This document shows positions 1 through 64,000 of a DNA stretch of 64,000 bases, in pieces. The translations under genes and the position numbers were made by a program. This DNA comes from a virus, in the IMG/VR virus record IMGVR_UViG_3300034101_006340, positions 96,001 to 160,000 of that record; one strand, 5' to 3'. How positions within the stretch are numbered: the stretch's first letter is position 1; every line of letters starts with the position of its first letter. A model generated the notes under the pieces. The model ran no database searches, was not told the DNA's origin, and worked only from the letters and a program-made list of their open reading frames with translations.

Positions 1-2761
1 AATTCACATGCTTACTAGCATTAGTCAAAGAAAATACATCGGAACCGCTTCCAACCTTGTCATTAACTTTGAATAATATACCAGCATTAGTACCCGATAA
101 ATTGACCGGAAATTGCCACGATGCGTTGCCGTTGGCATCAGCAATTAAACTATAACCAGATACCGTACTTAATCCAACTCTTAAACCACTGGTAGTAATA
201 GTTCCACTAACATCAACAGAAGAACTAGGACTAGAGTTGTTAACGCCAACTCGATTATTATTCATATCAATAACGGTTGTGGTACCACCAGACCTACTCT
301 TAAAAATGACTTGATCTTGTTGAAGACCAGTATTAAATATTATGCGTGAATTATCTAAATAAATTTTATTACTATTGCTAGTACCAATTTGTAATGTATT
401 ATTAAATGTGCCGCTAATGTTATATCCAATAATAACATTATTAATACCAGTAATATTATTTCTATTGCCTAGAATCATACCTCCGTGATGGTAGTATCTA
501 TTATTTGATCCTACGACGATATTATTTGTACCATAGTTTTTGGTTCTAGTGACACTATCACTATCTGTTTCTGTAATTTCATATGGAAAAACTATAACAG
601 TAACAGTTGAGCTTAATTCAGCAAGAGGGTCGTCGAAATTATTTTTAATCCCATATCTAAGTCCATCTGTAGTTATGCCTTCACCAAGATTAATGGTTGT
701 ATATGCGCCAAATCCTGTGGTGATATAATCAACAGCTACTCCACCATCTGGAGTAACAATTAGTCTATTATAGACATAAGAAGCCGCTATGGGATTATAG
801 ACTACCACTAGAATTCTTTGACCAGCTTGATAGTATGCTCTAACGTCTCCATTTATAGTTAAAGTTGTGCCGTCTACAGTTCCGATATGTCTTGTTGATC
901 CAATAATATTATTAGAACCATATACAAGATTTTTTGTACCATATAAATCATTGTTGTCTCCAACACAAATACCGCTAACAACAATTTCATTATCTCCAAA
1001 TAAAATATTGCCGCTACCAAATGAGTAAACGTCTCTTTTTGAAGGATTATTAACTATAGATGCTGTACCAACAACCGTTGATCGTCCACCAAATATATTG
1101 TTATAATTACCATTTACAAAATTACTATTGCCAATATTTTGAACGTACGAAGCGTTTTTTATATTATTAAAAGAACCAAGAACATTAAGATTATTACCAG
1201 ACACATAGTTTTTATTACCAAATATAGATCCATTAGTAATAGTATATCCAAAATTATTAACACCAACAATTATGGTGTTATTCAGAGTTCCAAAAACCCC
1301 GGAAGAGGTTCCCGAAACTTCGCCCTGACTATTGATACCTAAACCGCTGTTATTATTTAATCCGCCCACAATAATATTATTATTACTAGTTAATGCAGCA
1401 TAATTATCTGGACCTAATACAACATTATTTTTGACAGTACCACTTAGATTATTTTTACTACCTAATACTAGAGAGTTAACAATATCCGAAGCTATATTAG
1501 TTTGTCCCACCATAACCAAGCCGGTCGCACTACCAGCCGACGTATTATTATCAATGCCAATAAGAACACTAGAGTCAAGCTCATTAATAACCTGATTATT
1601 TAGCCCCATGATAATTGTTTTATCGCTATTTACCAAACTCATACTATTACCAATAAATAATCCACTATTTACATTGCTAATGATATTAGTATTACCAACA
1701 GAAACAATATTGGAACCGCTAGCTTTTGTGGCACTGCCATAAATAATATTATTATTACCAGTAACGGAGGTATTAGATCCTATCGATGAATTATTTGAAC
1801 CTATAACTCTAACAGTATTTCCTATAAATAAATTACCATCTCCTGTGATGCTAGCTATTGAACCAAATCCTATTCCGGATGCTCCGCTAACAGAAGCATT
1901 GTTGGCAATCAATAAATTGTAATGTGATCCAGAATTAGTTGTGATACTATTGCCAAGAATAATACTATTACTGCTATTTAGTCTAGCATCATTAGCTATA
2001 AGTATAGAATCATTTCCGGTACTAACAATATCGTTTCCAAATAAAACTATATTATTACCACTAACAATTGCTAAATTAGATACACATATCACTTCTGTAG
2101 AATTTAAAGAAATATTATTGCCTAATAATAAACCAGAAGTTACAGTTCCACTATTCTTAGAACCAACATTAACATAAACTAAACCAGATAAATTATTAGA
2201 TCCACCAATAATATTATATGAATATCCAGTAATAACATTTAATCCACCAAGAACTACGCTATTGGTGTTGGCTTTAAAAATTTCAGACGATGTGCCAGTA
2301 TGATCAACATAAAATAAGATTTCACCACTTGTTTGAGATGTTGCGGGATTAAGTATGCGTGATTTGATTTGACCATAGTAAATAGTTTGATCGTTAGTAT
2401 TTTTACCAGCCAAATCAATAGTAGCAGGAAAACTACCAGTCGATGCTGCTGTTCCAGGATTGTGCAGTAATAATACTCTAACTCCAGTAGCACAATTAGT
2501 TATGCTTTCTATTTTAAGTCCATCGCTAGAGCAAGGCGCTACAACATGCAAAGCACTATCTGGATCATTAACATTAATACCTAGTCTACCAGTTGAAGCA
2601 TCATAATATAAAAACTTTCCGACTCCAGTGCCGGAAACTGCAAAATCAATATCTAATGCTCTATTATTAAAAACAGTAGCTAAACCAGATGATTCTGATA
2701 AAATGATATCATATGGAGTACCAGAACCAATATTTAAAGTACCTGATATAACATTAGACAT
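1..2761 (-). CDS. Tail fibre/adhesin-like protein with YadA-head-like Asn/Gly/Ile/Ser repeats; 3' end runs off the window (at least 920 aa)
   Basis: Not in the ORF track because it has no stop in the window. ATG at 2761, 15 nt after the TMP stop, gives MSNVISGTLNIGSGTPYDIILSESSGLATVFNNRALDIDFAVSG...GRLGINVNDPDSALHV. Spot-checked lines show no in-frame stop, and the frame is still open at position 2 (..KVGSGSDVFSLTNASKHVN). Many N-x-x-x-G repeats. Confidence 0.8.
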   Translation of the reverse strand, partial: MSNVISGTLNIGSGTPYDIILSESSGLATVFNNRALDIDFAVSGTGVGKFLYYDASTGRLGINVNDPDSALHVVAPCSSDGLKIESITNCATGVRVLLLHNPGTAASTGSFPATIDLAGKNTNDQTIYYGQIKSRILNPATSQTSGEILFYVDHTGTSSEIFKANTNSVVLGGLNVITGYSYNIIGGSNNLSGLVYVNVGSKNSGTVTSGLLLGNNISLNSTEVICVSNLAIVSGNNIVLFGNDIVSTGNDSILIANDARLNSSNSIILGNSITTNSGSHYNLLIANNASVSGASGIGFGSIASITGDGNLFIGNTVRVIGSNNSSIGSNTSVTGNNNIIYGSATKASGSNIVSVGNTNIISNVNSGLFIGNSMSLVNSDKTIIMGLNNQVINELDSSVLIGIDNNTSAGSATGLVMVGQTNIASDIVNSLVLGSKNNLSGTVKNNVVLGPDNYAALTSNNNIIVGGLNNNSGLGINSQGEVSGTSSGVFGTLNNTIIVGVNNFGYTITNGSIFGNKNYVSGNNLNVLGSFNNIKNASYVQNIGNSNFVNGNYNNIFGGRSTVVGTASIVNNPSKRDVYSFGSGNILFGDNEIVVSGICVGDNNDLYGTKNLVYGSNNIIGSTRHIGTVDGTTLTINGDVRAYYQAGQRILVVVYNPIAASYVYNRLIVTPDGGVAVDYITTGFGAYTTINLGEGITTDGLRYGIKNNFDDPLAELSSTVTVIVFPYEITETDSDSVTRTKNYGTNNIVVGSNNRYYHHGGMILGNRNNITGINNVIIGYNISGTFNNTLQIGTSNSNKIYLDNSRIIFNTGLQQDQVIFKSRSGGTTTVIDMNNNRVGVNNSSPSSSVDVSGTITTSGLRVGLSTVSGYSLIADANGNASWQFPVNLSGTNAGILFKVNDKVGSGSDVFSLTNASKHVN

Positions 2762-2776
2762 TTTGTTTTCTTTCTA

Positions 2777-5700
2777 TTATTGTTGGCCTTCTTTAGAATC
2801 TTTATTACTATTCTCCCATTGACGTATCGCATCTTGTACAATATTACCTAGCGGACCTTCTATTAATGCTTTGAGAGCATCAGCACCATTAACATTAATA
2901 TCCCAAGGCTTATTTTGTACCAAATTAACATTAACTTCCGGAGGAATATTTAACTGTTGTAGTTGTTGAACAAATGTATCAAATTTTTGAGCAAATGTCG
3001 CCAAACCGGCCAAACCACCCTGAGCACCTCCTGCGCCCTGAGCAGCTTCACCATTACCATTTACACCGCCACCGCCTCCTCCTGCTAATGCTTGATTTAG
3101 CTGTGTGATTGTTGCTCCATATTGTACTAAAACTTGATTAACACCAGTTAATAACGTTCCAAATATAACCATTTGTTTATTAACATCACCATAAGAACTA
3201 GGATCAAAAGCTGCTTGTGACGCTTGGCCAACAGCTTGTTGTACTTGTGGAGAAATTGCTGGCGCTCCACCAGGACCGCCGCCTTGAGCCTGCTGCCCCA
3301 TCATGGCTTGTTCACGAGCATTGGGATTAGCTTGTTGTTGTTCAGCATATGCTTGTTGATATGAAACACCTTTGGTTTTGGAGCTTGAATATGCGTCTCT
3401 TCTGCGTTGCATTTCCGCCTCATAAGAGTCTTTTCTTTCTTTCATCTGGTCCTTATAAGATTGTCTTCTGCTAGCCATTTCGTCTTCATATGCCTGCCCC
3501 CCTTTTTTAAGATATACAGTACCACCACCACTATAACTATTACTGTTAATAGATCTTAATAAACCTAGATTTTTTTGCGTAGCTTTACGATTAACAACAA
3601 ATTCACCGGGAGTCAACATAGCTGGAACAGTATCAGTACCTCGTGGTTGATAGTTAACCAATGTTCCAGTACTAGCATAAATTAATCCGCCAAAAGCTTT
3701 ATTCTGTGCTCGTGCGGCTCTGTCTGCTATTCTTCTCTCAGCGCCTTTCTGAAAAGCCGCTGCTTGTTTGTTTGCTAAGTCTTTTAGAACAGGATCATCA
3801 CCAGCACACTCGGCCCTAATTTGTGCATCTAATTCTCTCTCTTTGGTTTTTTTATCTTCAAATCTTGCAATTTGTTCTTCTTGATCCAGTTTAACAAATT
3901 TAGTTGATCTTTTCTCACGATCCAAATATGTCTGACTAACACCAGCATTGCGATAAAATATATCCATACCGGGGACAGTTACCGCATACATATTCGGTAG
4001 ATTATTTTGTGCGTCTGCACCGCCATTAGTAGCATTTAAAAGAGTTGTAACAGCATTCTTAAAAGCATCAATTAATGGACTATCTGCTTGTATAGTATTT
4101 ATATCTCCTTTTTCTCTACGAAATTCATTTTCTATTTTAAATCTTGGAGATGCTTCTAAAAGCTCTTTACGACCCAAACCGGAAGACTGCATAGCTTCGT
4201 CTTCTCTTGCTAAGGATGTTTTTCTAAAACCGTCCATTATTTCTCGTAATCTACTAGAATAATCCATTCTAATTTGACGAGCATTTTTTGCTCTATCTTC
4301 ATCGTCTGGATTCATCTTAGCTTCTTCTTCTGCTCTAACAGCTGCTCTCTCGCTTTGTGCATCTCTTTCCAGACGAGATTTTTTCTCTGCAACACATTGA
4401 TAAAATCCTTGTCTATTCGATTCTGCATCTGCTCTGGCTCTTGCTGCTCTGTCTCCTTGTTCTTTTAGTTTAGCCAAATCTTCTCCTTGAACAGCTCCTA
4501 TGGCATCAAAAGCCGAAGCCACAGAATCAAGATTTGGAATACCTCCATCTTGCAAATAAACCACTCCGCCTTTACTCATTGCTCTTTGTCCACTATTGAT
4601 AGCTTTGAGCAACGGCAAATGTTTTTGTGTAGCGGCACGATTGACCACAAATTCCCCAGGAGTTAACATCGCTGGTACGGTGTCCGTGCCTCTTGGTTGA
4701 TATGGGATCAACATACCAGTATTTGCATATACAACTCCGCCACTACTAAGCTGTTCGGGATCTACTTGTAATTGACTGGTATTACCTCTACTACTGGTTT
4801 TTATATTATATCCTTGTCTCCATCTGTCTCTAATTTTATCGTTTTTAGTACTATAATATGTAAATTCTCCTAAGCGATTTCTCCACCAACCATAAGAACT
4901 TTTATATTGACTTTGAGGAGACTTACCTCCTGTAATTTTTCTACCACCTCTTTCCGCTTGTGCTCTTATCGCCCAGTTACGATCTCTCATATCTTCTTCT
5001 TTGCCAGATGGTTGTCCGAATTTAGCTACAGGAGTAAAACCCTCTGCTTCTGGTGCTGCTTCTCCGCGCCTTCTGGCTTTTCCAGCTTCTTGTGCAAATC
5101 CTACTGCTTCTTGATCTTCTACATCTCTCATATCCATTGGCGCTCCGCCAGGAGCAAATGCTGCTGTTCTGGTATGCACCTGAGATGCTGCTGTTCGTGT
5201 AGCAGCTTCTCCTTTTGCTTGTCCAAGAGCATTTCCTCTAACTGATTGATCAACCATAGTGCTTCTTTGATCATATGCGGTTGTACGATATGATCCTTGT
5301 TTATCTTTAGAATAAAATGCTGTTGTGGTAAATAAATTTTTATCAGGCGCTGGTGGCATATTACCAGCGACAATCTGCTGACTAGCAAATTCTTTATAGG
5401 TTAATTCATCATAATAGTTTGGTCTTTCTATTGCTTTTTTAGCCTCGGCTTGCACCTTGGCTTCTTCTTTGAAGTCTTCCGGGCGTGGTGCTTCTTGTTC
5501 TGGTTGACCAATATCGGGCCCGCCAGGGGGGACTTTACCTTCTTCCGGGGGTGGTATTGGTTCTCTGGTCATGGGCCTATCCCGCCCAGCATCTTGAATT
5601 TCTTGAGCCTGTTTCATTAACTGCCATACGGCTAATATTCCAGCAAGTATAGTTAATCCCGTACTAAGTCTCGATTTCTTATTTGATCGAAATGCAATAG

Positions 5701-8700
5701 CATTATCTTTAACAAATTGTGGCCAAGATCTTGGCTTAAAGCCAGGAAAATCGGAATCATCAAAACCCTTAACTAAATTATCATAGTCTGCTGATGGTTT
5801 TTTAGCTCCTGCTTTATTAGCCATATCATCCAAAACTCGTTGTCTCATAGCTGCTACTTTGGTATCGTAAAGCTGTTTACCTAAAGAGTCATCCATCATT
5901 ATTTTGGTGGCTTGATCATTAAGCACAAGATTACCACTGCTATCAATATCAAAACCATTATTTTTAATCTTGGTTAATGTGTCCTGAATTGTTGTGTCTG
6001 GAACTTCGCCTAAAGCTTTTTGTATGGCGCTTGTTTCATTAGCACCTTTTCCTATGGCATCTTTAAAAGCTTGGTCAAAAACAGTATTATTCTTTAGATC
6101 TGCTAAGTTTTTAGTAGCGGCATCTTTTAGAGCAGAACCCGATCCGCTCTGGTAAAATAAATCAACCACTTCGTTACCAATCTTTTTTGTAGACGCTTCA
6201 TAAATCTCTCTAGCATTTTTAACTGCTTCAGTAAATTTTTGAGCTCTCCTACCAGCAAACATTCCTTTAGTATAATATGTTTCTGGACCTTTTACTGTTG
6301 TAGCAGTATCGTCTAATGGTTTCACGCCAGCATCGTCTGCGGCTTTAGCAGTAGCATCATCTGCGGTTTTAGCAGCAGCTCGTTCCGCTTTGATTTTATC
6401 AAGCGTATCTTGGGAATTACGTCTTAGTCTATCAGCTGCTTTTTTAGCTTGTGCCGCATCTCCTCTACGAACAAGCTGTTCATCGAGTTCTATTAATCGT
6501 GCTTTAGCTTCTTGTGTATAAGACCCACCACCACCTTTGCCCCCAGACTTTCTTCCTGCAATAATCTCATCAGCCTGGCCTTGTATTCTTTCTATAGAAA
6601 GCCTATTGGGTGGTACACTATTCCATCCTCCACGAGAGATAAAATCTGCTTCAGCGGCAGTTTTTATATCAACATCAGAGATTGTATCTAAAGACCCATC
6701 TTTAATTCTTTGATTCAAAGCTTTTAGTCTTGCGTTCGCATAATCGATAGGAGCAAAATTATTTCCGTTTCCATCGACAGGATAAGTAAAGTCTGGATCG
6801 CTTTCTCTGCGAATAATACTTTCTGATAATGTTTTTCTTTCATCTACAAATGCTTTAATTTTATCGGCAGCCATTTTAGACTGTTGTTGCATAGGGTCCA
6901 CAACCTGTGTTTTGGCCGGAGTGCCTACTTCATCTGCTGCTTTTGCTGTTTGTTCTACTGTCTCTGTAGCACCTTTTCTAGTTAATATTTTGGCCCGACC
7001 ATCTTTTAATAGTTTACCAATTTTGGTTTTACTAATAAGTCTGCCCGCTGGGCCTGCTGCTAATGCTCCTCCTCCGAGCGCAACATCCGCAATATCAAAT
7101 AACATTTCTGCGGTTCCTGCCGAAGACTTATAACCAGCTTGTTTCTCTAATAGTTTTTCTTTTTCTGTTTTAATTAATTCATCAGCAGCAGAAGCAGCCA
7201 TAATTCCACCAACGCTACCAGCAATAGTAATACCAGCAGTTCCTAGAGCAGCAGCAGTCGCTCCAACAGCAGCGGCTGGTAAAGCTATTGGGGCTGCGGC
7301 AGCTACAGCAGCAGTTAATAAAAGATTTCTTAATCCTATTTGCGATCCTTTTCTAAGGCCTTCATCTCTAATATCTTCTGGTAACATACCTAATTGAGAT
7401 AATTCAGATAATTCTTTTGCCGAGGTGGACTGTACGCCAAGATTCATATCTATTAATCCCTCTAAAGCAGCAGTACTTCCACTACCAGCTATATTTCTTA
7501 GAGAGATAAGATCTTCTAACAAAGATTTTCTTTGTTGGTATTCTGGTTGTTTGGCTTTCCATTTCGGTTTGTTATTTATTAGATACGCTATTTCGTCGGT
7601 GATGGGCTTGGTAGTTTTTGCTGGTGTCCAACGAGGAAGGTTTTCATGTTCTTGACGCAAATCTTTTATTCTTTGATCTATGCCTTTTAGATCAGTTCTT
7701 TTAGACAAAATATCGTGCCATATATCCAATTTTGGTCCCAAAGAACGTACTTGATCTGATGCATCGGTTTGAAATTCTTTTCTATCATTTGTGGTACCAG
7801 CCCAACTAAATAATTCTTTAATATTTTCTCCTATCCACCACGAATCATCCAGATAGGGATTGATGATAGATAAGGTTTGCAGGTCTTTAGACAGAATATT
7901 TGTAAGGTCTATAGAATCTATAGGGCTGTCGGCCCCGCCAGCAACATTGAGACCAGCAAGCATAGCATCGGCTCTACCAAACTGTTTTTTTAGGCCGATT
8001 AATGTTTGAATATCTGTAGAAAATTGTTGCACCCTAGGAATTTTATTACTAGACAGCTTACCTCCCGGTAAAAGATCTTTCTGGATTCTTATCCCCTCTT
8101 GAGTCTCCACCTGTGCCATTGACGAAGACCCTGCTTCAGATAAATCCTTCAAAATATCATTAATTAAAGCCTGTTTCAAATTATCTGGTTGCACACCTTC
8201 TGGTTGCGGAGATTCCATAGTAACTTCTATAGCCTTATTGATACTATTTTTTAGGCTGTCTGATGCTGCAACGGGTTGTTTGGAACCCTCTGCAAGATAA
8301 ACAACTCCTCCTTGACTATATTGATTGGGAGTTGATCCGCTATTAATAGATTGTAATAAGGGTAAATGTTTTTGTGTGGCGGATCTATTTACTACAAACT
8401 CTCCCGGAGTTAACATGGCAGGAACAGTATCTGTTCCACGAGGCTGAAAATTAATCAGTTTACCAGTACTAGCATAGACTACTCCACCCGTAGCTAAAGG
8501 TTGTGGTTTTTCCAAACCCATAGCGGCAGCACGAGAAGTAAACCAATTCAAACTTGGTAATGGGCCGAGATTATTAGCTAAACCAAATAATACCTGTGCT
8601 TCTTGGGCTTTTTGATATATATCTTGACCAGCTTTATTATAGCTGTCTATAAATTCTGCCATTCTAGCAGCATTGTCCGGCTGTGCTTTAGTATCAAAGA

Positions 8701-11700
8701 AATAGTCTTGGCCAACCCAATCACCAATTCCACCATACCAATTCATCAATCTTGTTAATCCATCTCCTATCCAACTAAGAGTCATAGGATCAAAATATGG
8801 CATAGTACTATTTTCTGCCCTTAAATTAAACAAGTCATTTCCAAATTTTTGTATTAAATCTTTTCTGGTACTAGTTTGTGGAAATTCATTATACGGGTTA
8901 AAAATCAGTTTAACAAGATCATTAACATTGGCATTTTCTGGTAATGCAACAGATAAGTCACTAGCTGCTAGTTTGCCGTCTCGTCCAACGGTCTGGATCT
9001 TAGTTCCTTGAAGTTGTGTACTTATTAGGTTTTGCCAATCTCCGCTAAGAGCCATCGATCCAACCTTGCCGAATCTAGCTGAAGTACCATAGCTTCTGAA
9101 TACATCAGCTATATTTGCTTTCTGATCATAAAATTGTTTTAATAAAGACGTATTGCCTTGAGCTATATCAGCAAAAGCACCAGCTGCTCCACCTATCATT
9201 AGGTATGCATTATTTAACATATTAGCAGCTTGTGGACTATTAGCTTTTGGCATTAGTGCTTGGCTAATATAGCCACCAGCTTGATTAAATAATCCGCTCA
9301 TATAAGATGATGCATCTTTATAATTTCCAAGAGCAGCTACTCTCATGGCTTGAGTACCACCGTAATTAGCAACCCATCCTGTTGGCAACCCGCCTAAATT
9401 ATTAAATAACTGCATTGCTCCACGAATCATAAGTAAAGTTGCTTGTGTATTTTCTTTATCAGAAAAAACCTTGCCTTTAGTTATTGCGGAATTGTCTACT
9501 TTGGCTGCGGCCCCTGCCATCATAGTTTGTAGGCTCTGTAGTTTATCTACAAAAAAGTCCCCTATGGGAACACTGATAGCATTATCACTAAAACCAGCAA
9601 AAATATCTCTGCCTGCTGTACCAGCCCCACCCGGCACATCTAGGGCTTTTAACAAACCTACTGGACCACCTTTAAAACTTAATCTAACTAAATCCTTTAC
9701 CGCTTGTTGTTTAGCGGCATAATCTGGATCTTTATTTAGTTGCGCTTTTAATAAATCTGCAATTGCAGTACCCACATTTGGATCAGCTAAATTAGAATTA
9801 GCTAAAATATCTGCTCCTGTATATTTTTTATTTGTAAATAATCTAGATCTCTCTGTATCCAGTTGTTGGAACAGTGTTTTATCAATCTTATCAGGTAATA
9901 AATATGTAAAGGGTGCTCCAACAAATTCTTTTTTGGCACCATCAAATAATTTACCAGTATACTGAGTATATTGTACGGGTATGTCGATTCCTTGACCCAT
10001 ACCTACAGGTAAAACATCTCGAATATTGGCAGGTAAATCTAATTTAATTGGATCTGTTATAGTACTAGTTTTTATTCCGCTCTTATTTATAAGATCATCT
10101 AATGTTTGTTTAGAAGCCCTTTCTGCAAATCCTTTGCCTAAATATGTATCTATGGCGCCATTTACCATAAAAGGTAGTTCCGTTTCTCCTCCGTTAATAG
10201 TATCTGTAATCTTAAAACCTTCAGCTAATGTAAACTCATCCAATGGTCCTGCTAAACCAGGAATACCGAATTTAACTTTCTCCTTTGAAGCTTTAGCCTT
10301 ATTACTTCTTGCTAATTCAAGTCCTTTAATAAAGTCTGCTTCCATGCTTTTTTGTGCAACAGTAATAGCGCTGACATTTTGTAGTCCGTCGAATATAGAT
10401 AAATTTGTACCAATACTATCATTTGTAAGAGTTGCGCTTGGAATTGTATTACTAAATAATCCAAATAATATCTCTTGTAGTTTACTGCCCTCTTCTGTAT
10501 AATTAAGATTTCCTTTTAAGAATTCTCTAGTATTAATTAGTAATTCATTAAGCTTTGCATTTTCCACATTAGTTTCTGCTATTTTATCAGCTAAAATTAA
10601 ATCTAAACCTTGTCCTGTTGCTAATTCTGGATATTTAAGAACATTTGTTCCCACAATATTCCAGTCTCCAGAATAGTCTTTACCAAAATATGGACTTTCA
10701 GGTAAAAATTGAAGATTAGTTTTTGCTTTTGTGGCCGATGCCACAGCATGTGGTTTACCAGCACCCAGATACATGGCATATGTATCCTGTGTATAAACCC
10801 CAAGAGCGGGTCTACCAGAAAGCTCTTGACTATCAATAGGTACTTCTCCGGCCATAACTGGAGAACGACCTGTTTTATAGAATACTCCAGCAGATTTACC
10901 TTGTTTACTTGTTGTAATTTTATTAGTTGTTTGACTAAAAACATCTCCTTCTTTCAAAGGATCTCCAAAATTAGATGCATCTATCGTAGCAATAGGTAGA
11001 GTAACTGTTTCGATTCCAGCAAATTTTGTTTTGATACTTTCGGCTTTTTTTTCTGCGTCGTTTTTAGAAAGCTTATCAATTGTTTCTAAAGCAGGATCTT
11101 GGAAATATAACCTGTCGTCTGGTTTTGCTGGGCTCAGAGCACTAGCTCTATTCATTAAAGCATTATTGTGTTTGTAACTATATTCATAATCATTTCTTAC
11201 AATATCTGGAGTATATCCTGGAACTGGTGGACCAGGAATAATATTTGGAGAATCTAACCCATACCCCTCTTTTCCAGGAATTGCTGAGGCCATCATTTTA
11301 TAGGTAGATGTATAAACATCGGGCAGTGCAAATAATGGAGATGTGGCAATATCCCATGCTATTTTATTAGAATCTACGTCTTTAAGAATTGGTTTTTCTA
11401 AAGTCTGACCGGCTCCTAGTGTTTTATCACGATCTCCATAATTTGTAATGAAGCCTCCGGCAGCATAATAAGAGACTTTGCCTCCGTTGGCATAACCATT
11501 ATTAATGGATTGTAGTAATGGTAAATTAGCTTGGGTAGCTTTGCGATTAACAACAAATTCTCCAGGCGTCAGCATTGCTGGTACAGTATCCGTACCTCTT
11601 GGCTGGAAATTAACCATTTGTCCAGCAGATGCATATATCAATCCGCCTGTAGCAATTCCGGGTGCTGCTGGAGCTGCGCCGGGTGCTGGGGGCGGAGCTT

Positions 11701-14700
11701 TCATTATTGATACAATACTATTGACATTAGTAGCAATATCTCTAAGTTCTGCATTTTGAAAAGTTAAAACTGCTTGTTGTAATCCTTCAACTATAAGCTT
11801 GGCATTACTTTGAGCAATTCTATCTGCTAGCGTAGCATCAAGTTGTCCTAACAATCTAGTAGCTTGAGATTGTTCCACAATGGCCTGATTATAGTATTGA
11901 ATTGCTGCTGCTGTTGCTGGATCTTGTTCTGGATTACGTAGACTATTGAGCACTTGTTGCATTAGTGGGGATACTCCCATCCCAGCTTCTTGAAGCATCG
12001 TTTCTAAAACATTGGCTCTGACTTGATTACCTTGTTGGCTGTCTCCTAAAAATGGTAAAATATCCTGTAGTGCTCCGAGGGTTTCTTTTCTTTCATTGGC
12101 GAAAGCTGCTTGAGCTTCTCTCATAGCTTCTGTAGCGCTTGCTCCACTTTCCAATGCTTGTATATAAGCTCTTTGTGCTCCAATACTATTTTGTATAGTA
12201 TTTTGTTGTCCATTTATATTTCGCTGTAGTCTGATTAAGGCGTTGTTTGTTGATTCTAATTCATCTGGTGTAGCAGTAACTATTTTCTCTAAAAAGCTAA
12301 CTCTTCCAGCGGCTTTTTGTTGGGCTTGTTGAATAGCGTCCAAAGCAGCACTGGCTTTTTCAGTGTTATTGGCCATATCTTCTAGCGCGGCTCTGTTTTC
12401 TCTGAGTGCTATATTAGTATTTTTTAGTTCATTATTGAACTTAACAAAATCGGCTGCGCCAGCTAGCCCTTGCTCGGCACTCTGTCGTACACTAGATTGT
12501 TGCATTTGTCTAGTGGTATCCAAAGCCAAAAATTGATTAAAAATATCTGTTGGATCTGTTAATCCACCGGTCTGTCCAGCAACCTCCGCATCTCGTTTGG
12601 CAAAAGCGTCCGCAACCTTTATAGTTTTACCAAGAGCTTTAGCTAAATTTAAACTAGCGTCTGTAACAAGTTGTATAGATTTTCTAGACCGGTCTCTGGC
12701 GCTGACTTCTAGTTCTATAATACGATTAAGATTATTAGTATATTGATTTAAAACACTTTGATAATGTTCTAATGCTTTTATAACGCTTTGTTGTGCATTT
12801 TTGGCTACTTCTGTGACGCTTCCTAGTCCAGCAATTTTTTCAGATAGTTTTGCATAATCAACACTATCTTCGCCTTCCTTGCGTATATCAGTAATACTAT
12901 CTCCAACTTCTTTGGCTAGTTTATCAGCTAATTCTGGTGGCAAACCTAGATCTTTTAATGTTGTTTTTAAGTTTCTGTCAATAATTCTAGTTAATGCTTC
13001 ATTAGTAACATTTCCTCCTTGATCTCTAAGAGTATTATTTATAGTAGACATTACCGATGAAGTAATAGTCTCACCAAAAGTTGCTAACTGCGTCATCTCC
13101 GCTGATCTATTACCATATAAAGCTCCTCCAACAGAAGCAGCTCTTTGTACTTCGGGAGCGCTGTATGCTGTAGGATTTTGAATAATATTTTTTGCACCTA
13201 AATTAATATCCCCGGCCTGTGCTTGACCTTGAAATGCGGAAGTTGATAATTCAACGCTATTTTTCATCTTTTCTAAAGAAAATACCGTTGCATTAATGGC
13301 TTGATCCATATTATTGAACATACGTTGTAATGAACGAGTGTAAACACCAACAAGATTTCCAAAATTTTTCTGCGTTTTTTCTCTTAAGGCGGTTTCACTT
13401 CGTTCTCTTAACATAGCTGTTCCGGTTATAGAAATAAGATCCTTAATTCGAGCTTGTCTAGCTTCTTCCGTTAAAGATGTATCTAGTTCAATAGATCTTA
13501 TATGAGTAGCTAGTGAAGCATCTGCCATAACTAAACTTCTCTTAAAATCTTCTGCTTCTGGTCCACCTAAAATATCTTCTACAGATTCTCCTGCTTTGAT
13601 TCTAGAAACAATAACTTGATTAATATTTTCAGCAACAGGCTTAAAGATTGCTGCTGATTCACGACCACTGACTGCTGATGTTCTACCACGAATATTTTCT
13701 AGACCTTGTTGTCCAGCAAATAAGGTTTTCAAATATGGAATAATACCTTCTGTTTCTAAAATTTGTCCTCGTGCTGATGCTTGTCTAGAAGCAGTAATAT
13801 CACCAGAAAAGAAACTTTGTAGATTGGCTGATAGAACATCCAGGCCATTCACCAAACCAGCGGAAGCACTGTCTTGACTCATTTGCCGTTGTCTTTCAGC
13901 TGCTTGAGCTGCTGTAATAACTTTGCTCTGAAGTTCATTTCTTAAATCTATTTGATTAACATCTTTGTTAAGTTTTTCAAATCCTTCAGCCAATCCTTCT
14001 ATTGCTGTTTCGACTCTTTTTTTCTCTAATTCTATTGCAAAATTACGTACAGCATTGTATGCTTGTCGTGCTGCTTCCGCAACCACGGCCAATACTTGTA
14101 ATCTACCAGCTACTCTCCCTATAGTCCCTGCAAAGTTAGCCATCCTAGGATTAGTTGCACGAAGACTATCTGCCATATTAGTAGCTTCTTGTATCAATTG
14201 TTGGGTTGCTCCATAAGTTTGAGAAGCACCAGCTATTGCTCCACCAACACCCGCTTCTGTTGCGCTAGATTTTGTATTTAAAACATCTGCAACTAGAGTT
14301 CCAACGGTCATAATAGCCATATTACGCATTGTTCTGGCTTGATATTCTGCTCCTTGTACTGCTCCTGGAGAAGTCGCCCCTTCTGCTGCGGCAGTACCTT
14401 CTACCGCTCGTCTTCTAGCACTAATTTCTTCGTCTAATGCCGCTCGTCTTGCTCTTGCAGTATCCTCATCAATAGCACCAGAGGCCAAATCAGCTTCTAT
14501 TCGTTGTCTAGTGGTTTGAGTTAATCTTTGGTTCATTTGATCCAAAGTTCTGCTATCTCTAGCCAAGATCTGAAATACTCTAGCTAAATCATCTCCATCC
14601 GCTCCTAAAGCATCTAAGTCTATTGATGTTCCAGTAACACCGCCACCGAATGCTACAGTTTCATATGCTTGTCTTCTTCTATCGTTTTCTCCTGCTCTAA

Positions 14701-17700
14701 GTTCAGCTTGAACTTCTTCTTCGGTTCTAGCAACTCCGGTTGTTGCCGATGGGGTGGTTCTAAGAGTAGCTTCAGCAGCCGCTCTTGCTCTATCAACCTG
14801 CTGTTGTACAAGACCCAGAGCATCTTGTATAGCGGCGCCTGAAATATCTCCTAATTGTTGTCTTATAGCAATTTCATTTTGCGTTGCTGTTGTTGCTTGT
14901 TGCACAGCTGTTTCTAAATCGAATATAACATCCGCAGCAGCACCAGCTGCTCTTGCAGCGGCTAAATCTGCCTGAGCCGCTCTTTCTGCTTCTGCCGCCG
15001 TGGCTTGATAGCTCCTATTCAATAAAGCAGCAGATCTTGATCCATTAACTCCTAATGCTTGTAATGTTTCTGCTAATTGCGTTAATGCTGTGGTAGCTTG
15101 TGTACTAGCACCTATAGTTTCAGCGGAAACTGTGTCTGGTCGTGCGGCCGGGGCTCGTCGGCCTCGTCCTCCAAAAAAGAATTTCTGGATTCGTCCACCG
15201 TTATTAAATCCTAATGCTTCGGTAGCTTTCTTGCGAATAACAAAACTACCAACCTCAAGAGGTACTGGACCAAATGTGTCAGTATTACCAGAGCCAGGAA
15301 CGATACCAACTCCTCCACCACTAGCATATCTATCAGCATAATTCATTTTATTAAGTTTAGCATATCCTATGCTTTTAGCTAGTTTCGGCCCTATTACAGC
15401 TTCGCCGGGTGTTAATAATGCTGGAACATAACCCCCGTCTGCAAATCTGCTTAATGGTCCACCAATATTTTTCTTACTTAATTTCATTCCCATAGAACGA
15501 ATAATATTATCTACTTCCGCATCAGATACTTCGCTACCATAGCTATCTAATAAAGCATATAGAGTTTCTGATAATCCTGTTATACGTCCTTGATTTGGAA
15601 CAGCAGCTCCTTTTAATAATGCCTGATAGTCTGGCAAGGCTTTTTGTGCTTTAGATAATTTGCGTTGTATCGAAGCTTTTTCATCGGGATCAGTTTCTGA
15701 TGCCAGATCGTTTTGCAATTGGGATATGTATCCTGGGAAAGATTTTTGAATATGACTATCTATAGCTTGATCAAAAGATAATTGACCCGTCTTTTTAAAT
15801 GATCCTATGGCTTCTTCTGCTTGAGTATAAACTAAATTGCCTGCTTCGGCAGCGAGTGCGGCATTAGCCCGTGCTTCCCTAGCACTAGCCGCAGGTGTTT
15901 TAGTTGCTGTTGCTCGACCAAACGGCAGAATTTCTTCTATCTCAGAATACCATCCATCATATTGTTTTATTAAATCTGGTTTCAGTGCTTCAAAAGCATC
16001 TGGTTCAATATTATCAGGTATTTTTACTAATTTTTTACCCAAAGACATTCCTGCTCCACCAGATTCAAACACCCATTGCTGAATTTTTTGTGCATACTCT
16101 GCTAATGGTTTTGGTAATGGTACACCAAGATGATTTCCCCATCCAGGACCACCATATTCTCCGGCTTGGGCATATGCTTGCTCTGCAAATAATTCGTATT
16201 GTTTTGGTTCAAGAGGCACAAAACCTTTTGGTCCACGAGATCCTCGTCTAATATTTTTGGTAGATCTATCTTTAACACCTCCGGGAGAACCGTCTTCAAA
16301 GCCCTGTACTAATCCACCCAAATTAAATCTATCAGGATTTTCTGTAAAATATCTTTCAAACTCGCTTCTTGCTTTATCAAAAGCGCTGCCGTTTAATGTT
16401 CTCTTAACTTCTGTTTCTATATTAGATGGTAAATTAAATAAAGAGGCCGCATTACCAAGACCAGCGGGAAAATCTATGGCCCTAGTAGCTTCTAGAGCAT
16501 CTACGTTGATTTGATAGCCTAATTTTTGAGCTAACGCCTGTTCTAATAACGATCCCTCGATATTACCTTCACCAGTTTTGGTATACATTTTTTGATCATC
16601 AAAAGATTCTGGTTCTTGGTATCGATATGACTGAACTCCTTTTTTCTCTGCTGCTTTAATATTTTCTTCATTATCATCAATAAATTTTTCAATAGCTGCT
16701 AAATTAGCAGCTTTTCCTGCGGCAATATTTGTTCCAAGCCCTTTGCTTACGCCGGTAATATCGGTAGCTTGATATGGCAACCCGAATCTATTTAATGTGG
16801 CGGCAACTAAATCGGCTGTGGTTTGTGGTCTTGCTGTTAAAACCCTAGTAAGTCTTCTAACTATGCCTGGATTTTTTTGTTCAACCTCGGACAATCTTTG
16901 TGCAAGTCTTGAGGGCCTAGCTTTTGCTAAACTTGCTTCTACTTTATCTCTTAAAGAATAACTAGCAATATCTTCTTTACCGCTCTCATCGACCATTTTT
17001 GTTCCAAAAGCTAATGTTTCATCAAAATCTATAGCTAGTGGTCTAATTGGTCCAACAATTGGTGCTTCTGTTTGACTTAATGGTCCTAGTGCTTCTGTTG
17101 CTGTTGTATCTTTAGCAAAATCTAGACTGGCTTGTCTTTGTCTTTCTCTTAATTTTTTAACATCTCCTAGATACTGTTTACTAAATCCTCTAATCATTGC
17201 AGTATATTTTTGACCGTTCAATGGATTGTCTGGACCAAGATCTAGCGTCCATTCTTTATCACTGCTATAATCTATTGGTTGCAACCCTGCTATGGCTACT
17301 TTTCTTAATCCTCTTTTACGAGTTTTTTCGTCTGTATCAACTTGTTTAGCTTTATTCAAAATACCAGCGACAACCAAAGGATCAAGTCTGCCGGTAAGAA
17401 TACCGTCTTTTCTAAGTTTTCTTTGTAAATTAGAGGGAATAGCAACTCCACGATCCCGTATTCCTGCTTCATTACCAAGATCTGCTAATGTTTTTACTAA
17501 AGTGTCTGTTATAGCCTGTTGAATAGACTGATCTTGTTTTTTATTTTTGATAGCAATCTGACCAATTTCACCATATTGTTCTACTATTACAGGGTCTATC
17601 TCTTCTGTTTCTCCGCCAACAGCAAATTTTTGAATTAGTCCACCAAAAAATTTTTTCTTTTTGCCAGAATTCGCCTTGAACGATCCTCCTGCGCCTGTGA

Positions 17701-20002
17701 TTTTAGTAGCATCAGTAAATAGTCTCACGTTCCCTAATGGTATTGTGTTTATATTACTGTCTAATTGTGTATTTGCTAATTGTGATGCTAGTGGAGCTGC
17801 CGCCGGAGAATCTTGACTTCCTAATATAGATGATGCTATAATTTTTTTTCCTATTTCTTTTTCGGAAACTGATTCTTTATAGCTTTTAATTTCAACTGGT
17901 GCCCCAGATGTATCGATTCCGTCTAGTCTAGCATACCGATTAGATGATAAAGCAACCCCTTCAACATCTCTTACAACATTTTGAAAAGCGTCCCCTCTTT
18001 TTGTAGGGGAGCGGGTTTGCATATATGTTGTTATCGAAGGAAGTTCTTTGTATCTTTGATCATTCTGAAGCTCAGACACATCGATACTTTGTGGAACAAT
18101 ATTAAAATTAAACTTATCTTTTGGATTAAATCTATTGGGCTTAGATCCTCCAGCATTAAATGGTTTACCTGATTCTTTGTCTAATTGTGATCTATCTAAT
18201 TGCACTTGATTTAATAGTTGGCTATTGCCCGCATATTTTTGAATAGGCCCCCCATAAGCATATCTACGACTTCTAGACGAGTATAATTTACCGCCAGAAT
18301 TGAAGCCCTCAAGATTTTTTCTTCCTGCTCTAGCTACCCCTGCTTTACTCATCACAAATTCACCAGGAGTCAACATTGCCGGAACACTATCTCTATTTCC
18401 AACTCCAGGAACACTACCGCCCTTGGCAAACCCAATAATTCCACCCATATTTGCTCGTCGCCCACCAGTTCCCCTAAAACCTCCGCCAAAACCTCCGGCA
18501 AATTGAGTAATAGCGCTTACGCCTCTAAATGCTGCCATCACACCTATAAGTGGTAATAATCCTTTAGTGGCATCTGCGACTTTGATCAATGCACTAGCTA
18601 AATTTAATCCTATCTTTACCAAAGCTTGAAAAGATTGGCTCTCTCCAAAGGATCTCATTAAGGCAGAAAATTCTTCTCGTACTTTTTGGAATTGTACAGC
18701 AAGTGCTAGTTGTCCTTTTGCTGCTTCTGCCGCCAATGACCCCTGACCAGCTTGTGCAATTTTTAATGCTTCTTGCGCCGTTGCAAATTGTTGAATAAGT
18801 GGAAGCACTTTACCGATTTGTCGGAAACCACCAAGTTCTTCTACAATTTCACTAAATTTTAAGTCTCGTGGATCTAACCTTCCTAATCCATCTGCTAATC
18901 TTCTAACCGCTTCGTATGGACCAACGAATTTGCCTTCTAGATCTGTTAATGTGACTCCATATTCTTTAAGAGCTTCAATAGTGTCTGCTCTTTGAATACG
19001 AGTAAAAATAGTTCTTAAACCAGTAGCGATAGTTTCTGCGCTTTCACGAGTTGTGGCACGAACACTTGTGAAAACAGCAATAAATTCATTTAATGCATCT
19101 GTGCCTTGACTAACGCCATTACTAGCAGCAGCAAACACACCACCAGTACGCTGAATAGCGGTAATAAGATCACTAGCTTCAACAGCAAACGCAGCAGCAA
19201 CAGCATTGATAGATCCTAATGCTCCTTCTAATTGACCGGCGCTAATTCCGAACTGTCTCATTAAAGCAATACTACCTTCAACAGTTTCATTTAAACTATC
19301 AAACGATGGAGCTAATGCGCTTTTTGCTAAGGCTTCTAATGCTTTTCTGGTATCATTAGCGTTTAAACCAGCTTGAGCTAGTGTAACAGCAACATTTGCA
19401 ATATCTGATGATGCAACACCGAACCCTGTGGATAATCTTGTTATTTCACCAACTAGAGAGCCTAATCCTGCTTTGGTTTCATTGGTAACTTGTGTTAATC
19501 TTACTATTTGCCTATCAAATTCAATATATTGTTTAATGCCAGCAGACAAAGCATTGGTAAAACCATATATAACTGATGTAACGCTACTAAAAGCAGCAAA
19601 ACGTCTAACTGCTAATCCAGCTTGTCTACCGAAATCTTCAAATTCAGTACGGGTTTGTGCGACAGCTCTTGCAGCATTTGTTGCTGCGTTTGCTGTAACA
19701 TTAATTTGAGCTGGTATATTATTAGGCAATCTAATATTGCCAACGCTAGCCATTGCAGCCGCTAGATTATTGAATGCTGTTGTAGCATTAGTAGCGGATG
19801 CTGCCGTTTGGTTAAGAGTAGCACTTAATGCATTAAGTCTTGTGTTTAAATTACCAACATTTCTACTTACTCTTGGATCTATATTAACATTAACATTAGC
19901 ATTAATAGTACCTAGTTGTCTGCGAATATTAGAAACTACTTGTCTAATATTAGCTGGACCCCTAAGATTAATTTCAGCAGTAAGATTAAATCCTCTAGCC
20001 AT
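2777..20002 (-). CDS. Giant tape measure protein (5741 aa) with TP901-type core and multiple cargo modules
   Basis: N-terminal TMP core (EFDRQIVRLTQVT...VAVTLAQAG...INAVAAAFAVEASDLITAIQRTGG...ESAETIATGLRTIFTRI); Ala/Gln-rich helical stretches; TMP-typical GTDTVPAMLTPGEFVV motifs; located downstream of the tube and chaperone genes. Confidence 0.93.
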   Translation of the reverse strand: MARGFNLTAEINLRGPANIRQVVSNIRRQLGTINANVNVNIDPRVSRNVGNLNTRLNALSATLNQTAASATNATTAFNNLAAAMASVGNIRLPNNIPAQINVTANAATNAARAVAQTRTEFEDFGRQAGLAVRRFAAFSSVTSVIYGFTNALSAGIKQYIEFDRQIVRLTQVTNETKAGLGSLVGEITRLSTGFGVASSDIANVAVTLAQAGLNANDTRKALEALAKSALAPSFDSLNETVEGSIALMRQFGISAGQLEGALGSINAVAAAFAVEASDLITAIQRTGGVFAAASNGVSQGTDALNEFIAVFTSVRATTRESAETIATGLRTIFTRIQRADTIEALKEYGVTLTDLEGKFVGPYEAVRRLADGLGRLDPRDLKFSEIVEELGGFRQIGKVLPLIQQFATAQEALKIAQAGQGSLAAEAAKGQLALAVQFQKVREEFSALMRSFGESQSFQALVKIGLNLASALIKVADATKGLLPLIGVMAAFRGVSAITQFAGGFGGGFRGTGGRRANMGGIIGFAKGGSVPGVGNRDSVPAMLTPGEFVMSKAGVARAGRKNLEGFNSGGKLYSSRSRRYAYGGPIQKYAGNSQLLNQVQLDRSQLDKESGKPFNAGGSKPNRFNPKDKFNFNIVPQSIDVSELQNDQRYKELPSITTYMQTRSPTKRGDAFQNVVRDVEGVALSSNRYARLDGIDTSGAPVEIKSYKESVSEKEIGKKIIASSILGSQDSPAAAPLASQLANTQLDSNINTIPLGNVRLFTDATKITGAGGSFKANSGKKKKFFGGLIQKFAVGGETEEIDPVIVEQYGEIGQIAIKNKKQDQSIQQAITDTLVKTLADLGNEAGIRDRGVAIPSNLQRKLRKDGILTGRLDPLVVAGILNKAKQVDTDEKTRKRGLRKVAIAGLQPIDYSSDKEWTLDLGPDNPLNGQKYTAMIRGFSKQYLGDVKKLRERQRQASLDFAKDTTATEALGPLSQTEAPIVGPIRPLAIDFDETLAFGTKMVDESGKEDIASYSLRDKVEASLAKARPSRLAQRLSEVEQKNPGIVRRLTRVLTARPQTTADLVAATLNRFGLPYQATDITGVSKGLGTNIAAGKAANLAAIEKFIDDNEENIKAAEKKGVQSYRYQEPESFDDQKMYTKTGEGNIEGSLLEQALAQKLGYQINVDALEATRAIDFPAGLGNAASLFNLPSNIETEVKRTLNGSAFDKARSEFERYFTENPDRFNLGGLVQGFEDGSPGGVKDRSTKNIRRGSRGPKGFVPLEPKQYELFAEQAYAQAGEYGGPGWGNHLGVPLPKPLAEYAQKIQQWVFESGGAGMSLGKKLVKIPDNIEPDAFEALKPDLIKQYDGWYSEIEEILPFGRATATKTPAASAREARANAALAAEAGNLVYTQAEEAIGSFKKTGQLSFDQAIDSHIQKSFPGYISQLQNDLASETDPDEKASIQRKLSKAQKALPDYQALLKGAAVPNQGRITGLSETLYALLDSYGSEVSDAEVDNIIRSMGMKLSKKNIGGPLSRFADGGYVPALLTPGEAVIGPKLAKSIGYAKLNKMNYADRYASGGGVGIVPGSGNTDTFGPVPLEVGSFVIRKKATEALGFNNGGRIQKFFFGGRGRRAPAARPDTVSAETIGASTQATTALTQLAETLQALGVNGSRSAALLNRSYQATAAEAERAAQADLAAARAAGAAADVIFDLETAVQQATTATQNEIAIRQQLGDISGAAIQDALGLVQQQVDRARAAAEATLRTTPSATTGVARTEEEVQAELRAGENDRRRQAYETVAFGGGVTGTSIDLDALGADGDDLARVFQILARDSRTLDQMNQRLTQTTRQRIEADLASGAIDEDTARARRAALDEEISARRRAVEGTAAAEGATSPGAVQGAEYQARTMRNMAIMTVGTLVADVLNTKSSATEAGVGGAIAGASQTYGATQQLIQEATNMADSLRATNPRMANFAGTIGRVAGRLQVLAVVAEAARQAYNAVRNFAIELEKKRVETAIEGLAEGFEKLNKDVNQIDLRNELQSKVITAAQAAERQRQMSQDSASAGLVNGLDVLSANLQSFFSGDITASRQASARGQILETEGIIPYLKTLFAGQQGLENIRGRTSAVSGRESAAIFKPVAENINQVIVSRIKAGESVEDILGGPEAEDFKRSLVMADASLATHIRSIELDTSLTEEARQARIKDLISITGTAMLRERSETALREKTQKNFGNLVGVYTRSLQRMFNNMDQAINATVFSLEKMKNSVELSTSAFQGQAQAGDINLGAKNIIQNPTAYSAPEVQRAASVGGALYGNRSAEMTQLATFGETITSSVMSTINNTLRDQGGNVTNEALTRIIDRNLKTTLKDLGLPPELADKLAKEVGDSITDIRKEGEDSVDYAKLSEKIAGLGSVTEVAKNAQQSVIKALEHYQSVLNQYTNNLNRIIELEVSARDRSRKSIQLVTDASLNLAKALGKTIKVADAFAKRDAEVAGQTGGLTDPTDIFNQFLALDTTRQMQQSSVRQSAEQGLAGAADFVKFNNELKNTNIALRENRAALEDMANNTEKASAALDAIQQAQQKAAGRVSFLEKIVTATPDELESTNNALIRLQRNINGQQNTIQNSIGAQRAYIQALESGASATEAMREAQAAFANERKETLGALQDILPFLGDSQQGNQVRANVLETMLQEAGMGVSPLMQQVLNSLRNPEQDPATAAAIQYYNQAIVEQSQATRLLGQLDATLADRIAQSNAKLIVEGLQQAVLTFQNAELRDIATNVNSIVSIMKAPPPAPGAAPAAPGIATGGLIYASAGQMVNFQPRGTDTVPAMLTPGEFVVNRKATQANLPLLQSINNGYANGGKVSYYAAGGFITNYGDRDKTLGAGQTLEKPILKDVDSNKIAWDIATSPLFALPDVYTSTYKMMASAIPGKEGYGLDSPNIIPGPPVPGYTPDIVRNDYEYSYKHNNALMNRASALSPAKPDDRLYFQDPALETIDKLSKNDAEKKAESIKTKFAGIETVTLPIATIDASNFGDPLKEGDVFSQTTNKITTSKQGKSAGVFYKTGRSPVMAGEVPIDSQELSGRPALGVYTQDTYAMYLGAGKPHAVASATKAKTNLQFLPESPYFGKDYSGDWNIVGTNVLKYPELATGQGLDLILADKIAETNVENAKLNELLINTREFLKGNLNYTEEGSKLQEILFGLFSNTIPSATLTNDSIGTNLSIFDGLQNVSAITVAQKSMEADFIKGLELARSNKAKASKEKVKFGIPGLAGPLDEFTLAEGFKITDTINGGETELPFMVNGAIDTYLGKGFAERASKQTLDDLINKSGIKTSTITDPIKLDLPANIRDVLPVGMGQGIDIPVQYTQYTGKLFDGAKKEFVGAPFTYLLPDKIDKTLFQQLDTERSRLFTNKKYTGADILANSNLADPNVGTAIADLLKAQLNKDPDYAAKQQAVKDLVRLSFKGGPVGLLKALDVPGGAGTAGRDIFAGFSDNAISVPIGDFFVDKLQSLQTMMAGAAAKVDNSAITKGKVFSDKENTQATLLMIRGAMQLFNNLGGLPTGWVANYGGTQAMRVAALGNYKDASSYMSGLFNQAGGYISQALMPKANSPQAANMLNNAYLMIGGAAGAFADIAQGNTSLLKQFYDQKANIADVFRSYGTSARFGKVGSMALSGDWQNLISTQLQGTKIQTVGRDGKLAASDLSVALPENANVNDLVKLIFNPYNEFPQTSTRKDLIQKFGNDLFNLRAENSTMPYFDPMTLSWIGDGLTRLMNWYGGIGDWVGQDYFFDTKAQPDNAARMAEFIDSYNKAGQDIYQKAQEAQVLFGLANNLGPLPSLNWFTSRAAAMGLEKPQPLATGGVVYASTGKLINFQPRGTDTVPAMLTPGEFVVNRSATQKHLPLLQSINSGSTPNQYSQGGVVYLAEGSKQPVAASDSLKNSINKAIEVTMESPQPEGVQPDNLKQALINDILKDLSEAGSSSMAQVETQEGIRIQKDLLPGGKLSSNKIPRVQQFSTDIQTLIGLKKQFGRADAMLAGLNVAGGADSPIDSIDLTNILSKDLQTLSIINPYLDDSWWIGENIKELFSWAGTTNDRKEFQTDASDQVRSLGPKLDIWHDILSKRTDLKGIDQRIKDLRQEHENLPRWTPAKTTKPITDEIAYLINNKPKWKAKQPEYQQRKSLLEDLISLRNIAGSGSTAALEGLIDMNLGVQSTSAKELSELSQLGMLPEDIRDEGLRKGSQIGLRNLLLTAAVAAAAPIALPAAAVGATAAALGTAGITIAGSVGGIMAASAADELIKTEKEKLLEKQAGYKSSAGTAEMLFDIADVALGGGALAAGPAGRLISKTKIGKLLKDGRAKILTRKGATETVEQTAKAADEVGTPAKTQVVDPMQQQSKMAADKIKAFVDERKTLSESIIRRESDPDFTYPVDGNGNNFAPIDYANARLKALNQRIKDGSLDTISDVDIKTAAEADFISRGGWNSVPPNRLSIERIQGQADEIIAGRKSGGKGGGGSYTQEAKARLIELDEQLVRRGDAAQAKKAADRLRRNSQDTLDKIKAERAAAKTADDATAKAADDAGVKPLDDTATTVKGPETYYTKGMFAGRRAQKFTEAVKNAREIYEASTKKIGNEVVDLFYQSGSGSALKDAATKNLADLKNNTVFDQAFKDAIGKGANETSAIQKALGEVPDTTIQDTLTKIKNNGFDIDSSGNLVLNDQATKIMMDDSLGKQLYDTKVAAMRQRVLDDMANKAGAKKPSADYDNLVKGFDDSDFPGFKPRSWPQFVKDNAIAFRSNKKSRLSTGLTILAGILAVWQLMKQAQEIQDAGRDRPMTREPIPPPEEGKVPPGGPDIGQPEQEAPRPEDFKEEAKVQAEAKKAIERPNYYDELTYKEFASQQIVAGNMPPAPDKNLFTTTAFYSKDKQGSYRTTAYDQRSTMVDQSVRGNALGQAKGEAATRTAASQVHTRTAAFAPGGAPMDMRDVEDQEAVGFAQEAGKARRRGEAAPEAEGFTPVAKFGQPSGKEEDMRDRNWAIRAQAERGGRKITGGKSPQSQYKSSYGWWRNRLGEFTYYSTKNDKIRDRWRQGYNIKTSSRGNTSQLQVDPEQLSSGGVVYANTGMLIPYQPRGTDTVPAMLTPGEFVVNRAATQKHLPLLKAINSGQRAMSKGGVVYLQDGGIPNLDSVASAFDAIGAVQGEDLAKLKEQGDRAARARADAESNRQGFYQCVAEKKSRLERDAQSERAAVRAEEEAKMNPDDEDRAKNARQIRMDYSSRLREIMDGFRKTSLAREDEAMQSSGLGRKELLEASPRFKIENEFRREKGDINTIQADSPLIDAFKNAVTTLLNATNGGADAQNNLPNMYAVTVPGMDIFYRNAGVSQTYLDREKRSTKFVKLDQEEQIARFEDKKTKERELDAQIRAECAGDDPVLKDLANKQAAAFQKGAERRIADRAARAQNKAFGGLIYASTGTLVNYQPRGTDTVPAMLTPGEFVVNRKATQKNLGLLRSINSNSYSGGGTVYLKKGGQAYEDEMASRRQSYKDQMKERKDSYEAEMQRRRDAYSSSKTKGVSYQQAYAEQQQANPNAREQAMMGQQAQGGGPGGAPAISPQVQQAVGQASQAAFDPSSYGDVNKQMVIFGTLLTGVNQVLVQYGATITQLNQALAGGGGGGVNGNGEAAQGAGGAQGGLAGLATFAQKFDTFVQQLQQLNIPPEVNVNLVQNKPWDINVNGADALKALIEGPLGNIVQDAIRQWENSNKDSKEGQQ
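3587..3649 (-). repeat. TMP motif QPRGTDTVPAMLTPGEFVVNR, copy 4 (aa ~5452)
   Basis: Translated directly; 21 aa identical to the copies at 4637, 8384 and 11543. Confidence 0.95.
4637..4699 (-). repeat. TMP motif QPRGTDTVPAMLTPGEFVVNR, copy 3 (aa ~5102)
   Basis: Translated directly; identical peptide, different synonymous codons. Confidence 0.95.
8384..8446 (-). repeat. TMP motif QPRGTDTVPAMLTPGEFVVNR, copy 2 (aa ~3853)
   Basis: Translated directly; identical peptide, different synonymous codons. Confidence 0.95.
11543..11605 (-). repeat. TMP motif QPRGTDTVPAMLTPGEFVVNR, copy 1 (aa ~2800)
   Basis: Translated directly. Degenerate copies also occur at ~18350-18395 (DSVPAMLTPGEFVM) and ~15395-15435 (YVPALLTPGEAVI). 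Confidence 0.95.
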
Positions 20003-20020
20003 AATTTATATTATACTCCA

Positions 20021-20061
20021 TAAACAAATAACGCCACACTATGAATAAGCATGGCGTTATT
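20021..20061 (-). terminator. Stem-loop between chaperone gene and TMP; probable intrinsic terminator/attenuator
   Basis: Perfect 10-bp inverted repeat AATAACGCCA (20027-20036) / TGGCGTTATT (20052-20061). It extends by 4 pairs (two G-U) in the minus-strand RNA and is followed by UGUUUA. Confidence 0.55.
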
Positions 20062-20092
20062 ATTAAACAAATGATTATATGAGATACCAATA

Positions 20093-21004
20093 CTACGCAC
20101 TAGTAGCGCTAACCGGCTCGGAAACTGGAGTTGGCTCAGTGCTAGGCGTTTCATTTGTAGCAACTTTTTCTTCCTTATTAGAAATTACAGGTTGTGGGAC
20201 TGTTTCCTCTTCAAAAACAACTGGATTGCCATTATCGTCTAAAAATGGTTGAGCATCAACAACATATTCACCAGCCTCATCAACTTGATTACCGTCTCTA
20301 TCTACAAACTCACCAGCCTCATTAATATATCGACCTTGTTCGTCTATTAGTCTACCTTCGCCGTCAACGGTACGACCCTTTTTATCAATAAATCGTAAAT
20401 CATCATTTACAAACTTGTATTTCTTTAAGAATTTATTTTCTGGTAAATTCTTTTCAAAGTTATTATCTAATCCATAAATCATATTAGCCAATTTTTGAGC
20501 ACCCGAAAGAGCCACAGGATCATCTATGCGACTCATATAGTCTTCAAGGCTTTCAAAATACTTTTTATCACTATCTTTATACACCACACAAGCACTAACT
20601 AAATAATTAAATCTAGCATTATCAGCTTGACCTTCGGCGCTATGGTTGTCTAAACTAGTACGAACGCTAATAAGTTCTCGGATCTTATTTCTTACTTCTC
20701 TCATTCGAATAGCTAGCTTCTTAGCTTCACTAAGTGAAAAACCACCTTTAGCCAGTTTTCGCTCTCCGTCTAATAGTTCTTTCTGAAGACTAGTATATTC
20801 TTGCTGCTTTTCAGTATTCCATAAACCCTGATCTTGCAGTAAGTCGTCCATCTTTGCCCTTACAACGCTTTTGCTCTTAATAGCGTCTGTAAAAGCTTGA
20901 TTATATACTTTTTGTCCTTCTCTTTGATCTACTAATGATGGAGATCTAACTGTGAAAGTCTTTTCTTCACCATTAACTACTACTTTGAAATCCTCGGTCT
21001 TCAT
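20093..21004 (-). CDS. Probable tail assembly chaperone (303 aa)
   Basis: Immediately upstream of the TMP; acidic/helical; AGGAG RBS; C-terminal D-x-x-G repeats and a Pro/Glu/Thr tail. Confidence 0.6.
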   Translation of the reverse strand: MKTEDFKVVVNGEEKTFTVRSPSLVDQREGQKVYNQAFTDAIKSKSVVRAKMDDLLQDQGLWNTEKQQEYTSLQKELLDGERKLAKGGFSLSEAKKLAIRMREVRNKIRELISVRTSLDNHSAEGQADNARFNYLVSACVVYKDSDKKYFESLEDYMSRIDDPVALSGAQKLANMIYGLDNNFEKNLPENKFLKKYKFVNDDLRFIDKKGRTVDGEGRLIDEQGRYINEAGEFVDRDGNQVDEAGEYVVDAQPFLDDNGNPVVFEEETVPQPVISNKEEKVATNETPSTEPTPVSEPVSATSA

Positions 21005-21015
21005 AAAGGTCTCCT

Positions 21016-21366
21016 TTAGTTTTTCTTAGAATTATTACATTGACAGTTTCGTGAACATGATTTAGAATCTTCTGGTGCAACGGGGAACTTGTATGAGTAT
21101 CTTTGTTTGATACTTCCTTCTCCCCACTTATCAAAATCTTCTTTTGCATTTCTTATTTGAGAATTACCCTGATTTAATATTTGGTTGCGTGTTCTTTCCC
21201 AATCATCAGCAAAAGCTAATTGTTCTGCCGTAAGAGGTTCTTCTTCATCTAAAAAATGACCCCATAAATGTCCAAAGTTTTCTTCAAATCTACTAAGGGC
21301 TCCAATCATAATAGTTTGCATTCTTTTTTCAACATAGTATCGAAGTCTATCAGATTCCATTGACAT
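21016..21366 (-). CDS. Hypothetical protein in tail operon (116 aa)
   Basis: Own GGAAGG RBS, tightly packed with neighbours; no recognised motif. Confidence 0.75.
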   Translation of the reverse strand: MSMESDRLRYYVEKRMQTIMIGALSRFEENFGHLWGHFLDEEEPLTAEQLAFADDWERTRNQILNQGNSQIRNAKEDFDKWGEGSIKQRYSYKFPVAPEDSKSCSRNCQCNNSKKN

Positions 21367-21380
21367 AAAATTTTCCTTCC

Positions 21381-22424
21381 TTATCTCTTAGTATTAAGTT
21401 TTTGTAATTGTGTCCTTAAGTCTTGTTGAACATCTGGTAATTGAGCGTCTTTGATCGATCCTTGTGCGCTTAATACAGTATCCATTTTTTGTTTTAGTTT
21501 ATTTGCGCTTTCTATCGAATTCAATCCAATAATATCCTGAACTTGTTCTTGATTATTAGCCATCAAGAACACCTCGTTAGCCTTTCCAATTTTTCCAGTC
21601 AACATATTATTTACACCTTTTTCATTTTTTTGTTGTTTATTTGATCTTGATTGTGTGATCATCCATCCTTCCAAAGCATCATCATCATCTATAATTTCTT
21701 TATTCGGACATTCTGGATGTTCATATATTCTATCATACATTAAAGAAACACTTAGTATACCTTTTTGCTCTTCCGTTAATTCACTAGCGCTATATGGAAA
21801 AAGATGTAATTTATTAACAGTATAATAATTTCTCCAACAATCACTACGAGCAACTAATTTAATCTGGCTGAGATCTAATAAATTTTTACTAATTTCTGCT
21901 GTAATATTATCAAATAAAATATTATCTATATCATTAATATCAAAAACTAAATCATCAGTATGAAAATGATATAAACTATTACATATAATAAAAGCGTGTT
22001 TAATATTGCTGCAATAGTTTTCTAGTGTTAAAAAATCTAATAGATGTTTTGATGATAATAACTGACTATATCTAGTAACCAATGAAGATAATTGTTTTTT
22101 TATATTTTGTCTTTTGGTTCTATCAAAAAAATTTTGAAATAGTTCAACTTTAGAATTTTCTATTTTTTTTTCTATTGAAACTAAATCCCCAGAAAATTGA
22201 GGATATAATATGCCTAATTCGTAAAGCATACTTTCTATATCATCAGAACCTAAAAAAGATTCAGAATATAAATTATCTTCATATGCTATCTGATATTTTA
22301 ATGCGGCTTCAAGTTTAATGTCCGTTGAAGCTGGACGCAATTCGTAAATATTATTATCTAGGCATAAAATTTGCTTACCAGATAGTATCCTGATAACAGT
22401 GTTTTCTAATTCCTGTTGATTCAC
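21381..22424 (-). CDS. Tail-chaperone-like protein (347 aa), N-terminal half paralogous to 20093-21004
   Basis: GTG start overlaps the upstream TGA. Manual alignment to the 303-aa protein (LRPAS/VRSPS, AYED/AFTD, LGI/QGL, LD...E...N). Confidence 0.55.
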   Translation of the reverse strand: MNQQELENTVIRILSGKQILCLDNNIYELRPASTDIKLEAALKYQIAYEDNLYSESFLGSDDIESMLYELGILYPQFSGDLVSIEKKIENSKVELFQNFFDRTKRQNIKKQLSSLVTRYSQLLSSKHLLDFLTLENYCSNIKHAFIICNSLYHFHTDDLVFDINDIDNILFDNITAEISKNLLDLSQIKLVARSDCWRNYYTVNKLHLFPYSASELTEEQKGILSVSLMYDRIYEHPECPNKEIIDDDDALEGWMITQSRSNKQQKNEKGVNNMLTGKIGKANEVFLMANNQEQVQDIIGLNSIESANKLKQKMDTVLSAQGSIKDAQLPDVQQDLRTQLQKLNTKR

Positions 22425-22573
22425 TTCTCGATCTGCTTGCTAATGATAGATTGCTGAATTTCAGCAATTTCCTTATCTCTATTACTAACTTGTTTTTGAA
22501 GCTCATTAATAATTTTTTGAGCTTGAATTAGATCAATATAAAGTCTACCTACTATCGCTAGTAGTTCGTCCAT
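22421..22573 (-). CDS. Small coiled-coil protein (50 aa), below the ORF-track cutoff
   Basis: AGGAAGG RBS, then MDELLAIVGRLYIDLIQAQKIINELQKQVSNRDKEIAEIQQSIISKQIEK*; its stop overlaps the next start (GTGA). Confidence 0.75.
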   Translation of the reverse strand: MDELLAIVGRLYIDLIQAQKIINELQKQVSNRDKEIAEIQQSIISKQIEK

Positions 22574-22630
22574 AACTATCCTTCCTTTGTGGTCTTAAAA
22601 TTTATCTATTAACTTAATTTATAAGCTAAA

Positions 22631-23647
22631 TTAGGTTAATGGGAAAGCTACTGAGTCTTCAACAATATCCGAAAAAGATACGCCGGTTGGTGCAGTATAT
22701 GTGAAATCGTTGAAGGTTTGATAGCTATAAGTAATTGAGGCATTACCACCGCCGGTATCACCACCGGTATAGTTAACACTAGTAAGCTTATTCTTACTAC
22801 CAAGATCAATTACTGTACCATCACATAGCACAATCTTAATCTGCTTGTTAGCAAGTGCTTTGGGATTTGAACATGCAGCAGCAGCCTGTTCAGCACCTAC
22901 CATATCGCCAGTGTGAGCAACAATTTCAATTTCGCAAGTAACTTCTACGGGGAAGTTCACATAACGATAAAATGGTGTTCTTTGACCAAGATCAAAGATG
23001 CTCTCACGACCAAGGTTCATACTAACAGTAACATTCTGAACCCTCGAACCTGCTGGAAGTCCACCGCTGCCTGCCGATGGTAAAATAGTAGATGAGTTAT
23101 TCCATAAGTTTCTGCGTAGAATACCCTGACCAATCGGTGTGCTAGCAGCTAAGAATGTGCCGCTATTACTTTCCGGACTTGTTGCCCAAAGTTTATCGTT
23201 ACTAACTAGAGTAACTTCTTCTGTAAAATTACCCTCTGTTGGGAAAGTATATGTTACAGAACTTAGGTAGGCCGGTACGCAAGTAACTTGAGCAAGTGGG
23301 GTTCCAACAGCAGTAGTATTTGTGTCGGGGAAAAGATTGAGTCTAACACCACATCTGTGATTAGACAAAGCGCTTAACGTTCCTGTACCCATTGTCATAG
23401 CGTACAATGTTGGGGAACCGTCAAGAACCTTATTTAGAGTCACTTCGACTTCTGGAATTTCTTCGTAGTTATCATAAAGCTCAAGTTGACCAAGCTGATA
23501 AACCGGTTCAAGATTGAAATTAGTTGTCATACCAACACTTTGTAAACCCTGAACAGAGTCCCATGCGGCATTCTGAGTATTTCCAACGCCCGATGGTCCG
23601 TTAATTTGCACATTTTGACAGGCGTAATAGATTCTATTGTTGGCCAT
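22631..23647 (-). CDS. Major tail tube protein (338 aa), internally duplicated
   Basis: Located after the terminator-like gene; beta-rich; two similar halves (VQGLQSVGMTTNFNLEPVYQLGQ / VQNVTVSMNLGRESIFDLGQ; YLSSVTYT / KLTSVNYT); GGAG RBS. Confidence 0.8.
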   Translation of the reverse strand: MANNRIYYACQNVQINGPSGVGNTQNAAWDSVQGLQSVGMTTNFNLEPVYQLGQLELYDNYEEIPEVEVTLNKVLDGSPTLYAMTMGTGTLSALSNHRCGVRLNLFPDTNTTAVGTPLAQVTCVPAYLSSVTYTFPTEGNFTEEVTLVSNDKLWATSPESNSGTFLAASTPIGQGILRRNLWNNSSTILPSAGSGGLPAGSRVQNVTVSMNLGRESIFDLGQRTPFYRYVNFPVEVTCEIEIVAHTGDMVGAEQAAAACSNPKALANKQIKIVLCDGTVIDLGSKNKLTSVNYTGGDTGGGNASITYSYQTFNDFTYTAPTGVSFSDIVEDSVAFPLT

Positions 23648-23674
23648 AATTTTTTCTCCGATTTAGCGGTTAAA

Positions 23675-24631
23675 CTAGATAATAACTTGAGCGGTTAATC
23701 TTAATGTACACCAATATAAATTTTTATTTGCGCTTTCCATATCTAATACACTAATTTCCTTAAAAAAACAATTGTTCCAGTAATACTTGTCAATTAATTC
23801 ACCATAACAAAGTCCACTAATATTAATTGATCCATTATATAATAGTGGAAAAACTCCACTTTGAACAATTTTATTGGTATCATACAACTTAATAGTTTTA
23901 TCTTTTTGTAGTCTAAGAATATCTACTATTCTATTATTATCATTAGGATTTTCAGTAAAAATATGTAATAAGATATCTTGATCGATGGCAAAATCATAAG
24001 CCCCAAGTTGCCAAGGCTGAGAATAACTTCTTGCAATTGGTTCAATAACAATAGCAGGCATTTGTATTCTATGGGATGCCCCAATGTTGTATTCTCCTGA
24101 TGCTTTTTGATTAAGGGCTGGTAGTGGTTGATAAGTTGATGCTTGTAGTTCTTTCCATTGTGGAGTATTGGATCCTTTGTAGACTTGGCACCATTTATAA
24201 GAATAAGATGCTACCACACTAGAAGATGAATTTACAACGCGATCAAAAACTATTTGACCAAGAGGATAATTAATAGTATAGCTATAATTACCGCTACCTG
24301 TTGGCGCAGCATAGAAGGCATTATTAACATAAAGTCCAGAGAATTTTATTGGATTATAACTGTTATAATTTATTCCTGTTTCCCACACCCAGTCTTTTCT
24401 AAAGCTTTGCCATATCTGACCATCTTTATATCCGGGTTGAGTTGTACTTTTGAGTTGACTAAAATTACCACCATATAATCCGGATGTTGGACTGCTAATA
24501 TTTATGAATCCACCAATATTTAAGAACCCCCAATCTAAAAAAGTTTTTAAATTATCTTCTAATTGATTAATTAAATAATTTTGTCCTAAATTTGATACAT
24601 TATTAAATGTGTTAGTGCTTTCGCAACTCAT
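23675..24631 (-). CDS. Probable tail terminator/tail completion protein (318 aa)
   Basis: Position directly before the tube gene; MPAIVIE...QDILLHIFTENPNDNNRIVDIL pattern typical of terminator folds. Confidence 0.55.
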   Translation of the reverse strand: MSCESTNTFNNVSNLGQNYLINQLEDNLKTFLDWGFLNIGGFINISSPTSGLYGGNFSQLKSTTQPGYKDGQIWQSFRKDWVWETGINYNSYNPIKFSGLYVNNAFYAAPTGSGNYSYTINYPLGQIVFDRVVNSSSSVVASYSYKWCQVYKGSNTPQWKELQASTYQPLPALNQKASGEYNIGASHRIQMPAIVIEPIARSYSQPWQLGAYDFAIDQDILLHIFTENPNDNNRIVDILRLQKDKTIKLYDTNKIVQSGVFPLLYNGSINISGLCYGELIDKYYWNNCFFKEISVLDMESANKNLYWCTLRLTAQVII

Positions 24632-25275
24632 ATGTGTTTCTCCAATTCTTTTTCTATGTCATTAAGAAGTATCGGATCTAGCCTGTCTATAGCTCTTGTG
24701 ATCCAGTTATTATTTACTGTGCCAGCAAATTCTGATGGTACTCTCCAATTTTGTTTTTCCGACGATATCATAATAGCATTACCGGTACGAGATCTTGAGT
24801 TGGGTCCAAACTGAACAGCATAATCTCTAATTAAAATTTTTGATCCGTCAAGCAATAGCCATTGTAACCATGGAATTACTGAACCACTAATATCATCGGT
24901 TATTGTAGCTGTTGATAAAGATAAAATATCGGAAAAATCCGATCTAATCATATCAATAGAAAAACCTCCAGTAACGCCTCGTGAGGATATTCTTAATGGT
25001 GTGGATCTAATTACCATACTGCTGGTCCAAGCCGTAAATAATGATTCTATGCGACTAGCGGCATCAGGAACACCAAGCTCAGATCGAAGTTGTCCACTAA
25101 GCAACGAATTGTATTCTGGTTCACCCATTAATACGGCTTTGGTTTTATTGGGAATAATGGTTTGTAAAGCTCTTTGTGCTTTATCAAAAGCTGGTTGTAG
25201 ATAATCTCTTATAGCATCTAATATTTTAGAGCGTATTTGACTATCACTATCTATTAATTGTAAACCTATTCTCAT
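24628..25275 (-). CDS. Probable neck/tail completion protein (HK97 gp10-like position)
   Basis: Synteny between head-closure and terminator genes. Start moved to the ATGA overlap at 25275 (MRIGLQL). Confidence 0.5.
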   Translation of the reverse strand: MRIGLQLIDSDSQIRSKILDAIRDYLQPAFDKAQRALQTIIPNKTKAVLMGEPEYNSLLSGQLRSELGVPDAASRIESLFTAWTSSMVIRSTPLRISSRGVTGGFSIDMIRSDFSDILSLSTATITDDISGSVIPWLQWLLLDGSKILIRDYAVQFGPNSRSRTGNAIMISSEKQNWRVPSEFAGTVNNNWITRAIDRLDPILLNDIEKELEKHI

Positions 25276-25793
25276 ATAATTTTTTCCCACATAGTAATAA
25301 TATATCTATTACTTCCTAAACCACAAATTTCTGGTTCATTAACTCTAGTATATCTACGATCTCCATATGCTGAAGTGGTTGTGTCAAATATAATTTCTCT
25401 AGCATTTTGTAATTTAGGCAATAAGTTTATATTACAGATAGATTGTGCCATATTATTAGGAATATTAACTGTTTTAGAATTCCAGTTAAACCAATATTTA
25501 CTATCAAAAATTAAAGCTAGATAAACTGTTTCGTCTGCGCTCATATCAATAAGACCGTTGCCTCCGCAGATTGGACAAATACTGTGATTTGGAAAAGGGG
25601 CCACACCTGTTCCATTATATAGATTTGCGGATCTGTTTTGCATAGGATCAAACTTGCAATTATTACAAAGCTGTTGTTTTAAAGAATCATAAACTATGGA
25701 GCATGGTACCGCAAGACCGTTTTTACCAATAAGATTATCTATTGCATCATTAAAGATATTTTTAAAATTGTTATTGATTATATTTTCAAACAT
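25272..25793 (-). CDS. Probable head closure/head-tail adaptor (173 aa) with Cys pairs
   Basis: Synteny and size; CNNC and CPICGGNG motifs; C-terminal YTRVNEPEICGLG beta pattern. Confidence 0.5.
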   Translation of the reverse strand: MFENIINNNFKNIFNDAIDNLIGKNGLAVPCSIVYDSLKQQLCNNCKFDPMQNRSANLYNGTGVAPFPNHSICPICGGNGLIDMSADETVYLALIFDSKYWFNWNSKTVNIPNNMAQSICNINLLPKLQNAREIIFDTTTSAYGDRRYTRVNEPEICGLGSNRYIITMWEKII

Positions 25794-25821
25794 AATTTTT
25801 CCTAGTAAAAGTTATATATTT

Positions 25822-25827
25822 ATACAC
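25822..25827 (-). promoter_or_regulatory. GTGTAT-AT-rich motif (GTGTATAAATA, contains T4-late-like TATAAATA) upstream of 25793
   Basis: Intergenic; related motifs at 30860, 49821 and 50422, each oriented toward a gene start. Confidence 0.4.
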
Positions 25828-25828
25828 T

Positions 25829-28207
25829 TTAGCTTTGACGTTGTTGCTTTGTGCCAGTACCAAAGATGTATGGGAATTCTGGAATACTTAATGAGCTATT
25901 AGTGAAGGTTAGAAAATAAGCATACGTTCCACTCGGAAACTCAGGGGTTGTGCAGAATCTGCCATTAAGTTCATCCAAAGTACCGTAACCAGAGACATAA
26001 ACAAAATCTTCTACAAAAGCTCCCTGTAGCAAATCATATTCTATGTCATTAACGCCAATTTTATTAAAATATTTCCAATCTATTGGTCTGTGACTATCTG
26101 TGGTTAAACCAGAATAACTGGATCTCATTAGAATAATAGGACTATTAGAATCAAATAATCCAGAGTGTCCATATGGTCCATAAATAGGATATCCATCTAA
26201 ACAAAAACCAATAATTTTAGAATGACCATTAGGATGCCTAAAATAATTACCACTAAAACTGCTTTGACTATAGTAAGAACTACTATTATATAACAATGGA
26301 GTATTCCAGCAATTCGTTAAAAATAATCCATTTCTATACGAATATAGTCCGTCGCCATCGGGATATCCAGCACAGTCATCTGCATAAAACTTATTTAAAT
26401 GATATGTTACATTATATGTTAAACCAGAAGGAGCAGAAACGAATCCTGGAAGTGCTCCTGTGCCAGCAGATAATGATTTGATAGGTGATCCATTAAAAGC
26501 TATACCATGAATATCACTAGAATTTATTTTCATTGGATTACTAGTATTAGTACCGCCTCTAAAAGTAAACCATAATGACAGATTTTGACTATTAATAGTT
26601 TCTACAATAAAATCTCTAAATGCGCTATTTGTTAATGGTCTTCCCGCAAGAGCAGGATAAGGATCAGCGTTTGTTTTTATATTAATTAACTGTCCGCTAA
26701 ACATTAAAGATGTTAAACTAGAAAAAGTTGAGCCACTATGAGAAACAGTCATTTTGGCAAAGTCTATCCATTGTTTGTCTATGGGCGATCTATTCCAAAA
26801 ATTATTTGCTACACAAAAATATAACCAGTCATTATCATATAACAAAGATCCTGGAGTTCCGGTTGTGGTAGGATTATATATGGTTCCAGAATTAATTGGA
26901 TTGTATAATTTATCTGTAGAAAATGTTATTTTATTAAAGTTTTCGTCATAATTAATAACAACGCCTTCTTTACCAATAATATTTAATCTATCACTCTGAG
27001 ATAAATTTAGTATAACTCTATCATTGCCAAGCGCATCTGTTTCTGAGGAAGCTATTCTAAGAATAGTATCAGGAGGAGACGGGAATGTGATAGTGCTTTG
27101 ATCAATTCTAACATAATTCAATCCTGTCCAAAAAGATGTGCCGTTACCAACTTTTAAACGGTATGTGTCTGTTTCGTATGCAATTTCTCCAATAGCTAAA
27201 ACAGGATTAAAGTTTCTCCATTCACCAGATGTGGCTCTTCTTAGTCTAATTCTTGTATTATTAGTGTCATTAAAACTAAGAGCAGTAACTGGAGCAATAT
27301 TACTTGATAATGTTACTATATTACTCGAAACAGAATAAACTCCTGTTCCTCCTGAATTAATAGCTGCTACTCTAAATTTTAATGGAGTATCTATTGGTAA
27401 ATTATCGATAGTTGCAGATAAGCCTGTAGATTCTGCAACTCTAGACCAATTTGAAACTAAGTCGTACTCTCCGCTAGGATATCCTGACTGAATAATATAC
27501 TTTGTGATTGTAGCATCGCCGTTATCCGTTGGCGTCAACCAAGTAACAGCAACTTGTTTATATGCTGATTCTATTGCTGAGACTGCTGTTGGTTCGTTCG
27601 GTGGTACGGCCTTGTAGTCTAAGTGCAAATATAAAGATGGGACTTCAATGGCTCCACCACCACCAATTCCAGTAGGAACTCCGCTGATTATAATAGTAAT
27701 ATAATTATTTTTTTGCCAATTAGACTTATTAGTATGATAGGCAACAAGTGGGGTAATATTCAAATATGGGATAGTACTAGTGTTAATATTGAAATAAACA
27801 CCACTATGTTTTGGTGTTGCCAAGATAACATCATAATTATTTGATGGAGTAAAACTAGTGGTAGTTGTAGCTCCTATGGGCACATTAGTAAATCTAGGCA
27901 GTTTATCTAATTCTGTTTGTCTAAAATCATAAGTAAAAGTTTGAGAACCAGCATCAATAATTTGTGGTAAGCCACTTAAAAAAGAAAAAGACAATTGGGC
28001 AGAATTGAGGGATCCGGCTTTTAGAGGAATGGGTATATCTAATGCTAATGAATATTGCATTGTAGGAGTAGCAAATCCAGTACCAGATTTGTATCCTATT
28101 ACTCTATATCCATTATCGGTATCTTTAAATGTTTGATTAATATCTGCTGTATGATAATAACCGATTAGAGACTCATGATATCCTGATAATGCAATATTTA
28201 ATATCAT
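25829..28207 (-). CDS. Virion fibre protein: FN3 + Mtd_N-like + degenerate YHYH domain (792 aa)
   Basis: FN3 (PPNEPTAVSA...VTWLTPTDNGDATITKY); Mtd_N-like (RLRRATSGEWRNFNPVLAIGEIAYETDTYRLKVGNG); YHYH-family tail (HSKIIGFCLDGYPIYGPYG...LDELNGRFCTTPEFPSGTYAYFLT). Confidence 0.8.
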   Translation of the reverse strand: MILNIALSGYHESLIGYYHTADINQTFKDTDNGYRVIGYKSGTGFATPTMQYSLALDIPIPLKAGSLNSAQLSFSFLSGLPQIIDAGSQTFTYDFRQTELDKLPRFTNVPIGATTTTSFTPSNNYDVILATPKHSGVYFNINTSTIPYLNITPLVAYHTNKSNWQKNNYITIIISGVPTGIGGGGAIEVPSLYLHLDYKAVPPNEPTAVSAIESAYKQVAVTWLTPTDNGDATITKYIIQSGYPSGEYDLVSNWSRVAESTGLSATIDNLPIDTPLKFRVAAINSGGTGVYSVSSNIVTLSSNIAPVTALSFNDTNNTRIRLRRATSGEWRNFNPVLAIGEIAYETDTYRLKVGNGTSFWTGLNYVRIDQSTITFPSPPDTILRIASSETDALGNDRVILNLSQSDRLNIIGKEGVVINYDENFNKITFSTDKLYNPINSGTIYNPTTTGTPGSLLYDNDWLYFCVANNFWNRSPIDKQWIDFAKMTVSHSGSTFSSLTSLMFSGQLINIKTNADPYPALAGRPLTNSAFRDFIVETINSQNLSLWFTFRGGTNTSNPMKINSSDIHGIAFNGSPIKSLSAGTGALPGFVSAPSGLTYNVTYHLNKFYADDCAGYPDGDGLYSYRNGLFLTNCWNTPLLYNSSSYYSQSSFSGNYFRHPNGHSKIIGFCLDGYPIYGPYGHSGLFDSNSPIILMRSSYSGLTTDSHRPIDWKYFNKIGVNDIEYDLLQGAFVEDFVYVSGYGTLDELNGRFCTTPEFPSGTYAYFLTFTNSSLSIPEFPYIFGTGTKQQRQS

Positions 28208-30777
28208 AGTTTTTTGACCCCTAGCCTAAGACCGCTAGTAATAATTTGACCAGATGTAAATGGCTGTAGTGTTTGTGGATGATCCATCTGATAATATTCA
28301 ATTAATTTATAATTTGTTCGAGTAAGCTCGTGTATAGGTCCAAATTCTATAAATCTTTCTGTTGGGCCAACATATGGGGATATTTCGGGCGTAAAATTCG
28401 ATGTATACCTAACTAAACCAGAAGAGACTCTAAGCTCATCAACATATCCACTACCCCCAAAATATGTAAATGGCATGATTTGTGAGGTACTACTATTAGA
28501 AGGAACATATCTAGAAGATAATTGTCCAAAGTGCATACTATAAATATCGCTGTAATAGTATTCATCTCCTGGAGTAATCTGTAACAGTCTAGGGCCACTT
28601 AAAGAACTACCGCTAACAGAACCAGGACAAGAACCATATGTTAGACCAAAAAAAGAAGCTGTTGATATATTACGAGCATAATATCCTGTGCCAGAAACAC
28701 CATTTAAAAATACAGTAAAATAGCCAGTTGGTGGACTGCTATTAATAATTTGTCTGGTAACAGCTACATGGTGCCATTGACCAGTAGTAATGGCAGACGG
28801 TAAGATTAAATCCATAGATGCTGGAGTCGAACAAGGAGTAAACGTGGAGAAAAGCTGATCTCCAACGGCAAACCAACTTTCTATACTAAGAAACCCAGTA
28901 TTTATACTAATCCTATAACCCATATTAGAAATACTAGGGTCCACAACTTCGTCTCCATTAAGAGCAAACGATGGTAAGTCACTACGATACTTGCGATCAA
29001 ATAAAACTATTTTTTCATTGTTGTTATTAAATTTAATCCAGGCTTCGATAGTAAATTTAGTATCACGAATATCGTATAAACTATTTTGAGTCACCAATAA
29101 ACTATCGGACCCAGCAAAAGATAACGATCCATCAAATTTACCGCTGGGAATTAAAGATATACTACCTAGAGACGATAACGAATGAGCATATTTACTATAA
29201 TCAATAGTAGGTTCTGTCTCGTTCCCATGTATTAAGAAGACCGTATTATTCCCACTAGGATCCGGTAAGCCTGTTTTACTAACCACATTTCGAAAGCTAG
29301 TGTCTAAAAATTCTTTGCGAGCATAATTATATATTTTCATACCTCCAATACCATCATTATATGAATATCTCCAAGTAGAATTATTATCTTTGTTTTCAAA
29401 AGGAGTATAGTAGCTATTACTATAGACAATAGCTGTGATTTTGTTTGGATCAGCAGTATAAATATAGCTGTTATCTTTATCAAAAGAAGCTAATAACGCT
29501 TTATTAGAAACATTAGAAGACTTGGACCATTGAAGAGGTCCGTCTATGATGTTCTCTTGATCACTAAAAATAGTATTGTTAGTAGATCCTAAACCAGGAG
29601 CAAGAGGTAAAACTTTGCTATCTTTACCCAAAAAATATTTTGGATTATTACCCGTATTATCAACCAAAGTAACATCATCTATTAGTGTTAATGATCCTCT
29701 CATATAGTAGAATGAATTATTAAAATTAACAGTTCCATAGTATTCTTGATTGCCAGTACAAGAGGATAAGGCTGTAGAATTATACGTTCTATTAAAAATT
29801 CTTATATTATCATAATAAAAACCGCTTATATCTATATGAATATCCCATAGTTCTCTATCGGATTCTTCTGTGTTAATAACCAGAGAATCAGCCCCTTCAA
29901 CCTTGAGTCTGATTCCGCCGCCGGTATGATCAATTTCGAATTCAAAATGTGTCCATCTGGAAAGAACATTGCTGTTATATGGTCCCATTCTTGTATCAGC
30001 TATTGTTAAAATTTTATGAGGATGATCTGTTGGAATTAATCTGGGGCCATTCTCAACAAAACCGCCACCGCAATATATGGGTGTGATTCTGTATTGATTT
30101 AGAGTGTCTCCCAAATTTAAGTCAAAAATTCCACTGATGCCAGTATTTTGTTGTACCTCTAATCCTATGGTAATTTTTTTACCAGTATAATTTTGTTCGG
30201 AATCACCAACCTGTCTCAGATTTAATAATGTATCACCAGTAACACTGACTAAATTTAATAAAAGACCGGTATTATTTCCACTACAAAAAGCCAGAAAGGG
30301 ATGCTTAGAGCCAAAACGGCCCTCTATCAAAGTGTCGCTAGTATGATAGTCTGTATCCTTTGTTTCTATGCCCAAACACCTAATGCCAAAATATGATTTT
30401 GTGCCACTAATCGATTGGAAACCACTTAATGCAATATAGCTTAGTGGTGTTAGATTAAATGCAGATTGATTAATAGGAATATTGGTTATTGCTAAAAATC
30501 CTGGCGACCTACCATATCCAGGATAATCGTTACCAATACCGCCATACACAGTACTGTATGCTAGACTAGTATAATTATTTATTGGTAGAATACCATTATT
30601 TGGACTATAATTAACAAAATCATAGACATAGCTGCCTGCTAGAGCAGAAGTGTGGTTGTACGTATATGCGCCAAAAGCATACTGAGGATAATTTTTAAGC
30701 TGTAATTTCCAGTAGTTAGCGTCGAGTCTTTTAAGCAAAGTTCCTCGGTCAAAACCATCAAAAAATAGTGTGGACAT
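28204..30777 (-). CDS. Virion protein with concanavalin/LamG-like domain (857 aa)
   Basis: KFDGSLSF...FTIEAWIKF...GQWHHVAVTR...FLNG...GYVDELRVS...RYTSNFTP; strong AAGGAGG RBS. Confidence 0.8.
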   Translation of the reverse strand: MSTLFFDGFDRGTLLKRLDANYWKLQLKNYPQYAFGAYTYNHTSALAGSYVYDFVNYSPNNGILPINNYTSLAYSTVYGGIGNDYPGYGRSPGFLAITNIPINQSAFNLTPLSYIALSGFQSISGTKSYFGIRCLGIETKDTDYHTSDTLIEGRFGSKHPFLAFCSGNNTGLLLNLVSVTGDTLLNLRQVGDSEQNYTGKKITIGLEVQQNTGISGIFDLNLGDTLNQYRITPIYCGGGFVENGPRLIPTDHPHKILTIADTRMGPYNSNVLSRWTHFEFEIDHTGGGIRLKVEGADSLVINTEESDRELWDIHIDISGFYYDNIRIFNRTYNSTALSSCTGNQEYYGTVNFNNSFYYMRGSLTLIDDVTLVDNTGNNPKYFLGKDSKVLPLAPGLGSTNNTIFSDQENIIDGPLQWSKSSNVSNKALLASFDKDNSYIYTADPNKITAIVYSNSYYTPFENKDNNSTWRYSYNDGIGGMKIYNYARKEFLDTSFRNVVSKTGLPDPSGNNTVFLIHGNETEPTIDYSKYAHSLSSLGSISLIPSGKFDGSLSFAGSDSLLVTQNSLYDIRDTKFTIEAWIKFNNNNEKIVLFDRKYRSDLPSFALNGDEVVDPSISNMGYRISINTGFLSIESWFAVGDQLFSTFTPCSTPASMDLILPSAITTGQWHHVAVTRQIINSSPPTGYFTVFLNGVSGTGYYARNISTASFFGLTYGSCPGSVSGSSLSGPRLLQITPGDEYYYSDIYSMHFGQLSSRYVPSNSSTSQIMPFTYFGGSGYVDELRVSSGLVRYTSNFTPEISPYVGPTERFIEFGPIHELTRTNYKLIEYYQMDHPQTLQPFTSGQIITSGLRLGVKKL

Positions 30778-30859
30778 ACCACCTCCTTAGTCGAAGCATA
30801 TCATAATACATGATTATACCCCTTGTTATAGTAAACTAACTGATTTTTTAGTTATTTAG

Positions 30860-30865
30860 GTGTAT
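30860..30865 (+). promoter_or_regulatory. GTGTAT motif (GTGTATCGTTATAG) upstream of the plus-strand FN3 gene
   Basis: Lies in the 136-nt divergent intergenic gap, oriented toward 30914. Confidence 0.35.
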
Positions 30866-30913
30866 CGTTATAGATAAGATCTTATTTTTTATCACTAATG
30901 AGGCTTATAATTA

Positions 30914-32092
30914 ATGGCCACTAAAAAATTTCTATTAACTTGGAGTGCTCCTGTAGCCGGAGGCACAGTAAGTGGATATAGGGCTGAATATTCATTAGCT
31001 GGACAAAACAACTGGACATTATATAATGATGTTTTTAATACAACTTCTGGTTTTGTTACCGGACTATCTGGTTGTACTTTTTATGATTTTAGAGTATCTG
31101 CGTTTAATGGACTAGGAACTGGAAATTCAAGCAATACAGGAACGAGCATACAAGGAAATCTGCCATTTGCTCCCACTAATCTTAGTGGAAGTCCAACAGA
31201 CACAACAATCGCTTTATCTTGGACAATGCCAAATAATGGTGGATGTCCAATAAGTGGATCGTTCATAGAATATAAAACAACTGGTAATGCAGAGTACACT
31301 ATTTCAACATTAAGTAGTACCGGAACCAGCTATACTATTACTGGATTAGTTCAAAATACAGGATACAATATAAGAGTAAGATCAGCAAGTGTGGTGGGTA
31401 CTGGATCGTATTCATCTGGTATTATTCTTAACACTCAGATAACAGAATCTGTTCCTGGAGAAGTTGGTTCTTTACAAGTTCAATATATCGAAATGCTAGA
31501 TGCTCCAACTGGATTAAGCATATCAGTCAATTCGACTACTGGCAATCTAACATGGATTGCTTTGGACACAACAAATCAAATTCCGCTGTCTGGTTACTAT
31601 GTTAGATATAAAAATATTTCGGGGACAAACTGGACAACATCCTCTTTGTTCACAACAAACTCTGGCACTATAGGGTCGTTAACAGGAACAGATTGCTATT
31701 CATATGAGTTTGGTATTGCTAGTTTAAATATTAGTGGTACAGTAGGAAGTTATGGCAACAGCATTACTGGTAATTTTGGTACTCCTGGATCGCCAACAAA
31801 TTTTGGCGTTAATCCTGCTATGAATGGCACATATCAATTGGCGTGGACAGATCCAAGCCCTAGTCCAACAGGATATAATATCTATATGACAGGAATCAAA
31901 ATCAATAATACTCCACTTAATCCTAATTCAGGCTCGTTTAATTATAATGGATATGTTAGTTACAATGAAGAGATGCAATTCTGGACATTCCATACTCCAG
32001 TGGAGAGTGGAACAATGACACTAAGTGCTGTAAATGCTTGTGGAGAAGGATCTCAATCAAACGGCGTTATTGTACCAGCATCGCCTTATTAA
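30914..32092 (+). CDS. Tandem fibronectin type III repeat protein (392 aa, ~4 FN3)
   Basis: Four P-x-x-P...W...Y...Y units (LTWSAP, LSWTMP, LTWIA, LAWTDP). Confidence 0.8.
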   Translation: MATKKFLLTWSAPVAGGTVSGYRAEYSLAGQNNWTLYNDVFNTTSGFVTGLSGCTFYDFRVSAFNGLGTGNSSNTGTSIQGNLPFAPTNLSGSPTDTTIALSWTMPNNGGCPISGSFIEYKTTGNAEYTISTLSSTGTSYTITGLVQNTGYNIRVRSASVVGTGSYSSGIILNTQITESVPGEVGSLQVQYIEMLDAPTGLSISVNSTTGNLTWIALDTTNQIPLSGYYVRYKNISGTNWTTSSLFTTNSGTIGSLTGTDCYSYEFGIASLNISGTVGSYGNSITGNFGTPGSPTNFGVNPAMNGTYQLAWTDPSPSPTGYNIYMTGIKINNTPLNPNSGSFNYNGYVSYNEEMQFWTFHTPVESGTMTLSAVNACGEGSQSNGVIVPASPY

Positions 32093-33483
32093 TCTTCAAT
32101 ATAAGATACTTGTAAAATGCCTGGTGAACCTGGTAATAAGCAGTTTCCACAATCGAGTATTGTGTCTCTAGCAGATGTTGGGATGTTGAAACTACCCCTA
32201 TAAAACGGTGATTTAGATACTATAATTTCATCTAGTCCGCCACTAAATCCTTCTGTGGTTAATCCCCATCCATCAGATGATGAAAAATCATAGCCGTCAG
32301 TACGTGGATATGCCCCTATAATTAGATAGTCTGAATTTAATACTAGACTAGCGTTATGATATTGTTCGTCTTTTTCTATACCATTAATAAAACAACTAAT
32401 ATAATTGTTTGATCTTGACACTGCTATATGAGTAAAGGAAGATGTTGATACAGACAAACCGGTAGCGATTACTATATCAAATAAATTCCCTTTATTACCA
32501 GTAGCAAATGCTATCTTATTAGCATGATGATATATTTTCCAGCTATGGTTGTTGCCGGATTCTGAAGAACAAGACAAAAGTGTCTGTGGAGATGTTGGTG
32601 ATCCGCTGTTGGGCTTAAACCATAACGACAGCGTAAAATTACCATTTAACGACCAAGATGATGATTCTTTTTGAACCACATGCATGTGAGGAAACGTTGT
32701 GAATCCTATATGTGGATTGTTTGTTAATGTAGTGAGAGTGCCTGGGAATTGCCAATAATTAGAAAAAGCTCCGCTTCCTAGAACTCCGGTAGCAACATAA
32801 TCAGTAGCATAAATAGTGTCTATTCCATAACAACCAGTAATAAGAATAAAATTTCTATCAGTACTATCCAAATTAGTATACATAATTAAGTCGCAATCAT
32901 TGTCCACTCCACCAGAAGGAATAATAGAATTGCTTAGAGTAAATTCTCCTGTACCTATATTATTAACAGCAGCTACTTGAAAATGATAGGTATTATTATT
33001 AGTTAGAGGTACTGTTCCTGAGATTGCAGATCCCACCCCATCAGAATATGTAATCCAAGAAATATCTCCTGTCTGTTTATATTGAATGATATAATCAGTA
33101 ATTGTTGATTTACCATTATCTGGTTCTGTCCAAGATAAAACCCCTAGTGAATCTTTGTCTCTAGCAAAAACACTACTGATAGTTTTGGGCTCGCTTGGTG
33201 GAAGTTCATAACACAAAACATCACACGTCAGATAAGATAATGGAGAAGTCCTATTGGGTTCTAAATTATAACATAATATATCATTTACTAAATAAGAATG
33301 ATATACTTTCTCTGATAGCACAGAATTATAGGTTAAAATATCAGCATTAAGATAGCTAACTATAGTTTTAAGAGTTGGATCTGTATATGTTAAAATATCT
33401 GCTGATAAATAATCATGAATGACATGGTAGATGTATTTTTCCGCATATTTTGTTGAGAAACCATAAAAAGGAGGTAGAATCAT
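32089..33483 (-). CDS. FN3 + LamG-like virion protein (464 aa)
   Basis: FN3 (VLSWTEPDNGKSTITDYIIQY...FQVAAVNNIGTG); LamG (FTLSLWFKP...FTHIAVSR...FING...GGLDEII); four N-terminal YLxxD(I/V)L(T/C)Y repeats. Confidence 0.8.
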   Translation of the reverse strand: MILPPFYGFSTKYAEKYIYHVIHDYLSADILTYTDPTLKTIVSYLNADILTYNSVLSEKVYHSYLVNDILCYNLEPNRTSPLSYLTCDVLCYELPPSEPKTISSVFARDKDSLGVLSWTEPDNGKSTITDYIIQYKQTGDISWITYSDGVGSAISGTVPLTNNNTYHFQVAAVNNIGTGEFTLSNSIIPSGGVDNDCDLIMYTNLDSTDRNFILITGCYGIDTIYATDYVATGVLGSGAFSNYWQFPGTLTTLTNNPHIGFTTFPHMHVVQKESSSWSLNGNFTLSLWFKPNSGSPTSPQTLLSCSSESGNNHSWKIYHHANKIAFATGNKGNLFDIVIATGLSVSTSSFTHIAVSRSNNYISCFINGIEKDEQYHNASLVLNSDYLIIGAYPRTDGYDFSSSDGWGLTTEGFSGGLDEIIVSKSPFYRGSFNIPTSARDTILDCGNCLLPGSPGILQVSYIED

Positions 33484-33485
33484 GA

Positions 33486-34655
33486 CTATGGTCCGCTATT
33501 AGATGCTGTTGTATCTCCAGACAGTATAATAACATTATTAGCGACCTTCAGAAGTGTACCTATAGAATATTGGCCTACTAAATTTTTATGACTATATCTA
33601 TTAGCTATTGTGCCAGAAAATCTTACTTGTCCGGAATTCAATTGAACAACTAAACAATTAAAGCCTGTAGTAATTTCGTTTGAAAAACTTACATTAATAA
33701 AAGATGAATTGTAGTCTAATACCACAATTCGACCATTATCTGATTGTGTAATCGTATAATTATTTGTGTTTTGTATATTTAATGCGGCGGAAAATCTACT
33801 AAGAGAACCATCTCCCAAATACTGATTTCCATTTAAAAAATTATCTCCAGAAATTCTTGCAAAATCACCGGTACTATATGTAGAAATGGTGCCTAAGCCT
33901 AAAAATGTTCTTTGTAATGCTGTGGTTTCCTGAGACAATAGATTTTTACTGGCGTTGCTGATATTAATCGTACTAAATAAACCAGAAGAAGTGCCATAAA
34001 GCAAGGTGCCTGATATAATATTAGCTCTAGAAATACTATCCAAAATAGGGCTATAGGCCTGGGTATACTGTCCTATATTTAATCCGGTAACACCGATAGT
34101 CAATCTATTAAAATCGGGATCCTCGTAATTAAGCTGTATATAAGAACCAGCATCAAGTAATGCGTCTACTCGATCATCTATAGTTTCTGATAAATTGGTA
34201 ATATCCGAAGGAATATGATTATGAGATATTGGTGCATAAACACCGCTTGTGGTTGGGGATGCTATTGTAATTAATTGATTAATAGCATCTATATTAATAG
34301 TTGTACCGCCGCTACCAGTAATAGCTATAGTATGGTCATAGCCGCTTAAGCTAAATTGATTAGTAAAATCTGTAAGCCTTAAAATAGAAATTCCTGATCC
34401 CGGAGGACCAGGTAAGCCACTAGGACCAATAGGTCCAATTCCACCGCTCGGTCCAACGGGTCCAACTAAACCAATTCCCGGAGGGCCTTGTGGTCCAGTA
34501 AAACCCTGTAAACCTCTTTCTATAGTAATTATCGAAATAGTATTAATAAAATTATCATTAATATTAACAGTAGACAAATTAACTTCTGTATCATCAGTAG
34601 ATTGTCTGATAATTAGTTGATTGTTAATAGGTTGTGCTATATTGAGTATTGCCAT
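33486..34655 (-). CDS. Collagen-like fibre protein (389 aa)
   Basis: G-X-Y run GLQGFTGPQGPPGIGLVGPVGPSGGIGPIGPSGLPGPPGSG; fibre-type C-terminus (NYTITQSDNGRIVV...QYSIGTLLKVANNVIILSGD). Confidence 0.75.
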   Translation of the reverse strand: MAILNIAQPINNQLIIRQSTDDTEVNLSTVNINDNFINTISIITIERGLQGFTGPQGPPGIGLVGPVGPSGGIGPIGPSGLPGPPGSGISILRLTDFTNQFSLSGYDHTIAITGSGGTTINIDAINQLITIASPTTSGVYAPISHNHIPSDITNLSETIDDRVDALLDAGSYIQLNYEDPDFNRLTIGVTGLNIGQYTQAYSPILDSISRANIISGTLLYGTSSGLFSTINISNASKNLLSQETTALQRTFLGLGTISTYSTGDFARISGDNFLNGNQYLGDGSLSRFSAALNIQNTNNYTITQSDNGRIVVLDYNSSFINVSFSNEITTGFNCLVVQLNSGQVRFSGTIANRYSHKNLVGQYSIGTLLKVANNVIILSGDTTASNSGP

Positions 34656-34657
34656 AA

Positions 34658-37600
34658 TTATGCTTGTCTATTAATAGTAATAGTATCACTACCAGAATCA
34701 TCATATACTAAAATATCAAATGAACTGATAATACCAGGACCCCAATTTGCTCCATTACTAGAGGACAATGTAATTGTAGTTAATCCGGTTGTAGAATTAT
34801 ATGTGTCTTTATTTGTATTGGGCTGGAACCTATTAAATCCACAGTATGTCCAATTGCCTAATCCTGTTCTATCTATTTTAACCTTCATGCGTTGTGATAG
34901 AGCCGGATAAACGCCTCCATCTATATTTAATGTTACAGTCCAGGAATTTGATGATTGTCCCCAAGATACTGTGCTACTAACTATTGATAGTGGTTTACCA
35001 ACATTCATAATACAATCTTTATAGAAAGCTTTTGGTCTCCAGCCAAGAACAAAAATAGGAGCCAATGGATTTTCTCTTGTTATTACACGATAATTATATT
35101 GACCATACAAAATATTAGGTCTACCAGATATCAAAAAGTCAAAATTGCCTTCTGTATTACTATCTATATTAGCTGGCATGATCTTAATATTATCTTCTAT
35201 AGTGGAATGAATTTTAATAGAATCATTAGTAGAGAATCCTCTGTATATACCGGATGGGGTTGAACCGCCACCAGCTATAAGCACTAAACCTGTATTAGAA
35301 ATAGAGTTAACCGATAAAATAGTAGCTTTATCTTCCATAGTATAGAATACGCTACTAAATCTATCACTATATTGTGATGTAATTTTATCTAGAATAATAT
35401 TTGTTGTGGCCTCGGTCATAGATAAATTATTATGTCTAATATAAATTAGGTTACCACTTAGATCTATGTTGGTGATTCTTGTTACTGGTTTAAGATCAAT
35501 ATCTAGATTAAGACTTTGACTACCATAATTTTTGCTAAATACTATTGGACGAGTACCCATATTAGGAACAGACAGTCCGCCAAGATCAAAATTACCACTA
35601 GTTAGACCAGTAATAAAAACATCTAGTATTTGTGTTGGCTGGAATGGCGGAGTGTATGTTACAGTAACTTCTACTAAGTTATTTACATCGAATACTTCAT
35701 ATATATCTGTTTGACCTGGAGAGCTATTTATACTTGCTATCCAGTCATTGCGAACAACTAATGAGGTTGGAGCAGAATAGTATCCTGCTGTTTTTGTAAA
35801 ATCTGGGATATTGCCGCTGTTGTTGAATTTACGAGACACGACACTATTAAGTATAATTCCAGAAATACTAGGCAAATACGAACTCGAAGACCATATGCTA
35901 CCATTATTACCAGAAATTGATAATAAATATGGATAATTAGTATATCCGTCTGGACATAACCCTCCTATACAAATATCTGTTGGTATATACCCGCCAAGGG
36001 CTAGTCCACGAATTCCATACTGTCCATTCAGGCTATTGTAGTTTATAAGTTCTCCACTATAAATATTAAACGTATCTGGATAGGATATTGTTACAGCTGG
36101 GAACGAGTTTTCCGTTGGTATATCTCCTAATAATCCAGCTTTATGTACCCAAGAATATATGCTAGGCGTGGCTGTTGGATTAGTGTTTGGATCGAATGTT
36201 GGAAATGCACCACCGGCACAACTATAATCTATTCTAAATGTAGCTCCTTTATTATTTGCGCTTTGTGCCAATGTGCTTGATGTTAGTCTGATGGGAGCAC
36301 TATTCTGGATAGCCACAGAAACTGATCCGCTTTGAATAGTACTATTACTGACTAAATTGGTAACAGTATAATAGGCAGTGCCAGCCCTTTCGTTTTGCGG
36401 CTTGTTTCTTTCAATAATAGAATCTCCATAAGCTAATCTAGAATTTAAAGAAAATGTTGTTCCGTCGTCTCCATATGAACGATTAGCTAGTGGTGGAGGG
36501 TCCGTGATTTCTATATAAATTGGGGGTAATGATACCCCACTAAATCTTACAAAACCTGTCTCTGGACATGTTGTATATTTAATTTCTGCTAGTCTAGATG
36601 TATCATCAACAACATTATATCTCAGGCCCGTTCCAAAAGTATCAGATGATGCAAAATATCCCCCAGTAGGTATATAGCCACTAAAACTTGGAGAAACAAA
36701 ACCATATATACCATATCTACCTTGAAGATCAGCAGCAACCCTGCCATTACCTAAAACACAACCCTCTGTACTAAGAGTAACATCACCAACATTAAATACT
36801 GTTGCTAAATCAGCTATTGCTTTAACAACAGGAGTTGAGATAACAATCTCTGCTATTCCTGTGTGTGGGGAAGAAATACTTTCGTTGCTCTTAATATAAA
36901 ATGAATTTAATGGAACATGATTAGGTAAGCCGGTCAGGGATGTAGCTTTTTTAACATAATAATTACCATCATTATTATTCAACTCTAGCATGTTGAAATA
37001 AATAAAAGAATTATTTTGTATATTAGTATATTGAGCACTATGGCTGGCCACTGGATGTAATACAAGAAAGTCTGTTGAGGTACTGTCTGCGCCACTATAC
37101 ATAACAGGAAATTTTGCACAGTGCGGGCTGAATGGTATGGTTGAATAACATGTCATTTCTAAAACTGAAGCTTCTGGTTGTTTAACCGTTATACCACCCA
37201 TAGTAATCTTGTCATTACCAGTAGATGGTGTGAATATAGGATCGGCATTTTCAAAATATAAAGTCATATATATATTAGGCGCCATTGGTGTAACAGAGGT
37301 GCCGAATATAATTTCTTGTGTCTTTTTCTTGCCTCTCGCGTCGATAATTGTGAGATAGAATTTATCAGGATACTCAGAAGAACCACTTGGTGGATAATAT
37401 GATACAGACCCTTGTATGGTCAGTACTCCGCTATTCACATTGTCGTAGTGTGGAGCATTGAATAAGTTGCCTTCTGGTCCAGAATATTGTATTGAATATG
37501 TTAAACCAGTTGGTAAAGATCCGCTAGTAATTATACCGCTTAAACCAGTTGGTATTGGGCATACAGATCTATTAGCTGGTCCAAATTTATAGACATTGAA

Positions 37601-40600
37601 ATAAGAATCGCATCCTGGTTTAATAGCTGTTTTAATATTAAACTCTGGTGCCGACCCTTGAACAATATTCGGAACGGGATGGTCCTGTGTGGTCGGGATA
37701 TAAGTAAATACAGACTGAATACTATCAGATGGTTCTATGTAAATAGGATTATTTGCTAAATTAGTATCTATAGCAATGATAGAGAAGTCTAACTCTCCAG
37801 AGAGTAGACAGGATGGGTCTCCACTAAAGCTAAAATTCCAAGATTTGTCTGCTGTATTAAATAATGGCTGTGTTGCTATGCATTTATGTAGCTGTGAATT
37901 TGGAGGCAAGTCTGTATTGTATAATGGATCTAGTCTTGGATCATAACCACTACACACAGTTGGTGTTCCAGAAAGAAAAATAGAGGGCGGGTTTTGTGGG
38001 GATTGAAGTCCAAAAATTGTTTTGAAATTAAGCTGCCATTTTTCTCCTTGTTGAACAATTAAACCTGATTCTGGTGTGAATGGAGTATTTTGATTTCCAT
38101 TATTTATTCCAGTGATTTTAATCGGTAAACCTTCTACAATATCTAAGTTGTTATTTTGTAATTCAAGTAGATTTACTTTAGCTACGGCTGTAATTTTATC
38201 ATCGGCTATTCCTTTGCATTGTAGAGTTAAGGATGGGTATTGAGAATTAGTATCTACAATCAATCTGGCATCCCATTTATCAATTAGTTTATTACCAGTA
38301 GCATAGAATTCCCATATATTTAAATTACTATCAAATTGCATAGAAGCTTGATTCGGAGATATAAATAAGCTATTGTTGCCAGCAAAAGTAATTTGATTCG
38401 ACGCCTTGTTGCCAGAAGCCTTGTCAACTATATCTGCGTTTATAAAAAATTCATTATTTGGAGTAGTATATATATTTGATTGAATATAATTAATAGACTT
38501 AGTATGTTTATAAGTTATATTAAATGAACCAGTAATAGAACTAGCAATCTGATCGTCGGCTGTAAATTTAATATTATATGTTCCCGTATTAGCAGCATAT
38601 CTGCCATAAATATCGGGCTTGCCTTCTAATAATACAATCCAATAGTTTCCATTTTCATTATATCTGTATCTAACTTTATAGGATAAATCTATATTAGAAT
38701 TATCTCCGATAGATGGAGTATTATATAATTTAACTCTGGGTGGCTTATCTGGTCTGTGTTTTATTACGCCTTCTTGTAGTGCAAATTCATAGGTCCAGGG
38801 TTGATCAAGACTAAATATACCTGAACTACTAGAATTGTAGTAATAGCTAACCATCATAGGTCTATAAAAAGTTAAATTAAAGTTATAAGTGCTTGAGCTA
38901 TAATTTACAGTCGATGGTGATCCATCGACGTATAGATACTGATTAACATTATAAGAGAATTGACCACCCGCAATATATTTTGTCTCAGATAAATATGAGC
39001 TATCTCCAGTATTTTTAGGAATTACTGTAGCAATATATCTGTTTGTATCTCCGTCCCAACTAATGCTAGTTGTGGTATTAATACCAGGAGCAGAAAAGAA
39101 TGTGCTGGGATTAGCGACTTGTTCATATACAGGAATATAAAAAGATATATTTTGTAGCTGGCTAATATCTACATAATAATCAGTTTTTACTTTATTAAGC
39201 GTTGGAACAAACGGGGGTCTATCATTTAAACTGCTCAAAATCTTTATCGTTCCGGTGCCGACAGCAATAGTTTCGCTAGTATAGAAATCAGCAAATCTAA
39301 TAACAGGATTCCAAATGCCAGTGCTGAATGGTATTGTGCTGCCTCCACCACCTGCTAATCGATATCCTTGAACACTAATAGTAGATGCGTCTCTAATATC
39401 AATATCGTAACTAAAGTCATTTGGTGTTCCAAAAAGAGTTATACCTTGATTACCAGGAAAGTCATTAAGCAGATCCAGTCCTGTGGTATCGAAATTTAAA
39501 AACCATTCGGTGTCTGACGTTGTGAAGTATCCAGTAGGATATGTTGTATTAACAGATTTTTTATCTTTAATAATCATATTAACTGTTTTATAGCTATCTC
39601 CAGTTTCATCTCTAGCTATAATTGTTAAAGGATATACTCCTGTTTTATTCATTGGTATAATTTCTACTCCGATATCCCAGCCAGAACCAGCTCTATAACC
39701 ATATAGCAATGGAGAGGCATTTGTGAGTGTTCTGTAGGACGCCAATCCAGATATATAAATTTTTGGTATATTGACTGAAGCTGGAGTAACAAGCATTGGC
39801 GAACCACCGCTGGTGCTAATTCGAATTGTCTCTCCTAAAGAATCGGAATAGATTGTAAAATTTTCTCCAATATTATCGAATAACATGCCTGTATTGTTGT
39901 ATATAGACAGATTAGTAATTCCTATTTTGTCTTTATTGTTATAAATAATATTGGTAGTATCATTATTAAATTGTAAAGCATAGCCAGAATAGATTGGTAT
40001 ATTTTTCACTAAATGGAATAAATGAGTCCATTTTTTAGTACTTGAATCAAAGTAATTAATACTATTTTGCACCAATTGGGTATTTAGACCTACTGCTAAA
40101 GACTGAGTAATAAAAGTATTATCAATATTAGGATACAGATGGGTTTTAATATTATATTTGCTAGGAATAATATATACTAAACCAGATGAGCCAACTAAAG
40201 AACTATTATAGTTGGGACTAATAGATATTTTATTGCTATTAATAAAATCTGTAATTCTATAAGTTGTACTAATAGACGATGCAACTGAATCAAAATCAAA
40301 ATAATAAGAATCATTAGAATTTAAAGAAGCAAACGATGATCCCAAGTATGGAGTGATAGTGACACATAATTTATTAGAATTACAAATTTTTTCGTCCGCA
40401 AATACCGCATAAACACCGGTTAGTGGGCTATTTGAAATGACAGCATCCACATCTTGTGGCCATCTGGCAGTATACCCTCCATAAGACTGTAAGTAGATAT
40501 TATTGTAGTTAATTAAATCAAATGTACCAGAGTAGTGAGGTATAAATGAAATCGTACCAATGTTTGGTAAAAATCCAGTTCCAGTGCCGAATGGTAACAG

Positions 40601-43600
40601 ATGACGAACCGTATTTTCTCTTAAGCTTGCATATTGGTAGTCATATATACTGCTGGGGATACTTAATGATCCATCCAAAGATATACCAGTAATAGAATAT
40701 AATTGATTTACTGGATTAATTTTTTGTATAAATCTTGCATAACCAGATGAAACAGGCATTCGATTTAGATCTTTAATACGCAGCTGTTCATTTTCCAAGC
40801 AGTAGCTTTTCACAGAACTAAGATTATCTATAACTATTAAATTACCATTATAATAAATTGTATTGTTTTTATTATATGGTTTATTAGTATTACAATACTT
40901 TGTACTAGTAGATATAGATGGTAATATATAAAATGAATTAGATAATGGTTGATTATTACGAGGATAATATAGCTTATCAGTAAATATTGGTATTGCAGAA
41001 TCGAGCAGTAGGCCTGGAGTATTAACTGTGTTTTCTACGTAAGTATTTAATTGTAGATAGTTAAAATTACTTGTGGTATTGCCATTTAATTCTATTGTAA
41101 TTGTATCAAATCTTGTAACAGGAATAGTGATATCAAGGTTTCCAGATAAGCCGTTAGTTCCTGTTGTGAATATTGGAGTAACACCAGAGACAACTCCAAG
41201 ATCCGCAAGCTTATCAATAAGAGTTTGTTGGGAGTATGTGATTTTTGTAATACTGAATCCGGAATCTTCCGACGATGTTTGTATACCTCCAAAAATTTTA
41301 ATAGTATTGGTATTGTGTCCTAAGTACAAAAATTGTAACATTTTATTAGAACCACTAGTACTAATAATATCTGTAATATACCATCTTTCTGGTGAGCCAA
41401 CGCCTTTCATGTTAAGATATGGTATATTATTTATGTGATTAGTAAAACCAGTAGAATAAATATGATAAAAATCGACATATCCAATATCGGTTGGTTCCGC
41501 TCTTCTTACTGTTCTAATACCACTACTCCACTGTTGATTACCACTATTAAAAATAGAAGCATAGCCTATTCTAGTATCGTTAAGTGTTCCCGTAGTAGAT
41601 ATGATCTTATGATATCTGGGAATAATACCAGTAAAAGAGTAGCCGGAATTATAGTCTAAATATTGATGTCCTGTAGTCTTAGACAAATTGTCATTATAGT
41701 TCAAAATAAATCCACGATCTAGTCTATTGGTCAGATTAACATCCAAATAACAGGTACCAGAAGAGGATGCAGCAAATATATCTGTTATAAAACTTAGTCG
41801 CTCTTTATTTTCTGGTTGTAGAACAGCTGCTGATCTTTCGAGTAATACAAAATCTTTATCTGGAACATCGTCGATATTTCTAATTGATAAATTTTCTTTA
41901 AATACTTTGAAGCCAGTGTTATATGTAGCATTATGATCCCAAATCATAGAAGGCGATAGTGGCTGAAAATTACTAAGACGAATATTATCAAAAATAGACA
42001 CAATTCCAGTTGGTAAATTCAAAGATAGAATTTTTGTATCTTTACGATATTCGAACGTAATATTGGTATATGTTGAAGAAAATTCTTTATCCAATTTTCT
42101 AACATCATAAATAATTTCGTGATCATGGAACAATGAACCAAAAAACTTAAAACCATTAGTCATATATGTACCAGAAACAATACTATCTAAATATTCATCA
42201 CTTTTTAATAGATACCTAGCATTGTCTGATGAGACAACTTTTTGACCGCTAACACCAATAATATCAAACAAATAATTTTTGGGTAATCTTGCACTATTAG
42301 TATTGTATACAGAATTAAATTTAATTGGTAATCTATTTACATAGTCGGGACTCTTGATAATTTGTTCATGGTTTCTGTCTAGATTTAAGCGTATAGAACC
42401 AGTATGAGTAACAACCCTGTTAGACGGATAAAGGAATAAATTTCTAACCTTTATTGTGTTAGATGTTGAGGAAAGTACGTCTGTGTATGTATCGGTGCGT
42501 GGAAATAAAGCGTTTGCTTGATTAGACAATGCTTCGTATAGATATACATAGTCATTAATTCTTAAATCTTTATTGAAATCTTTATTTGAAGTAATAGTGA
42601 TATCATTGGCCGCAAATGATGTATAAAATGTTGCTACTCCAGTAACATACTGAGAACCAACAAGATCATCGTGTACAACCATTCCATTAATAATAGAATT
42701 TGGTATATTGACAGGGCAATCTCCAGATGATAAACCCACACTATTGTACAGTGATTCCTCTGGAAAATAGTTATCATCTGCTGGAGCAATACCAGTGTAC
42801 ACAAGAAGACCAGAAGTAGAAGCCCGGTCATAAATATTGCTTAAACGTATAGCATATTCGTTTGTATATGCGTAATATGGCACCAGTTTACCCCAGCTGT
42901 AGTAGAAGTCTGGTTCCGTAAAACTTAATCCTGTAGGTCTATTTTCTAAATTGTCTTCATAGTATCCTAATGAACCATTATTGACTTCTGTTGCTGTATA
43001 CGAGTATACTGTTGGATATTTTAATACTATTTGATTGATAGTACCAGGAAATAAAATATAGGCCGATCCACTGTGTGCTAGAATAGCATAGTCATGAACC
43101 AATCTATCGTTGTTTTCGCAAAGCAGTTCTTCTTCTAATAGTTCAGCAAATATTTTGCCATTATTTGGATATATTTTTGTTGTGTCTAATAATTCATATC
43201 TATTAGACAATTCTATCCTAGAACCATTTAACTTTTCTGTTTCTGGTATTAATCCAAAATTATCTTCTGTAGATAAGATAGCATATTCGAATGGGCTACT
43301 ATTATAAAAATATCCAGTATAATTTCTATCATCAGTAATAAGTTGAGTTGTATCATTAGATCCAATTCCGTTTACATATAAAATAGGATTATTGATATGT
43401 TCTAAAAATGTCCAACTATCATAAGCATGTAATAAATCAGATCGTGCATAGTCTATATTAGAAACAAATAATCCTTCATTATCATCATCTGTCGGAGGAT
43501 TAACAACTCTTAGTGGGTTGTAAACAATTCCTGTCGGGAGTAGTTCGATATTTTCTCTAAGATTGCGACGAATCCTAAAGGGATATGTGCTAAACCAAAC

Positions 43601-46600
43601 TCTTTCATCAACAATGATGCCATTTATTTTTTCTTTATTTTCTGTTACGATTGAATAATTATTTTCAGTGGTAAAAAAAACATCTATTAATGTGACTGGA
43701 TGTGTTATATATTCAAAATTGCTTTCATTGTCCCCGATAAGCGTATCGACTTCAGAAGATAGTGTATTTTCTAATTTTTCATCGAACAGCTTAGAATAGG
43801 ATATCTTCTTAGACCATGCCACAGACTTTTGTGTATTATCTTTATATGCCAAGTAAGATAAATCATCTTCTATTTTTAGATCATCGATTGTTCCTTCTTG
43901 TTCAACCTTAAAAGAAAGTTGGGGAATTGAATATTCATGGTCTAATGCGTCATTATTTTCTGTTAAAACAAGACCCTTTGCTTCCTGTATAAGTCCTCTG
44001 CCCAAAATAATACTAAAATCACTAATTTCTTTTGCTCTAAGATTGGTTCCAAAACACTCGCTTAAGTTTTGCTCTCCTAAATATTGTCCAGTAAATACTG
44101 CAAAATCTCTATATGGTATATAGATATTATCAAAAATAAATAAATTACCACTAATTGGAGTTCCGCTTAATACTGTTGGACGATATGTTTTAGTGACTTT
44201 GGTGTTGCCAGATAATCCTATGCTAGGATCTGAAATAGGCAAAGATCGAGCAAAAACATTTGTGCCGATACCAAATAACTGGGGAGCACCGCTAAGTGTA
44301 ACAATATTACTGAAAGTCTTAGTCGTTGGTTGAGCATGACGGAATAGGTCGCTGCCTTTCATAAAAATTCCAGACACGGAATTAGACGCAGAACCAAAGA
44401 AAATATAAGGATTATAACCACCATTAACTAATAATTCTCCAACTAATGTGTCCTTACTATTTTCTAGTACGGTATTTTTAGCAAGTTGAATAGAGTTAAT
44501 CTTTAGTATTTCACTAATTCCAGAAGCTAAAACATTGGATGTTATAACTGGATTGCCAGAAACTTCTATAATAAGATTATTGAATGCATACAAACCAGAA
44601 GCGTCCGTGGCTTTAATATCTATTGAATACGATCCAATGTCGCATTGATCAGGGGTGCCGCTTAATACAAGATTAATAGCATCAAAAGATAACCATCTAG
44701 GTAGTGGGTGTCCACCCTTAATATTTGCTGAATATTGCAATACTCCGCTGTCTGGTTCCACAAACATATTACCTGGTAAACTATATACAAAAACATTATC
44801 GATAGGAATTCCAGTAGGTTCTAATACAATATTAACTTTTGGTATCTCATTGAGATTTTGTACATAAACATATAGAACTTGTTCGTAAAAAGAAGAAAAG
44901 TTTATATTTTGAGGTGTGCATCTTACTCTAATCGGGATAATATTATTATTCTCATAGTCTAAAGCTTCATTAGTATATAAAAAGTATCTATTTTTATCTC
45001 TAGTAATTCTAAATTTATTATTAAATTCAGAAAACGATCCATTAACTAACTCATAATTCATAGGAGCAGAGATAAAATCTAGTGGTTGATAATTTGTATC
45101 AAAAAGTCTTATACTTTGATAATTATCAATATTATATCTAACATAAACGCCGGTATGAACATTAATATCTGATAGAACTGAGCTATAATTACATGCTAAG
45201 TCTGTTCTGGCATATATGTCTACATTGCCACTATTATTAGTAAACAAAGGAGCAATTTCAATAGACTGACCATCTATGAGACGATCTATTCTTGTGGCGG
45301 TGGTGATAGAAAACGACGAATCACCATAAGCGTCTGGTTCATATACAAATCCAGAATTCTGTAATCCTATAAGAGATGCAGCCAATGGATTATTAATGTC
45401 TCCAGCTCCTCCGTCATTAACAAATACAATATTTTCTCCTGTATTAAATATTGGAGATGTCCTGGTTTGAGCACCAAGAATATTTAGTGCCTCTCCATCA
45501 ACCCAAAGCTTATTGCAGCTTTTAAATAAATGAGCAGAAAAATCATCTATGGTAATAGATACTGGTCCAGATATTATCGTTGGATTAATGTCTATCGTTT
45601 TTATTGGAGCATTGATATTTATAGTGCTAGAGGTTATGCTAGTAATCACCCTACGGTAATTATAAATATTATTAGAGAAATCCTTATATTGAATTTTGAT
45701 TGTCATATTTGGTTTAATAAAAGTATGCAAAGCATAGCCATACTGATTAACTAAATAAGCAGAATTATATTGTATAGATGTTCCTTGAATAGCTGCTGGA
45801 ATATTAGTGTTAAAGAACTTATCATATCCACTCGGAGCATTAACTACCAACTTAGCGCCAGAAGGTAAACCATATTTTACAGCCATCCATTTTGGTGCAG
45901 TAACAGCGACGGAATTAGAATTAGGTGCTCCTTGAACAATATATCTACCAGATGGCGGCAAATACATTGATGCAGAGGAAAACTGACACTCTAGCATCGC
46001 TCCGGCTACGGCCTGATGAGGTTTTTGTGTTTGAATAACAAAAGTATTATTTAAAGGATGTTGTGTAAAAGATTCATAATATCTTGGTCTATGAATGTCT
46101 AATACTAAAGATCCGTCATGACTTTTTTCGAATACGCCAGTAATAGCAACGTTTTCTGGAGTATAAAAATAATAGGGATATAGATATCTTAAATCAACGC
46201 TTAGATTTTGTGCTGGCGGAGATTTAGCCCATACATATTGTGTTTTTGTAGCTTCTTTACCAGATGACATATCCTGATAAGTCCACTTATGCACATGTCT
46301 GCGTAATTGAGAATTATTATAAGCTTCTGTTTTATAACCAATATTCGGTACTGTGGTAGTATTAATAATATTTGAAATATTGTTGGGATCACGATAAGTA
46401 GCATTATTAATAATACCACTAGTAAAAGAAAAATGAGCCACCCCAGAACTTAAGCCTTTATTCATTAATAATTCGATATTATATGCAATAGTTTTTTCTT
46501 TTGGTAGTTGTATGACTGGAGATAAAGAAATCCAGCTTCCGTGTGTTTCTATGCCTTTCAGGTATGCTGCTACAGTTGAATATTGACCATGTTCTAAAAC

Positions 46601-48799
46601 AGTAGTACCTGTTGTTGTGCGGAATGCACCAAAAGCAATCTGGTTCTCTAGTTCTGCTAAACCATATGATCCAAGAGCGATAGAGTTTTTGCCTTTGGCT
46701 ATAGAACCATAATTGAGCGCAACAGAATTGATACCACTTGCCGTATTGTAGGATCCAATTGCCGCAGATTCTGTTCCATAAACTTTATTGTGATCTCCTA
46801 TAGCAATAGAATTTTCTGACTCAATAATATTAAAAGTACCAGCAGTTAGTGAGGATAAGCTACTGCTGCCAATAGTATTATCCTCTCCAATAACTAAATT
46901 GACATCATTAGTTATTTCTATGTCTCCGTCAACTCTCTGTTTAATGTTCGATGAAGTAATTTTTCTAGCTGGTGAAACACTATCTGTAAATTTAGGAATA
47001 TAATTATTTGTTCCTTCTATATGATCGAATGTTACATTGTTATAAGAAAAACTACCAGTAATATTACTAGCATTTCTGTAATAAGCGCCGTCTCTATCGT
47101 CTAAAAGATCTGCATTAAGATTGTTGACTTTTATACTATTCCCAGCTAAATCAAAAGGAGGAGAAGACGGCGGGGCTCCATTAGATAAAAATCTGATTTG
47201 ACCAACAACATCAATTCCTTGTAGAAATTTCTTTAGTGCATTGATTGTTTGTTCTTGATTAGTATTGATATAAATCTGATCAGCGATTTCTCTAAATAAT
47301 ACTGTTAACTTATCTCCTTCTAAATTTTGAGTAATATAAATAGTGCTAGCAGACCCGCCATTGATATCGTCTTGAAAACTATTTCCATTGCCGTCAACAT
47401 CGCCAACAGCACCAGAACCATAAATATTGGTTATAAGTCTTAATTGATTTTCTGTTGGGTAATATGCTAAAATACCAGTTTTGTTAGCAACTGTAGCACC
47501 ATATTGAAACGTAAATCCTCGTGGTTCAGACGGTAGTATATTAGGACTATTTAAACCAAATAATGGAAGATTGTCATATAGACTTGTTTCTCCACCAGAT
47601 ACAGCTAATCCACCAGCAACTGTTAAAAATCCATCCATCCTATCGCTTTCACTAGCTTTTAATGGTCTAAATCCTAGAGAATCTACGATATCGTTATAAG
47701 AAGCATAATAAACGCCATCTATAAGACCTTTAGCGTTTATACGAAATTTGGTTCCGTATTGATCACCAGAAGCGTGTAGGTTTGGTAGTCTGTCTAAAGA
47801 AAGAACACCGGTTAAGTTGGTAGAATCTCTATAGAAACTACCTTGTAAACCATCTAACAAATCTGCATCTAAGCCAGACCCAGATCCATCGTTGCCGGGA
47901 TGCCATGGAGTATATCCTAAAATTGATAAAATATCTAATGCCGTTAATGATAATCCACTAACTACTCTGCCTTTAGAATCAGTAATAACTTTCGTGTATG
48001 TTCCAGCAACGCCTGTTTCCGATAGTGATATAGAATTTTCTTCAACTAAAATATCAGCAGATGCACCTATTTGTAATAGAACAGATCCATTTGGAATAGA
48101 TAATTGTCCACCACCAACTAAACCAGAGCCAGCCTCAATGGTGATACTAGATCCACTAACTACGATAGTACCGGTATTAAGAGGTAATGATGTTAGTTTT
48201 GTCCCATTATAATATATAAGTTGGTTTAAATTAAATATGTCATTATTAGTTCCACCTTTGCTAATTGGCACCATACCAGAAATAGCACCAAGACTCAGTT
48301 CAGCAGTTCTAGCTATGGTATTATCTACTACGATTTTATTACTAGAAACCGTTAAGCCTTCTCCAATTTTAATATCCAAAATAGCAGTATTATTATTTAC
48401 TTGTGTTTTCTGAAGACCAGTACCAGGAATGATACCTGTAATAGCATTGCTGTTAGCAGAAGCTAGATCTACAATATCTTGGATAGTATAAGACGAACTA
48501 GCTAATTTGTTTCCGTCATATGATATCAAATATCCACTATTAAAACTAGTATTATTAGTGCCTCCGCTAGATACAGGTAAAATACTAAATGTCAAACCAT
48601 CTTTACCAGCGGGGCCTGCTGGGCCAACTAATCCTCTTTCTCCTTGCGGTCCTTTTTCGATAGTTACCAAGTCTATGGAACTAGTAGTCAGATCAGATAC
48701 AATAATATTTGTTGTTGTTATCGTACCTTCTTCGGTTCGCAAACTTACTAATAAGTAGCGATTTGGTTGAAATTGTTCAGATACTGATACTATGCTCAT
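34658..48799 (-). CDS. Giant fibre/adhesin (~4713 aa): collagen stub, LDADLLDG fibre repeats, YadA-head-like repeats, cadherin-like and He_PIG-like domains
   Basis: GPQGERGLVGPAGPAGKDG; GNDGSGSGLDADLLDG; ENSIAIGDHNKVYGTESAAIG; EALDYEN; LPRWLSFDAINLVLSGTPDQCDIGSYSIDIKATDASG. Start moved to the ATGA overlap at 48799. Confidence 0.8.
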   Translation of the reverse strand: MSIVSVSEQFQPNRYLLVSLRTEEGTITTTNIIVSDLTTSSIDLVTIEKGPQGERGLVGPAGPAGKDGLTFSILPVSSGGTNNTSFNSGYLISYDGNKLASSSYTIQDIVDLASANSNAITGIIPGTGLQKTQVNNNTAILDIKIGEGLTVSSNKIVVDNTIARTAELSLGAISGMVPISKGGTNNDIFNLNQLIYYNGTKLTSLPLNTGTIVVSGSSITIEAGSGLVGGGQLSIPNGSVLLQIGASADILVEENSISLSETGVAGTYTKVITDSKGRVVSGLSLTALDILSILGYTPWHPGNDGSGSGLDADLLDGLQGSFYRDSTNLTGVLSLDRLPNLHASGDQYGTKFRINAKGLIDGVYYASYNDIVDSLGFRPLKASESDRMDGFLTVAGGLAVSGGETSLYDNLPLFGLNSPNILPSEPRGFTFQYGATVANKTGILAYYPTENQLRLITNIYGSGAVGDVDGNGNSFQDDINGGSASTIYITQNLEGDKLTVLFREIADQIYINTNQEQTINALKKFLQGIDVVGQIRFLSNGAPPSSPPFDLAGNSIKVNNLNADLLDDRDGAYYRNASNITGSFSYNNVTFDHIEGTNNYIPKFTDSVSPARKITSSNIKQRVDGDIEITNDVNLVIGEDNTIGSSSLSSLTAGTFNIIESENSIAIGDHNKVYGTESAAIGSYNTASGINSVALNYGSIAKGKNSIALGSYGLAELENQIAFGAFRTTTGTTVLEHGQYSTVAAYLKGIETHGSWISLSPVIQLPKEKTIAYNIELLMNKGLSSGVAHFSFTSGIINNATYRDPNNISNIINTTTVPNIGYKTEAYNNSQLRRHVHKWTYQDMSSGKEATKTQYVWAKSPPAQNLSVDLRYLYPYYFYTPENVAITGVFEKSHDGSLVLDIHRPRYYESFTQHPLNNTFVIQTQKPHQAVAGAMLECQFSSASMYLPPSGRYIVQGAPNSNSVAVTAPKWMAVKYGLPSGAKLVVNAPSGYDKFFNTNIPAAIQGTSIQYNSAYLVNQYGYALHTFIKPNMTIKIQYKDFSNNIYNYRRVITSITSSTININAPIKTIDINPTIISGPVSITIDDFSAHLFKSCNKLWVDGEALNILGAQTRTSPIFNTGENIVFVNDGGAGDINNPLAASLIGLQNSGFVYEPDAYGDSSFSITTATRIDRLIDGQSIEIAPLFTNNSGNVDIYARTDLACNYSSVLSDINVHTGVYVRYNIDNYQSIRLFDTNYQPLDFISAPMNYELVNGSFSEFNNKFRITRDKNRYFLYTNEALDYENNNIIPIRVRCTPQNINFSSFYEQVLYVYVQNLNEIPKVNIVLEPTGIPIDNVFVYSLPGNMFVEPDSGVLQYSANIKGGHPLPRWLSFDAINLVLSGTPDQCDIGSYSIDIKATDASGLYAFNNLIIEVSGNPVITSNVLASGISEILKINSIQLAKNTVLENSKDTLVGELLVNGGYNPYIFFGSASNSVSGIFMKGSDLFRHAQPTTKTFSNIVTLSGAPQLFGIGTNVFARSLPISDPSIGLSGNTKVTKTYRPTVLSGTPISGNLFIFDNIYIPYRDFAVFTGQYLGEQNLSECFGTNLRAKEISDFSIILGRGLIQEAKGLVLTENNDALDHEYSIPQLSFKVEQEGTIDDLKIEDDLSYLAYKDNTQKSVAWSKKISYSKLFDEKLENTLSSEVDTLIGDNESNFEYITHPVTLIDVFFTTENNYSIVTENKEKINGIIVDERVWFSTYPFRIRRNLRENIELLPTGIVYNPLRVVNPPTDDDNEGLFVSNIDYARSDLLHAYDSWTFLEHINNPILYVNGIGSNDTTQLITDDRNYTGYFYNSSPFEYAILSTEDNFGLIPETEKLNGSRIELSNRYELLDTTKIYPNNGKIFAELLEEELLCENNDRLVHDYAILAHSGSAYILFPGTINQIVLKYPTVYSYTATEVNNGSLGYYEDNLENRPTGLSFTEPDFYYSWGKLVPYYAYTNEYAIRLSNIYDRASTSGLLVYTGIAPADDNYFPEESLYNSVGLSSGDCPVNIPNSIINGMVVHDDLVGSQYVTGVATFYTSFAANDITITSNKDFNKDLRINDYVYLYEALSNQANALFPRTDTYTDVLSSTSNTIKVRNLFLYPSNRVVTHTGSIRLNLDRNHEQIIKSPDYVNRLPIKFNSVYNTNSARLPKNYLFDIIGVSGQKVVSSDNARYLLKSDEYLDSIVSGTYMTNGFKFFGSLFHDHEIIYDVRKLDKEFSSTYTNITFEYRKDTKILSLNLPTGIVSIFDNIRLSNFQPLSPSMIWDHNATYNTGFKVFKENLSIRNIDDVPDKDFVLLERSAAVLQPENKERLSFITDIFAASSSGTCYLDVNLTNRLDRGFILNYNDNLSKTTGHQYLDYNSGYSFTGIIPRYHKIISTTGTLNDTRIGYASIFNSGNQQWSSGIRTVRRAEPTDIGYVDFYHIYSTGFTNHINNIPYLNMKGVGSPERWYITDIISTSGSNKMLQFLYLGHNTNTIKIFGGIQTSSEDSGFSITKITYSQQTLIDKLADLGVVSGVTPIFTTGTNGLSGNLDITIPVTRFDTITIELNGNTTSNFNYLQLNTYVENTVNTPGLLLDSAIPIFTDKLYYPRNNQPLSNSFYILPSISTSTKYCNTNKPYNKNNTIYYNGNLIVIDNLSSVKSYCLENEQLRIKDLNRMPVSSGYARFIQKINPVNQLYSITGISLDGSLSIPSSIYDYQYASLRENTVRHLLPFGTGTGFLPNIGTISFIPHYSGTFDLINYNNIYLQSYGGYTARWPQDVDAVISNSPLTGVYAVFADEKICNSNKLCVTITPYLGSSFASLNSNDSYYFDFDSVASSISTTYRITDFINSNKISISPNYNSSLVGSSGLVYIIPSKYNIKTHLYPNIDNTFITQSLAVGLNTQLVQNSINYFDSSTKKWTHLFHLVKNIPIYSGYALQFNNDTTNIIYNNKDKIGITNLSIYNNTGMLFDNIGENFTIYSDSLGETIRISTSGGSPMLVTPASVNIPKIYISGLASYRTLTNASPLLYGYRAGSGWDIGVEIIPMNKTGVYPLTIIARDETGDSYKTVNMIIKDKKSVNTTYPTGYFTTSDTEWFLNFDTTGLDLLNDFPGNQGITLFGTPNDFSYDIDIRDASTISVQGYRLAGGGGSTIPFSTGIWNPVIRFADFYTSETIAVGTGTIKILSSLNDRPPFVPTLNKVKTDYYVDISQLQNISFYIPVYEQVANPSTFFSAPGINTTTSISWDGDTNRYIATVIPKNTGDSSYLSETKYIAGGQFSYNVNQYLYVDGSPSTVNYSSSTYNFNLTFYRPMMVSYYYNSSSSGIFSLDQPWTYEFALQEGVIKHRPDKPPRVKLYNTPSIGDNSNIDLSYKVRYRYNENGNYWIVLLEGKPDIYGRYAANTGTYNIKFTADDQIASSITGSFNITYKHTKSINYIQSNIYTTPNNEFFINADIVDKASGNKASNQITFAGNNSLFISPNQASMQFDSNLNIWEFYATGNKLIDKWDARLIVDTNSQYPSLTLQCKGIADDKITAVAKVNLLELQNNNLDIVEGLPIKITGINNGNQNTPFTPESGLIVQQGEKWQLNFKTIFGLQSPQNPPSIFLSGTPTVCSGYDPRLDPLYNTDLPPNSQLHKCIATQPLFNTADKSWNFSFSGDPSCLLSGELDFSIIAIDTNLANNPIYIEPSDSIQSVFTYIPTTQDHPVPNIVQGSAPEFNIKTAIKPGCDSYFNVYKFGPANRSVCPIPTGLSGIITSGSLPTGLTYSIQYSGPEGNLFNAPHYDNVNSGVLTIQGSVSYYPPSGSSEYPDKFYLTIIDARGKKKTQEIIFGTSVTPMAPNIYMTLYFENADPIFTPSTGNDKITMGGITVKQPEASVLEMTCYSTIPFSPHCAKFPVMYSGADSTSTDFLVLHPVASHSAQYTNIQNNSFIYFNMLELNNNDGNYYVKKATSLTGLPNHVPLNSFYIKSNESISSPHTGIAEIVISTPVVKAIADLATVFNVGDVTLSTEGCVLGNGRVAADLQGRYGIYGFVSPSFSGYIPTGGYFASSDTFGTGLRYNVVDDTSRLAEIKYTTCPETGFVRFSGVSLPPIYIEITDPPPLANRSYGDDGTTFSLNSRLAYGDSIIERNKPQNERAGTAYYTVTNLVSNSTIQSGSVSVAIQNSAPIRLTSSTLAQSANNKGATFRIDYSCAGGAFPTFDPNTNPTATPSIYSWVHKAGLLGDIPTENSFPAVTISYPDTFNIYSGELINYNSLNGQYGIRGLALGGYIPTDICIGGLCPDGYTNYPYLLSISGNNGSIWSSSSYLPSISGIILNSVVSRKFNNSGNIPDFTKTAGYYSAPTSLVVRNDWIASINSSPGQTDIYEVFDVNNLVEVTVTYTPPFQPTQILDVFITGLTSGNFDLGGLSVPNMGTRPIVFSKNYGSQSLNLDIDLKPVTRITNIDLSGNLIYIRHNNLSMTEATTNIILDKITSQYSDRFSSVFYTMEDKATILSVNSISNTGLVLIAGGGSTPSGIYRGFSTNDSIKIHSTIEDNIKIMPANIDSNTEGNFDFLISGRPNILYGQYNYRVITRENPLAPIFVLGWRPKAFYKDCIMNVGKPLSIVSSTVSWGQSSNSWTVTLNIDGGVYPALSQRMKVKIDRTGLGNWTYCGFNRFQPNTNKDTYNSTTGLTTITLSSSNGANWGPGIISSFDILVYDDSGSDTITINRQA

Positions 48800-49236
48800 G
48801 TTACACAGTTTCCACAATCATCTTGTAAATCCGTATCGCATTGAAATGCGTCTGTGTCAGGTACATTACGTGGTACTAGACCTATTCCACCTTGTAAAAT
48901 TCTAAATACTTTTCTGCCGCCACCAGAATATAAGTCATTGGGTTCTTGTAATTCTAGATCATATCTTGCAGAGCCGAACGTATAGTTTAAGGTTTCGGAA
49001 GCAGGGATTTTTAGAACAATTTTACCTAATAATGGATCTATAGTAAATTCATATTGAGAATTTCTTGTATTAGTGACAAATGTTCGAACGGTTGGAGAAG
49101 TCTGGTCCTCTATCCATCTTAATCTAGCACACCAATTCGTTAAATTAATTGGAAGTTGATTATCGTCTTTATATTCGAAAGCAATAACAAAAGCGGTTCC
49201 CTTTTCTATAGAAAAATTGTACTCTGCTGCTGGCAT
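48796..49236 (-). CDS. Beta-sandwich virion protein, BppU-N/fibre-anchor-like (146 aa)
   Basis: YNFSIEKGTAF...PINLTNWCARL...GKIVLKIPASET...ARYDLEL, a common phage structural pattern. Confidence 0.55.
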   Translation of the reverse strand: MPAAEYNFSIEKGTAFVIAFEYKDDNQLPINLTNWCARLRWIEDQTSPTVRTFVTNTRNSQYEFTIDPLLGKIVLKIPASETLNYTFGSARYDLELQEPNDLYSGGGRKVFRILQGGIGLVPRNVPDTDAFQCDTDLQDDCGNCVT

Positions 49237-49261
49237 AATATAATCCTCATTTTATAAATCT

Positions 49262-49780
49262 CTATGAATAAAAATATCGTGATCTATCACTATATGTTTG
49301 CAAATATCTTGCATCAAATTTATTGCCAACAAATGGGCTAAGTACAGCGCGAATAGCTGTTGCTTCTTTAACATCCCAATGGGAAGTTAATTCGTCGTAT
49401 GCTGCGCATGGTCCTTGTTCTATAATAAGTTTTAAACCAGCAAGGCTTCCTCCAACACTTAAACTGGCTGGTCCTAGAGCTGCTCTAATGCCTTCAAGTG
49501 CAGCCTTTGTGCGCAAACTACTTTGATCAAATAAACAAGCGGACTTCAGCGATACTAGGCTAATAAAAATATCGTCATTATTTGATGTTGGATCAGGAGT
49601 GATGGATGGTGTTGTGACATCTATGGTATACTTGGTGTCTAAATTAATATCAAATTGAACATATTTTGCCGCTACGGCTATTGCTTGAAGCATTCTTTCA
49701 TCAGAATAAGTCTGATTTGCTTCATCAACATCGTTGATAAGGGTTCGTACTATGATAGGAAGCTCTATTTGCCATGACAT
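49262..49780 (-). CDS. Probable head-tail connector (SPP1 gp15/HK97 gp6-like, 172 aa)
   Basis: Helical; IVRTLINDVD...TYSDERM pattern typical of connectors; size. Confidence 0.6.
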   Translation of the reverse strand: MSWQIELPIIVRTLINDVDEANQTYSDERMLQAIAVAAKYVQFDINLDTKYTIDVTTPSITPDPTSNNDDIFISLVSLKSACLFDQSSLRTKAALEGIRAALGPASLSVGGSLAGLKLIIEQGPCAAYDELTSHWDVKEATAIRAVLSPFVGNKFDARYLQTYSDRSRYFYS

Positions 49781-49820
49781 ATTTTGACCCCTAATAAATA
49801 GTGATATTATTTACTATAAT

Positions 49821-49826
49821 ATACAC
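49821..49826 (-). promoter_or_regulatory. GTGTAT motif (GGGTGTATATTATAG) upstream of the connector gene
   Basis: Intergenic, about 40 nt upstream of the ATG at 49780. Confidence 0.4.
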
Positions 49827-49846
49827 CCAATAGGGGAATAGATTTA

Positions 49847-50410
49847 TTATTTGAGGGCTAAAACCCTTTTAGATTGTCTTATTGCCCTTTTAATAACCAA
49901 AATAGCTACTGATTCTATAAATGGAATTTTCCTTTTAGAGCTTTCTTCTTTGAGCCAGCCAACAATGGTAGAGATGTTTTGCTCGCACCAATCTATGCCT
50001 CTATCATTCATTTCTAGGGCGTGTCTTTTGCAAGAGCATGTTGGGCTGCTTTTTATCCCTAAAGAAGCTATCATTTTCGATAAAATAGTTCCTGGTCCAT
50101 TTGGGTTTTCCTCAAGAGTTTTTGGGAATAGAGACCGGAGTGTAGATCCTATATCCGATCCAAGTTTTTCTCTTAATTTATTTTCTATCTGTTGCTGAGT
50201 ATAGTCTCCGATAATATCATACTCATCTTTATCAATTAATAATAATCTTCCAGGAATATGTTGAATTTGAGCGTATACTGTTTTAGATGATGGATTATCA
50301 ATATAGAATATGTTCAAACTTTTGAGCCTAATAAGATCAGGCTGAACAATTTTATTGTTTGAATCTGTAAATGGTGGGGGCTGTATTACTATATCTTGAT
50401 CTAGTTGCAT
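49847..50410 (-). CDS. Conserved hypothetical phage protein with GPGT...CSC...W-C-x-x-N...GWL motif (187 aa)
   Basis: AGGAG RBS before MQLDQ at 50410; C-terminal PNGPGTILSKMIASLGIKSSPTCSCKRHALEMNDRGIDWCEQNISTIVGWLKEES. Confidence 0.75.
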   Translation of the reverse strand: MQLDQDIVIQPPPFTDSNNKIVQPDLIRLKSLNIFYIDNPSSKTVYAQIQHIPGRLLLIDKDEYDIIGDYTQQQIENKLREKLGSDIGSTLRSLFPKTLEENPNGPGTILSKMIASLGIKSSPTCSCKRHALEMNDRGIDWCEQNISTIVGWLKEESSKRKIPFIESVAILVIKRAIRQSKRVLALK

Positions 50411-50421
50411 TGCTGTCTCCT

Positions 50422-50427
50422 GTGTAT
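50422..50427 (+). promoter_or_regulatory. GTGTAT motif (GTGTATAGACTATAAT) upstream of the plus-strand enzyme island
   Basis: In the 63-nt divergent gap; includes a TATAAT hexamer. Confidence 0.35.
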
Positions 50428-50473
50428 AGACTATAATATATAGTAATACAAAATAAAAGACGAGCAACTTTAT

Positions 50474-52075
50474 ATGATCAGATCCTGGGACTGTTTTGAT
50501 ACATTAATTAGTAGATATTATCACTATCCTTTATCAATCTTTCGTTTAATTCAAGAACAAACAAAAGATGATAATTTTATCACAAAAAGAATAAATGCAG
50601 AAAAAATATCTGAGAAAAAAACTCTAGAAGATATATATAAAAACTTACCAGAACACGATATGGATTTGGAATTAGAATTAGAAAAACAATATAGTTATCC
50701 AATTTTAGAAAATTTTAATAAGATACAAGATGGTGATATAGTTGTTTCCGACATGTATCTTTCTAGCGAACAAATTCTAAATATTTTACGTTATCATGGT
50801 TTAAGTAAAGATATCACGGTCTATTCAACATACGGTAAAAAGGCTAACGGGTCCATATGGCACGACTTAAAACAAAAACATAATATAGCATATCATACTG
50901 GAGATAATTTACATTCAGATATAAAACAAGCCAGAGTTAATAATCTCAATAGTATGTATTATGGCGGATCATTTTTAACAAATCAAGAAAAGCTAATTGA
51001 AAGATATAGTCCTTATTTAGCATATTGGATAAAGTATATCAGATTAAATAACCCGTACTTTGTACCATACCAAAAGATTTTATTTGATAACGGATCAATT
51101 TCTTATTATTATGGTTTATTTTGGATTAAAGAACACAAAGGCGAAGTTTCTATCTTAGAACAAATTAATCAAAATAATAAGCACATTGTTTTAAGAAATA
51201 AATTTAATAATGAGACTATAATTCTATATAAAGATATTGATCAAATAACTATACTCGATGAGTCTACTAATAGTAGTAAGGATTTAGTGTCAGCCTGGCA
51301 AGAACAGCCTGTTAACACAAATAGATTTGATGAAAATATATTATGGACAGAACAATGTTCGTATAATATTCCATTATTAATTAATAGTAGTTATTTGTTG
51401 CCTAAAAAAATAGTATTCTCTTATAGAGATTGTTATTATTGGAAAAAAATATATGATAGCATATTTGACACTAATGTAGATATTTTGGAGTCTTGTAGAA
51501 ATTCTTACTATTATCCATATAGTCAAGAATATATAAACTATGTTCTACAAATCACCAAAGAAAAAACGATTGTAGATCTACATGGTACAGGATACAGTTC
51601 GGGACATTTTTTCTCGAATCAAAAAAGAGAGCAAAACATACTATTTATATCAGAACACAGCGATAATGTAAATAAAAATATATCAATCAAAAATTTAACT
51701 ATGTGTTTTGACAGAATTTTTAATGAAGATCCTGCCTCAACAAGATTTAATCATACTAGAACGGCATCCAAAAATGGTTTGAGGTGTTGTAGTGGAACGG
51801 TGTTAGAAAAATTCAATATCCCACCAAAATTGGGACAAATGGTTGGTTGGGACGATAAATGTATTAGGAAAAAATCAGAACATAATCAAGACATATGTAA
51901 TATTTTTGACAATGCAGTAGCGTGTGCTGTTAACAAATCCAAGGCGTATAATTTATATATAAATGGTATAGAGGATTTAACAGAAGTTTTGCTTAAGAGG
52001 ATGAATGGGGATAATTACACAAATACTGTTATTCATTCGTTATGGGATCCAATTAAAAATATAAAACTAAAATGA
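50474..52075 (+). CDS. HAD phosphatase + phosphoribosyltransferase-like two-domain protein; putative glycan ribofuranosyltransferase (533 aa)
   Basis: HAD motifs WDCFDTL, VVSDMY, GKKANG and HTGDNLHSD; C-terminal FSYRD (51416) and VDLHGTGYS (51572) resemble gPRT motifs. Confidence 0.6.
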   Translation: MIRSWDCFDTLISRYYHYPLSIFRLIQEQTKDDNFITKRINAEKISEKKTLEDIYKNLPEHDMDLELELEKQYSYPILENFNKIQDGDIVVSDMYLSSEQILNILRYHGLSKDITVYSTYGKKANGSIWHDLKQKHNIAYHTGDNLHSDIKQARVNNLNSMYYGGSFLTNQEKLIERYSPYLAYWIKYIRLNNPYFVPYQKILFDNGSISYYYGLFWIKEHKGEVSILEQINQNNKHIVLRNKFNNETIILYKDIDQITILDESTNSSKDLVSAWQEQPVNTNRFDENILWTEQCSYNIPLLINSSYLLPKKIVFSYRDCYYWKKIYDSIFDTNVDILESCRNSYYYPYSQEYINYVLQITKEKTIVDLHGTGYSSGHFFSNQKREQNILFISEHSDNVNKNISIKNLTMCFDRIFNEDPASTRFNHTRTASKNGLRCCSGTVLEKFNIPPKLGQMVGWDDKCIRKKSEHNQDICNIFDNAVACAVNKSKAYNLYINGIEDLTEVLLKRMNGDNYTNTVIHSLWDPIKNIKLK

Positions 52076-52653
52076 TATTATTATACGATAAAGAAACGGC
52101 TATTATTACATTACCAAAAACTGGTAGCACCTCTTTATTTGAAACATTGTGTCGCATTCCGTATAGTGGTGTTTTTTGCATCGGGCCTAGTGGGGATGAC
52201 CCCAACTACTATGATCATCATTCCGTAATATTACCACAAGCACCTTTTGAATGGAGAGTTTTGATAGTAGTTAGGAATCCTCTTCAAAGGTTTGTGAGCT
52301 TATGGGGACACCTGGCCAAAGAAATGGTGTTAAATATGGAAAGTCCGCCAACCGTCGGAGAATTTGTGGATATTATTAGTAATAATGATCATGATTTTTA
52401 TTTTTATCAATGGAATCAGACTAAAATTTTAGAAAAAGCTAATTATAAATATTCTATAATAAAAAGTGAACATATGGAAGAAGAGTTGTTAGAAAAAGAA
52501 ATTTTACATAATAAAGGAGACCTTCTTAATCTAAATGTTTTTAATATTACTCAAAAGAGTAAACCATATGATCAGATACTCGATAAAAAAATGATAGAAA
52601 AATTAAGATGGTGGTGGGAGCCTGATGCTATTAAATTTGAGTATGAGATCTAA
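52072..52653 (+). CDS. Sulfotransferase family protein (193 aa)
   Basis: 5'-PAPS-binding PKTGSTS and 3'-PAPS-binding VRNPLQRFVSLW motifs; ATGA overlap with the upstream gene. Confidence 0.85.
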   Translation: MILLYDKETAIITLPKTGSTSLFETLCRIPYSGVFCIGPSGDDPNYYDHHSVILPQAPFEWRVLIVVRNPLQRFVSLWGHLAKEMVLNMESPPTVGEFVDIISNNDHDFYFYQWNQTKILEKANYKYSIIKSEHMEEELLEKEILHNKGDLLNLNVFNITQKSKPYDQILDKKMIEKLRWWWEPDAIKFEYEI

Positions 52654-53871
52654 CTAGCTAAAAACTAGCTGATCCCCATTTCCAGGAACAAATTCAAAAG
52701 TTTTATCGTCATAGACATATATCCATCCAAATACAGCAGTAGGACAGTTAAAAGCACCGGCCGCAATAGGATCTGTAATAGAACTAGGGACACCACCAAA
52801 GACTACGCTAACAGATATGCTTTTTCCAGAAAGAGACGCTTCATACCAGTGTGCACCAATTCCTATAGTAAGATATTTCCGTCCATCAGCAGCTGTTAAT
52901 CCATAGCCATCACATAAGGCTTTACCCGCTTGGACAATAGCTTGGTTATTATTAATTTTGGTGATGTAATTGGTATTGGAGGGTGGACAAAAACCATTCC
53001 CTAGATAATTACCAACAGCGGCTATAGACCAACCCAGATTTAAGCCAAAACTAGGCTCTGTGGCTGTGTTGCCTAAATTATCAATATTGATGGTTAAAAT
53101 TGAATCACATAGTGGCGTAGTGTCTTGTTCTGACTCGATTACTATACAGCTTTGTACTGTTGGTTTCTCGATTGTTGTGATAACGGCTGTATTTATTAAT
53201 GATCCAGCTATTGGTTTAGTTTTACACCAATTACATTGTTGTATATCATCAACACATGGCGCATTGCTGCATTTACTAACTAAGGTGTCTTTAAGATTTT
53301 TATACAAAATAATTTTTTCTAAATATGTTTTAAAGACTATTATTAAATCAGCGTATGATAATGTATATATATTACCATTCTTATCGTTAAATAAAGGCAT
53401 GGGGGCATCATTGTCATCATCGTACAACGCCTGAGCGTACGATAGAATACTCTTATATGACATTTGATCAGCTATAGATGACCCTAATATTGCATTTTGA
53501 TTATTAATATTAACTAGTATACCATCTTCTATGGTGGCATTGTATGATGCATTAATTAAATTGATTTGCGCATCTTTAAAAGTTTGCAGCGGCGGGTCAC
53601 TAATGGTTCCACTAGCAATATATCGATAAATTAAATAACACTCCCATTCGGTAGTATCTTCATTGTCATCATTAATATTACAAGTAGGGACGGGATTGTT
53701 AGACAATTCATTAATAATCTTAGTTTGTCCTGTAGTTTTATCTGTGCGAAGTACAGAAGCATTTTCTGATTTGTTGGTAATAATACTCGTCCCGCTCTGT
53801 ATTACATCAATAAATGCATAAGAGTATTTATTAGAACAAAAATCATTAATATTAGTATAATTACATATCAT
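52654..53871 (-). CDS. Tandem paralogue 3 (DUF4376-like middle, distinct beta-rich C-terminus)
   Basis: Start moved to MICNYTNINDFC at 53871; shares MICxY..RxDK..W(E/D)CY with its neighbours. Confidence 0.75.
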   Translation of the reverse strand: MICNYTNINDFCSNKYSYAFIDVIQSGTSIITNKSENASVLRTDKTTGQTKIINELSNNPVPTCNINDDNEDTTEWECYLIYRYIASGTISDPPLQTFKDAQINLINASYNATIEDGILVNINNQNAILGSSIADQMSYKSILSYAQALYDDDNDAPMPLFNDKNGNIYTLSYADLIIVFKTYLEKIILYKNLKDTLVSKCSNAPCVDDIQQCNWCKTKPIAGSLINTAVITTIEKPTVQSCIVIESEQDTTPLCDSILTINIDNLGNTATEPSFGLNLGWSIAAVGNYLGNGFCPPSNTNYITKINNNQAIVQAGKALCDGYGLTAADGRKYLTIGIGAHWYEASLSGKSISVSVVFGGVPSSITDPIAAGAFNCPTAVFGWIYVYDDKTFEFVPGNGDQLVFS

Positions 53872-53872
53872 A

Positions 53873-54946
53873 TTATATATACTCACATTGTCCATCAATA
53901 CAAGTACCATTTTGTGTGGATGGTCCTGACCAATTAGAAAATGGAGGATATCCTAAATAAGACTCGCAATCTGTAATATTTCCAGGTACTACATATGCTT
54001 TAAAGCAGCCATATGAACCTTCGGACCCACCACAAGAATATCCAGGCGGACAATTACAGTCATCACAAGATACTACACTACAAGTGCCACTATCAACACA
54101 TATTGTACGTTGACACTGAGCTACGCAAACTCCATCATCACAGCATTCGCCACTATCACACAAACTAACACATTGTCCATCAACACAAGTTTCACAACTA
54201 TTAGAGTCACAAGGCGGATCACAGACCCCTGTGGTAACATCTGAAATTTCTTGATATGTAGAATAATCTATTACAATATTAGACTGAATAATATTTTGGC
54301 TAGTTTTATTATTACAATAATATTTATTTGAAATATCATCTGATGTTTTGATGGTCTGTAACTGATTTAATAGATCGTCTTTAACTACTTTTTGTTTAGA
54401 TACCGTTTCAAAATATTTTGTTAATACTAATTTTAGAGTACTATAATTTAAATAATAAGCAGTATTATTAATATCTAAAATATATGGCATAGCACTGTTA
54501 GTATTTTCGTTATATAGGATATTTGCTAAACAAATAATATTACCTAAATGTATTTGATTTTCGATTGTTCCGTCTAATATAATAGTGTTGTAGCTGTCAA
54601 TGCTGATAGAAACGCCATCTTGTAAAGAATTGTCATAGTTTTTGAGCACAGAATCCGTTTGCAGAGTGTTCGTTACTAAAAGATCAGGACTATTGACAAC
54701 ATTACCATTATTAACATATATTACATAACAGTCCCAATAACTAATAACTTCTACTAAATCGTTATTATCACATGGTTCAATAAATAAATTGGTATCAGAA
54801 GATATTGTAATTTTTTGTCCAGTATCTTTATCTGTACGAATAACACTGGTAACTAAATCCCCAGAAGCTGATGTGGGGGTGGTAGTGTACTGGTATGAGA
54901 ATTTATTAAGACAATAGTCGTAAATATTTTGGTAGTTACATATCAT
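53873..54946 (-). CDS. Tandem paralogue 2 (DUF4376-like middle, Cys-rich C-terminus)
   Basis: Start moved to the ATGA overlap at 54946 (MICNYQNIYDYC); CDPPCDSNSCETCVDGQCVSLCDSGECC. Confidence 0.75.
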   Translation of the reverse strand: MICNYQNIYDYCLNKFSYQYTTTPTSASGDLVTSVIRTDKDTGQKITISSDTNLFIEPCDNNDLVEVISYWDCYVIYVNNGNVVNSPDLLVTNTLQTDSVLKNYDNSLQDGVSISIDSYNTIILDGTIENQIHLGNIICLANILYNENTNSAMPYILDINNTAYYLNYSTLKLVLTKYFETVSKQKVVKDDLLNQLQTIKTSDDISNKYYCNNKTSQNIIQSNIVIDYSTYQEISDVTTGVCDPPCDSNSCETCVDGQCVSLCDSGECCDDGVCVAQCQRTICVDSGTCSVVSCDDCNCPPGYSCGGSEGSYGCFKAYVVPGNITDCESYLGYPPFSNWSGPSTQNGTCIDGQCEYI

Positions 54947-56076
54947 GGAGAACAACCTCCAGGACCTCTCCATGCTTCACATTCTAAACAACAGTCATAT
55001 TCACTGGTATATAGATTACCATTAGGATACTCTCCAAAATCATTAGGAATATTTCCAGTACAAGTATAATATACTATATTAGTGCTTGGGGATGTATATG
55101 GTAAGTTAATTTGATCACATATATCGTCTTCGCCGCACACCCAGCATCCACAATCTCCGCAAATCCCATCATTACAACATTCTCCTTCATCGCACAGATC
55201 TACGCAACTACCATCAATACATTCTTGACAAGAATTTGGATCACATGGCGGATCACACAAATTATTAAGTTCTTCACAGCTTAAAGTACTAAATTTAATA
55301 ATAATATCATTACTGCCTGATATATTGGTCAATTTATTATATGTGGTAGTGGGTAGACTAGTAAAAAATATTTGTTTTTGTATATCGTCTATGCTAGATG
55401 CATTATTAATTTGAATTATTATATTATCTAATATTAGTTTATAGTTTTTTAATTTATTGAAATAATTAGAAAGTATATTAGTTAAATTGTAGTAATTTAA
55501 AAAATGAGCATTGTTATAATAATCAACTAAAGATGGTAGTGGATCCTTACTATCATTAATATTCATAAGAGTAGCTAAAGATAATATGTTACTAAAATTA
55601 ATAATATCATCATTTAAAGCTGGTAGAAGAATAGTATAGTTAGTGGTTTCGGAAACAACAGTATTAGAATACGCACCATTTTCAGCTATTGTAATATCTG
55701 TAGCAAAATTATCTATTGTAATTAAAATTCCATTAGTTAAAGTTGTATTATAAGTGGTTGTGACATTTTTTATTTGCTCTTCTTTATATTTTGATAATGA
55801 TGGATTATTTATTATTCCATTATTATTTTTATACCATAAATAGCATTCCCAGGCTGTAAGGGATGCGTTTTCATCATTAGTATCGCAACTATAAATTTGC
55901 AGAGAAGAGCTTGGCTCTAATAATACTTTTTCTTGAGTATTTTTATCAATTCTATATACTGATCCATCGTAACCAGTATTGGGTATAACATAACCATCTT
56001 TGAGAATAAAACTAGCATATTCATAGACGTATTTGCTAGAACATAAATCATAAATATTGGAATATCCACATATCAT
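54943..56076 (-). CDS. Tandem paralogue 1 (DUF4376-like middle, Cys-rich C-terminus, 377 aa)
   Basis: MICGYSNIYDLC; CDPPCDPNSCQECIDGSCVDLCDEGECC. Confidence 0.75.
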   Translation of the reverse strand: MICGYSNIYDLCSSKYVYEYASFILKDGYVIPNTGYDGSVYRIDKNTQEKVLLEPSSSLQIYSCDTNDENASLTAWECYLWYKNNNGIINNPSLSKYKEEQIKNVTTTYNTTLTNGILITIDNFATDITIAENGAYSNTVVSETTNYTILLPALNDDIINFSNILSLATLMNINDSKDPLPSLVDYYNNAHFLNYYNLTNILSNYFNKLKNYKLILDNIIIQINNASSIDDIQKQIFFTSLPTTTYNKLTNISGSNDIIIKFSTLSCEELNNLCDPPCDPNSCQECIDGSCVDLCDEGECCNDGICGDCGCWVCGEDDICDQINLPYTSPSTNIVYYTCTGNIPNDFGEYPNGNLYTSEYDCCLECEAWRGPGGCSP

Positions 56077-56086
56077 AAATGATATC

Positions 56087-59000
56087 CTATGTAAACTTAA
56101 ATTCTGATATATCTATACAGACAATATTACCTGATTTTAATCTAATATATCTATAATTCCAATTACCATTTATAACTCTTGAAGATGTTGCTGAAGTGAA
56201 ACTCGAACTGTTGAATGCTTCTATGAGTGTCCAGTTGACATTATCAGTACTGCCTTCCACACTGGCATGATTAATATAGGTTGGACCATAAAAATAATGA
56301 GCAGTAACTGTTATAGATTTAACATTTCGTATCGAACCAAAATCGGCAATTATAAAAGCAGCACCAGTACTACCAGCACAACTGCTAAAAGTACTACCAG
56401 CTGCATTCACATTATCTTTAAGATCATTTATATTAGGATAAAATAGATTACCAATTGTAGTACTCTTTGCTCCACAACAAGGAGCACTACTAGTAAATGT
56501 CCAAGAAGATATTGGTCCATATGACGGCGATGTTGTGGTGACAAATAGGACAACAGGATTACTACTAAAATAACTTGTATTTTTTGTAGATAAAGACAAA
56601 CCATATGTTCCTGGTCCGGGTACTGTTAGTGTAGCACTTGTTGCGGTATAATATGTACTAGTTTTATTTGATGGAGTTGTTATATTCCAATATTGTAAAT
56701 AATAACTAATATTACCTGGAATATCATAGCCACTAGCTGCTGGTCCAGATGGAGCAACCCATGTCAAATTAATACCGGTTGCAGAGCTTGCTGTTGCGGT
56801 AAAATTGGTCGGAGAAGATGGTGATGAAAGTCCCTTGGATATACATTCATGATTAAGCCATGATGAAACACCGCTAGGATTATAGGCTCTAACGCGAGCA
56901 CAGAATGATACACTATTATGATTAACGCATTGAGCATTAAGATTAACATTGCCTGGGATGCTGTAAGTAGTTAATTGAGTACTAAAATTGCTATCAGCAG
57001 CATATTGTACTTCATATCCTGTTATTGCTAATCCTCCATTATTAGAGGGTGTTTGCCATTTAAAAACAGGAATGTGAGAACCAACAACAGTATTGCCATA
57101 AGTAAATCCGGTACAAGTAATATTAGAACCAATAATATAATAAGAAGTATTCCATGATCCCCAAGAACTAGAAGTAATTCCATTCTTAGAGATACCACTA
57201 TAATATGTCAAACCATTCATTAAATATACATATACAATACCAGTTTGAGATGATGTTAATGCTCCGGCCTGAATGGCAGCAGTGCGTATGTCGCTATCAT
57301 GTGTATAAGGATTTCTTCCCCATATTGGACCCCCACTATAAGGAGTAGTTACTCTAACTCCATAAATAGTATCTAATTGACTATAGTTTGTCATATTTAT
57401 CGCATTATTAATAGTCATATTGAATGAGCCATTCTGCGGAACTGCTGTAAATGACAATGTACTATTTAATGGTGGAGATGGAGCAGAGTAAGGCGGCACC
57501 GGAGTAGCTTGGCCAATATTAGAGAATGATCCTGTGCCTATGGTATTAAGAGCCCTAACTCTAAAATAATAATTAGTATTATTAGTCAGCGACGATATTG
57601 ATGTTTGTAAACCAGTTACGGTTGTATTATTTACATTAGTAGCAAAAGTAGAGCTAGTGCTATATTGTAAATTATATCCAGTAATTGCAGATCCTTTGGA
57701 TACTGGCTTATACCAGCTAGCAAGCACAGTAGTATTTCCTGGATTTAAATTATATAGCAATGGACTATCCGGAACTTGCTTACTGAGAAATGTTGATGAA
57801 CTGTTGGCACTAGATCCAACACTGTTATTAGCTTTTCCTCTAAAATAAAAAGTACTATAATTACCAGTTATTGGAACATCAAAACTAATAGAACTTATAT
57901 TGTTTTGTGTTGTTAGTGTTAATAGATTACTAGTAAAGCCAGACCCAGAAGAAACATATATAGTATAATTAATAATTGGAGAACCACCATTGTCTGCTGG
58001 TGGATTCCATCCTAGGTTTATAGTATCATCATCTATCCAATTAGCAATAAATCCAGATGGAGCATTAGGAATTGTCAGGGGCTTATTGGGTACAGCTAGC
58101 ACACCTGAAGAATATGGTCCGTAACCTAATTGGTTATAACCTCTCATTCTAAAATAATACGTGGTATTATTTGTCAAACCAGTAACAGTGATAGGCGTAT
58201 AGTTAGCAGTATGCGAAGAGGAAGTTACGCTAGAAAAAGCACTATTGGTACTACGTTCTAAACCAAAGAAAGAAATAACATTTCCTCCATTGCCGGTTGA
58301 TGGTAAATAAGATATGGTTATAGAACCATCTCCAACCGATGTCGATAAGTTGATAGGTGCGCTTGGTACTGTTTTAGCCAATGTGAAAGAAGAATGAGTT
58401 CCTGTGCCAGCAAGATTAATAGGAATAATTCTAAAATAATAATTACCGGTCGATGTTAATTCACTGCTAAATTTAGCTATCTTAAACTCTATTTTGTTAT
58501 TTTTATAGTATAGGGATAAACCTTGAGAATTTGTTGTGGGTGATGTTGTAGTTGGAACACCAACATAAAAAGTCGAATTGTAATTTGGTGAAGTATCCAC
58601 ATCAGGAAAATTAGCATACATTGATCTATCGATACGATAACCAGTAATTGTGGATCCTCCGTTATTAGATGGAGCATTCCAGCTTACATATGTTTCATCA
58701 AATCCCCAAACGCCGCTCAATGAGCTAACACCAGACGGAACATTATACAATGGCGCGACCTCAAATATATTTGATTCTACTGATTGTCCATAAGAATTAC
58801 TACTATAAAGCTTGATATAATATGAGCTAGAATCAGACAACCCGGTAATACTACCAGAAGAATCTGTAAATGGCTGTGTATTTACTATTTCGTTTGGTGA
58901 AGTGCCGTATAGTGCTGTATATGATATTGTAGAATCACTGTTGGTTGGTGGGTTCCAATCCATATCAATTTTTCCACTGCCTCTTATTATTGAAGCAAAA

Positions 59001-59926
59001 TCTATTTTTCCTGGTTCTTTACCATATGGAATTTCATCGTCAATAAAAAATTCTATACTAAGTTCTGAATATAAATTTTTAGCATTAGCTATAACATTTA
59101 GATATGCATCGTTACTAATAGTAGCAGTAAAATTTTCGATTAGACTATTGTTATTTTTAGCAACTGTTATTTTTGCATTATTTGATCTGGGTAAAACAGG
59201 TAATGGGGTACTAACTCCAAATTTTTTAGCGCTATTACCAGCACCAGTGCCAGCCTTGAGGGTTGTTTCTACTTTTTGATAAAATCTTTTGCATTTATTG
59301 AGTTCTTCATTGTAGATTAAAGGCTTAAAGTTAGTAACTACTGAACCAATCTCTAGTTTAGCTCGACCTATATCAATAATTGAGGAATTACTTAAAGCGC
59401 CAGACGGAGATATTTCAACCATAAGTGTTGAAGCATTATCTGGAACAATAAAAGAGTTACTATACAAAGTCCAAGCGTCTGTTGCTAATGAACCACTAAA
59501 AGCAGCATCGCTAATTTCTATTTTACCGTTCGCCAACGAATTAAAATCTGTGCTATAGTAAACTCTACCATATACTAAACCAGTCCAGTTACTATCGGCT
59601 GGTTTTTTGGCATAAAAACTAAAGGTTGTTGTTTTCCCTCTTAGCCCTGCTGATATATCGCTATCTATAGCTTGAGATAAAACTGGATAAGAACCGGAAG
59701 ACAGTGTTTGTAGTCTAATAATATTAGTAGCATTATCTAGTCCAACATTGCCAGCGATTCTAGAAGCTTTATTTGAACCGTTAGAAATCATATACCAACG
59801 ATCTGCTGTAAAACCACCAGCATAAAATGGTGTTCCTCTTTGCCATATATCAAAATTACCATTAATTAAAAGATTATCATTACTACTTCTAGTAATATTT
59901 TTAGCATAATTTAATATCTTGACCAT
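56087..59926 (-). CDS. Fibre/receptor-binding protein: N-terminal CBM-like fibre domain, ~7 FN3, LCCL, C-terminal F5/8-C discoidin-like (1279 aa)
   Basis: NLLINGNFDIWQRGT..ADRW...LEIGSVVT..EELNKCKRFY; repeated P-x-x-P..W..NGG..ITGY; IWGRNPYTHDSDIRTAAIQAG..KNGITSSSWGSW; IIADFG..VEGSTDNVNWT..YRYIRL. Confidence 0.82.
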   Translation of the reverse strand: MVKILNYAKNITRSSNDNLLINGNFDIWQRGTPFYAGGFTADRWYMISNGSNKASRIAGNVGLDNATNIIRLQTLSSGSYPVLSQAIDSDISAGLRGKTTTFSFYAKKPADSNWTGLVYGRVYYSTDFNSLANGKIEISDAAFSGSLATDAWTLYSNSFIVPDNASTLMVEISPSGALSNSSIIDIGRAKLEIGSVVTNFKPLIYNEELNKCKRFYQKVETTLKAGTGAGNSAKKFGVSTPLPVLPRSNNAKITVAKNNNSLIENFTATISNDAYLNVIANAKNLYSELSIEFFIDDEIPYGKEPGKIDFASIIRGSGKIDMDWNPPTNSDSTISYTALYGTSPNEIVNTQPFTDSSGSITGLSDSSSYYIKLYSSNSYGQSVESNIFEVAPLYNVPSGVSSLSGVWGFDETYVSWNAPSNNGGSTITGYRIDRSMYANFPDVDTSPNYNSTFYVGVPTTTSPTTNSQGLSLYYKNNKIEFKIAKFSSELTSTGNYYFRIIPINLAGTGTHSSFTLAKTVPSAPINLSTSVGDGSITISYLPSTGNGGNVISFFGLERSTNSAFSSVTSSSHTANYTPITVTGLTNNTTYYFRMRGYNQLGYGPYSSGVLAVPNKPLTIPNAPSGFIANWIDDDTINLGWNPPADNGGSPIINYTIYVSSGSGFTSNLLTLTTQNNISSISFDVPITGNYSTFYFRGKANNSVGSSANSSSTFLSKQVPDSPLLYNLNPGNTTVLASWYKPVSKGSAITGYNLQYSTSSTFATNVNNTTVTGLQTSISSLTNNTNYYFRVRALNTIGTGSFSNIGQATPVPPYSAPSPPLNSTLSFTAVPQNGSFNMTINNAINMTNYSQLDTIYGVRVTTPYSGGPIWGRNPYTHDSDIRTAAIQAGALTSSQTGIVYVYLMNGLTYYSGISKNGITSSSWGSWNTSYYIIGSNITCTGFTYGNTVVGSHIPVFKWQTPSNNGGLAITGYEVQYAADSNFSTQLTTYSIPGNVNLNAQCVNHNSVSFCARVRAYNPSGVSSWLNHECISKGLSSPSSPTNFTATASSATGINLTWVAPSGPAASGYDIPGNISYYLQYWNITTPSNKTSTYYTATSATLTVPGPGTYGLSLSTKNTSYFSSNPVVLFVTTTSPSYGPISSWTFTSSAPCCGAKSTTIGNLFYPNINDLKDNVNAAGSTFSSCAGSTGAAFIIADFGSIRNVKSITVTAHYFYGPTYINHASVEGSTDNVNWTLIEAFNSSSFTSATSSRVINGNWNYRYIRLKSGNIVCIDISEFKFT

Positions 59927-59928
59927 AA

Positions 59929-60096
59929 TTACCCTATATCAGGTTTATCTTTTTCGGATAAAGTTTTATTTATAGCATTTAGCTTTTCGTACAATTGACC
60001 AATAGCAACAAGATCACTAGCCTTAAAAACACCTCGTTGAGTAGCCAAATCAATAACTACCATTAGATTTTGAATATCACCAGCATTTAATTCCAT
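59929..60096 (-). CDS. Small hypothetical phage protein (55 aa), below the ORF-track cutoff
   Basis: AGGAG RBS, then MELNAGDIQNLMVVIDLATQRGVFKASDLVAIGQLYEKLNAINKTLSEKDKPDIG*; fills the gap exactly. Confidence 0.8.
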   Translation of the reverse strand: MELNAGDIQNLMVVIDLATQRGVFKASDLVAIGQLYEKLNAINKTLSEKDKPDIG

Positions 60097-60110
60097 GATT
60101 TTCTCCTAAA

Positions 60111-60434
60111 TTAAACTCCAGAAGGTGGAGGAGCAACAAGCCCCTGTTCTATTCCGGCCTTCCTTATATATAATAGTAATGATTGTACTATATTTGCAAG
60201 GTCGTTATCTTCAGCACTCTTACTTAAAATATTATCAATAATGATATTAGTTCCAAGATCATTTGGCATAAATTCTGCTACTCCATCAAATACTCCAAAC
60301 TTTCTTAGCAAAATATTAGCATTAGCATCTCCATTAACATTAGGTGCGCTAATATTTACATTGGATACCCAGTATTTATCATATGTTTTTGCTGGTATCG
60401 TGCTTGGTTCAATTGGTTCTATAGTTGGTAACAT
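60111..60434 (-). CDS. Hypothetical fibre-associated protein (107 aa)
   Basis: AAGGAG RBS before MLPTIEP at 60434; follows the fibre gene. Confidence 0.7.
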   Translation of the reverse strand: MLPTIEPIEPSTIPAKTYDKYWVSNVNISAPNVNGDANANILLRKFGVFDGVAEFMPNDLGTNIIIDNILSKSAEDNDLANIVQSLLLYIRKAGIEQGLVAPPPSGV

Positions 60435-60451
60435 TTTATTCTCCTTTATTT

Positions 60452-63400
60452 TTAGCCGCACATGAGCGTACAAGCAACAAGATATGAATCATCTGAATAT
60501 TCTGTTATTTTATTTACTGAAGAAACTTTGCCTATGGTACTAGATCGTACAATATCATCATTTTGGGCTATTGCTGTACCATCTCCAGCACTTTCTAAAA
60601 GATCACCGGATTGCACAATACCTTTTACTCTAACGTAATATGCTCCCAAACCAGCAACATACATATCTCCAGTACTAGCATAATTTTCATCCCAACCTAA
60701 AAATACTCCGTAAACTCTTTTGCTTTTTGGAATATCGCTTATTTTAACACGTACTAATCTATCACTTTTACCATCAATCCATTCGCATGTTTCATCTAAA
60801 GTTTCTAAAACTGTACCACGTAAAATTTCTGGTTTACTATTATCTATTAATTGCGACCAGTGAGATCCACAGAAAGCATTATAACTAACAGTATTTCCAG
60901 CTATACTAATAGATCCCTCAAGAACAGCATCTTGATATAATGCAACTATGGTTCCGTCAGCAGCTTTTAGATTTAATCGTAAACATTCAAAGGATGAGCG
61001 GCTGACGCTGATGTAGTCGGTGGCGATTGCCACGCCGTTGGTGTTTGCACCTGCTGGGTCTGTGGTTGTAAATTGTCCAACTAATACATTTCCGTTAGCA
61101 TCTACCCTAAATCGTTCTGCTCCACCAGCCGTGCTAATGCAAAATATATCGGCCCCAGCACTACCAAGAAATGGTCCATTACCAGTTGAACCATTATTTA
61201 ATTGAACACCGTATTTTTCAGTAGCAGCAAAAAACTGAGTACGTCCATTGCCTCCAACTCGTACTCTTTCTACTCCAACAGTATCAAAAGTTATATTATT
61301 TCCAACACTTCCCATATCTGGCGCATATGTTACAGCAGTATCTTGAAAAGCTAATCTGCTTCTGGTTCCTCCGGTATTGTTTAGATATGTTGTGATATTA
61401 TTGGTTGCACTAGCACTACCAACAACGTGTAAACGATAAGATACCGTAGCTGTTCCTATTCCAACATTTCCACCTTGTCTATTTAAGATTAATGCTTGAT
61501 GACCAGTTTCAGCATTATTAGTAGATTGAATCTCAGCATATTGACCAACACCGAACTCATAATAACAACTCATTTTTAATCTTTGATCAAGATTATCAAT
61601 AAGAATACTAGTTCGTCCACCGTTATTATCTTGCATTACTGATAATACTTCGGGTGGGCTTGTTGATGCTGCTCCTATTCCAACATTTCCAGCACTAGTT
61701 ATTCTCATTCTTTCAGTATTATTAGTCCCAAAAACTAATGCCTTATTAGGCTCAACTCTTATTAAACCATCTTCTGTACCCATTAATCCTATTAATAAGC
61801 CACTAGCGGTAGTAGTATCCGTATTCGATATTCGTAAATAAACATCGTCAGCGGATGATCCGTGGATCTGGAGACGTTGTGTGGGAGAAGATGTTCCTAT
61901 TCCAAGATTACTTCCGTCAAAAGTTAAATTACTTTCAGCATTAATTCCAACACTACTTCCAGTACTAGTAAGTATTCTATTATCACCACTATTAGCTATT
62001 GTGGGTAATAATCCAGTAACTCCACTACCAAAATTAGTAATGTCAGATATGGTATGAGTATGATTTAGTTGAGCATATTGTGCGGGACCTCCTAAACCAG
62101 CCCACTCTACAACATCTCCAGAAGCTCCTGGAGAACTTAATAAGAAAGATGTTCCATTTGTAGCAGTATAGTCTTCACCATCCAGTAATTTAAATCCATT
62201 GTAATATACTTGTAGATTACCAACTAAATAATTTGGAGTAACAGTAAAAGTATCTTTAGCTGTTGTTAATATCTCATATCCAGTAATGGCAACCGCATAT
62301 AAATTTATTGTTAAGTTTCCATCATTATCATTATAAGAAACACTAAGTCCTGTTCCGGCAACTATTCCTGTGCCTATTATATCCATAACATCTTCTGCTG
62401 ATACTGCTCCGCCAGATGATGTGCTATTTATTGTATAATTTCCATTATTAGAAAATATGCTAATTCCTGTTCCAGCAATTATATCTTTAACTGGTAATAG
62501 TCCGCTTACACCACTATTAAAATCGGTAATTTGACTACTAGAATGAGTGTGACCACTCAAGCTAACTCCGGTACCATTCACCAAAAGATTTTGACTAAAG
62601 TTACCAGTACCAACAACATCTAGTTTATATGATGGTGAGCTAGTACCTATGCCAACCCTATCTGTGCTGGCGTCAGTAAATAAAAGATTAGTATCTGTGT
62701 CGCCCTCTACTCTAAGATCTAAATTAGCCCCCTGTTCATTAACTGTAAACTCGCTGTTGTTCATCCTAATATAGTAACCAAGATATGAGGTGCTATATCC
62801 AGTTAAAGGAATGGAGCCTTGTCTTATAAGTCCAAGGTTTATAGTAGATCCTTTAAACTGACTAATCCCACTATCGTATATGAGGGTATATTCATCTACT
62901 AATAAGGGATAACTAAAATCGCTGATTACATTATTGAGATCTTGTATATTTTGTGAGGAGATGTTGGTTAAATATCCCTGTAAGGCGTGATTGCCCCATC
63001 CATGAGCAGCATTCCAATTGGTTGAATCACCGCTAGTGGCTGTAATAACACCACTAACATCCAGCTTAGAAGAAGGTGAAGATGTGCCTATACCAATATT
63101 TGTTCCATTGTCATAAATTATACTATTATTTAAACTATTAGTTCCAGTCCATTTTGTAATAGAATTGGCTGAACCAGTTCCTGTTGGAACCGCTGTGCCA
63201 CTAACTTGTAATGTAGTAAAATTTCCACTAGAGCTAGGAACCCACAATCCACTAACACTATTATACTGTAAAAATTGTCCATTAGTCGCACCGGTTACAG
63301 CAACATTATGAAGCTCTTCCAACTCATAACCATTTTGAACTCTAACCTCAATAACTCCTTCGTTTTGATGAGTTCGTACAATAGTTCCCATAGCCACAAT

Positions 63401-64000
63401 ATGATAAGGAGCATATGGTTTAGTTGTTGTTAACGCTCCTGATACTGTAGGACTCAAATATAAAACTGATCCATTAACATCTCCTATTGGCGCAGTTGGA
63501 TTAAACTGATCAGTATTTAATCCTGTTAATGCGCCGAGCACAATAACTCTACCACTGCTCATATTATCTATAGCTTCGTAGGTTATTCCATAAGTACCAG
63601 CGCTACTAATATCAGCAGTAGCAAGAGCTTTTTGTATAGTAGGAAGATCACCCTGACCACCATTTATATAAACAGCAGTCATTTTGGGAATACTAGCCCC
63701 TGTTTTATTAAATACTGTTGTAACAACCGAAGATGATGTTTCAACAGATGTCATAGTATTGCTAATGGTATAAATACCACTAATGCTAGAAACCGATATA
63801 TCTGATCCTGCAACTATGTTTTTGACTGGAAGAAGCCCGCTTACAGCATTATTAAAATAGGTTCCGCTAAGATTAACAGGATTTAATCCTGACCATTGAG
63901 TAAATCCATCTCCAATTTTTAAAATATTATTTGTAAGATCATAGCCGGGTTCACCACTAGCTAAAACAGGATTAGTCGATGCCCACTCAGACGATAATCC
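60452..64000 (-). CDS. Tail fibre protein, 5'-truncated by the window (at least 1182 aa): Mtd_N-like start, GIGT..P..L.V repeats, C-terminal chaperone/Peptidase_G2-like domain
   Basis: The frame is open from 64000 into the track ATG (GLSSEWASTNPVLASGEPGYDLTNNILKIGDG). About 5 N(V/I/L)GIG repeats; C-terminal GDLLESAGDGTAIAQNDDIVRSSTIGKV..YLVACTLMCG. Confidence 0.85.
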   Translation of the reverse strand, partial: GLSSEWASTNPVLASGEPGYDLTNNILKIGDGFTQWSGLNPVNLSGTYFNNAVSGLLPVKNIVAGSDISVSSISGIYTISNTMTSVETSSSVVTTVFNKTGASIPKMTAVYINGGQGDLPTIQKALATADISSAGTYGITYEAIDNMSSGRVIVLGALTGLNTDQFNPTAPIGDVNGSVLYLSPTVSGALTTTKPYAPYHIVAMGTIVRTHQNEGVIEVRVQNGYELEELHNVAVTGATNGQFLQYNSVSGLWVPSSSGNFTTLQVSGTAVPTGTGSANSITKWTGTNSLNNSIIYDNGTNIGIGTSSPSSKLDVSGVITATSGDSTNWNAAHGWGNHALQGYLTNISSQNIQDLNNVISDFSYPLLVDEYTLIYDSGISQFKGSTINLGLIRQGSIPLTGYSTSYLGYYIRMNNSEFTVNEQGANLDLRVEGDTDTNLLFTDASTDRVGIGTSSPSYKLDVVGTGNFSQNLLVNGTGVSLSGHTHSSSQITDFNSGVSGLLPVKDIIAGTGISIFSNNGNYTINSTSSGGAVSAEDVMDIIGTGIVAGTGLSVSYNDNDGNLTINLYAVAITGYEILTTAKDTFTVTPNYLVGNLQVYYNGFKLLDGEDYTATNGTSFLLSSPGASGDVVEWAGLGGPAQYAQLNHTHTISDITNFGSGVTGLLPTIANSGDNRILTSTGSSVGINAESNLTFDGSNLGIGTSSPTQRLQIHGSSADDVYLRISNTDTTTASGLLIGLMGTEDGLIRVEPNKALVFGTNNTERMRITSAGNVGIGAASTSPPEVLSVMQDNNGGRTSILIDNLDQRLKMSCYYEFGVGQYAEIQSTNNAETGHQALILNRQGGNVGIGTATVSYRLHVVGSASATNNITTYLNNTGGTRSRLAFQDTAVTYAPDMGSVGNNITFDTVGVERVRVGGNGRTQFFAATEKYGVQLNNGSTGNGPFLGSAGADIFCISTAGGAERFRVDANGNVLVGQFTTTDPAGANTNGVAIATDYISVSRSSFECLRLNLKAADGTIVALYQDAVLEGSISIAGNTVSYNAFCGSHWSQLIDNSKPEILRGTVLETLDETCEWIDGKSDRLVRVKISDIPKSKRVYGVFLGWDENYASTGDMYVAGLGAYYVRVKGIVQSGDLLESAGDGTAIAQNDDIVRSSTIGKVSSVNKITEYSDDSYLVACTLMCG

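Follow-up and report, generated by a model that had tools for sequence, protein, structure and literature searches.

A giant tape measure protein of an uncultured marine phage with putative enzyme cassettes set between repeated glycine-rich joints

Of all phage proteins, the tape measure protein (TMP) enters the cell envelope first, and host defences such as SNIPE act at the point of this entry (PMC13190303). In the very long-tailed Thermus siphophage P23-45, the 5,002-residue TMP gp96 contains a virion RNA polymerase (vRNAP, residues ~327–1124) that acts in the cytoplasm before phage genes are expressed and is proposed to function while still fused to gp96, the membrane segments of which lie further along the protein (PMC10770324). 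The lambda TMP gpH matures to gpH* and gpHC by a cut in a Gly-rich region, and gpHC stays bound to the hub, with gpH residues 818–849 binding gpI (PMC12617516). Polyvalent proteins, which are very large, combine multiple enzymes and are thought to enter the host with the DNA, were described in a paper that makes no mention of TMPs (Iyer et al. 2017, PMC5512222), while in phage TM4 an enzyme motif embedded in the TMP counted fully toward tail length (PMC1796659). A recent survey could confirm no case of TMP mosaicism (PMC10684548). Here we describe a giant TMP that appears to combine a ruler with exchangeable, putatively enzymatic cassettes.

The tape measure protein and its scaffold

A single uninterrupted ORF on the minus strand (2777..20002 of the window, i.e., of the whole 64,000-nucleotide stretch of DNA that was analysed; all features below lie on this strand) encodes 5,741 amino acids (5,741 codons plus stop; 17.2 kb without a stop). 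It is the tail-length ruler of a 128-kb uncultured marine phage; the coordinates 2777-18460 given by an initial sequence-only reading missed the N-terminal 514 residues of the same ORF. The TP901-type TMP core at residues 145–485 (18548..19570) matched TIGR01760 (106.8 bits relative to a cut-off of 28.8, E = 1e-30) and, at residues 187–379, PF10145 (88.2 bits relative to a cut-off of 33.2), and 12 TMP PHROGs also matched the protein. The protein is a TP901-family TMP and a real single polypeptide. Its core was 47–79% identical across all relatives, with SPbeta-type TMPs as the nearest cultured matches, and the lambda-type model TIGR01541 did not match. Scanned quarter by quarter over its full length with Pfam, PHROG and NCBIfam, the protein had matches with a name for the TMP core and the joint described below, and for no module; sequence searches of the PDB (phmmer and profile) returned nothing credible, and no lysozyme was found in the protein. 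A sugar-binding-protein match (E = 0.006) was composition-like, spanned the border between the HAD and Nuc2 units described below, and was rejected. Fibre-like genes lie upstream of the TMP gene, its immediate neighbours had no family matches, and the sheath family PF04984 was not found in the phage genome. If every residue counts, 5,741 residues at 0.15 nm each (rule from PMC1796659) would correspond to a tail of ~860 nm.

The ruler body, M4 (residues 1616–2780; 11663..15157), is Ala-rich, aromatic-poor and, judged by this composition, probably helical; it was present in all relatives at 25–77% identity. M5 (residues 2861–3830; 8513..11422) was confidently modelled as an alpha/beta multidomain unit (AF2 mean pLDDT 78.5). 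Foldseek returned no match for it in the PDB or BFVD, the VIA wide search only a generic 4-helix bundle, and the ESM Atlas no usable match. M5 was vertically inherited rather than swapped and may be structural. M6 (residues 3911–5080; 4763..8272) is charged and patchily conserved, had no family match in Pfam, PHROG or NCBIfam, and contains a hydrophobic Ala/Gly-rich stretch of ~50 residues (4221–4273; 7184..7342; Kyte-Doolittle up to 2.0), a candidate membrane-insertion element; most relatives have one similar stretch, at a variable position. The coil-like M7 (residues 5161–5430; 3713..4522; 36% charged residues) was found in 2 of 105 relatives. At the C-terminal end, M8 (residues 5511–5741; 2780..3472) is Gly/Gln-rich and then conserved, with a terminal block (consensus ...NIPxxINxxxVNxNGA...) common to the relatives that, by analogy with the gpI-binding residues of lambda gpH, is likely the tip-docking end. 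No recognisable enzyme was found in the distal half, where relatives showed only EF-hands.

The sequence-only reading had placed the TMP core at residues ~155–450, and its module list was broadly right, including a ~980-residue globular-looking unit that corresponds to the folded M5. Its description of a ~1170-residue unit as toxin-like was not upheld, M6 offering only the hydrophobic stretch.

Joints, enzyme-like units and cassette exchange

Six copies of a ~75-residue Gly-rich long joint and four short GGxhQKF joints divide the TMP into modules. The long-joint core, [VI]PA[ML]LTPGE, occurs at residues 540, 1526, 2807, 3860, 5109 and 5459, and the short joints at residues 584, 787, 1229 and 1602. 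L1 (residues 505–592; 18227..18490) is a degenerate long joint with GGPIQKY, and L2 (residues 1500–1615; 15158..15505) comprises two degenerate joint halves with GGRIQKFFFGG. The last four long joints, L3 (residues 2781–2860; 11423..11662), L4 (residues 3831–3910; 8273..8512), L5 (residues 5081–5160; 4523..4762) and L6 (residues 5431–5510; 3473..3712), are near-identical ~75-residue units. Between L1 and L2 stand the short joints GGLIQKFAVGG (residues 787–803; 17594..17644), at a peak of similarity breakpoints (residues 750–800), and GGLVQGFEDGSPGG (residues 1229–1244; 16271..16318), at the largest such peak (85 end points at residues 1200–1250). Each copy of the joint is under strong peptide-level selection; intragenic recombination was rejected as the cause of joint conservation because the copies share no more than 17 identical bases in a row.

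In a tblastn search, joint L3 matched solely TMPs of 83 cultured phages, at one place per record. The motif is single and 39–50 residues from the C-terminus in the TMPs of Paracoccus R3 and Dinoroseobacter R5C, and it also lies near the end of PHROG profiles. In lambda gpH, residues 732–784 are homologous to the long joint (hmmsearch E = 9e-7, hhalign probability 92%); this segment lies inside gpHC, 40–90 residues past the Gly-rich region in which gpH is cut. Sequence comparison suggests that a motif present once near the C-terminus of ordinary TMPs, such as lambda gpH, has been multiplied here to give the long joints.

The region between L1 and L2 (residues ~595–1500, hereafter the N-proximal bay) holds five units. 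M1 (residues 595–786; 17645..18220) is PD-(D/E)xK-like by motif (R669-G, Q674, D694, E704-x-K706), with D694, E704 and K706 conserved in 10 of 10 homologues and Q674 replacing an E found in 7 of 10; its model had pLDDT <50 and gave no fold, and it was found in only a few relatives. M2a (residues 804–981; 17060..17593) is a folded alpha/beta unit (pLDDT 75–95) present in 25 of 105 relatives scattered over the core tree. Nuc2 (residues 1136–1228; 16319..16597) is likewise PD-(D/E)xK-like by motif, with near-complete conservation of E1154 (100/107), D1177 (107/107), E/D1198 (107/107) and K1200 (103/107) in the arrangement E1154, D1177, E1198-x-K1200. Its model is a helix-strand-strand-helix that bears these residues and has only two strands, compared to the alpha-beta-beta-beta-alpha-beta of the PD-(D/E)xK core. 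Fold-search lists were filled by the HAD domain, and M1 aligned weakly to Nuc2 (hhalign E = 0.011, probability 4%). Both are PD-(D/E)xK-like at the motif level, the D...(D/E)xK signature being kept in both. M3 (residues 1245–1499; 15506..16270) is partly helical, of unassigned function, and present in 13 of 105 relatives, its presence changing 9 times over the tree. A search for near-length homologues of residues 600–1520 found nothing, the ESM Atlas gave no usable match for M1–M2, and exhaustive phmmer against 1.84 billion representatives returned 70 hits, nearly all of them giant TMPs; the few short hits had no family name except for a UVR motif behind a free-standing Nuc2.

The remaining unit of the bay (residues 982–1135; 16598..17059) carries HAD motifs I–IV (DxDxT, S/T, K, DD) in order as D992xD994xT996, T1056-A-R, K1097 and D1109-D1110, with conservation of 90% or more across 108 homologues. 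Its predicted structure is a Rossmann-like HAD core without a cap, for which the T4 Pnkp 3'-phosphatase was the best structural match. Predicted fold and motifs together confirmed a HAD superfamily phosphatase, and the domain is predicted to be a catalytically intact-looking enzyme. It had no match in Pfam or NCBIfam (at E ≤ 1 and ≤ 0.1, respectively), PF00702 reached E = 0.08 in one short homologue, and no HAD+Nuc2 match was found among cultured phages. A role in Pnkp-style RNA repair was weakened: the HAD module has no Walker A motif by eye, and the pathway is incomplete because neither an RNA ligase nor an AAA_33 kinase was found in the phage genome, although the ligase part of that search was uninformative, as the PF09511 control gave no signal.

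In over 100 giant TMPs from uncultured phages (3,000–7,700 residues), the scaffold and joints were shared but the cassettes differed; loci were drawn from IMG/VR, and a module matrix over these relatives showed constant joints and variable cargo. Breakpoints of similarity fell at joints in 57% of 706 cases vs 15.7% expected, counted over HSP end points that are non-independent, as relatives share kinship. An ADP-ribosyltransferase (PF03496) scored above cut-off in three relatives only (L008, L029 and L060) and was absent from the 5,741-residue TMP by Pfam scan; these cassettes are flanked on both sides by the GGxhQKF peptide. Some relatives carry an SNase cassette, which like the ADP-ribosyltransferase is situated in the N-proximal bay. 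Turnover of the bay was rapid and independent of the core tree, and by these comparisons the bay is an exchange hot spot. The mosaicism seen on comparing sequences indicates that related phages swap predicted enzyme domains at the joints.

These results agree in part with what had been read from the sequence alone, namely that conserved Gly-rich linkers divide the protein and that a HAD phosphatase is present; comparison of related TMPs, for which it had called, showed constant linkers and varying cargo. Other parts of that reading stood in part. The two PD-(D/E)xK-like units hold by motif but not by fold; fold searches of the modules, which it had called for, matched the HAD domain to T4 Pnkp phosphatase but gave no known fold for M5; and swapping between linkers is supported by the breakpoints and the bracketed ADP-ribosyltransferases, but not for the vertically inherited M5. 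Likewise, its picture of an ejected polyprotein with cargo cassettes retains the modular enzyme cassettes between joints and loses the toxin-like label and the swapping of M5.

A probable modular carrier and its alternatives

We favour, at a probability of roughly 0.6, the view that a TP901-type TMP has turned into a modular carrier, with enzymes that are stored in the tail and expelled at infection, those of the bay reaching the cytoplasmic face. Here, a constant scaffold (the N-terminal TMP core, the ~1,170-residue helical ruler, the hydrophobic stretch and the C-terminal end) would be broken up by cassettes that have Gly-rich joints at their borders, and the bay of this phage would comprise a HAD domain joined to Nuc2 and a second unit with a PD-(D/E)xK motif. 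The tail lumen would hold the TMP until infection, when it would be ejected, the scaffold may help to form a trans-envelope conduit, and N-proximal enzymes would exit last, just ahead of the DNA, and so reach the cytoplasmic face. Their targets there might be nucleic-acid ends or host proteins, and their action would precede all phage gene expression, as shown for the RNA polymerase fused to P23-45 gp96. The tail probably carries ready-made putative enzymes into the host. Folded domains in a tail lumen of ~4 nm present a packing problem, which speaks against a modular carrier. So do the failure of any family model to name a module, the models of M1 and Nuc2 that do not give the PD-(D/E)xK fold, the distal half without a recognisable enzyme, the vertical inheritance of M5, the incomplete RNA-repair pathway, the non-independent HSP end points and the TM4 motif that counts as tail length.

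A true polyprotein, as in the sequence-only reading, is a less likely alternative: the TMP would be cleaved close to or within each joint, either while the tail matures or once the protein has been ejected, and the cassettes would be freed. The joint is homologous to a lambda segment adjoining the gpH*/gpHC cut region, the same peptide stands at every cassette boundary under the selection described above, and the TMPs known to be cut are those of lambda and T5 only, other phages having hardly been examined. However, no scissile bond can be placed from this homology, as neither the site nor the catalyst of the lambda cut is known. In addition, the 5,741-residue protein (with only 11 His and 2 Cys) has no protease domain, no HExxH or HxxEH motif and no peptidase family match in Pfam or NCBIfam, the P23-45 vRNAP is proposed to be active while fused, and no relative was found in which modules are separate ORFs split at the joints.

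We consider it unlikely that the joints serve in assembly or docking (for TMP bundle register, chaperone or tube-lumen contacts, or hub docking), with modules that serve mainly tail length and envelope penetration and enzymes that work in the periplasm or at the phage DNA end rather than in anti-defence. The single motif of ordinary TMPs near the C-terminus, which is the tail-tip end, would fit such a role, as would the hub-bound lambda gpHC, the vertical inheritance and orphan status of M5, the embedded TM4 motif that serves as ruler length, and the periplasmic location of AphA-type HADs. Yet five internal joint copies cannot all dock on one hub, the capless HAD is nearest to polynucleotide phosphatases, and effectors of the kinds found in relatives, ADP-ribosyltransferase and SNase, are typically directed at the cytoplasm; the bay turns over rapidly and independently of the tree, a pattern typical of conflict genes and not of structural parts.

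A bolder and quite improbable reading casts the multiplied gpHC-type joint as a signal sufficient in itself for processing and hand-over. It would make the TMP family a phage-borne multi-effector injection system, with a variable set of enzymes (phosphatase, nucleases, ADP-ribosyltransferases) threaded through the tail, cut free joint by joint and disarming host defences at the injection site ahead of the DNA; lambda gpH cleavage would then be explained by this signal as well. An artefact, with the giant ORF a chimeric assembly or a read-through of several genes, is extremely improbable, for although the contig is metagenome-derived and neighbouring genes are unannotated, more than 100 independent contigs have uninterrupted ORFs of 3,000–7,700 residues in the identical scaffold order, the 17.2 kb contain no stop, and giant TMPs occur in cultured phages (P23-45 gp96, 5,002 residues; Nodularia phage 2AV2, 3,404 residues).

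Comparison with described systems

If uncultured marine and freshwater phage families rack enzymes on their rulers, protein delivery by siphophage tails would be far more general than the lone case of the P23-45 RNA polymerase, and the giant TMP family would provide a case of genuine TMP mosaicism. The joint also links giant TMPs to the unexplained cleavage of lambda gpH, making a 50-year-old question testable.

Sle1-type effectors of actinobacterial contractile injection systems share a TMP-derived platform with a functional domain that is exchangeable between species (PMC13277306, PMC11126660), but these effectors are carried by intracellular phage-tail-like particles and have a single functional domain without a repeated joint, whereas the TMP here is a phage ruler. 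TM4 gp17 with its mt3 motif (PMC1796659), T5 pb2 and SPbeta YomI have an enzyme domain inside the TMP that is used at entry, as proposed here; their enzymes target peptidoglycan, while the recognisable domains of the present TMP are nucleic-acid- or protein-modifying types. A hallmark of polyvalent proteins is that a giant phage protein unites unrelated enzymatic domains, and a HAD domain and two units that are nuclease-like by motif were found here; their ADP-ribosyltransferase and nuclease domain types also overlap the cargo of the TMP relatives. In contrast to this TMP, which lacks a peptidase, they are head-packaged or conjugation-delivered and typically MPTase-processed. Lambda gpH and the long joint are alike in their Gly-rich flank and GG-h-h-Y ends, although gpH has one copy of the motif near its C-terminus and no enzyme cargo, compared to six copies over 5,000 residues here.

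The closest tested precedent is P23-45 gp96 (also in P74-26, G20c and TSP4; Chaban et al. 2024). Unlike the present TMP, gp96 has a single, unvarying enzyme, neither a repeated joint nor cassette exchange having been reported, and carries a metallopeptidase domain, which the 5,741-residue protein lacks. The likeness between the two is one of architecture, in that the gp96 enzyme and the bay described here have matching relative positions in their proteins.

Tape measure gene and neighbouring genes

The tape measure protein (TMP) was encoded by a single open frame of 5,741 codons (window 2777–20002, minus strand) in one IMG/VR virus record of 128,328 bp (35.8% G+C, ~91% complete by CheckV), in which no sheath family was found. 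TIGR01760 matched aa 145–485 (106.8 bits), PF10145 matched aa 187–379, and 12 TMP PHROGs also matched, which identifies a genuine tape measure core at the N-terminus. The closest cultured matches to the core were the TMPs of SPbeta-type Bacillus phages (~25% identity).

The five ORFs directly upstream (window 20093–24631, minus strand; 303, 116, 347, 338 and 318 aa) had no Pfam or PHROG match, and thus sequence fails to identify this phage's major tail protein and chaperones. A 792-aa protein (window 25829–28207, minus strand) with fn3, an Mtd N-terminal domain (major tropism determinant type), a YHYH domain, and fibre and baseplate PHROG matches is a candidate receptor-binding protein. Two further proteins lack a family name and may belong to the tail tip: an 857-aa Laminin_G_3 (ConA-like) protein upstream of the TMP gene (window 28204–30777, minus strand) and, directly downstream (window 2–2761, minus strand), a beta-roll protein (1,062 aa when read in the whole genome) with an LbR_Ice_bind match below cut-off. 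A second giant ORF (window 34658–48817, minus strand; 4,719 aa) matched He_PIG Ig domains (E 3e-12), a YadA head repeat and, weakly, cadherins, and probably encodes a giant fibre or adhesin; together with the TMP ORF it occupied ~24% of the 128-kb genome.

Joints within and outside the TMP

The modules of the TMP were separated by Gly-rich joints. The long-joint core [VI]PA[ML]LTPGE occurred in six copies (aa 540, 1526, 2807, 3860, 5109 and 5459) and the short joint GGxhQKF in four (aa 584, 787, 1229 and 1602). The last four long joints were ~75-aa units (GGhhYAxxG-x7-PRGTDTVPAMLTPGEFVVNRxATQxxLPLLxxIN-x8-GGxVY) that shared 56–71% protein identity, with the same codon at only 34–49% of identical residues and identical base runs of at most 17. 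Because the codons differ and the identical runs are short, each copy is maintained by selection acting on the peptide, and neither recent duplication nor gene conversion accounts for the likeness.

A tblastn search with one joint copy gave matches in 83 cultured-phage records, at one place per record; the annotated features shown under these matches were all TMPs, the same gene being named endolysin in some RefSeq copies. The TMPs of Paracoccus phage R3 and Dinoroseobacter phage R5C had the motif close to their C-terminal end (39–50 residues away), and that of mycobacteriophage Amelie had it internally. Across 68 loci of relatives, no joint lay outside the TMP frame. The cultured cyanophage Nodularia phage vB_NpeS-2AV2 (KU230356.1, 124378–134592), with a 3,404-aa TMP and 71% identity in the joint core, offers a possible way to study the joint experimentally. 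A profile built from 174 copies matched lambda gpH residues 732–784 (hmmsearch E 9e-7 for that one target; hhalign probability 92%). These similarities mark the joint as an ancient component of TMPs.

Cassettes and their turnover among relatives

An AlphaFold2 model of aa 611–1500, based on an alignment of 50 rows of module-sized pieces from relatives, was confident at aa ~800–1230 (pLDDT 75–98) and poor for module M1 (aa 595–786). The HAD domain (aa 982–1135) was capless, an architecture that, in the established classification of HAD proteins, suits macromolecular substrates. Its motifs I–IV (D992xD994xT996, T1056, K1097, D1109-D1110) were conserved at 90% or more across 108 homologues, and its meaningful top Foldseek matches (probability 0.8–1.0) were proteins of the HAD fold, namely AphA, phosphoserine phosphatase, HisB-N and the HAD-like domain of drimenol synthase, with weak scores (E ~1e-3 or worse, TM-score on target 0.2–0.46). 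These motifs and matches bear out the HAD phosphatase module of the sequence-only reading. Of the two PD-(D/E)xK-like units also proposed there, the catalytic-motif residues were conserved and the fold was not confirmed, the fold-search lists for this region being filled by the HAD domain. Nuc2 (aa 1136–1228) kept E1154 in 100 of 107 homologues, D1177 and an acidic residue at 1198 in all 107, and K1200 in 103, all on one helix and two strands of the model; M1 kept D694, E704 and K706 in 10/10, in the pattern RGxxF(E/Q)...D...EhKS, which we take to be of Hjc/Mrr type. Both are, by motif, putative nuclease-like units. The HAD and Nuc2 pair was absent from cultured phages. Rare short proteins carried single cassettes, namely Nuc2 with a UvrB/UvrC UVR motif after it (P0098, 152 aa), HAD alone (P0099, 162 aa) and M1 alone (P0102, 220 aa), and may be free-standing cassette sources or gene fragments.

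In the distal half, M5 (aa 2861–3830) was modelled as a mixed alpha/beta, multidomain unit (mean pLDDT 78.5). Apart from a generic four-helix bundle, fold searches of PDB and BFVD gave no match for it. M6 (aa 3911–5080), earlier called toxin-like, gave no toxin signal and contained a hydrophobic Ala/Gly stretch of 50 residues (aa 4221–4273).

A word-index search returned 37 giant relatives (3,228–7,724 aa), an exhaustive phmmer search of aa 600–1515 against 1.84 billion representatives gave 70 matches, almost all giant proteins, and IMG/VR scans added 66 loci with uninterrupted frames of 1,100 to >6,700 aa (most >3,000 aa) and up to seven joints each (none in the weakest and truncated loci). 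Core, ruler (aa 1616–2780) and all joints were common to the relatives, M1, M2a (aa 804–981), M3 (aa 1245–1499), M6 and M7 (aa 5161–5430) were patchy, and the bay, the cassette region between first joint and ruler, ranged from 131 to 2,331 aa. Among 140 non-redundant relatives, 57% of 706 BLAST long-segment end points fell within 20 residues of a joint vs 15.7% expected, although the points are not independent and a nominal p-value means little. One relative (IMGVR_UViG_3300033061_001635, TMP aa 1877–2124) had a nuclease-like unit before HAD, opposite to the order in the window. ADP-ribosyltransferase (ADPRT, PF03496) cassettes in three TMPs (L008, L029 and L060; 28–32 bits vs a cut-off of 23.4) were bracketed by GGAIQRF...GGAIQKF or GGMVQKF; relatives of this cassette occupied ten different positions, and a 7,122-aa protein (P0051) held two ADPRT-like cassettes (aa 1133–1286 and 3077–3258). 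Precomputed Pfam annotation of relatives gave SNase (P0027), a thermonuclease name (P0021) and EF-hands, and family scans of 34 bays and of 20 distal halves returned no family but ADPRT and EF-hands, respectively; most cassettes are Pfam orphans.

On a core tree of 105 TMPs, ADPRT required 10 changes for 10 presences (shuffled mean 9.7), M2a 17 (22.6), M3 9 (12.3) and M5 only 1 (22.7), counts to which truncated loci may add false absences of distal modules. Therefore, the N-proximal bay turns over freely and M5 is vertically inherited. The proposal of constant linkers and varying cargo accordingly held for the shared joints, patchy bay modules and break points at joints, but not for M5.

Proposed working and known systems

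TMPs occupy the tail lumen, exit first at infection and help form a trans-envelope channel (PMC12617516), lambda gpH comes near enough to inner-membrane ManYZ for labelling from the cytoplasmic side (PMC13190303), and in P23-45 the N-proximal part of gp96 includes an RNA polymerase responsible for transcribing pre-early genes (PMC10770324). The bay described here, also N-proximal, would by analogy exit the tail last, beside the leading DNA end, which would place the phosphatase–nuclease pair at the entry site. We give a probability of about 0.58 to delivery of the cargo, tethered or freed. That the TMP is cut at its joints seems doubtful, and less probable still is a mainly structural or periplasmic role. 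The joint-like stretch of lambda gpH falls inside gpHC, the ~14-kDa C-terminal fragment that is split off gpH within a Gly-rich region; of gpH, only residues 818–849 are visible in contact with the hub protein gpI (PMC12617516). The whole 5,741-aa TMP (2 Cys, 11 His) contains no HExxH motif. RNA repair in the manner of Pnkp became less likely, as neither an RNA ligase nor an AAA_33 kinase was found in the genome.

In the literature searched, we found no TMP family that combines repeated gpHC-type joints with swappable cassettes of nuclease, phosphatase or ADPRT type, and a study surveying mosaicism in phage proteins could confirm no genuine recent TMP mosaicism (PMC10684548). Polyvalent proteins are known, but their defining paper does not mention TMPs, and they rely on a peptidase, whereas the TMP described here has none. 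TMPs are known to carry wall hydrolases within their chain, as in TM4 (PMC1796659), or a fused RNA polymerase, as in P23-45, and exchangeable domains are already known in TMP-derived CIS effectors.

Follow-up and report, generated by a model that had tools for sequence, protein, structure and literature searches.

Tape measure proteins (TMPs) are usually regarded as rulers that carry at most a cell-wall hydrolase. Peptidoglycan hydrolase motifs are found in mycobacteriophage TMPs and in T5 pb2, and the built-in enzyme of these proteins is presumed to be active after ejection. Phosphatases of the HAD superfamily are also represented in phages: the deoxynucleoside-5'-monophosphatase Dmp (PF26880) of T5 is among the host-shutdown pre-early genes (PMC4319617), and in the 3'-phosphatase domain of T4 Pnkp (PseT; PDB 5uj0 and 1ltq), catalytic roles have been assigned to residues D165, D167, S211, K258, and D278 (PMC3592404). 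A third phosphatase of this kind, the class B acid phosphatase AphA (PDB 1z5g and 2b82), is secreted by enterobacteria into the periplasm, where it forms a homotetramer. Both a phage HAD nucleotidase or 3'-phosphatase and an enzyme-bearing TMP are therefore known kinds, whereas no published description of a HAD phosphatase as TMP cargo was found. The earlier note on this DNA named lysozyme or peptidase as the usual cargo of TMPs, and a full-text search of 8.4 million papers and preprints returned no description of a HAD or phosphatase domain in such a protein. Furthermore, in tblastn searches of 50,697 GenBank phage records with the domain described below, a 420-aa free-standing relative, and a 2,797-aa relative as queries, the HAD domain was never matched, and the only matches were to the TMP N-terminal core.

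The window analyzed here is a 64,000-nucleotide stretch, the minus-strand half, of IMG/VR virus record IMGVR_UViG_3300034101_006340, a 128,328-bp record from an uncultured phage that is estimated to be 91% complete. The TMP ORF and its Pfam core are as follows:

2777..20002, minus strand: giant TMP ORF, 5,741 aa, one uninterrupted ORF
18866..19444, minus strand: PhageMin_Tail (PF10145) core of the TMP, aa 187-379 (E 5.7e-25; 88.8 bits against a cut-off of 33.2)

In addition to the PF10145 match, the N-terminal 620 aa matched 17 PHROG families (best E 8e-31), all but one of them for tail-length tape measure proteins, and relatives are annotated as TP901-family TMPs. By these PF10145 and PHROG matches in its first 620 residues, the 5,741-aa protein is a tape measure protein. 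At least 654 giant homologues, counted as clusters, were found for its first 600 residues, with 55-77% identity and on contigs of up to about 235 kb. The TMP also contains six PAMLTPGEFV modules. The ORFs neighboring the TMP had no PHROG or Pfam match, except for fibre-like proteins at 25829-30777.

The earlier note had placed a complete HAD phosphatase domain inside this TMP, at 16620-17045, which corresponds to aa 986-1128 of the ORF. That claim was borne out, in that the domain lies in a single ORF, its motifs are conserved, and a HAD Rossmannoid fold was predicted from an alignment of relatives; the residue numbers given for D992, D994, T996, T1056, K1097, D1109, and D1110 were also exact. 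The domain and its catalytic motifs are as follows:

16604..17047, minus strand: HAD-fold phosphatase domain, aa 986-1133
17015..17029, minus strand: motif I, D992-F-D994-E-T996, with the nucleophile Asp and the acid/base Asp (kept in 123 of 124 domains)
16829..16837, minus strand: motif II, T1056-A-R1058 (L-T-A-R invariant in alignment A3; [ST][AG]R in 123 of 124 domains)
16712..16714, minus strand: motif III, K1097 (invariant K123 in A3)
16673..16678, minus strand: motif IV, D1109-D1110 (nearly invariant in A3; kept in 122 of 124 domains)

Conservation was assessed in A3, which comprises 25 HAD-domain relatives with 29-77% identity, and in a larger set of 124 domains taken from related giant TMPs. 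The motif I residues, D18, D20, T22, and L23 in A3 numbering, were invariant in that alignment, and the motif IV aspartates were missing from one truncated fragment only. In A1, an alignment more divergent than A3, the lysine of motif III was the only invariant column. Within the 5,741 residues of the TMP, there is a single instance of DxDx[TV] preceded by a hydrophobic run. An exhaustive phmmer search of 1.84 billion representatives gave 80 cluster representatives with the HAD domain, and the motifs were present in all 80; nearly all of these proteins are 1,900-7,900 aa long, and the position of the domain in them is approximately residue 900-2,400. In IMG/VR, 31 related loci were found on contigs of 33-238 kb, and a length-restricted homologue search recovered just two fragments. 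Since the motifs are invariant or nearly so across relatives at 29-77% identity, the motif set is not a product of chance, and by sequence the active site is intact and under purifying selection. Giant ORFs related to the TMP recur across many independent contigs; chance-motif and assembly-artefact readings were ruled out on these grounds. The second Asp of motif I is, as Burroughs et al. reportedly described in 2006, the mark of phosphatases as opposed to dehalogenases and P-type ATPases.

These counts also bear on whether the domain could be an inert structural or spacer element that gives the TMP bulk or a docking surface. About half of the close relatives lack the HAD domain and no curated HAD model reaches threshold, as might be expected of such an element, but all four motifs of the active site persist in 122-123 of the 124 domains while overall identity drops to about 30%, a pattern that argues for selection on the active site and makes an inert domain highly improbable. 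That aa 986-1133 form an active enzyme is very likely.

The fold was modeled with AF2. With the 25-relative alignment, a Rossmannoid core of five beta-alpha units was predicted (pLDDT 86.4, pTM 0.81), with strands at model residues 15-18, 78-82, 108-110, 132-135, and 150-153, in line with the HAD layout of five parallel strands with a flap behind the first; the model from the single sequence was unusable (pLDDT 39). Motifs I to IV occur in HAD order at the strand ends (D992/D994/T996, T1056, K1097, and D1109/D1110). Foldseek searches of the PDB at E <= 1e-3 returned HAD enzymes exclusively, so that one of the outcomes named beforehand as a refutation, that no Rossmannoid HAD fold would be predicted, did not materialize. 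The nearest structural relatives were the T4 Pnkp 3'-phosphatase, the RNA-repair enzyme Pnkp1, deoxyribonucleotidases, and AphA, in keeping with the resemblance to polynucleotide 3'-phosphatase, RNA-repair, and deoxyribonucleotidase HADs that had been suggested from the letters of the DNA. BFVD structural matches were rich in PNKP-phosphatase-domain proteins, and the nearest named ESM Atlas cluster was PF26880 T5_dNMPase / PF25109 HAD_PNKP (TM 0.63/0.69). Profile matches pointed in the same direction: 11 of the 25 family members matched the deoxyribonucleotidase family phrog_2643 (best E 6e-6), and 8 matched the polynucleotide kinase family phrog_415 (best E 3.5e-5; E 9e-4 for the window's own sequence).

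Against Pfam and NCBIfam, the 25 members gave sub-threshold matches, mostly to HAD-clan models (PF06189, 0.0058; PF12710, 0.13; TIGR01681, 0.009), and PF26880 was absent from the Pfam scan of these members. The window's own domain matched no HAD model in Pfam or NCBIfam at E <= 1 and had no HAD match in a phmmer search of PDB sequences; the A3 family profile matched nothing among PDB sequences. This HAD subfamily thus escapes current Pfam, NCBIfam, and PDB sequence searches. Judged from the model, a HAD Rossmannoid fold for aa 986-1133 is nevertheless virtually certain, and the fold together with the phosphatase-type DxD signature is established as far as computation can establish it.

Among the weaker matches were HAD-IIIC models, MDP-1, and the HAD domain of the effector Lem4, which would suit a protein phosphatase of the small-cap HAD type (CTD phosphatases, MDP-1, and Legionella Lem4) that is delivered to reverse host protein phosphorylation, for example, in kinase-based defence or signalling. 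Motifs I and II are separated by a small insert, a feature that in HADs generally goes with macromolecular substrates, and a signalling target would suit a low copy number. The Lem4, MDP-1, and HAD-IIIC matches rank below the Pnkp, AphA, and dNMPase clusters, however, and the motif II Arg (TAR) is common to T4 Pnkp and T5 Dmp; a protein substrate is therefore considered improbable. A nucleotide or nucleic-acid substrate is slightly favored, divided between a mononucleotide, which is possible, and a polynucleotide 3' end, which is a little less so.

Comparison with related giant TMPs placed the domain in a part of the protein that differs between relatives. In pairwise BLAST with close N-terminal relatives, aa 1-580 (the core) and aa ~1500-2860 (the body) were conserved, whereas the stretch between them was replaced. 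The elements of this stretch are as follows:

15503..18205, minus strand: variable cargo region, aa ~600-1500, delimited by a coverage profile against the 80 relatives and by pairwise BLAST
17108..17317, minus strand: pre-element, aa ~896-965, beta-rich by sequence (VAIAGLxP...W.L...IRGF); detected in 76 of 181 giants with an HMM of relatives
16346..16573, minus strand: post-HAD module of ~75 aa, aa 1144-1219 (alignment A4; IEG..E...IDFP.GLG...[ED]xKR...E..RY, with invariant acidic and Lys residues)

The pre-element motif was also visible in TMPs without a HAD domain. The gap between the pre-element and the post-HAD module was 160-184 aa in proteins with the HAD domain (n = 62) and 19-25 aa in proteins without it (n = 14), and because of this difference the HAD domain is, by sequence comparison, a discrete insertion of ~145 aa, cleanly placed between the two elements. 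The first reading of the sequence, which is supported in part, did not include this aspect: the domain is optional and sits as a cassette within a further conserved module. Of 122 giants with the HAD domain, 119 have the post-HAD module immediately behind it, and 26 giants have the module without the domain; the two probably work together. From its residue pattern as seen by eye (invariant E, D, and (E/D)xK), this module may be PD-(D/E)xK nuclease-like, but it had no match in a PDB profile search, in Pfam (18 members), in PHROGs, or in an Atlas feature search.

In total, 62 of 121 TMPs sampled by N-terminal similarity, the window's own included, carry the HAD domain; among the 91 of these 121 N-terminal relatives that were not selected through the HAD domain, 33 carry it. 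On a FastTree phylogeny of the N-termini, HAD presence required at least 22 changes, compared with 40.4 +/- 2.8 for shuffled labels. By this measure, the domain is inherited in clades, yet it has often been gained, lost, or recombined, and the N-terminus and the variable region may differ in history. One relative's TMP contains a Pfam ADP-ribosyltransferase exoenzyme domain (aa 1538-1653, 31.6 bits), EF-hands are present in other relatives' TMPs, and the annotation of one is thermonuclease. These ADP-ribosyltransferase, EF-hand, and thermonuclease relatives are consistent with a reading of the variable region as a cargo slot.

We propose that aa 986-1133 are a phosphomonoesterase of the HAD (DxDxT) type that is competent for catalysis. 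If its residues work as in T4 Pnkp, the aspartyl-phosphate intermediate would arise on D992, with D994 as the general acid/base; the phosphate would be held by T1056 and K1097, and Mg2+ would be bound by D1109/D1110 and D992. The substrate would be a nucleotide or nucleic-acid phosphate, i.e., a 3'-phosphate end or, as for T5 Dmp, a mononucleotide. Since the HAD domain is part of the TMP, delivery by the virion is expected: the domain would be carried in the tail, exit the virion just before the DNA, and reach the host pre-made. If the N-terminal part lies toward the head, as in lambda gpH and T5 pb2, then the HAD domain would leave last, beside the DNA end, and would be the part of the TMP most likely to enter the cytoplasm. 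Delivery into the host with the TMP is considered fairly probable. A globular domain of ~4 nm in triplicate would be too big to lie side by side in the lumen of the tail tube, and the copies must then be staggered or refolded after ejection.

An AphA-like enzyme might instead act in the envelope or periplasm while the TMP crosses it, removing a lipid-linked, LPS, or nucleotide phosphate and aiding channel formation. This placement has little in its favor: the domain lies in the N-terminal fifth of the protein, which by the same gpH and pb2 analogy would be head-proximal and leave last beside the DNA; nucleotides are AphA's own substrates; and no signal or lipid-binding feature was found. An envelope role is accordingly rated as improbable as a protein substrate.

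A virion holds few TMP copies, and bulk dNMP disposal in the style of T5 by an ejected protein is therefore implausible; such a role would require that the domain be active in the producer cell as well. A role on nucleotides in that cell, before or independently of assembly, would draw on the abundance of the TMP late in infection, and late expression would supply the many copies that a Dmp-like bulk nucleotidase needs. Against such a role, free-standing copies of the domain are very rare, with 4 of the 80 representatives shorter than 1,000 aa (78, 162, 420, and 810 aa), and this rarity argues that linkage to the TMP is a selected feature. Furthermore, the ADP-ribosyltransferase exoenzyme domain that a relative carries in the same slot region is typical effector cargo. 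Action mainly in the producer cell is thus also given little credence. The 78-aa representative, at least, is a fragment. Taken as a whole, the proposed explanation, comprising a HAD phosphomonoesterase, an optional cassette, tail delivery, and a nucleotide or nucleic-acid substrate, is marginally favored.

The domain belongs to a large uncultured family of at least 654 giant TMP clusters, and about half of the closest relatives bear the conserved predicted phosphatase. A more speculative and rather unlikely extension is that the variable region serves as a system of slots for effectors delivered by the virion, in which the HAD domain within a nuclease-like module would be a first-minute counter-defence or DNA-entry enzyme that processes the incoming genome ends or destroys a phosphorylated host immune nucleotide before phage gene expression. 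If the domain is ejected and active, then the tape measure would double as a vehicle for pre-made host-modifying enzymes.

The T4 Pnkp residues D165, D167, S211, K258, and D278 map onto D992, D994, T1056, K1097, and D1110, and motif II has the form [ST]-x-R in both proteins (S211-G-R213 in T4, T1056-A-R1058 here). Overall identity to the T4 protein is 15%, and motifs I and II are separated by 46 aa in T4 Pnkp, compared with 64 aa here. Starting from the single T4 PseT sequence, hhalign aligned D165/D167/T169 with motif I at 6.8% probability, an alignment that covered motif I only. The T4 phosphatase is fused to a P-loop 5'-kinase and partnered with an RNA ligase, whereas no such partners were matched here: with positive controls, PF13671 (AAA_33 kinase), PF09414 (Rnl2-type RNA ligase), and PF01139 (RtcB) were not found in the 128-kb, 91%-complete record. 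A genome search with PF09511 (Rnl1) also gave no match, but its control was likewise unmatched. The lack of an AAA_33 kinase, an Rnl2-type ligase, and RtcB in the record weakens the RNA-repair reading, and a full T4-style RNA-repair role is unlikely.

T5 Dmp is, by sequence features, closer in layout to the TMP domain than T4 Pnkp is. The two share the DxDxT motif I, an hIDD motif IV, an identical 64-aa spacing between motifs I and II, and T-A-R in motif II (T86-A-R in Dmp). The cap signature G-x-x-D-[IL]-x-x-Y, aligned by hhalign, is also common to both, although it occurs in only 65 of the 124 family domains. The spacing between motifs II and IV differs (74 aa in Dmp, 53 aa here), and similarity at the sequence level is low, with a probability of 29% in hhalign for the single Dmp sequence, no alignment in BLASTP, and 9 bits with the family HMM. 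Because the Dmp matches are nonsignificant and the cap signature is confined to 65 of 124 domains, the domain is best regarded as a HAD subfamily of its own, new and not filed within any other, whose nearest neighbors are the nucleotide and nucleic-acid phosphomonoesterases of the Dmp, Pnkp, and AphA group; AphA itself had no sequence-level match. Dmp is active as infection begins, as the TMP domain would be, but Dmp is produced from first-step-transfer DNA as a free protein of 244 aa, whereas the domain described here lies within a virion protein. Finally, the known TMP cargo of mycobacteriophages and T5 pb2 attacks the cell wall, whereas the cargo here is a predicted phosphatase; if the proposal is true, this TMP would be a phage counterpart to secretion-system effectors and to the capsid-borne Alt of T4.

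The predicted HAD-fold phosphatase domain of the tail tape measure protein (TMP; aa 986-1133) is flanked by two further elements.

17108-17317, minus strand: pre-element (TMP aa ~896-965)
16346-16573, minus strand: post-HAD module (TMP aa 1144-1219)

Together, the pre-element and the post-HAD module look like a single conserved unit into which the HAD domain has been inserted. The post-HAD module, which yielded no matches across the libraries searched, contains the invariant residues E, D, GLG, (E/D)xKR, and E..RY, and, judged by eye from these residues, it looks PD-(D/E)xK-like.

The TMPs of related phages carried additional domains and, in one case, a second HAD cassette. P0090, the giant TMP of one relative, combines the HAD domain with a Pfam ADPrib_exo_Tox domain within the variable region (aa 1538-1653; 31.6 bits against a cut-off of 23.4), and further relatives carried EF-hand domains, PF28597, or PF03983, with one relative annotated as a thermonuclease. 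The 7,122-aa TMP P0009 had two HAD cassettes, at aa 2288-2448 and 3489-3656, both with intact motifs.

A short repeated module, common to most relatives, was found at intervals along the TMP.

2777-20002, minus strand: TMP ORF, with six P-[AG]-[ML]-L-T-P-G-E modules at aa 541, 1527, 2808, 3861, 5110, and 5460

Four of the six lie within a near-identical unit of ~50 aa, GG.[VI]Y...QPRGTDTVPAMLTPGEFVVNR.ATQ..L.LL.SIN, and the modules could be linkers or processing sites.

The same strand carries the following ORFs, the first group directly upstream of the TMP gene.

20093-25793, minus strand: seven ORFs of 116-347 aa
25829-28207, minus strand: 792-aa ORF with fn3, Mtd_N (major tropism determinant N-terminal), and YHYH domains
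34658-48817, minus strand: second giant ORF, 4,719 aa

At E <= 1e-3, neither PHROG nor Pfam gave a match for any of the seven ORFs; sequence therefore does not allow this phage lineage's genes for the tail tube, chaperone, and head to be recognised. The 4,719-aa ORF matched no PDB sequence at E <= 1e-3. The 792-aa ORF is a candidate fibre or receptor-binding protein, and its Mtd_N domain raises the question of whether it is the target of a diversity-generating retroelement.
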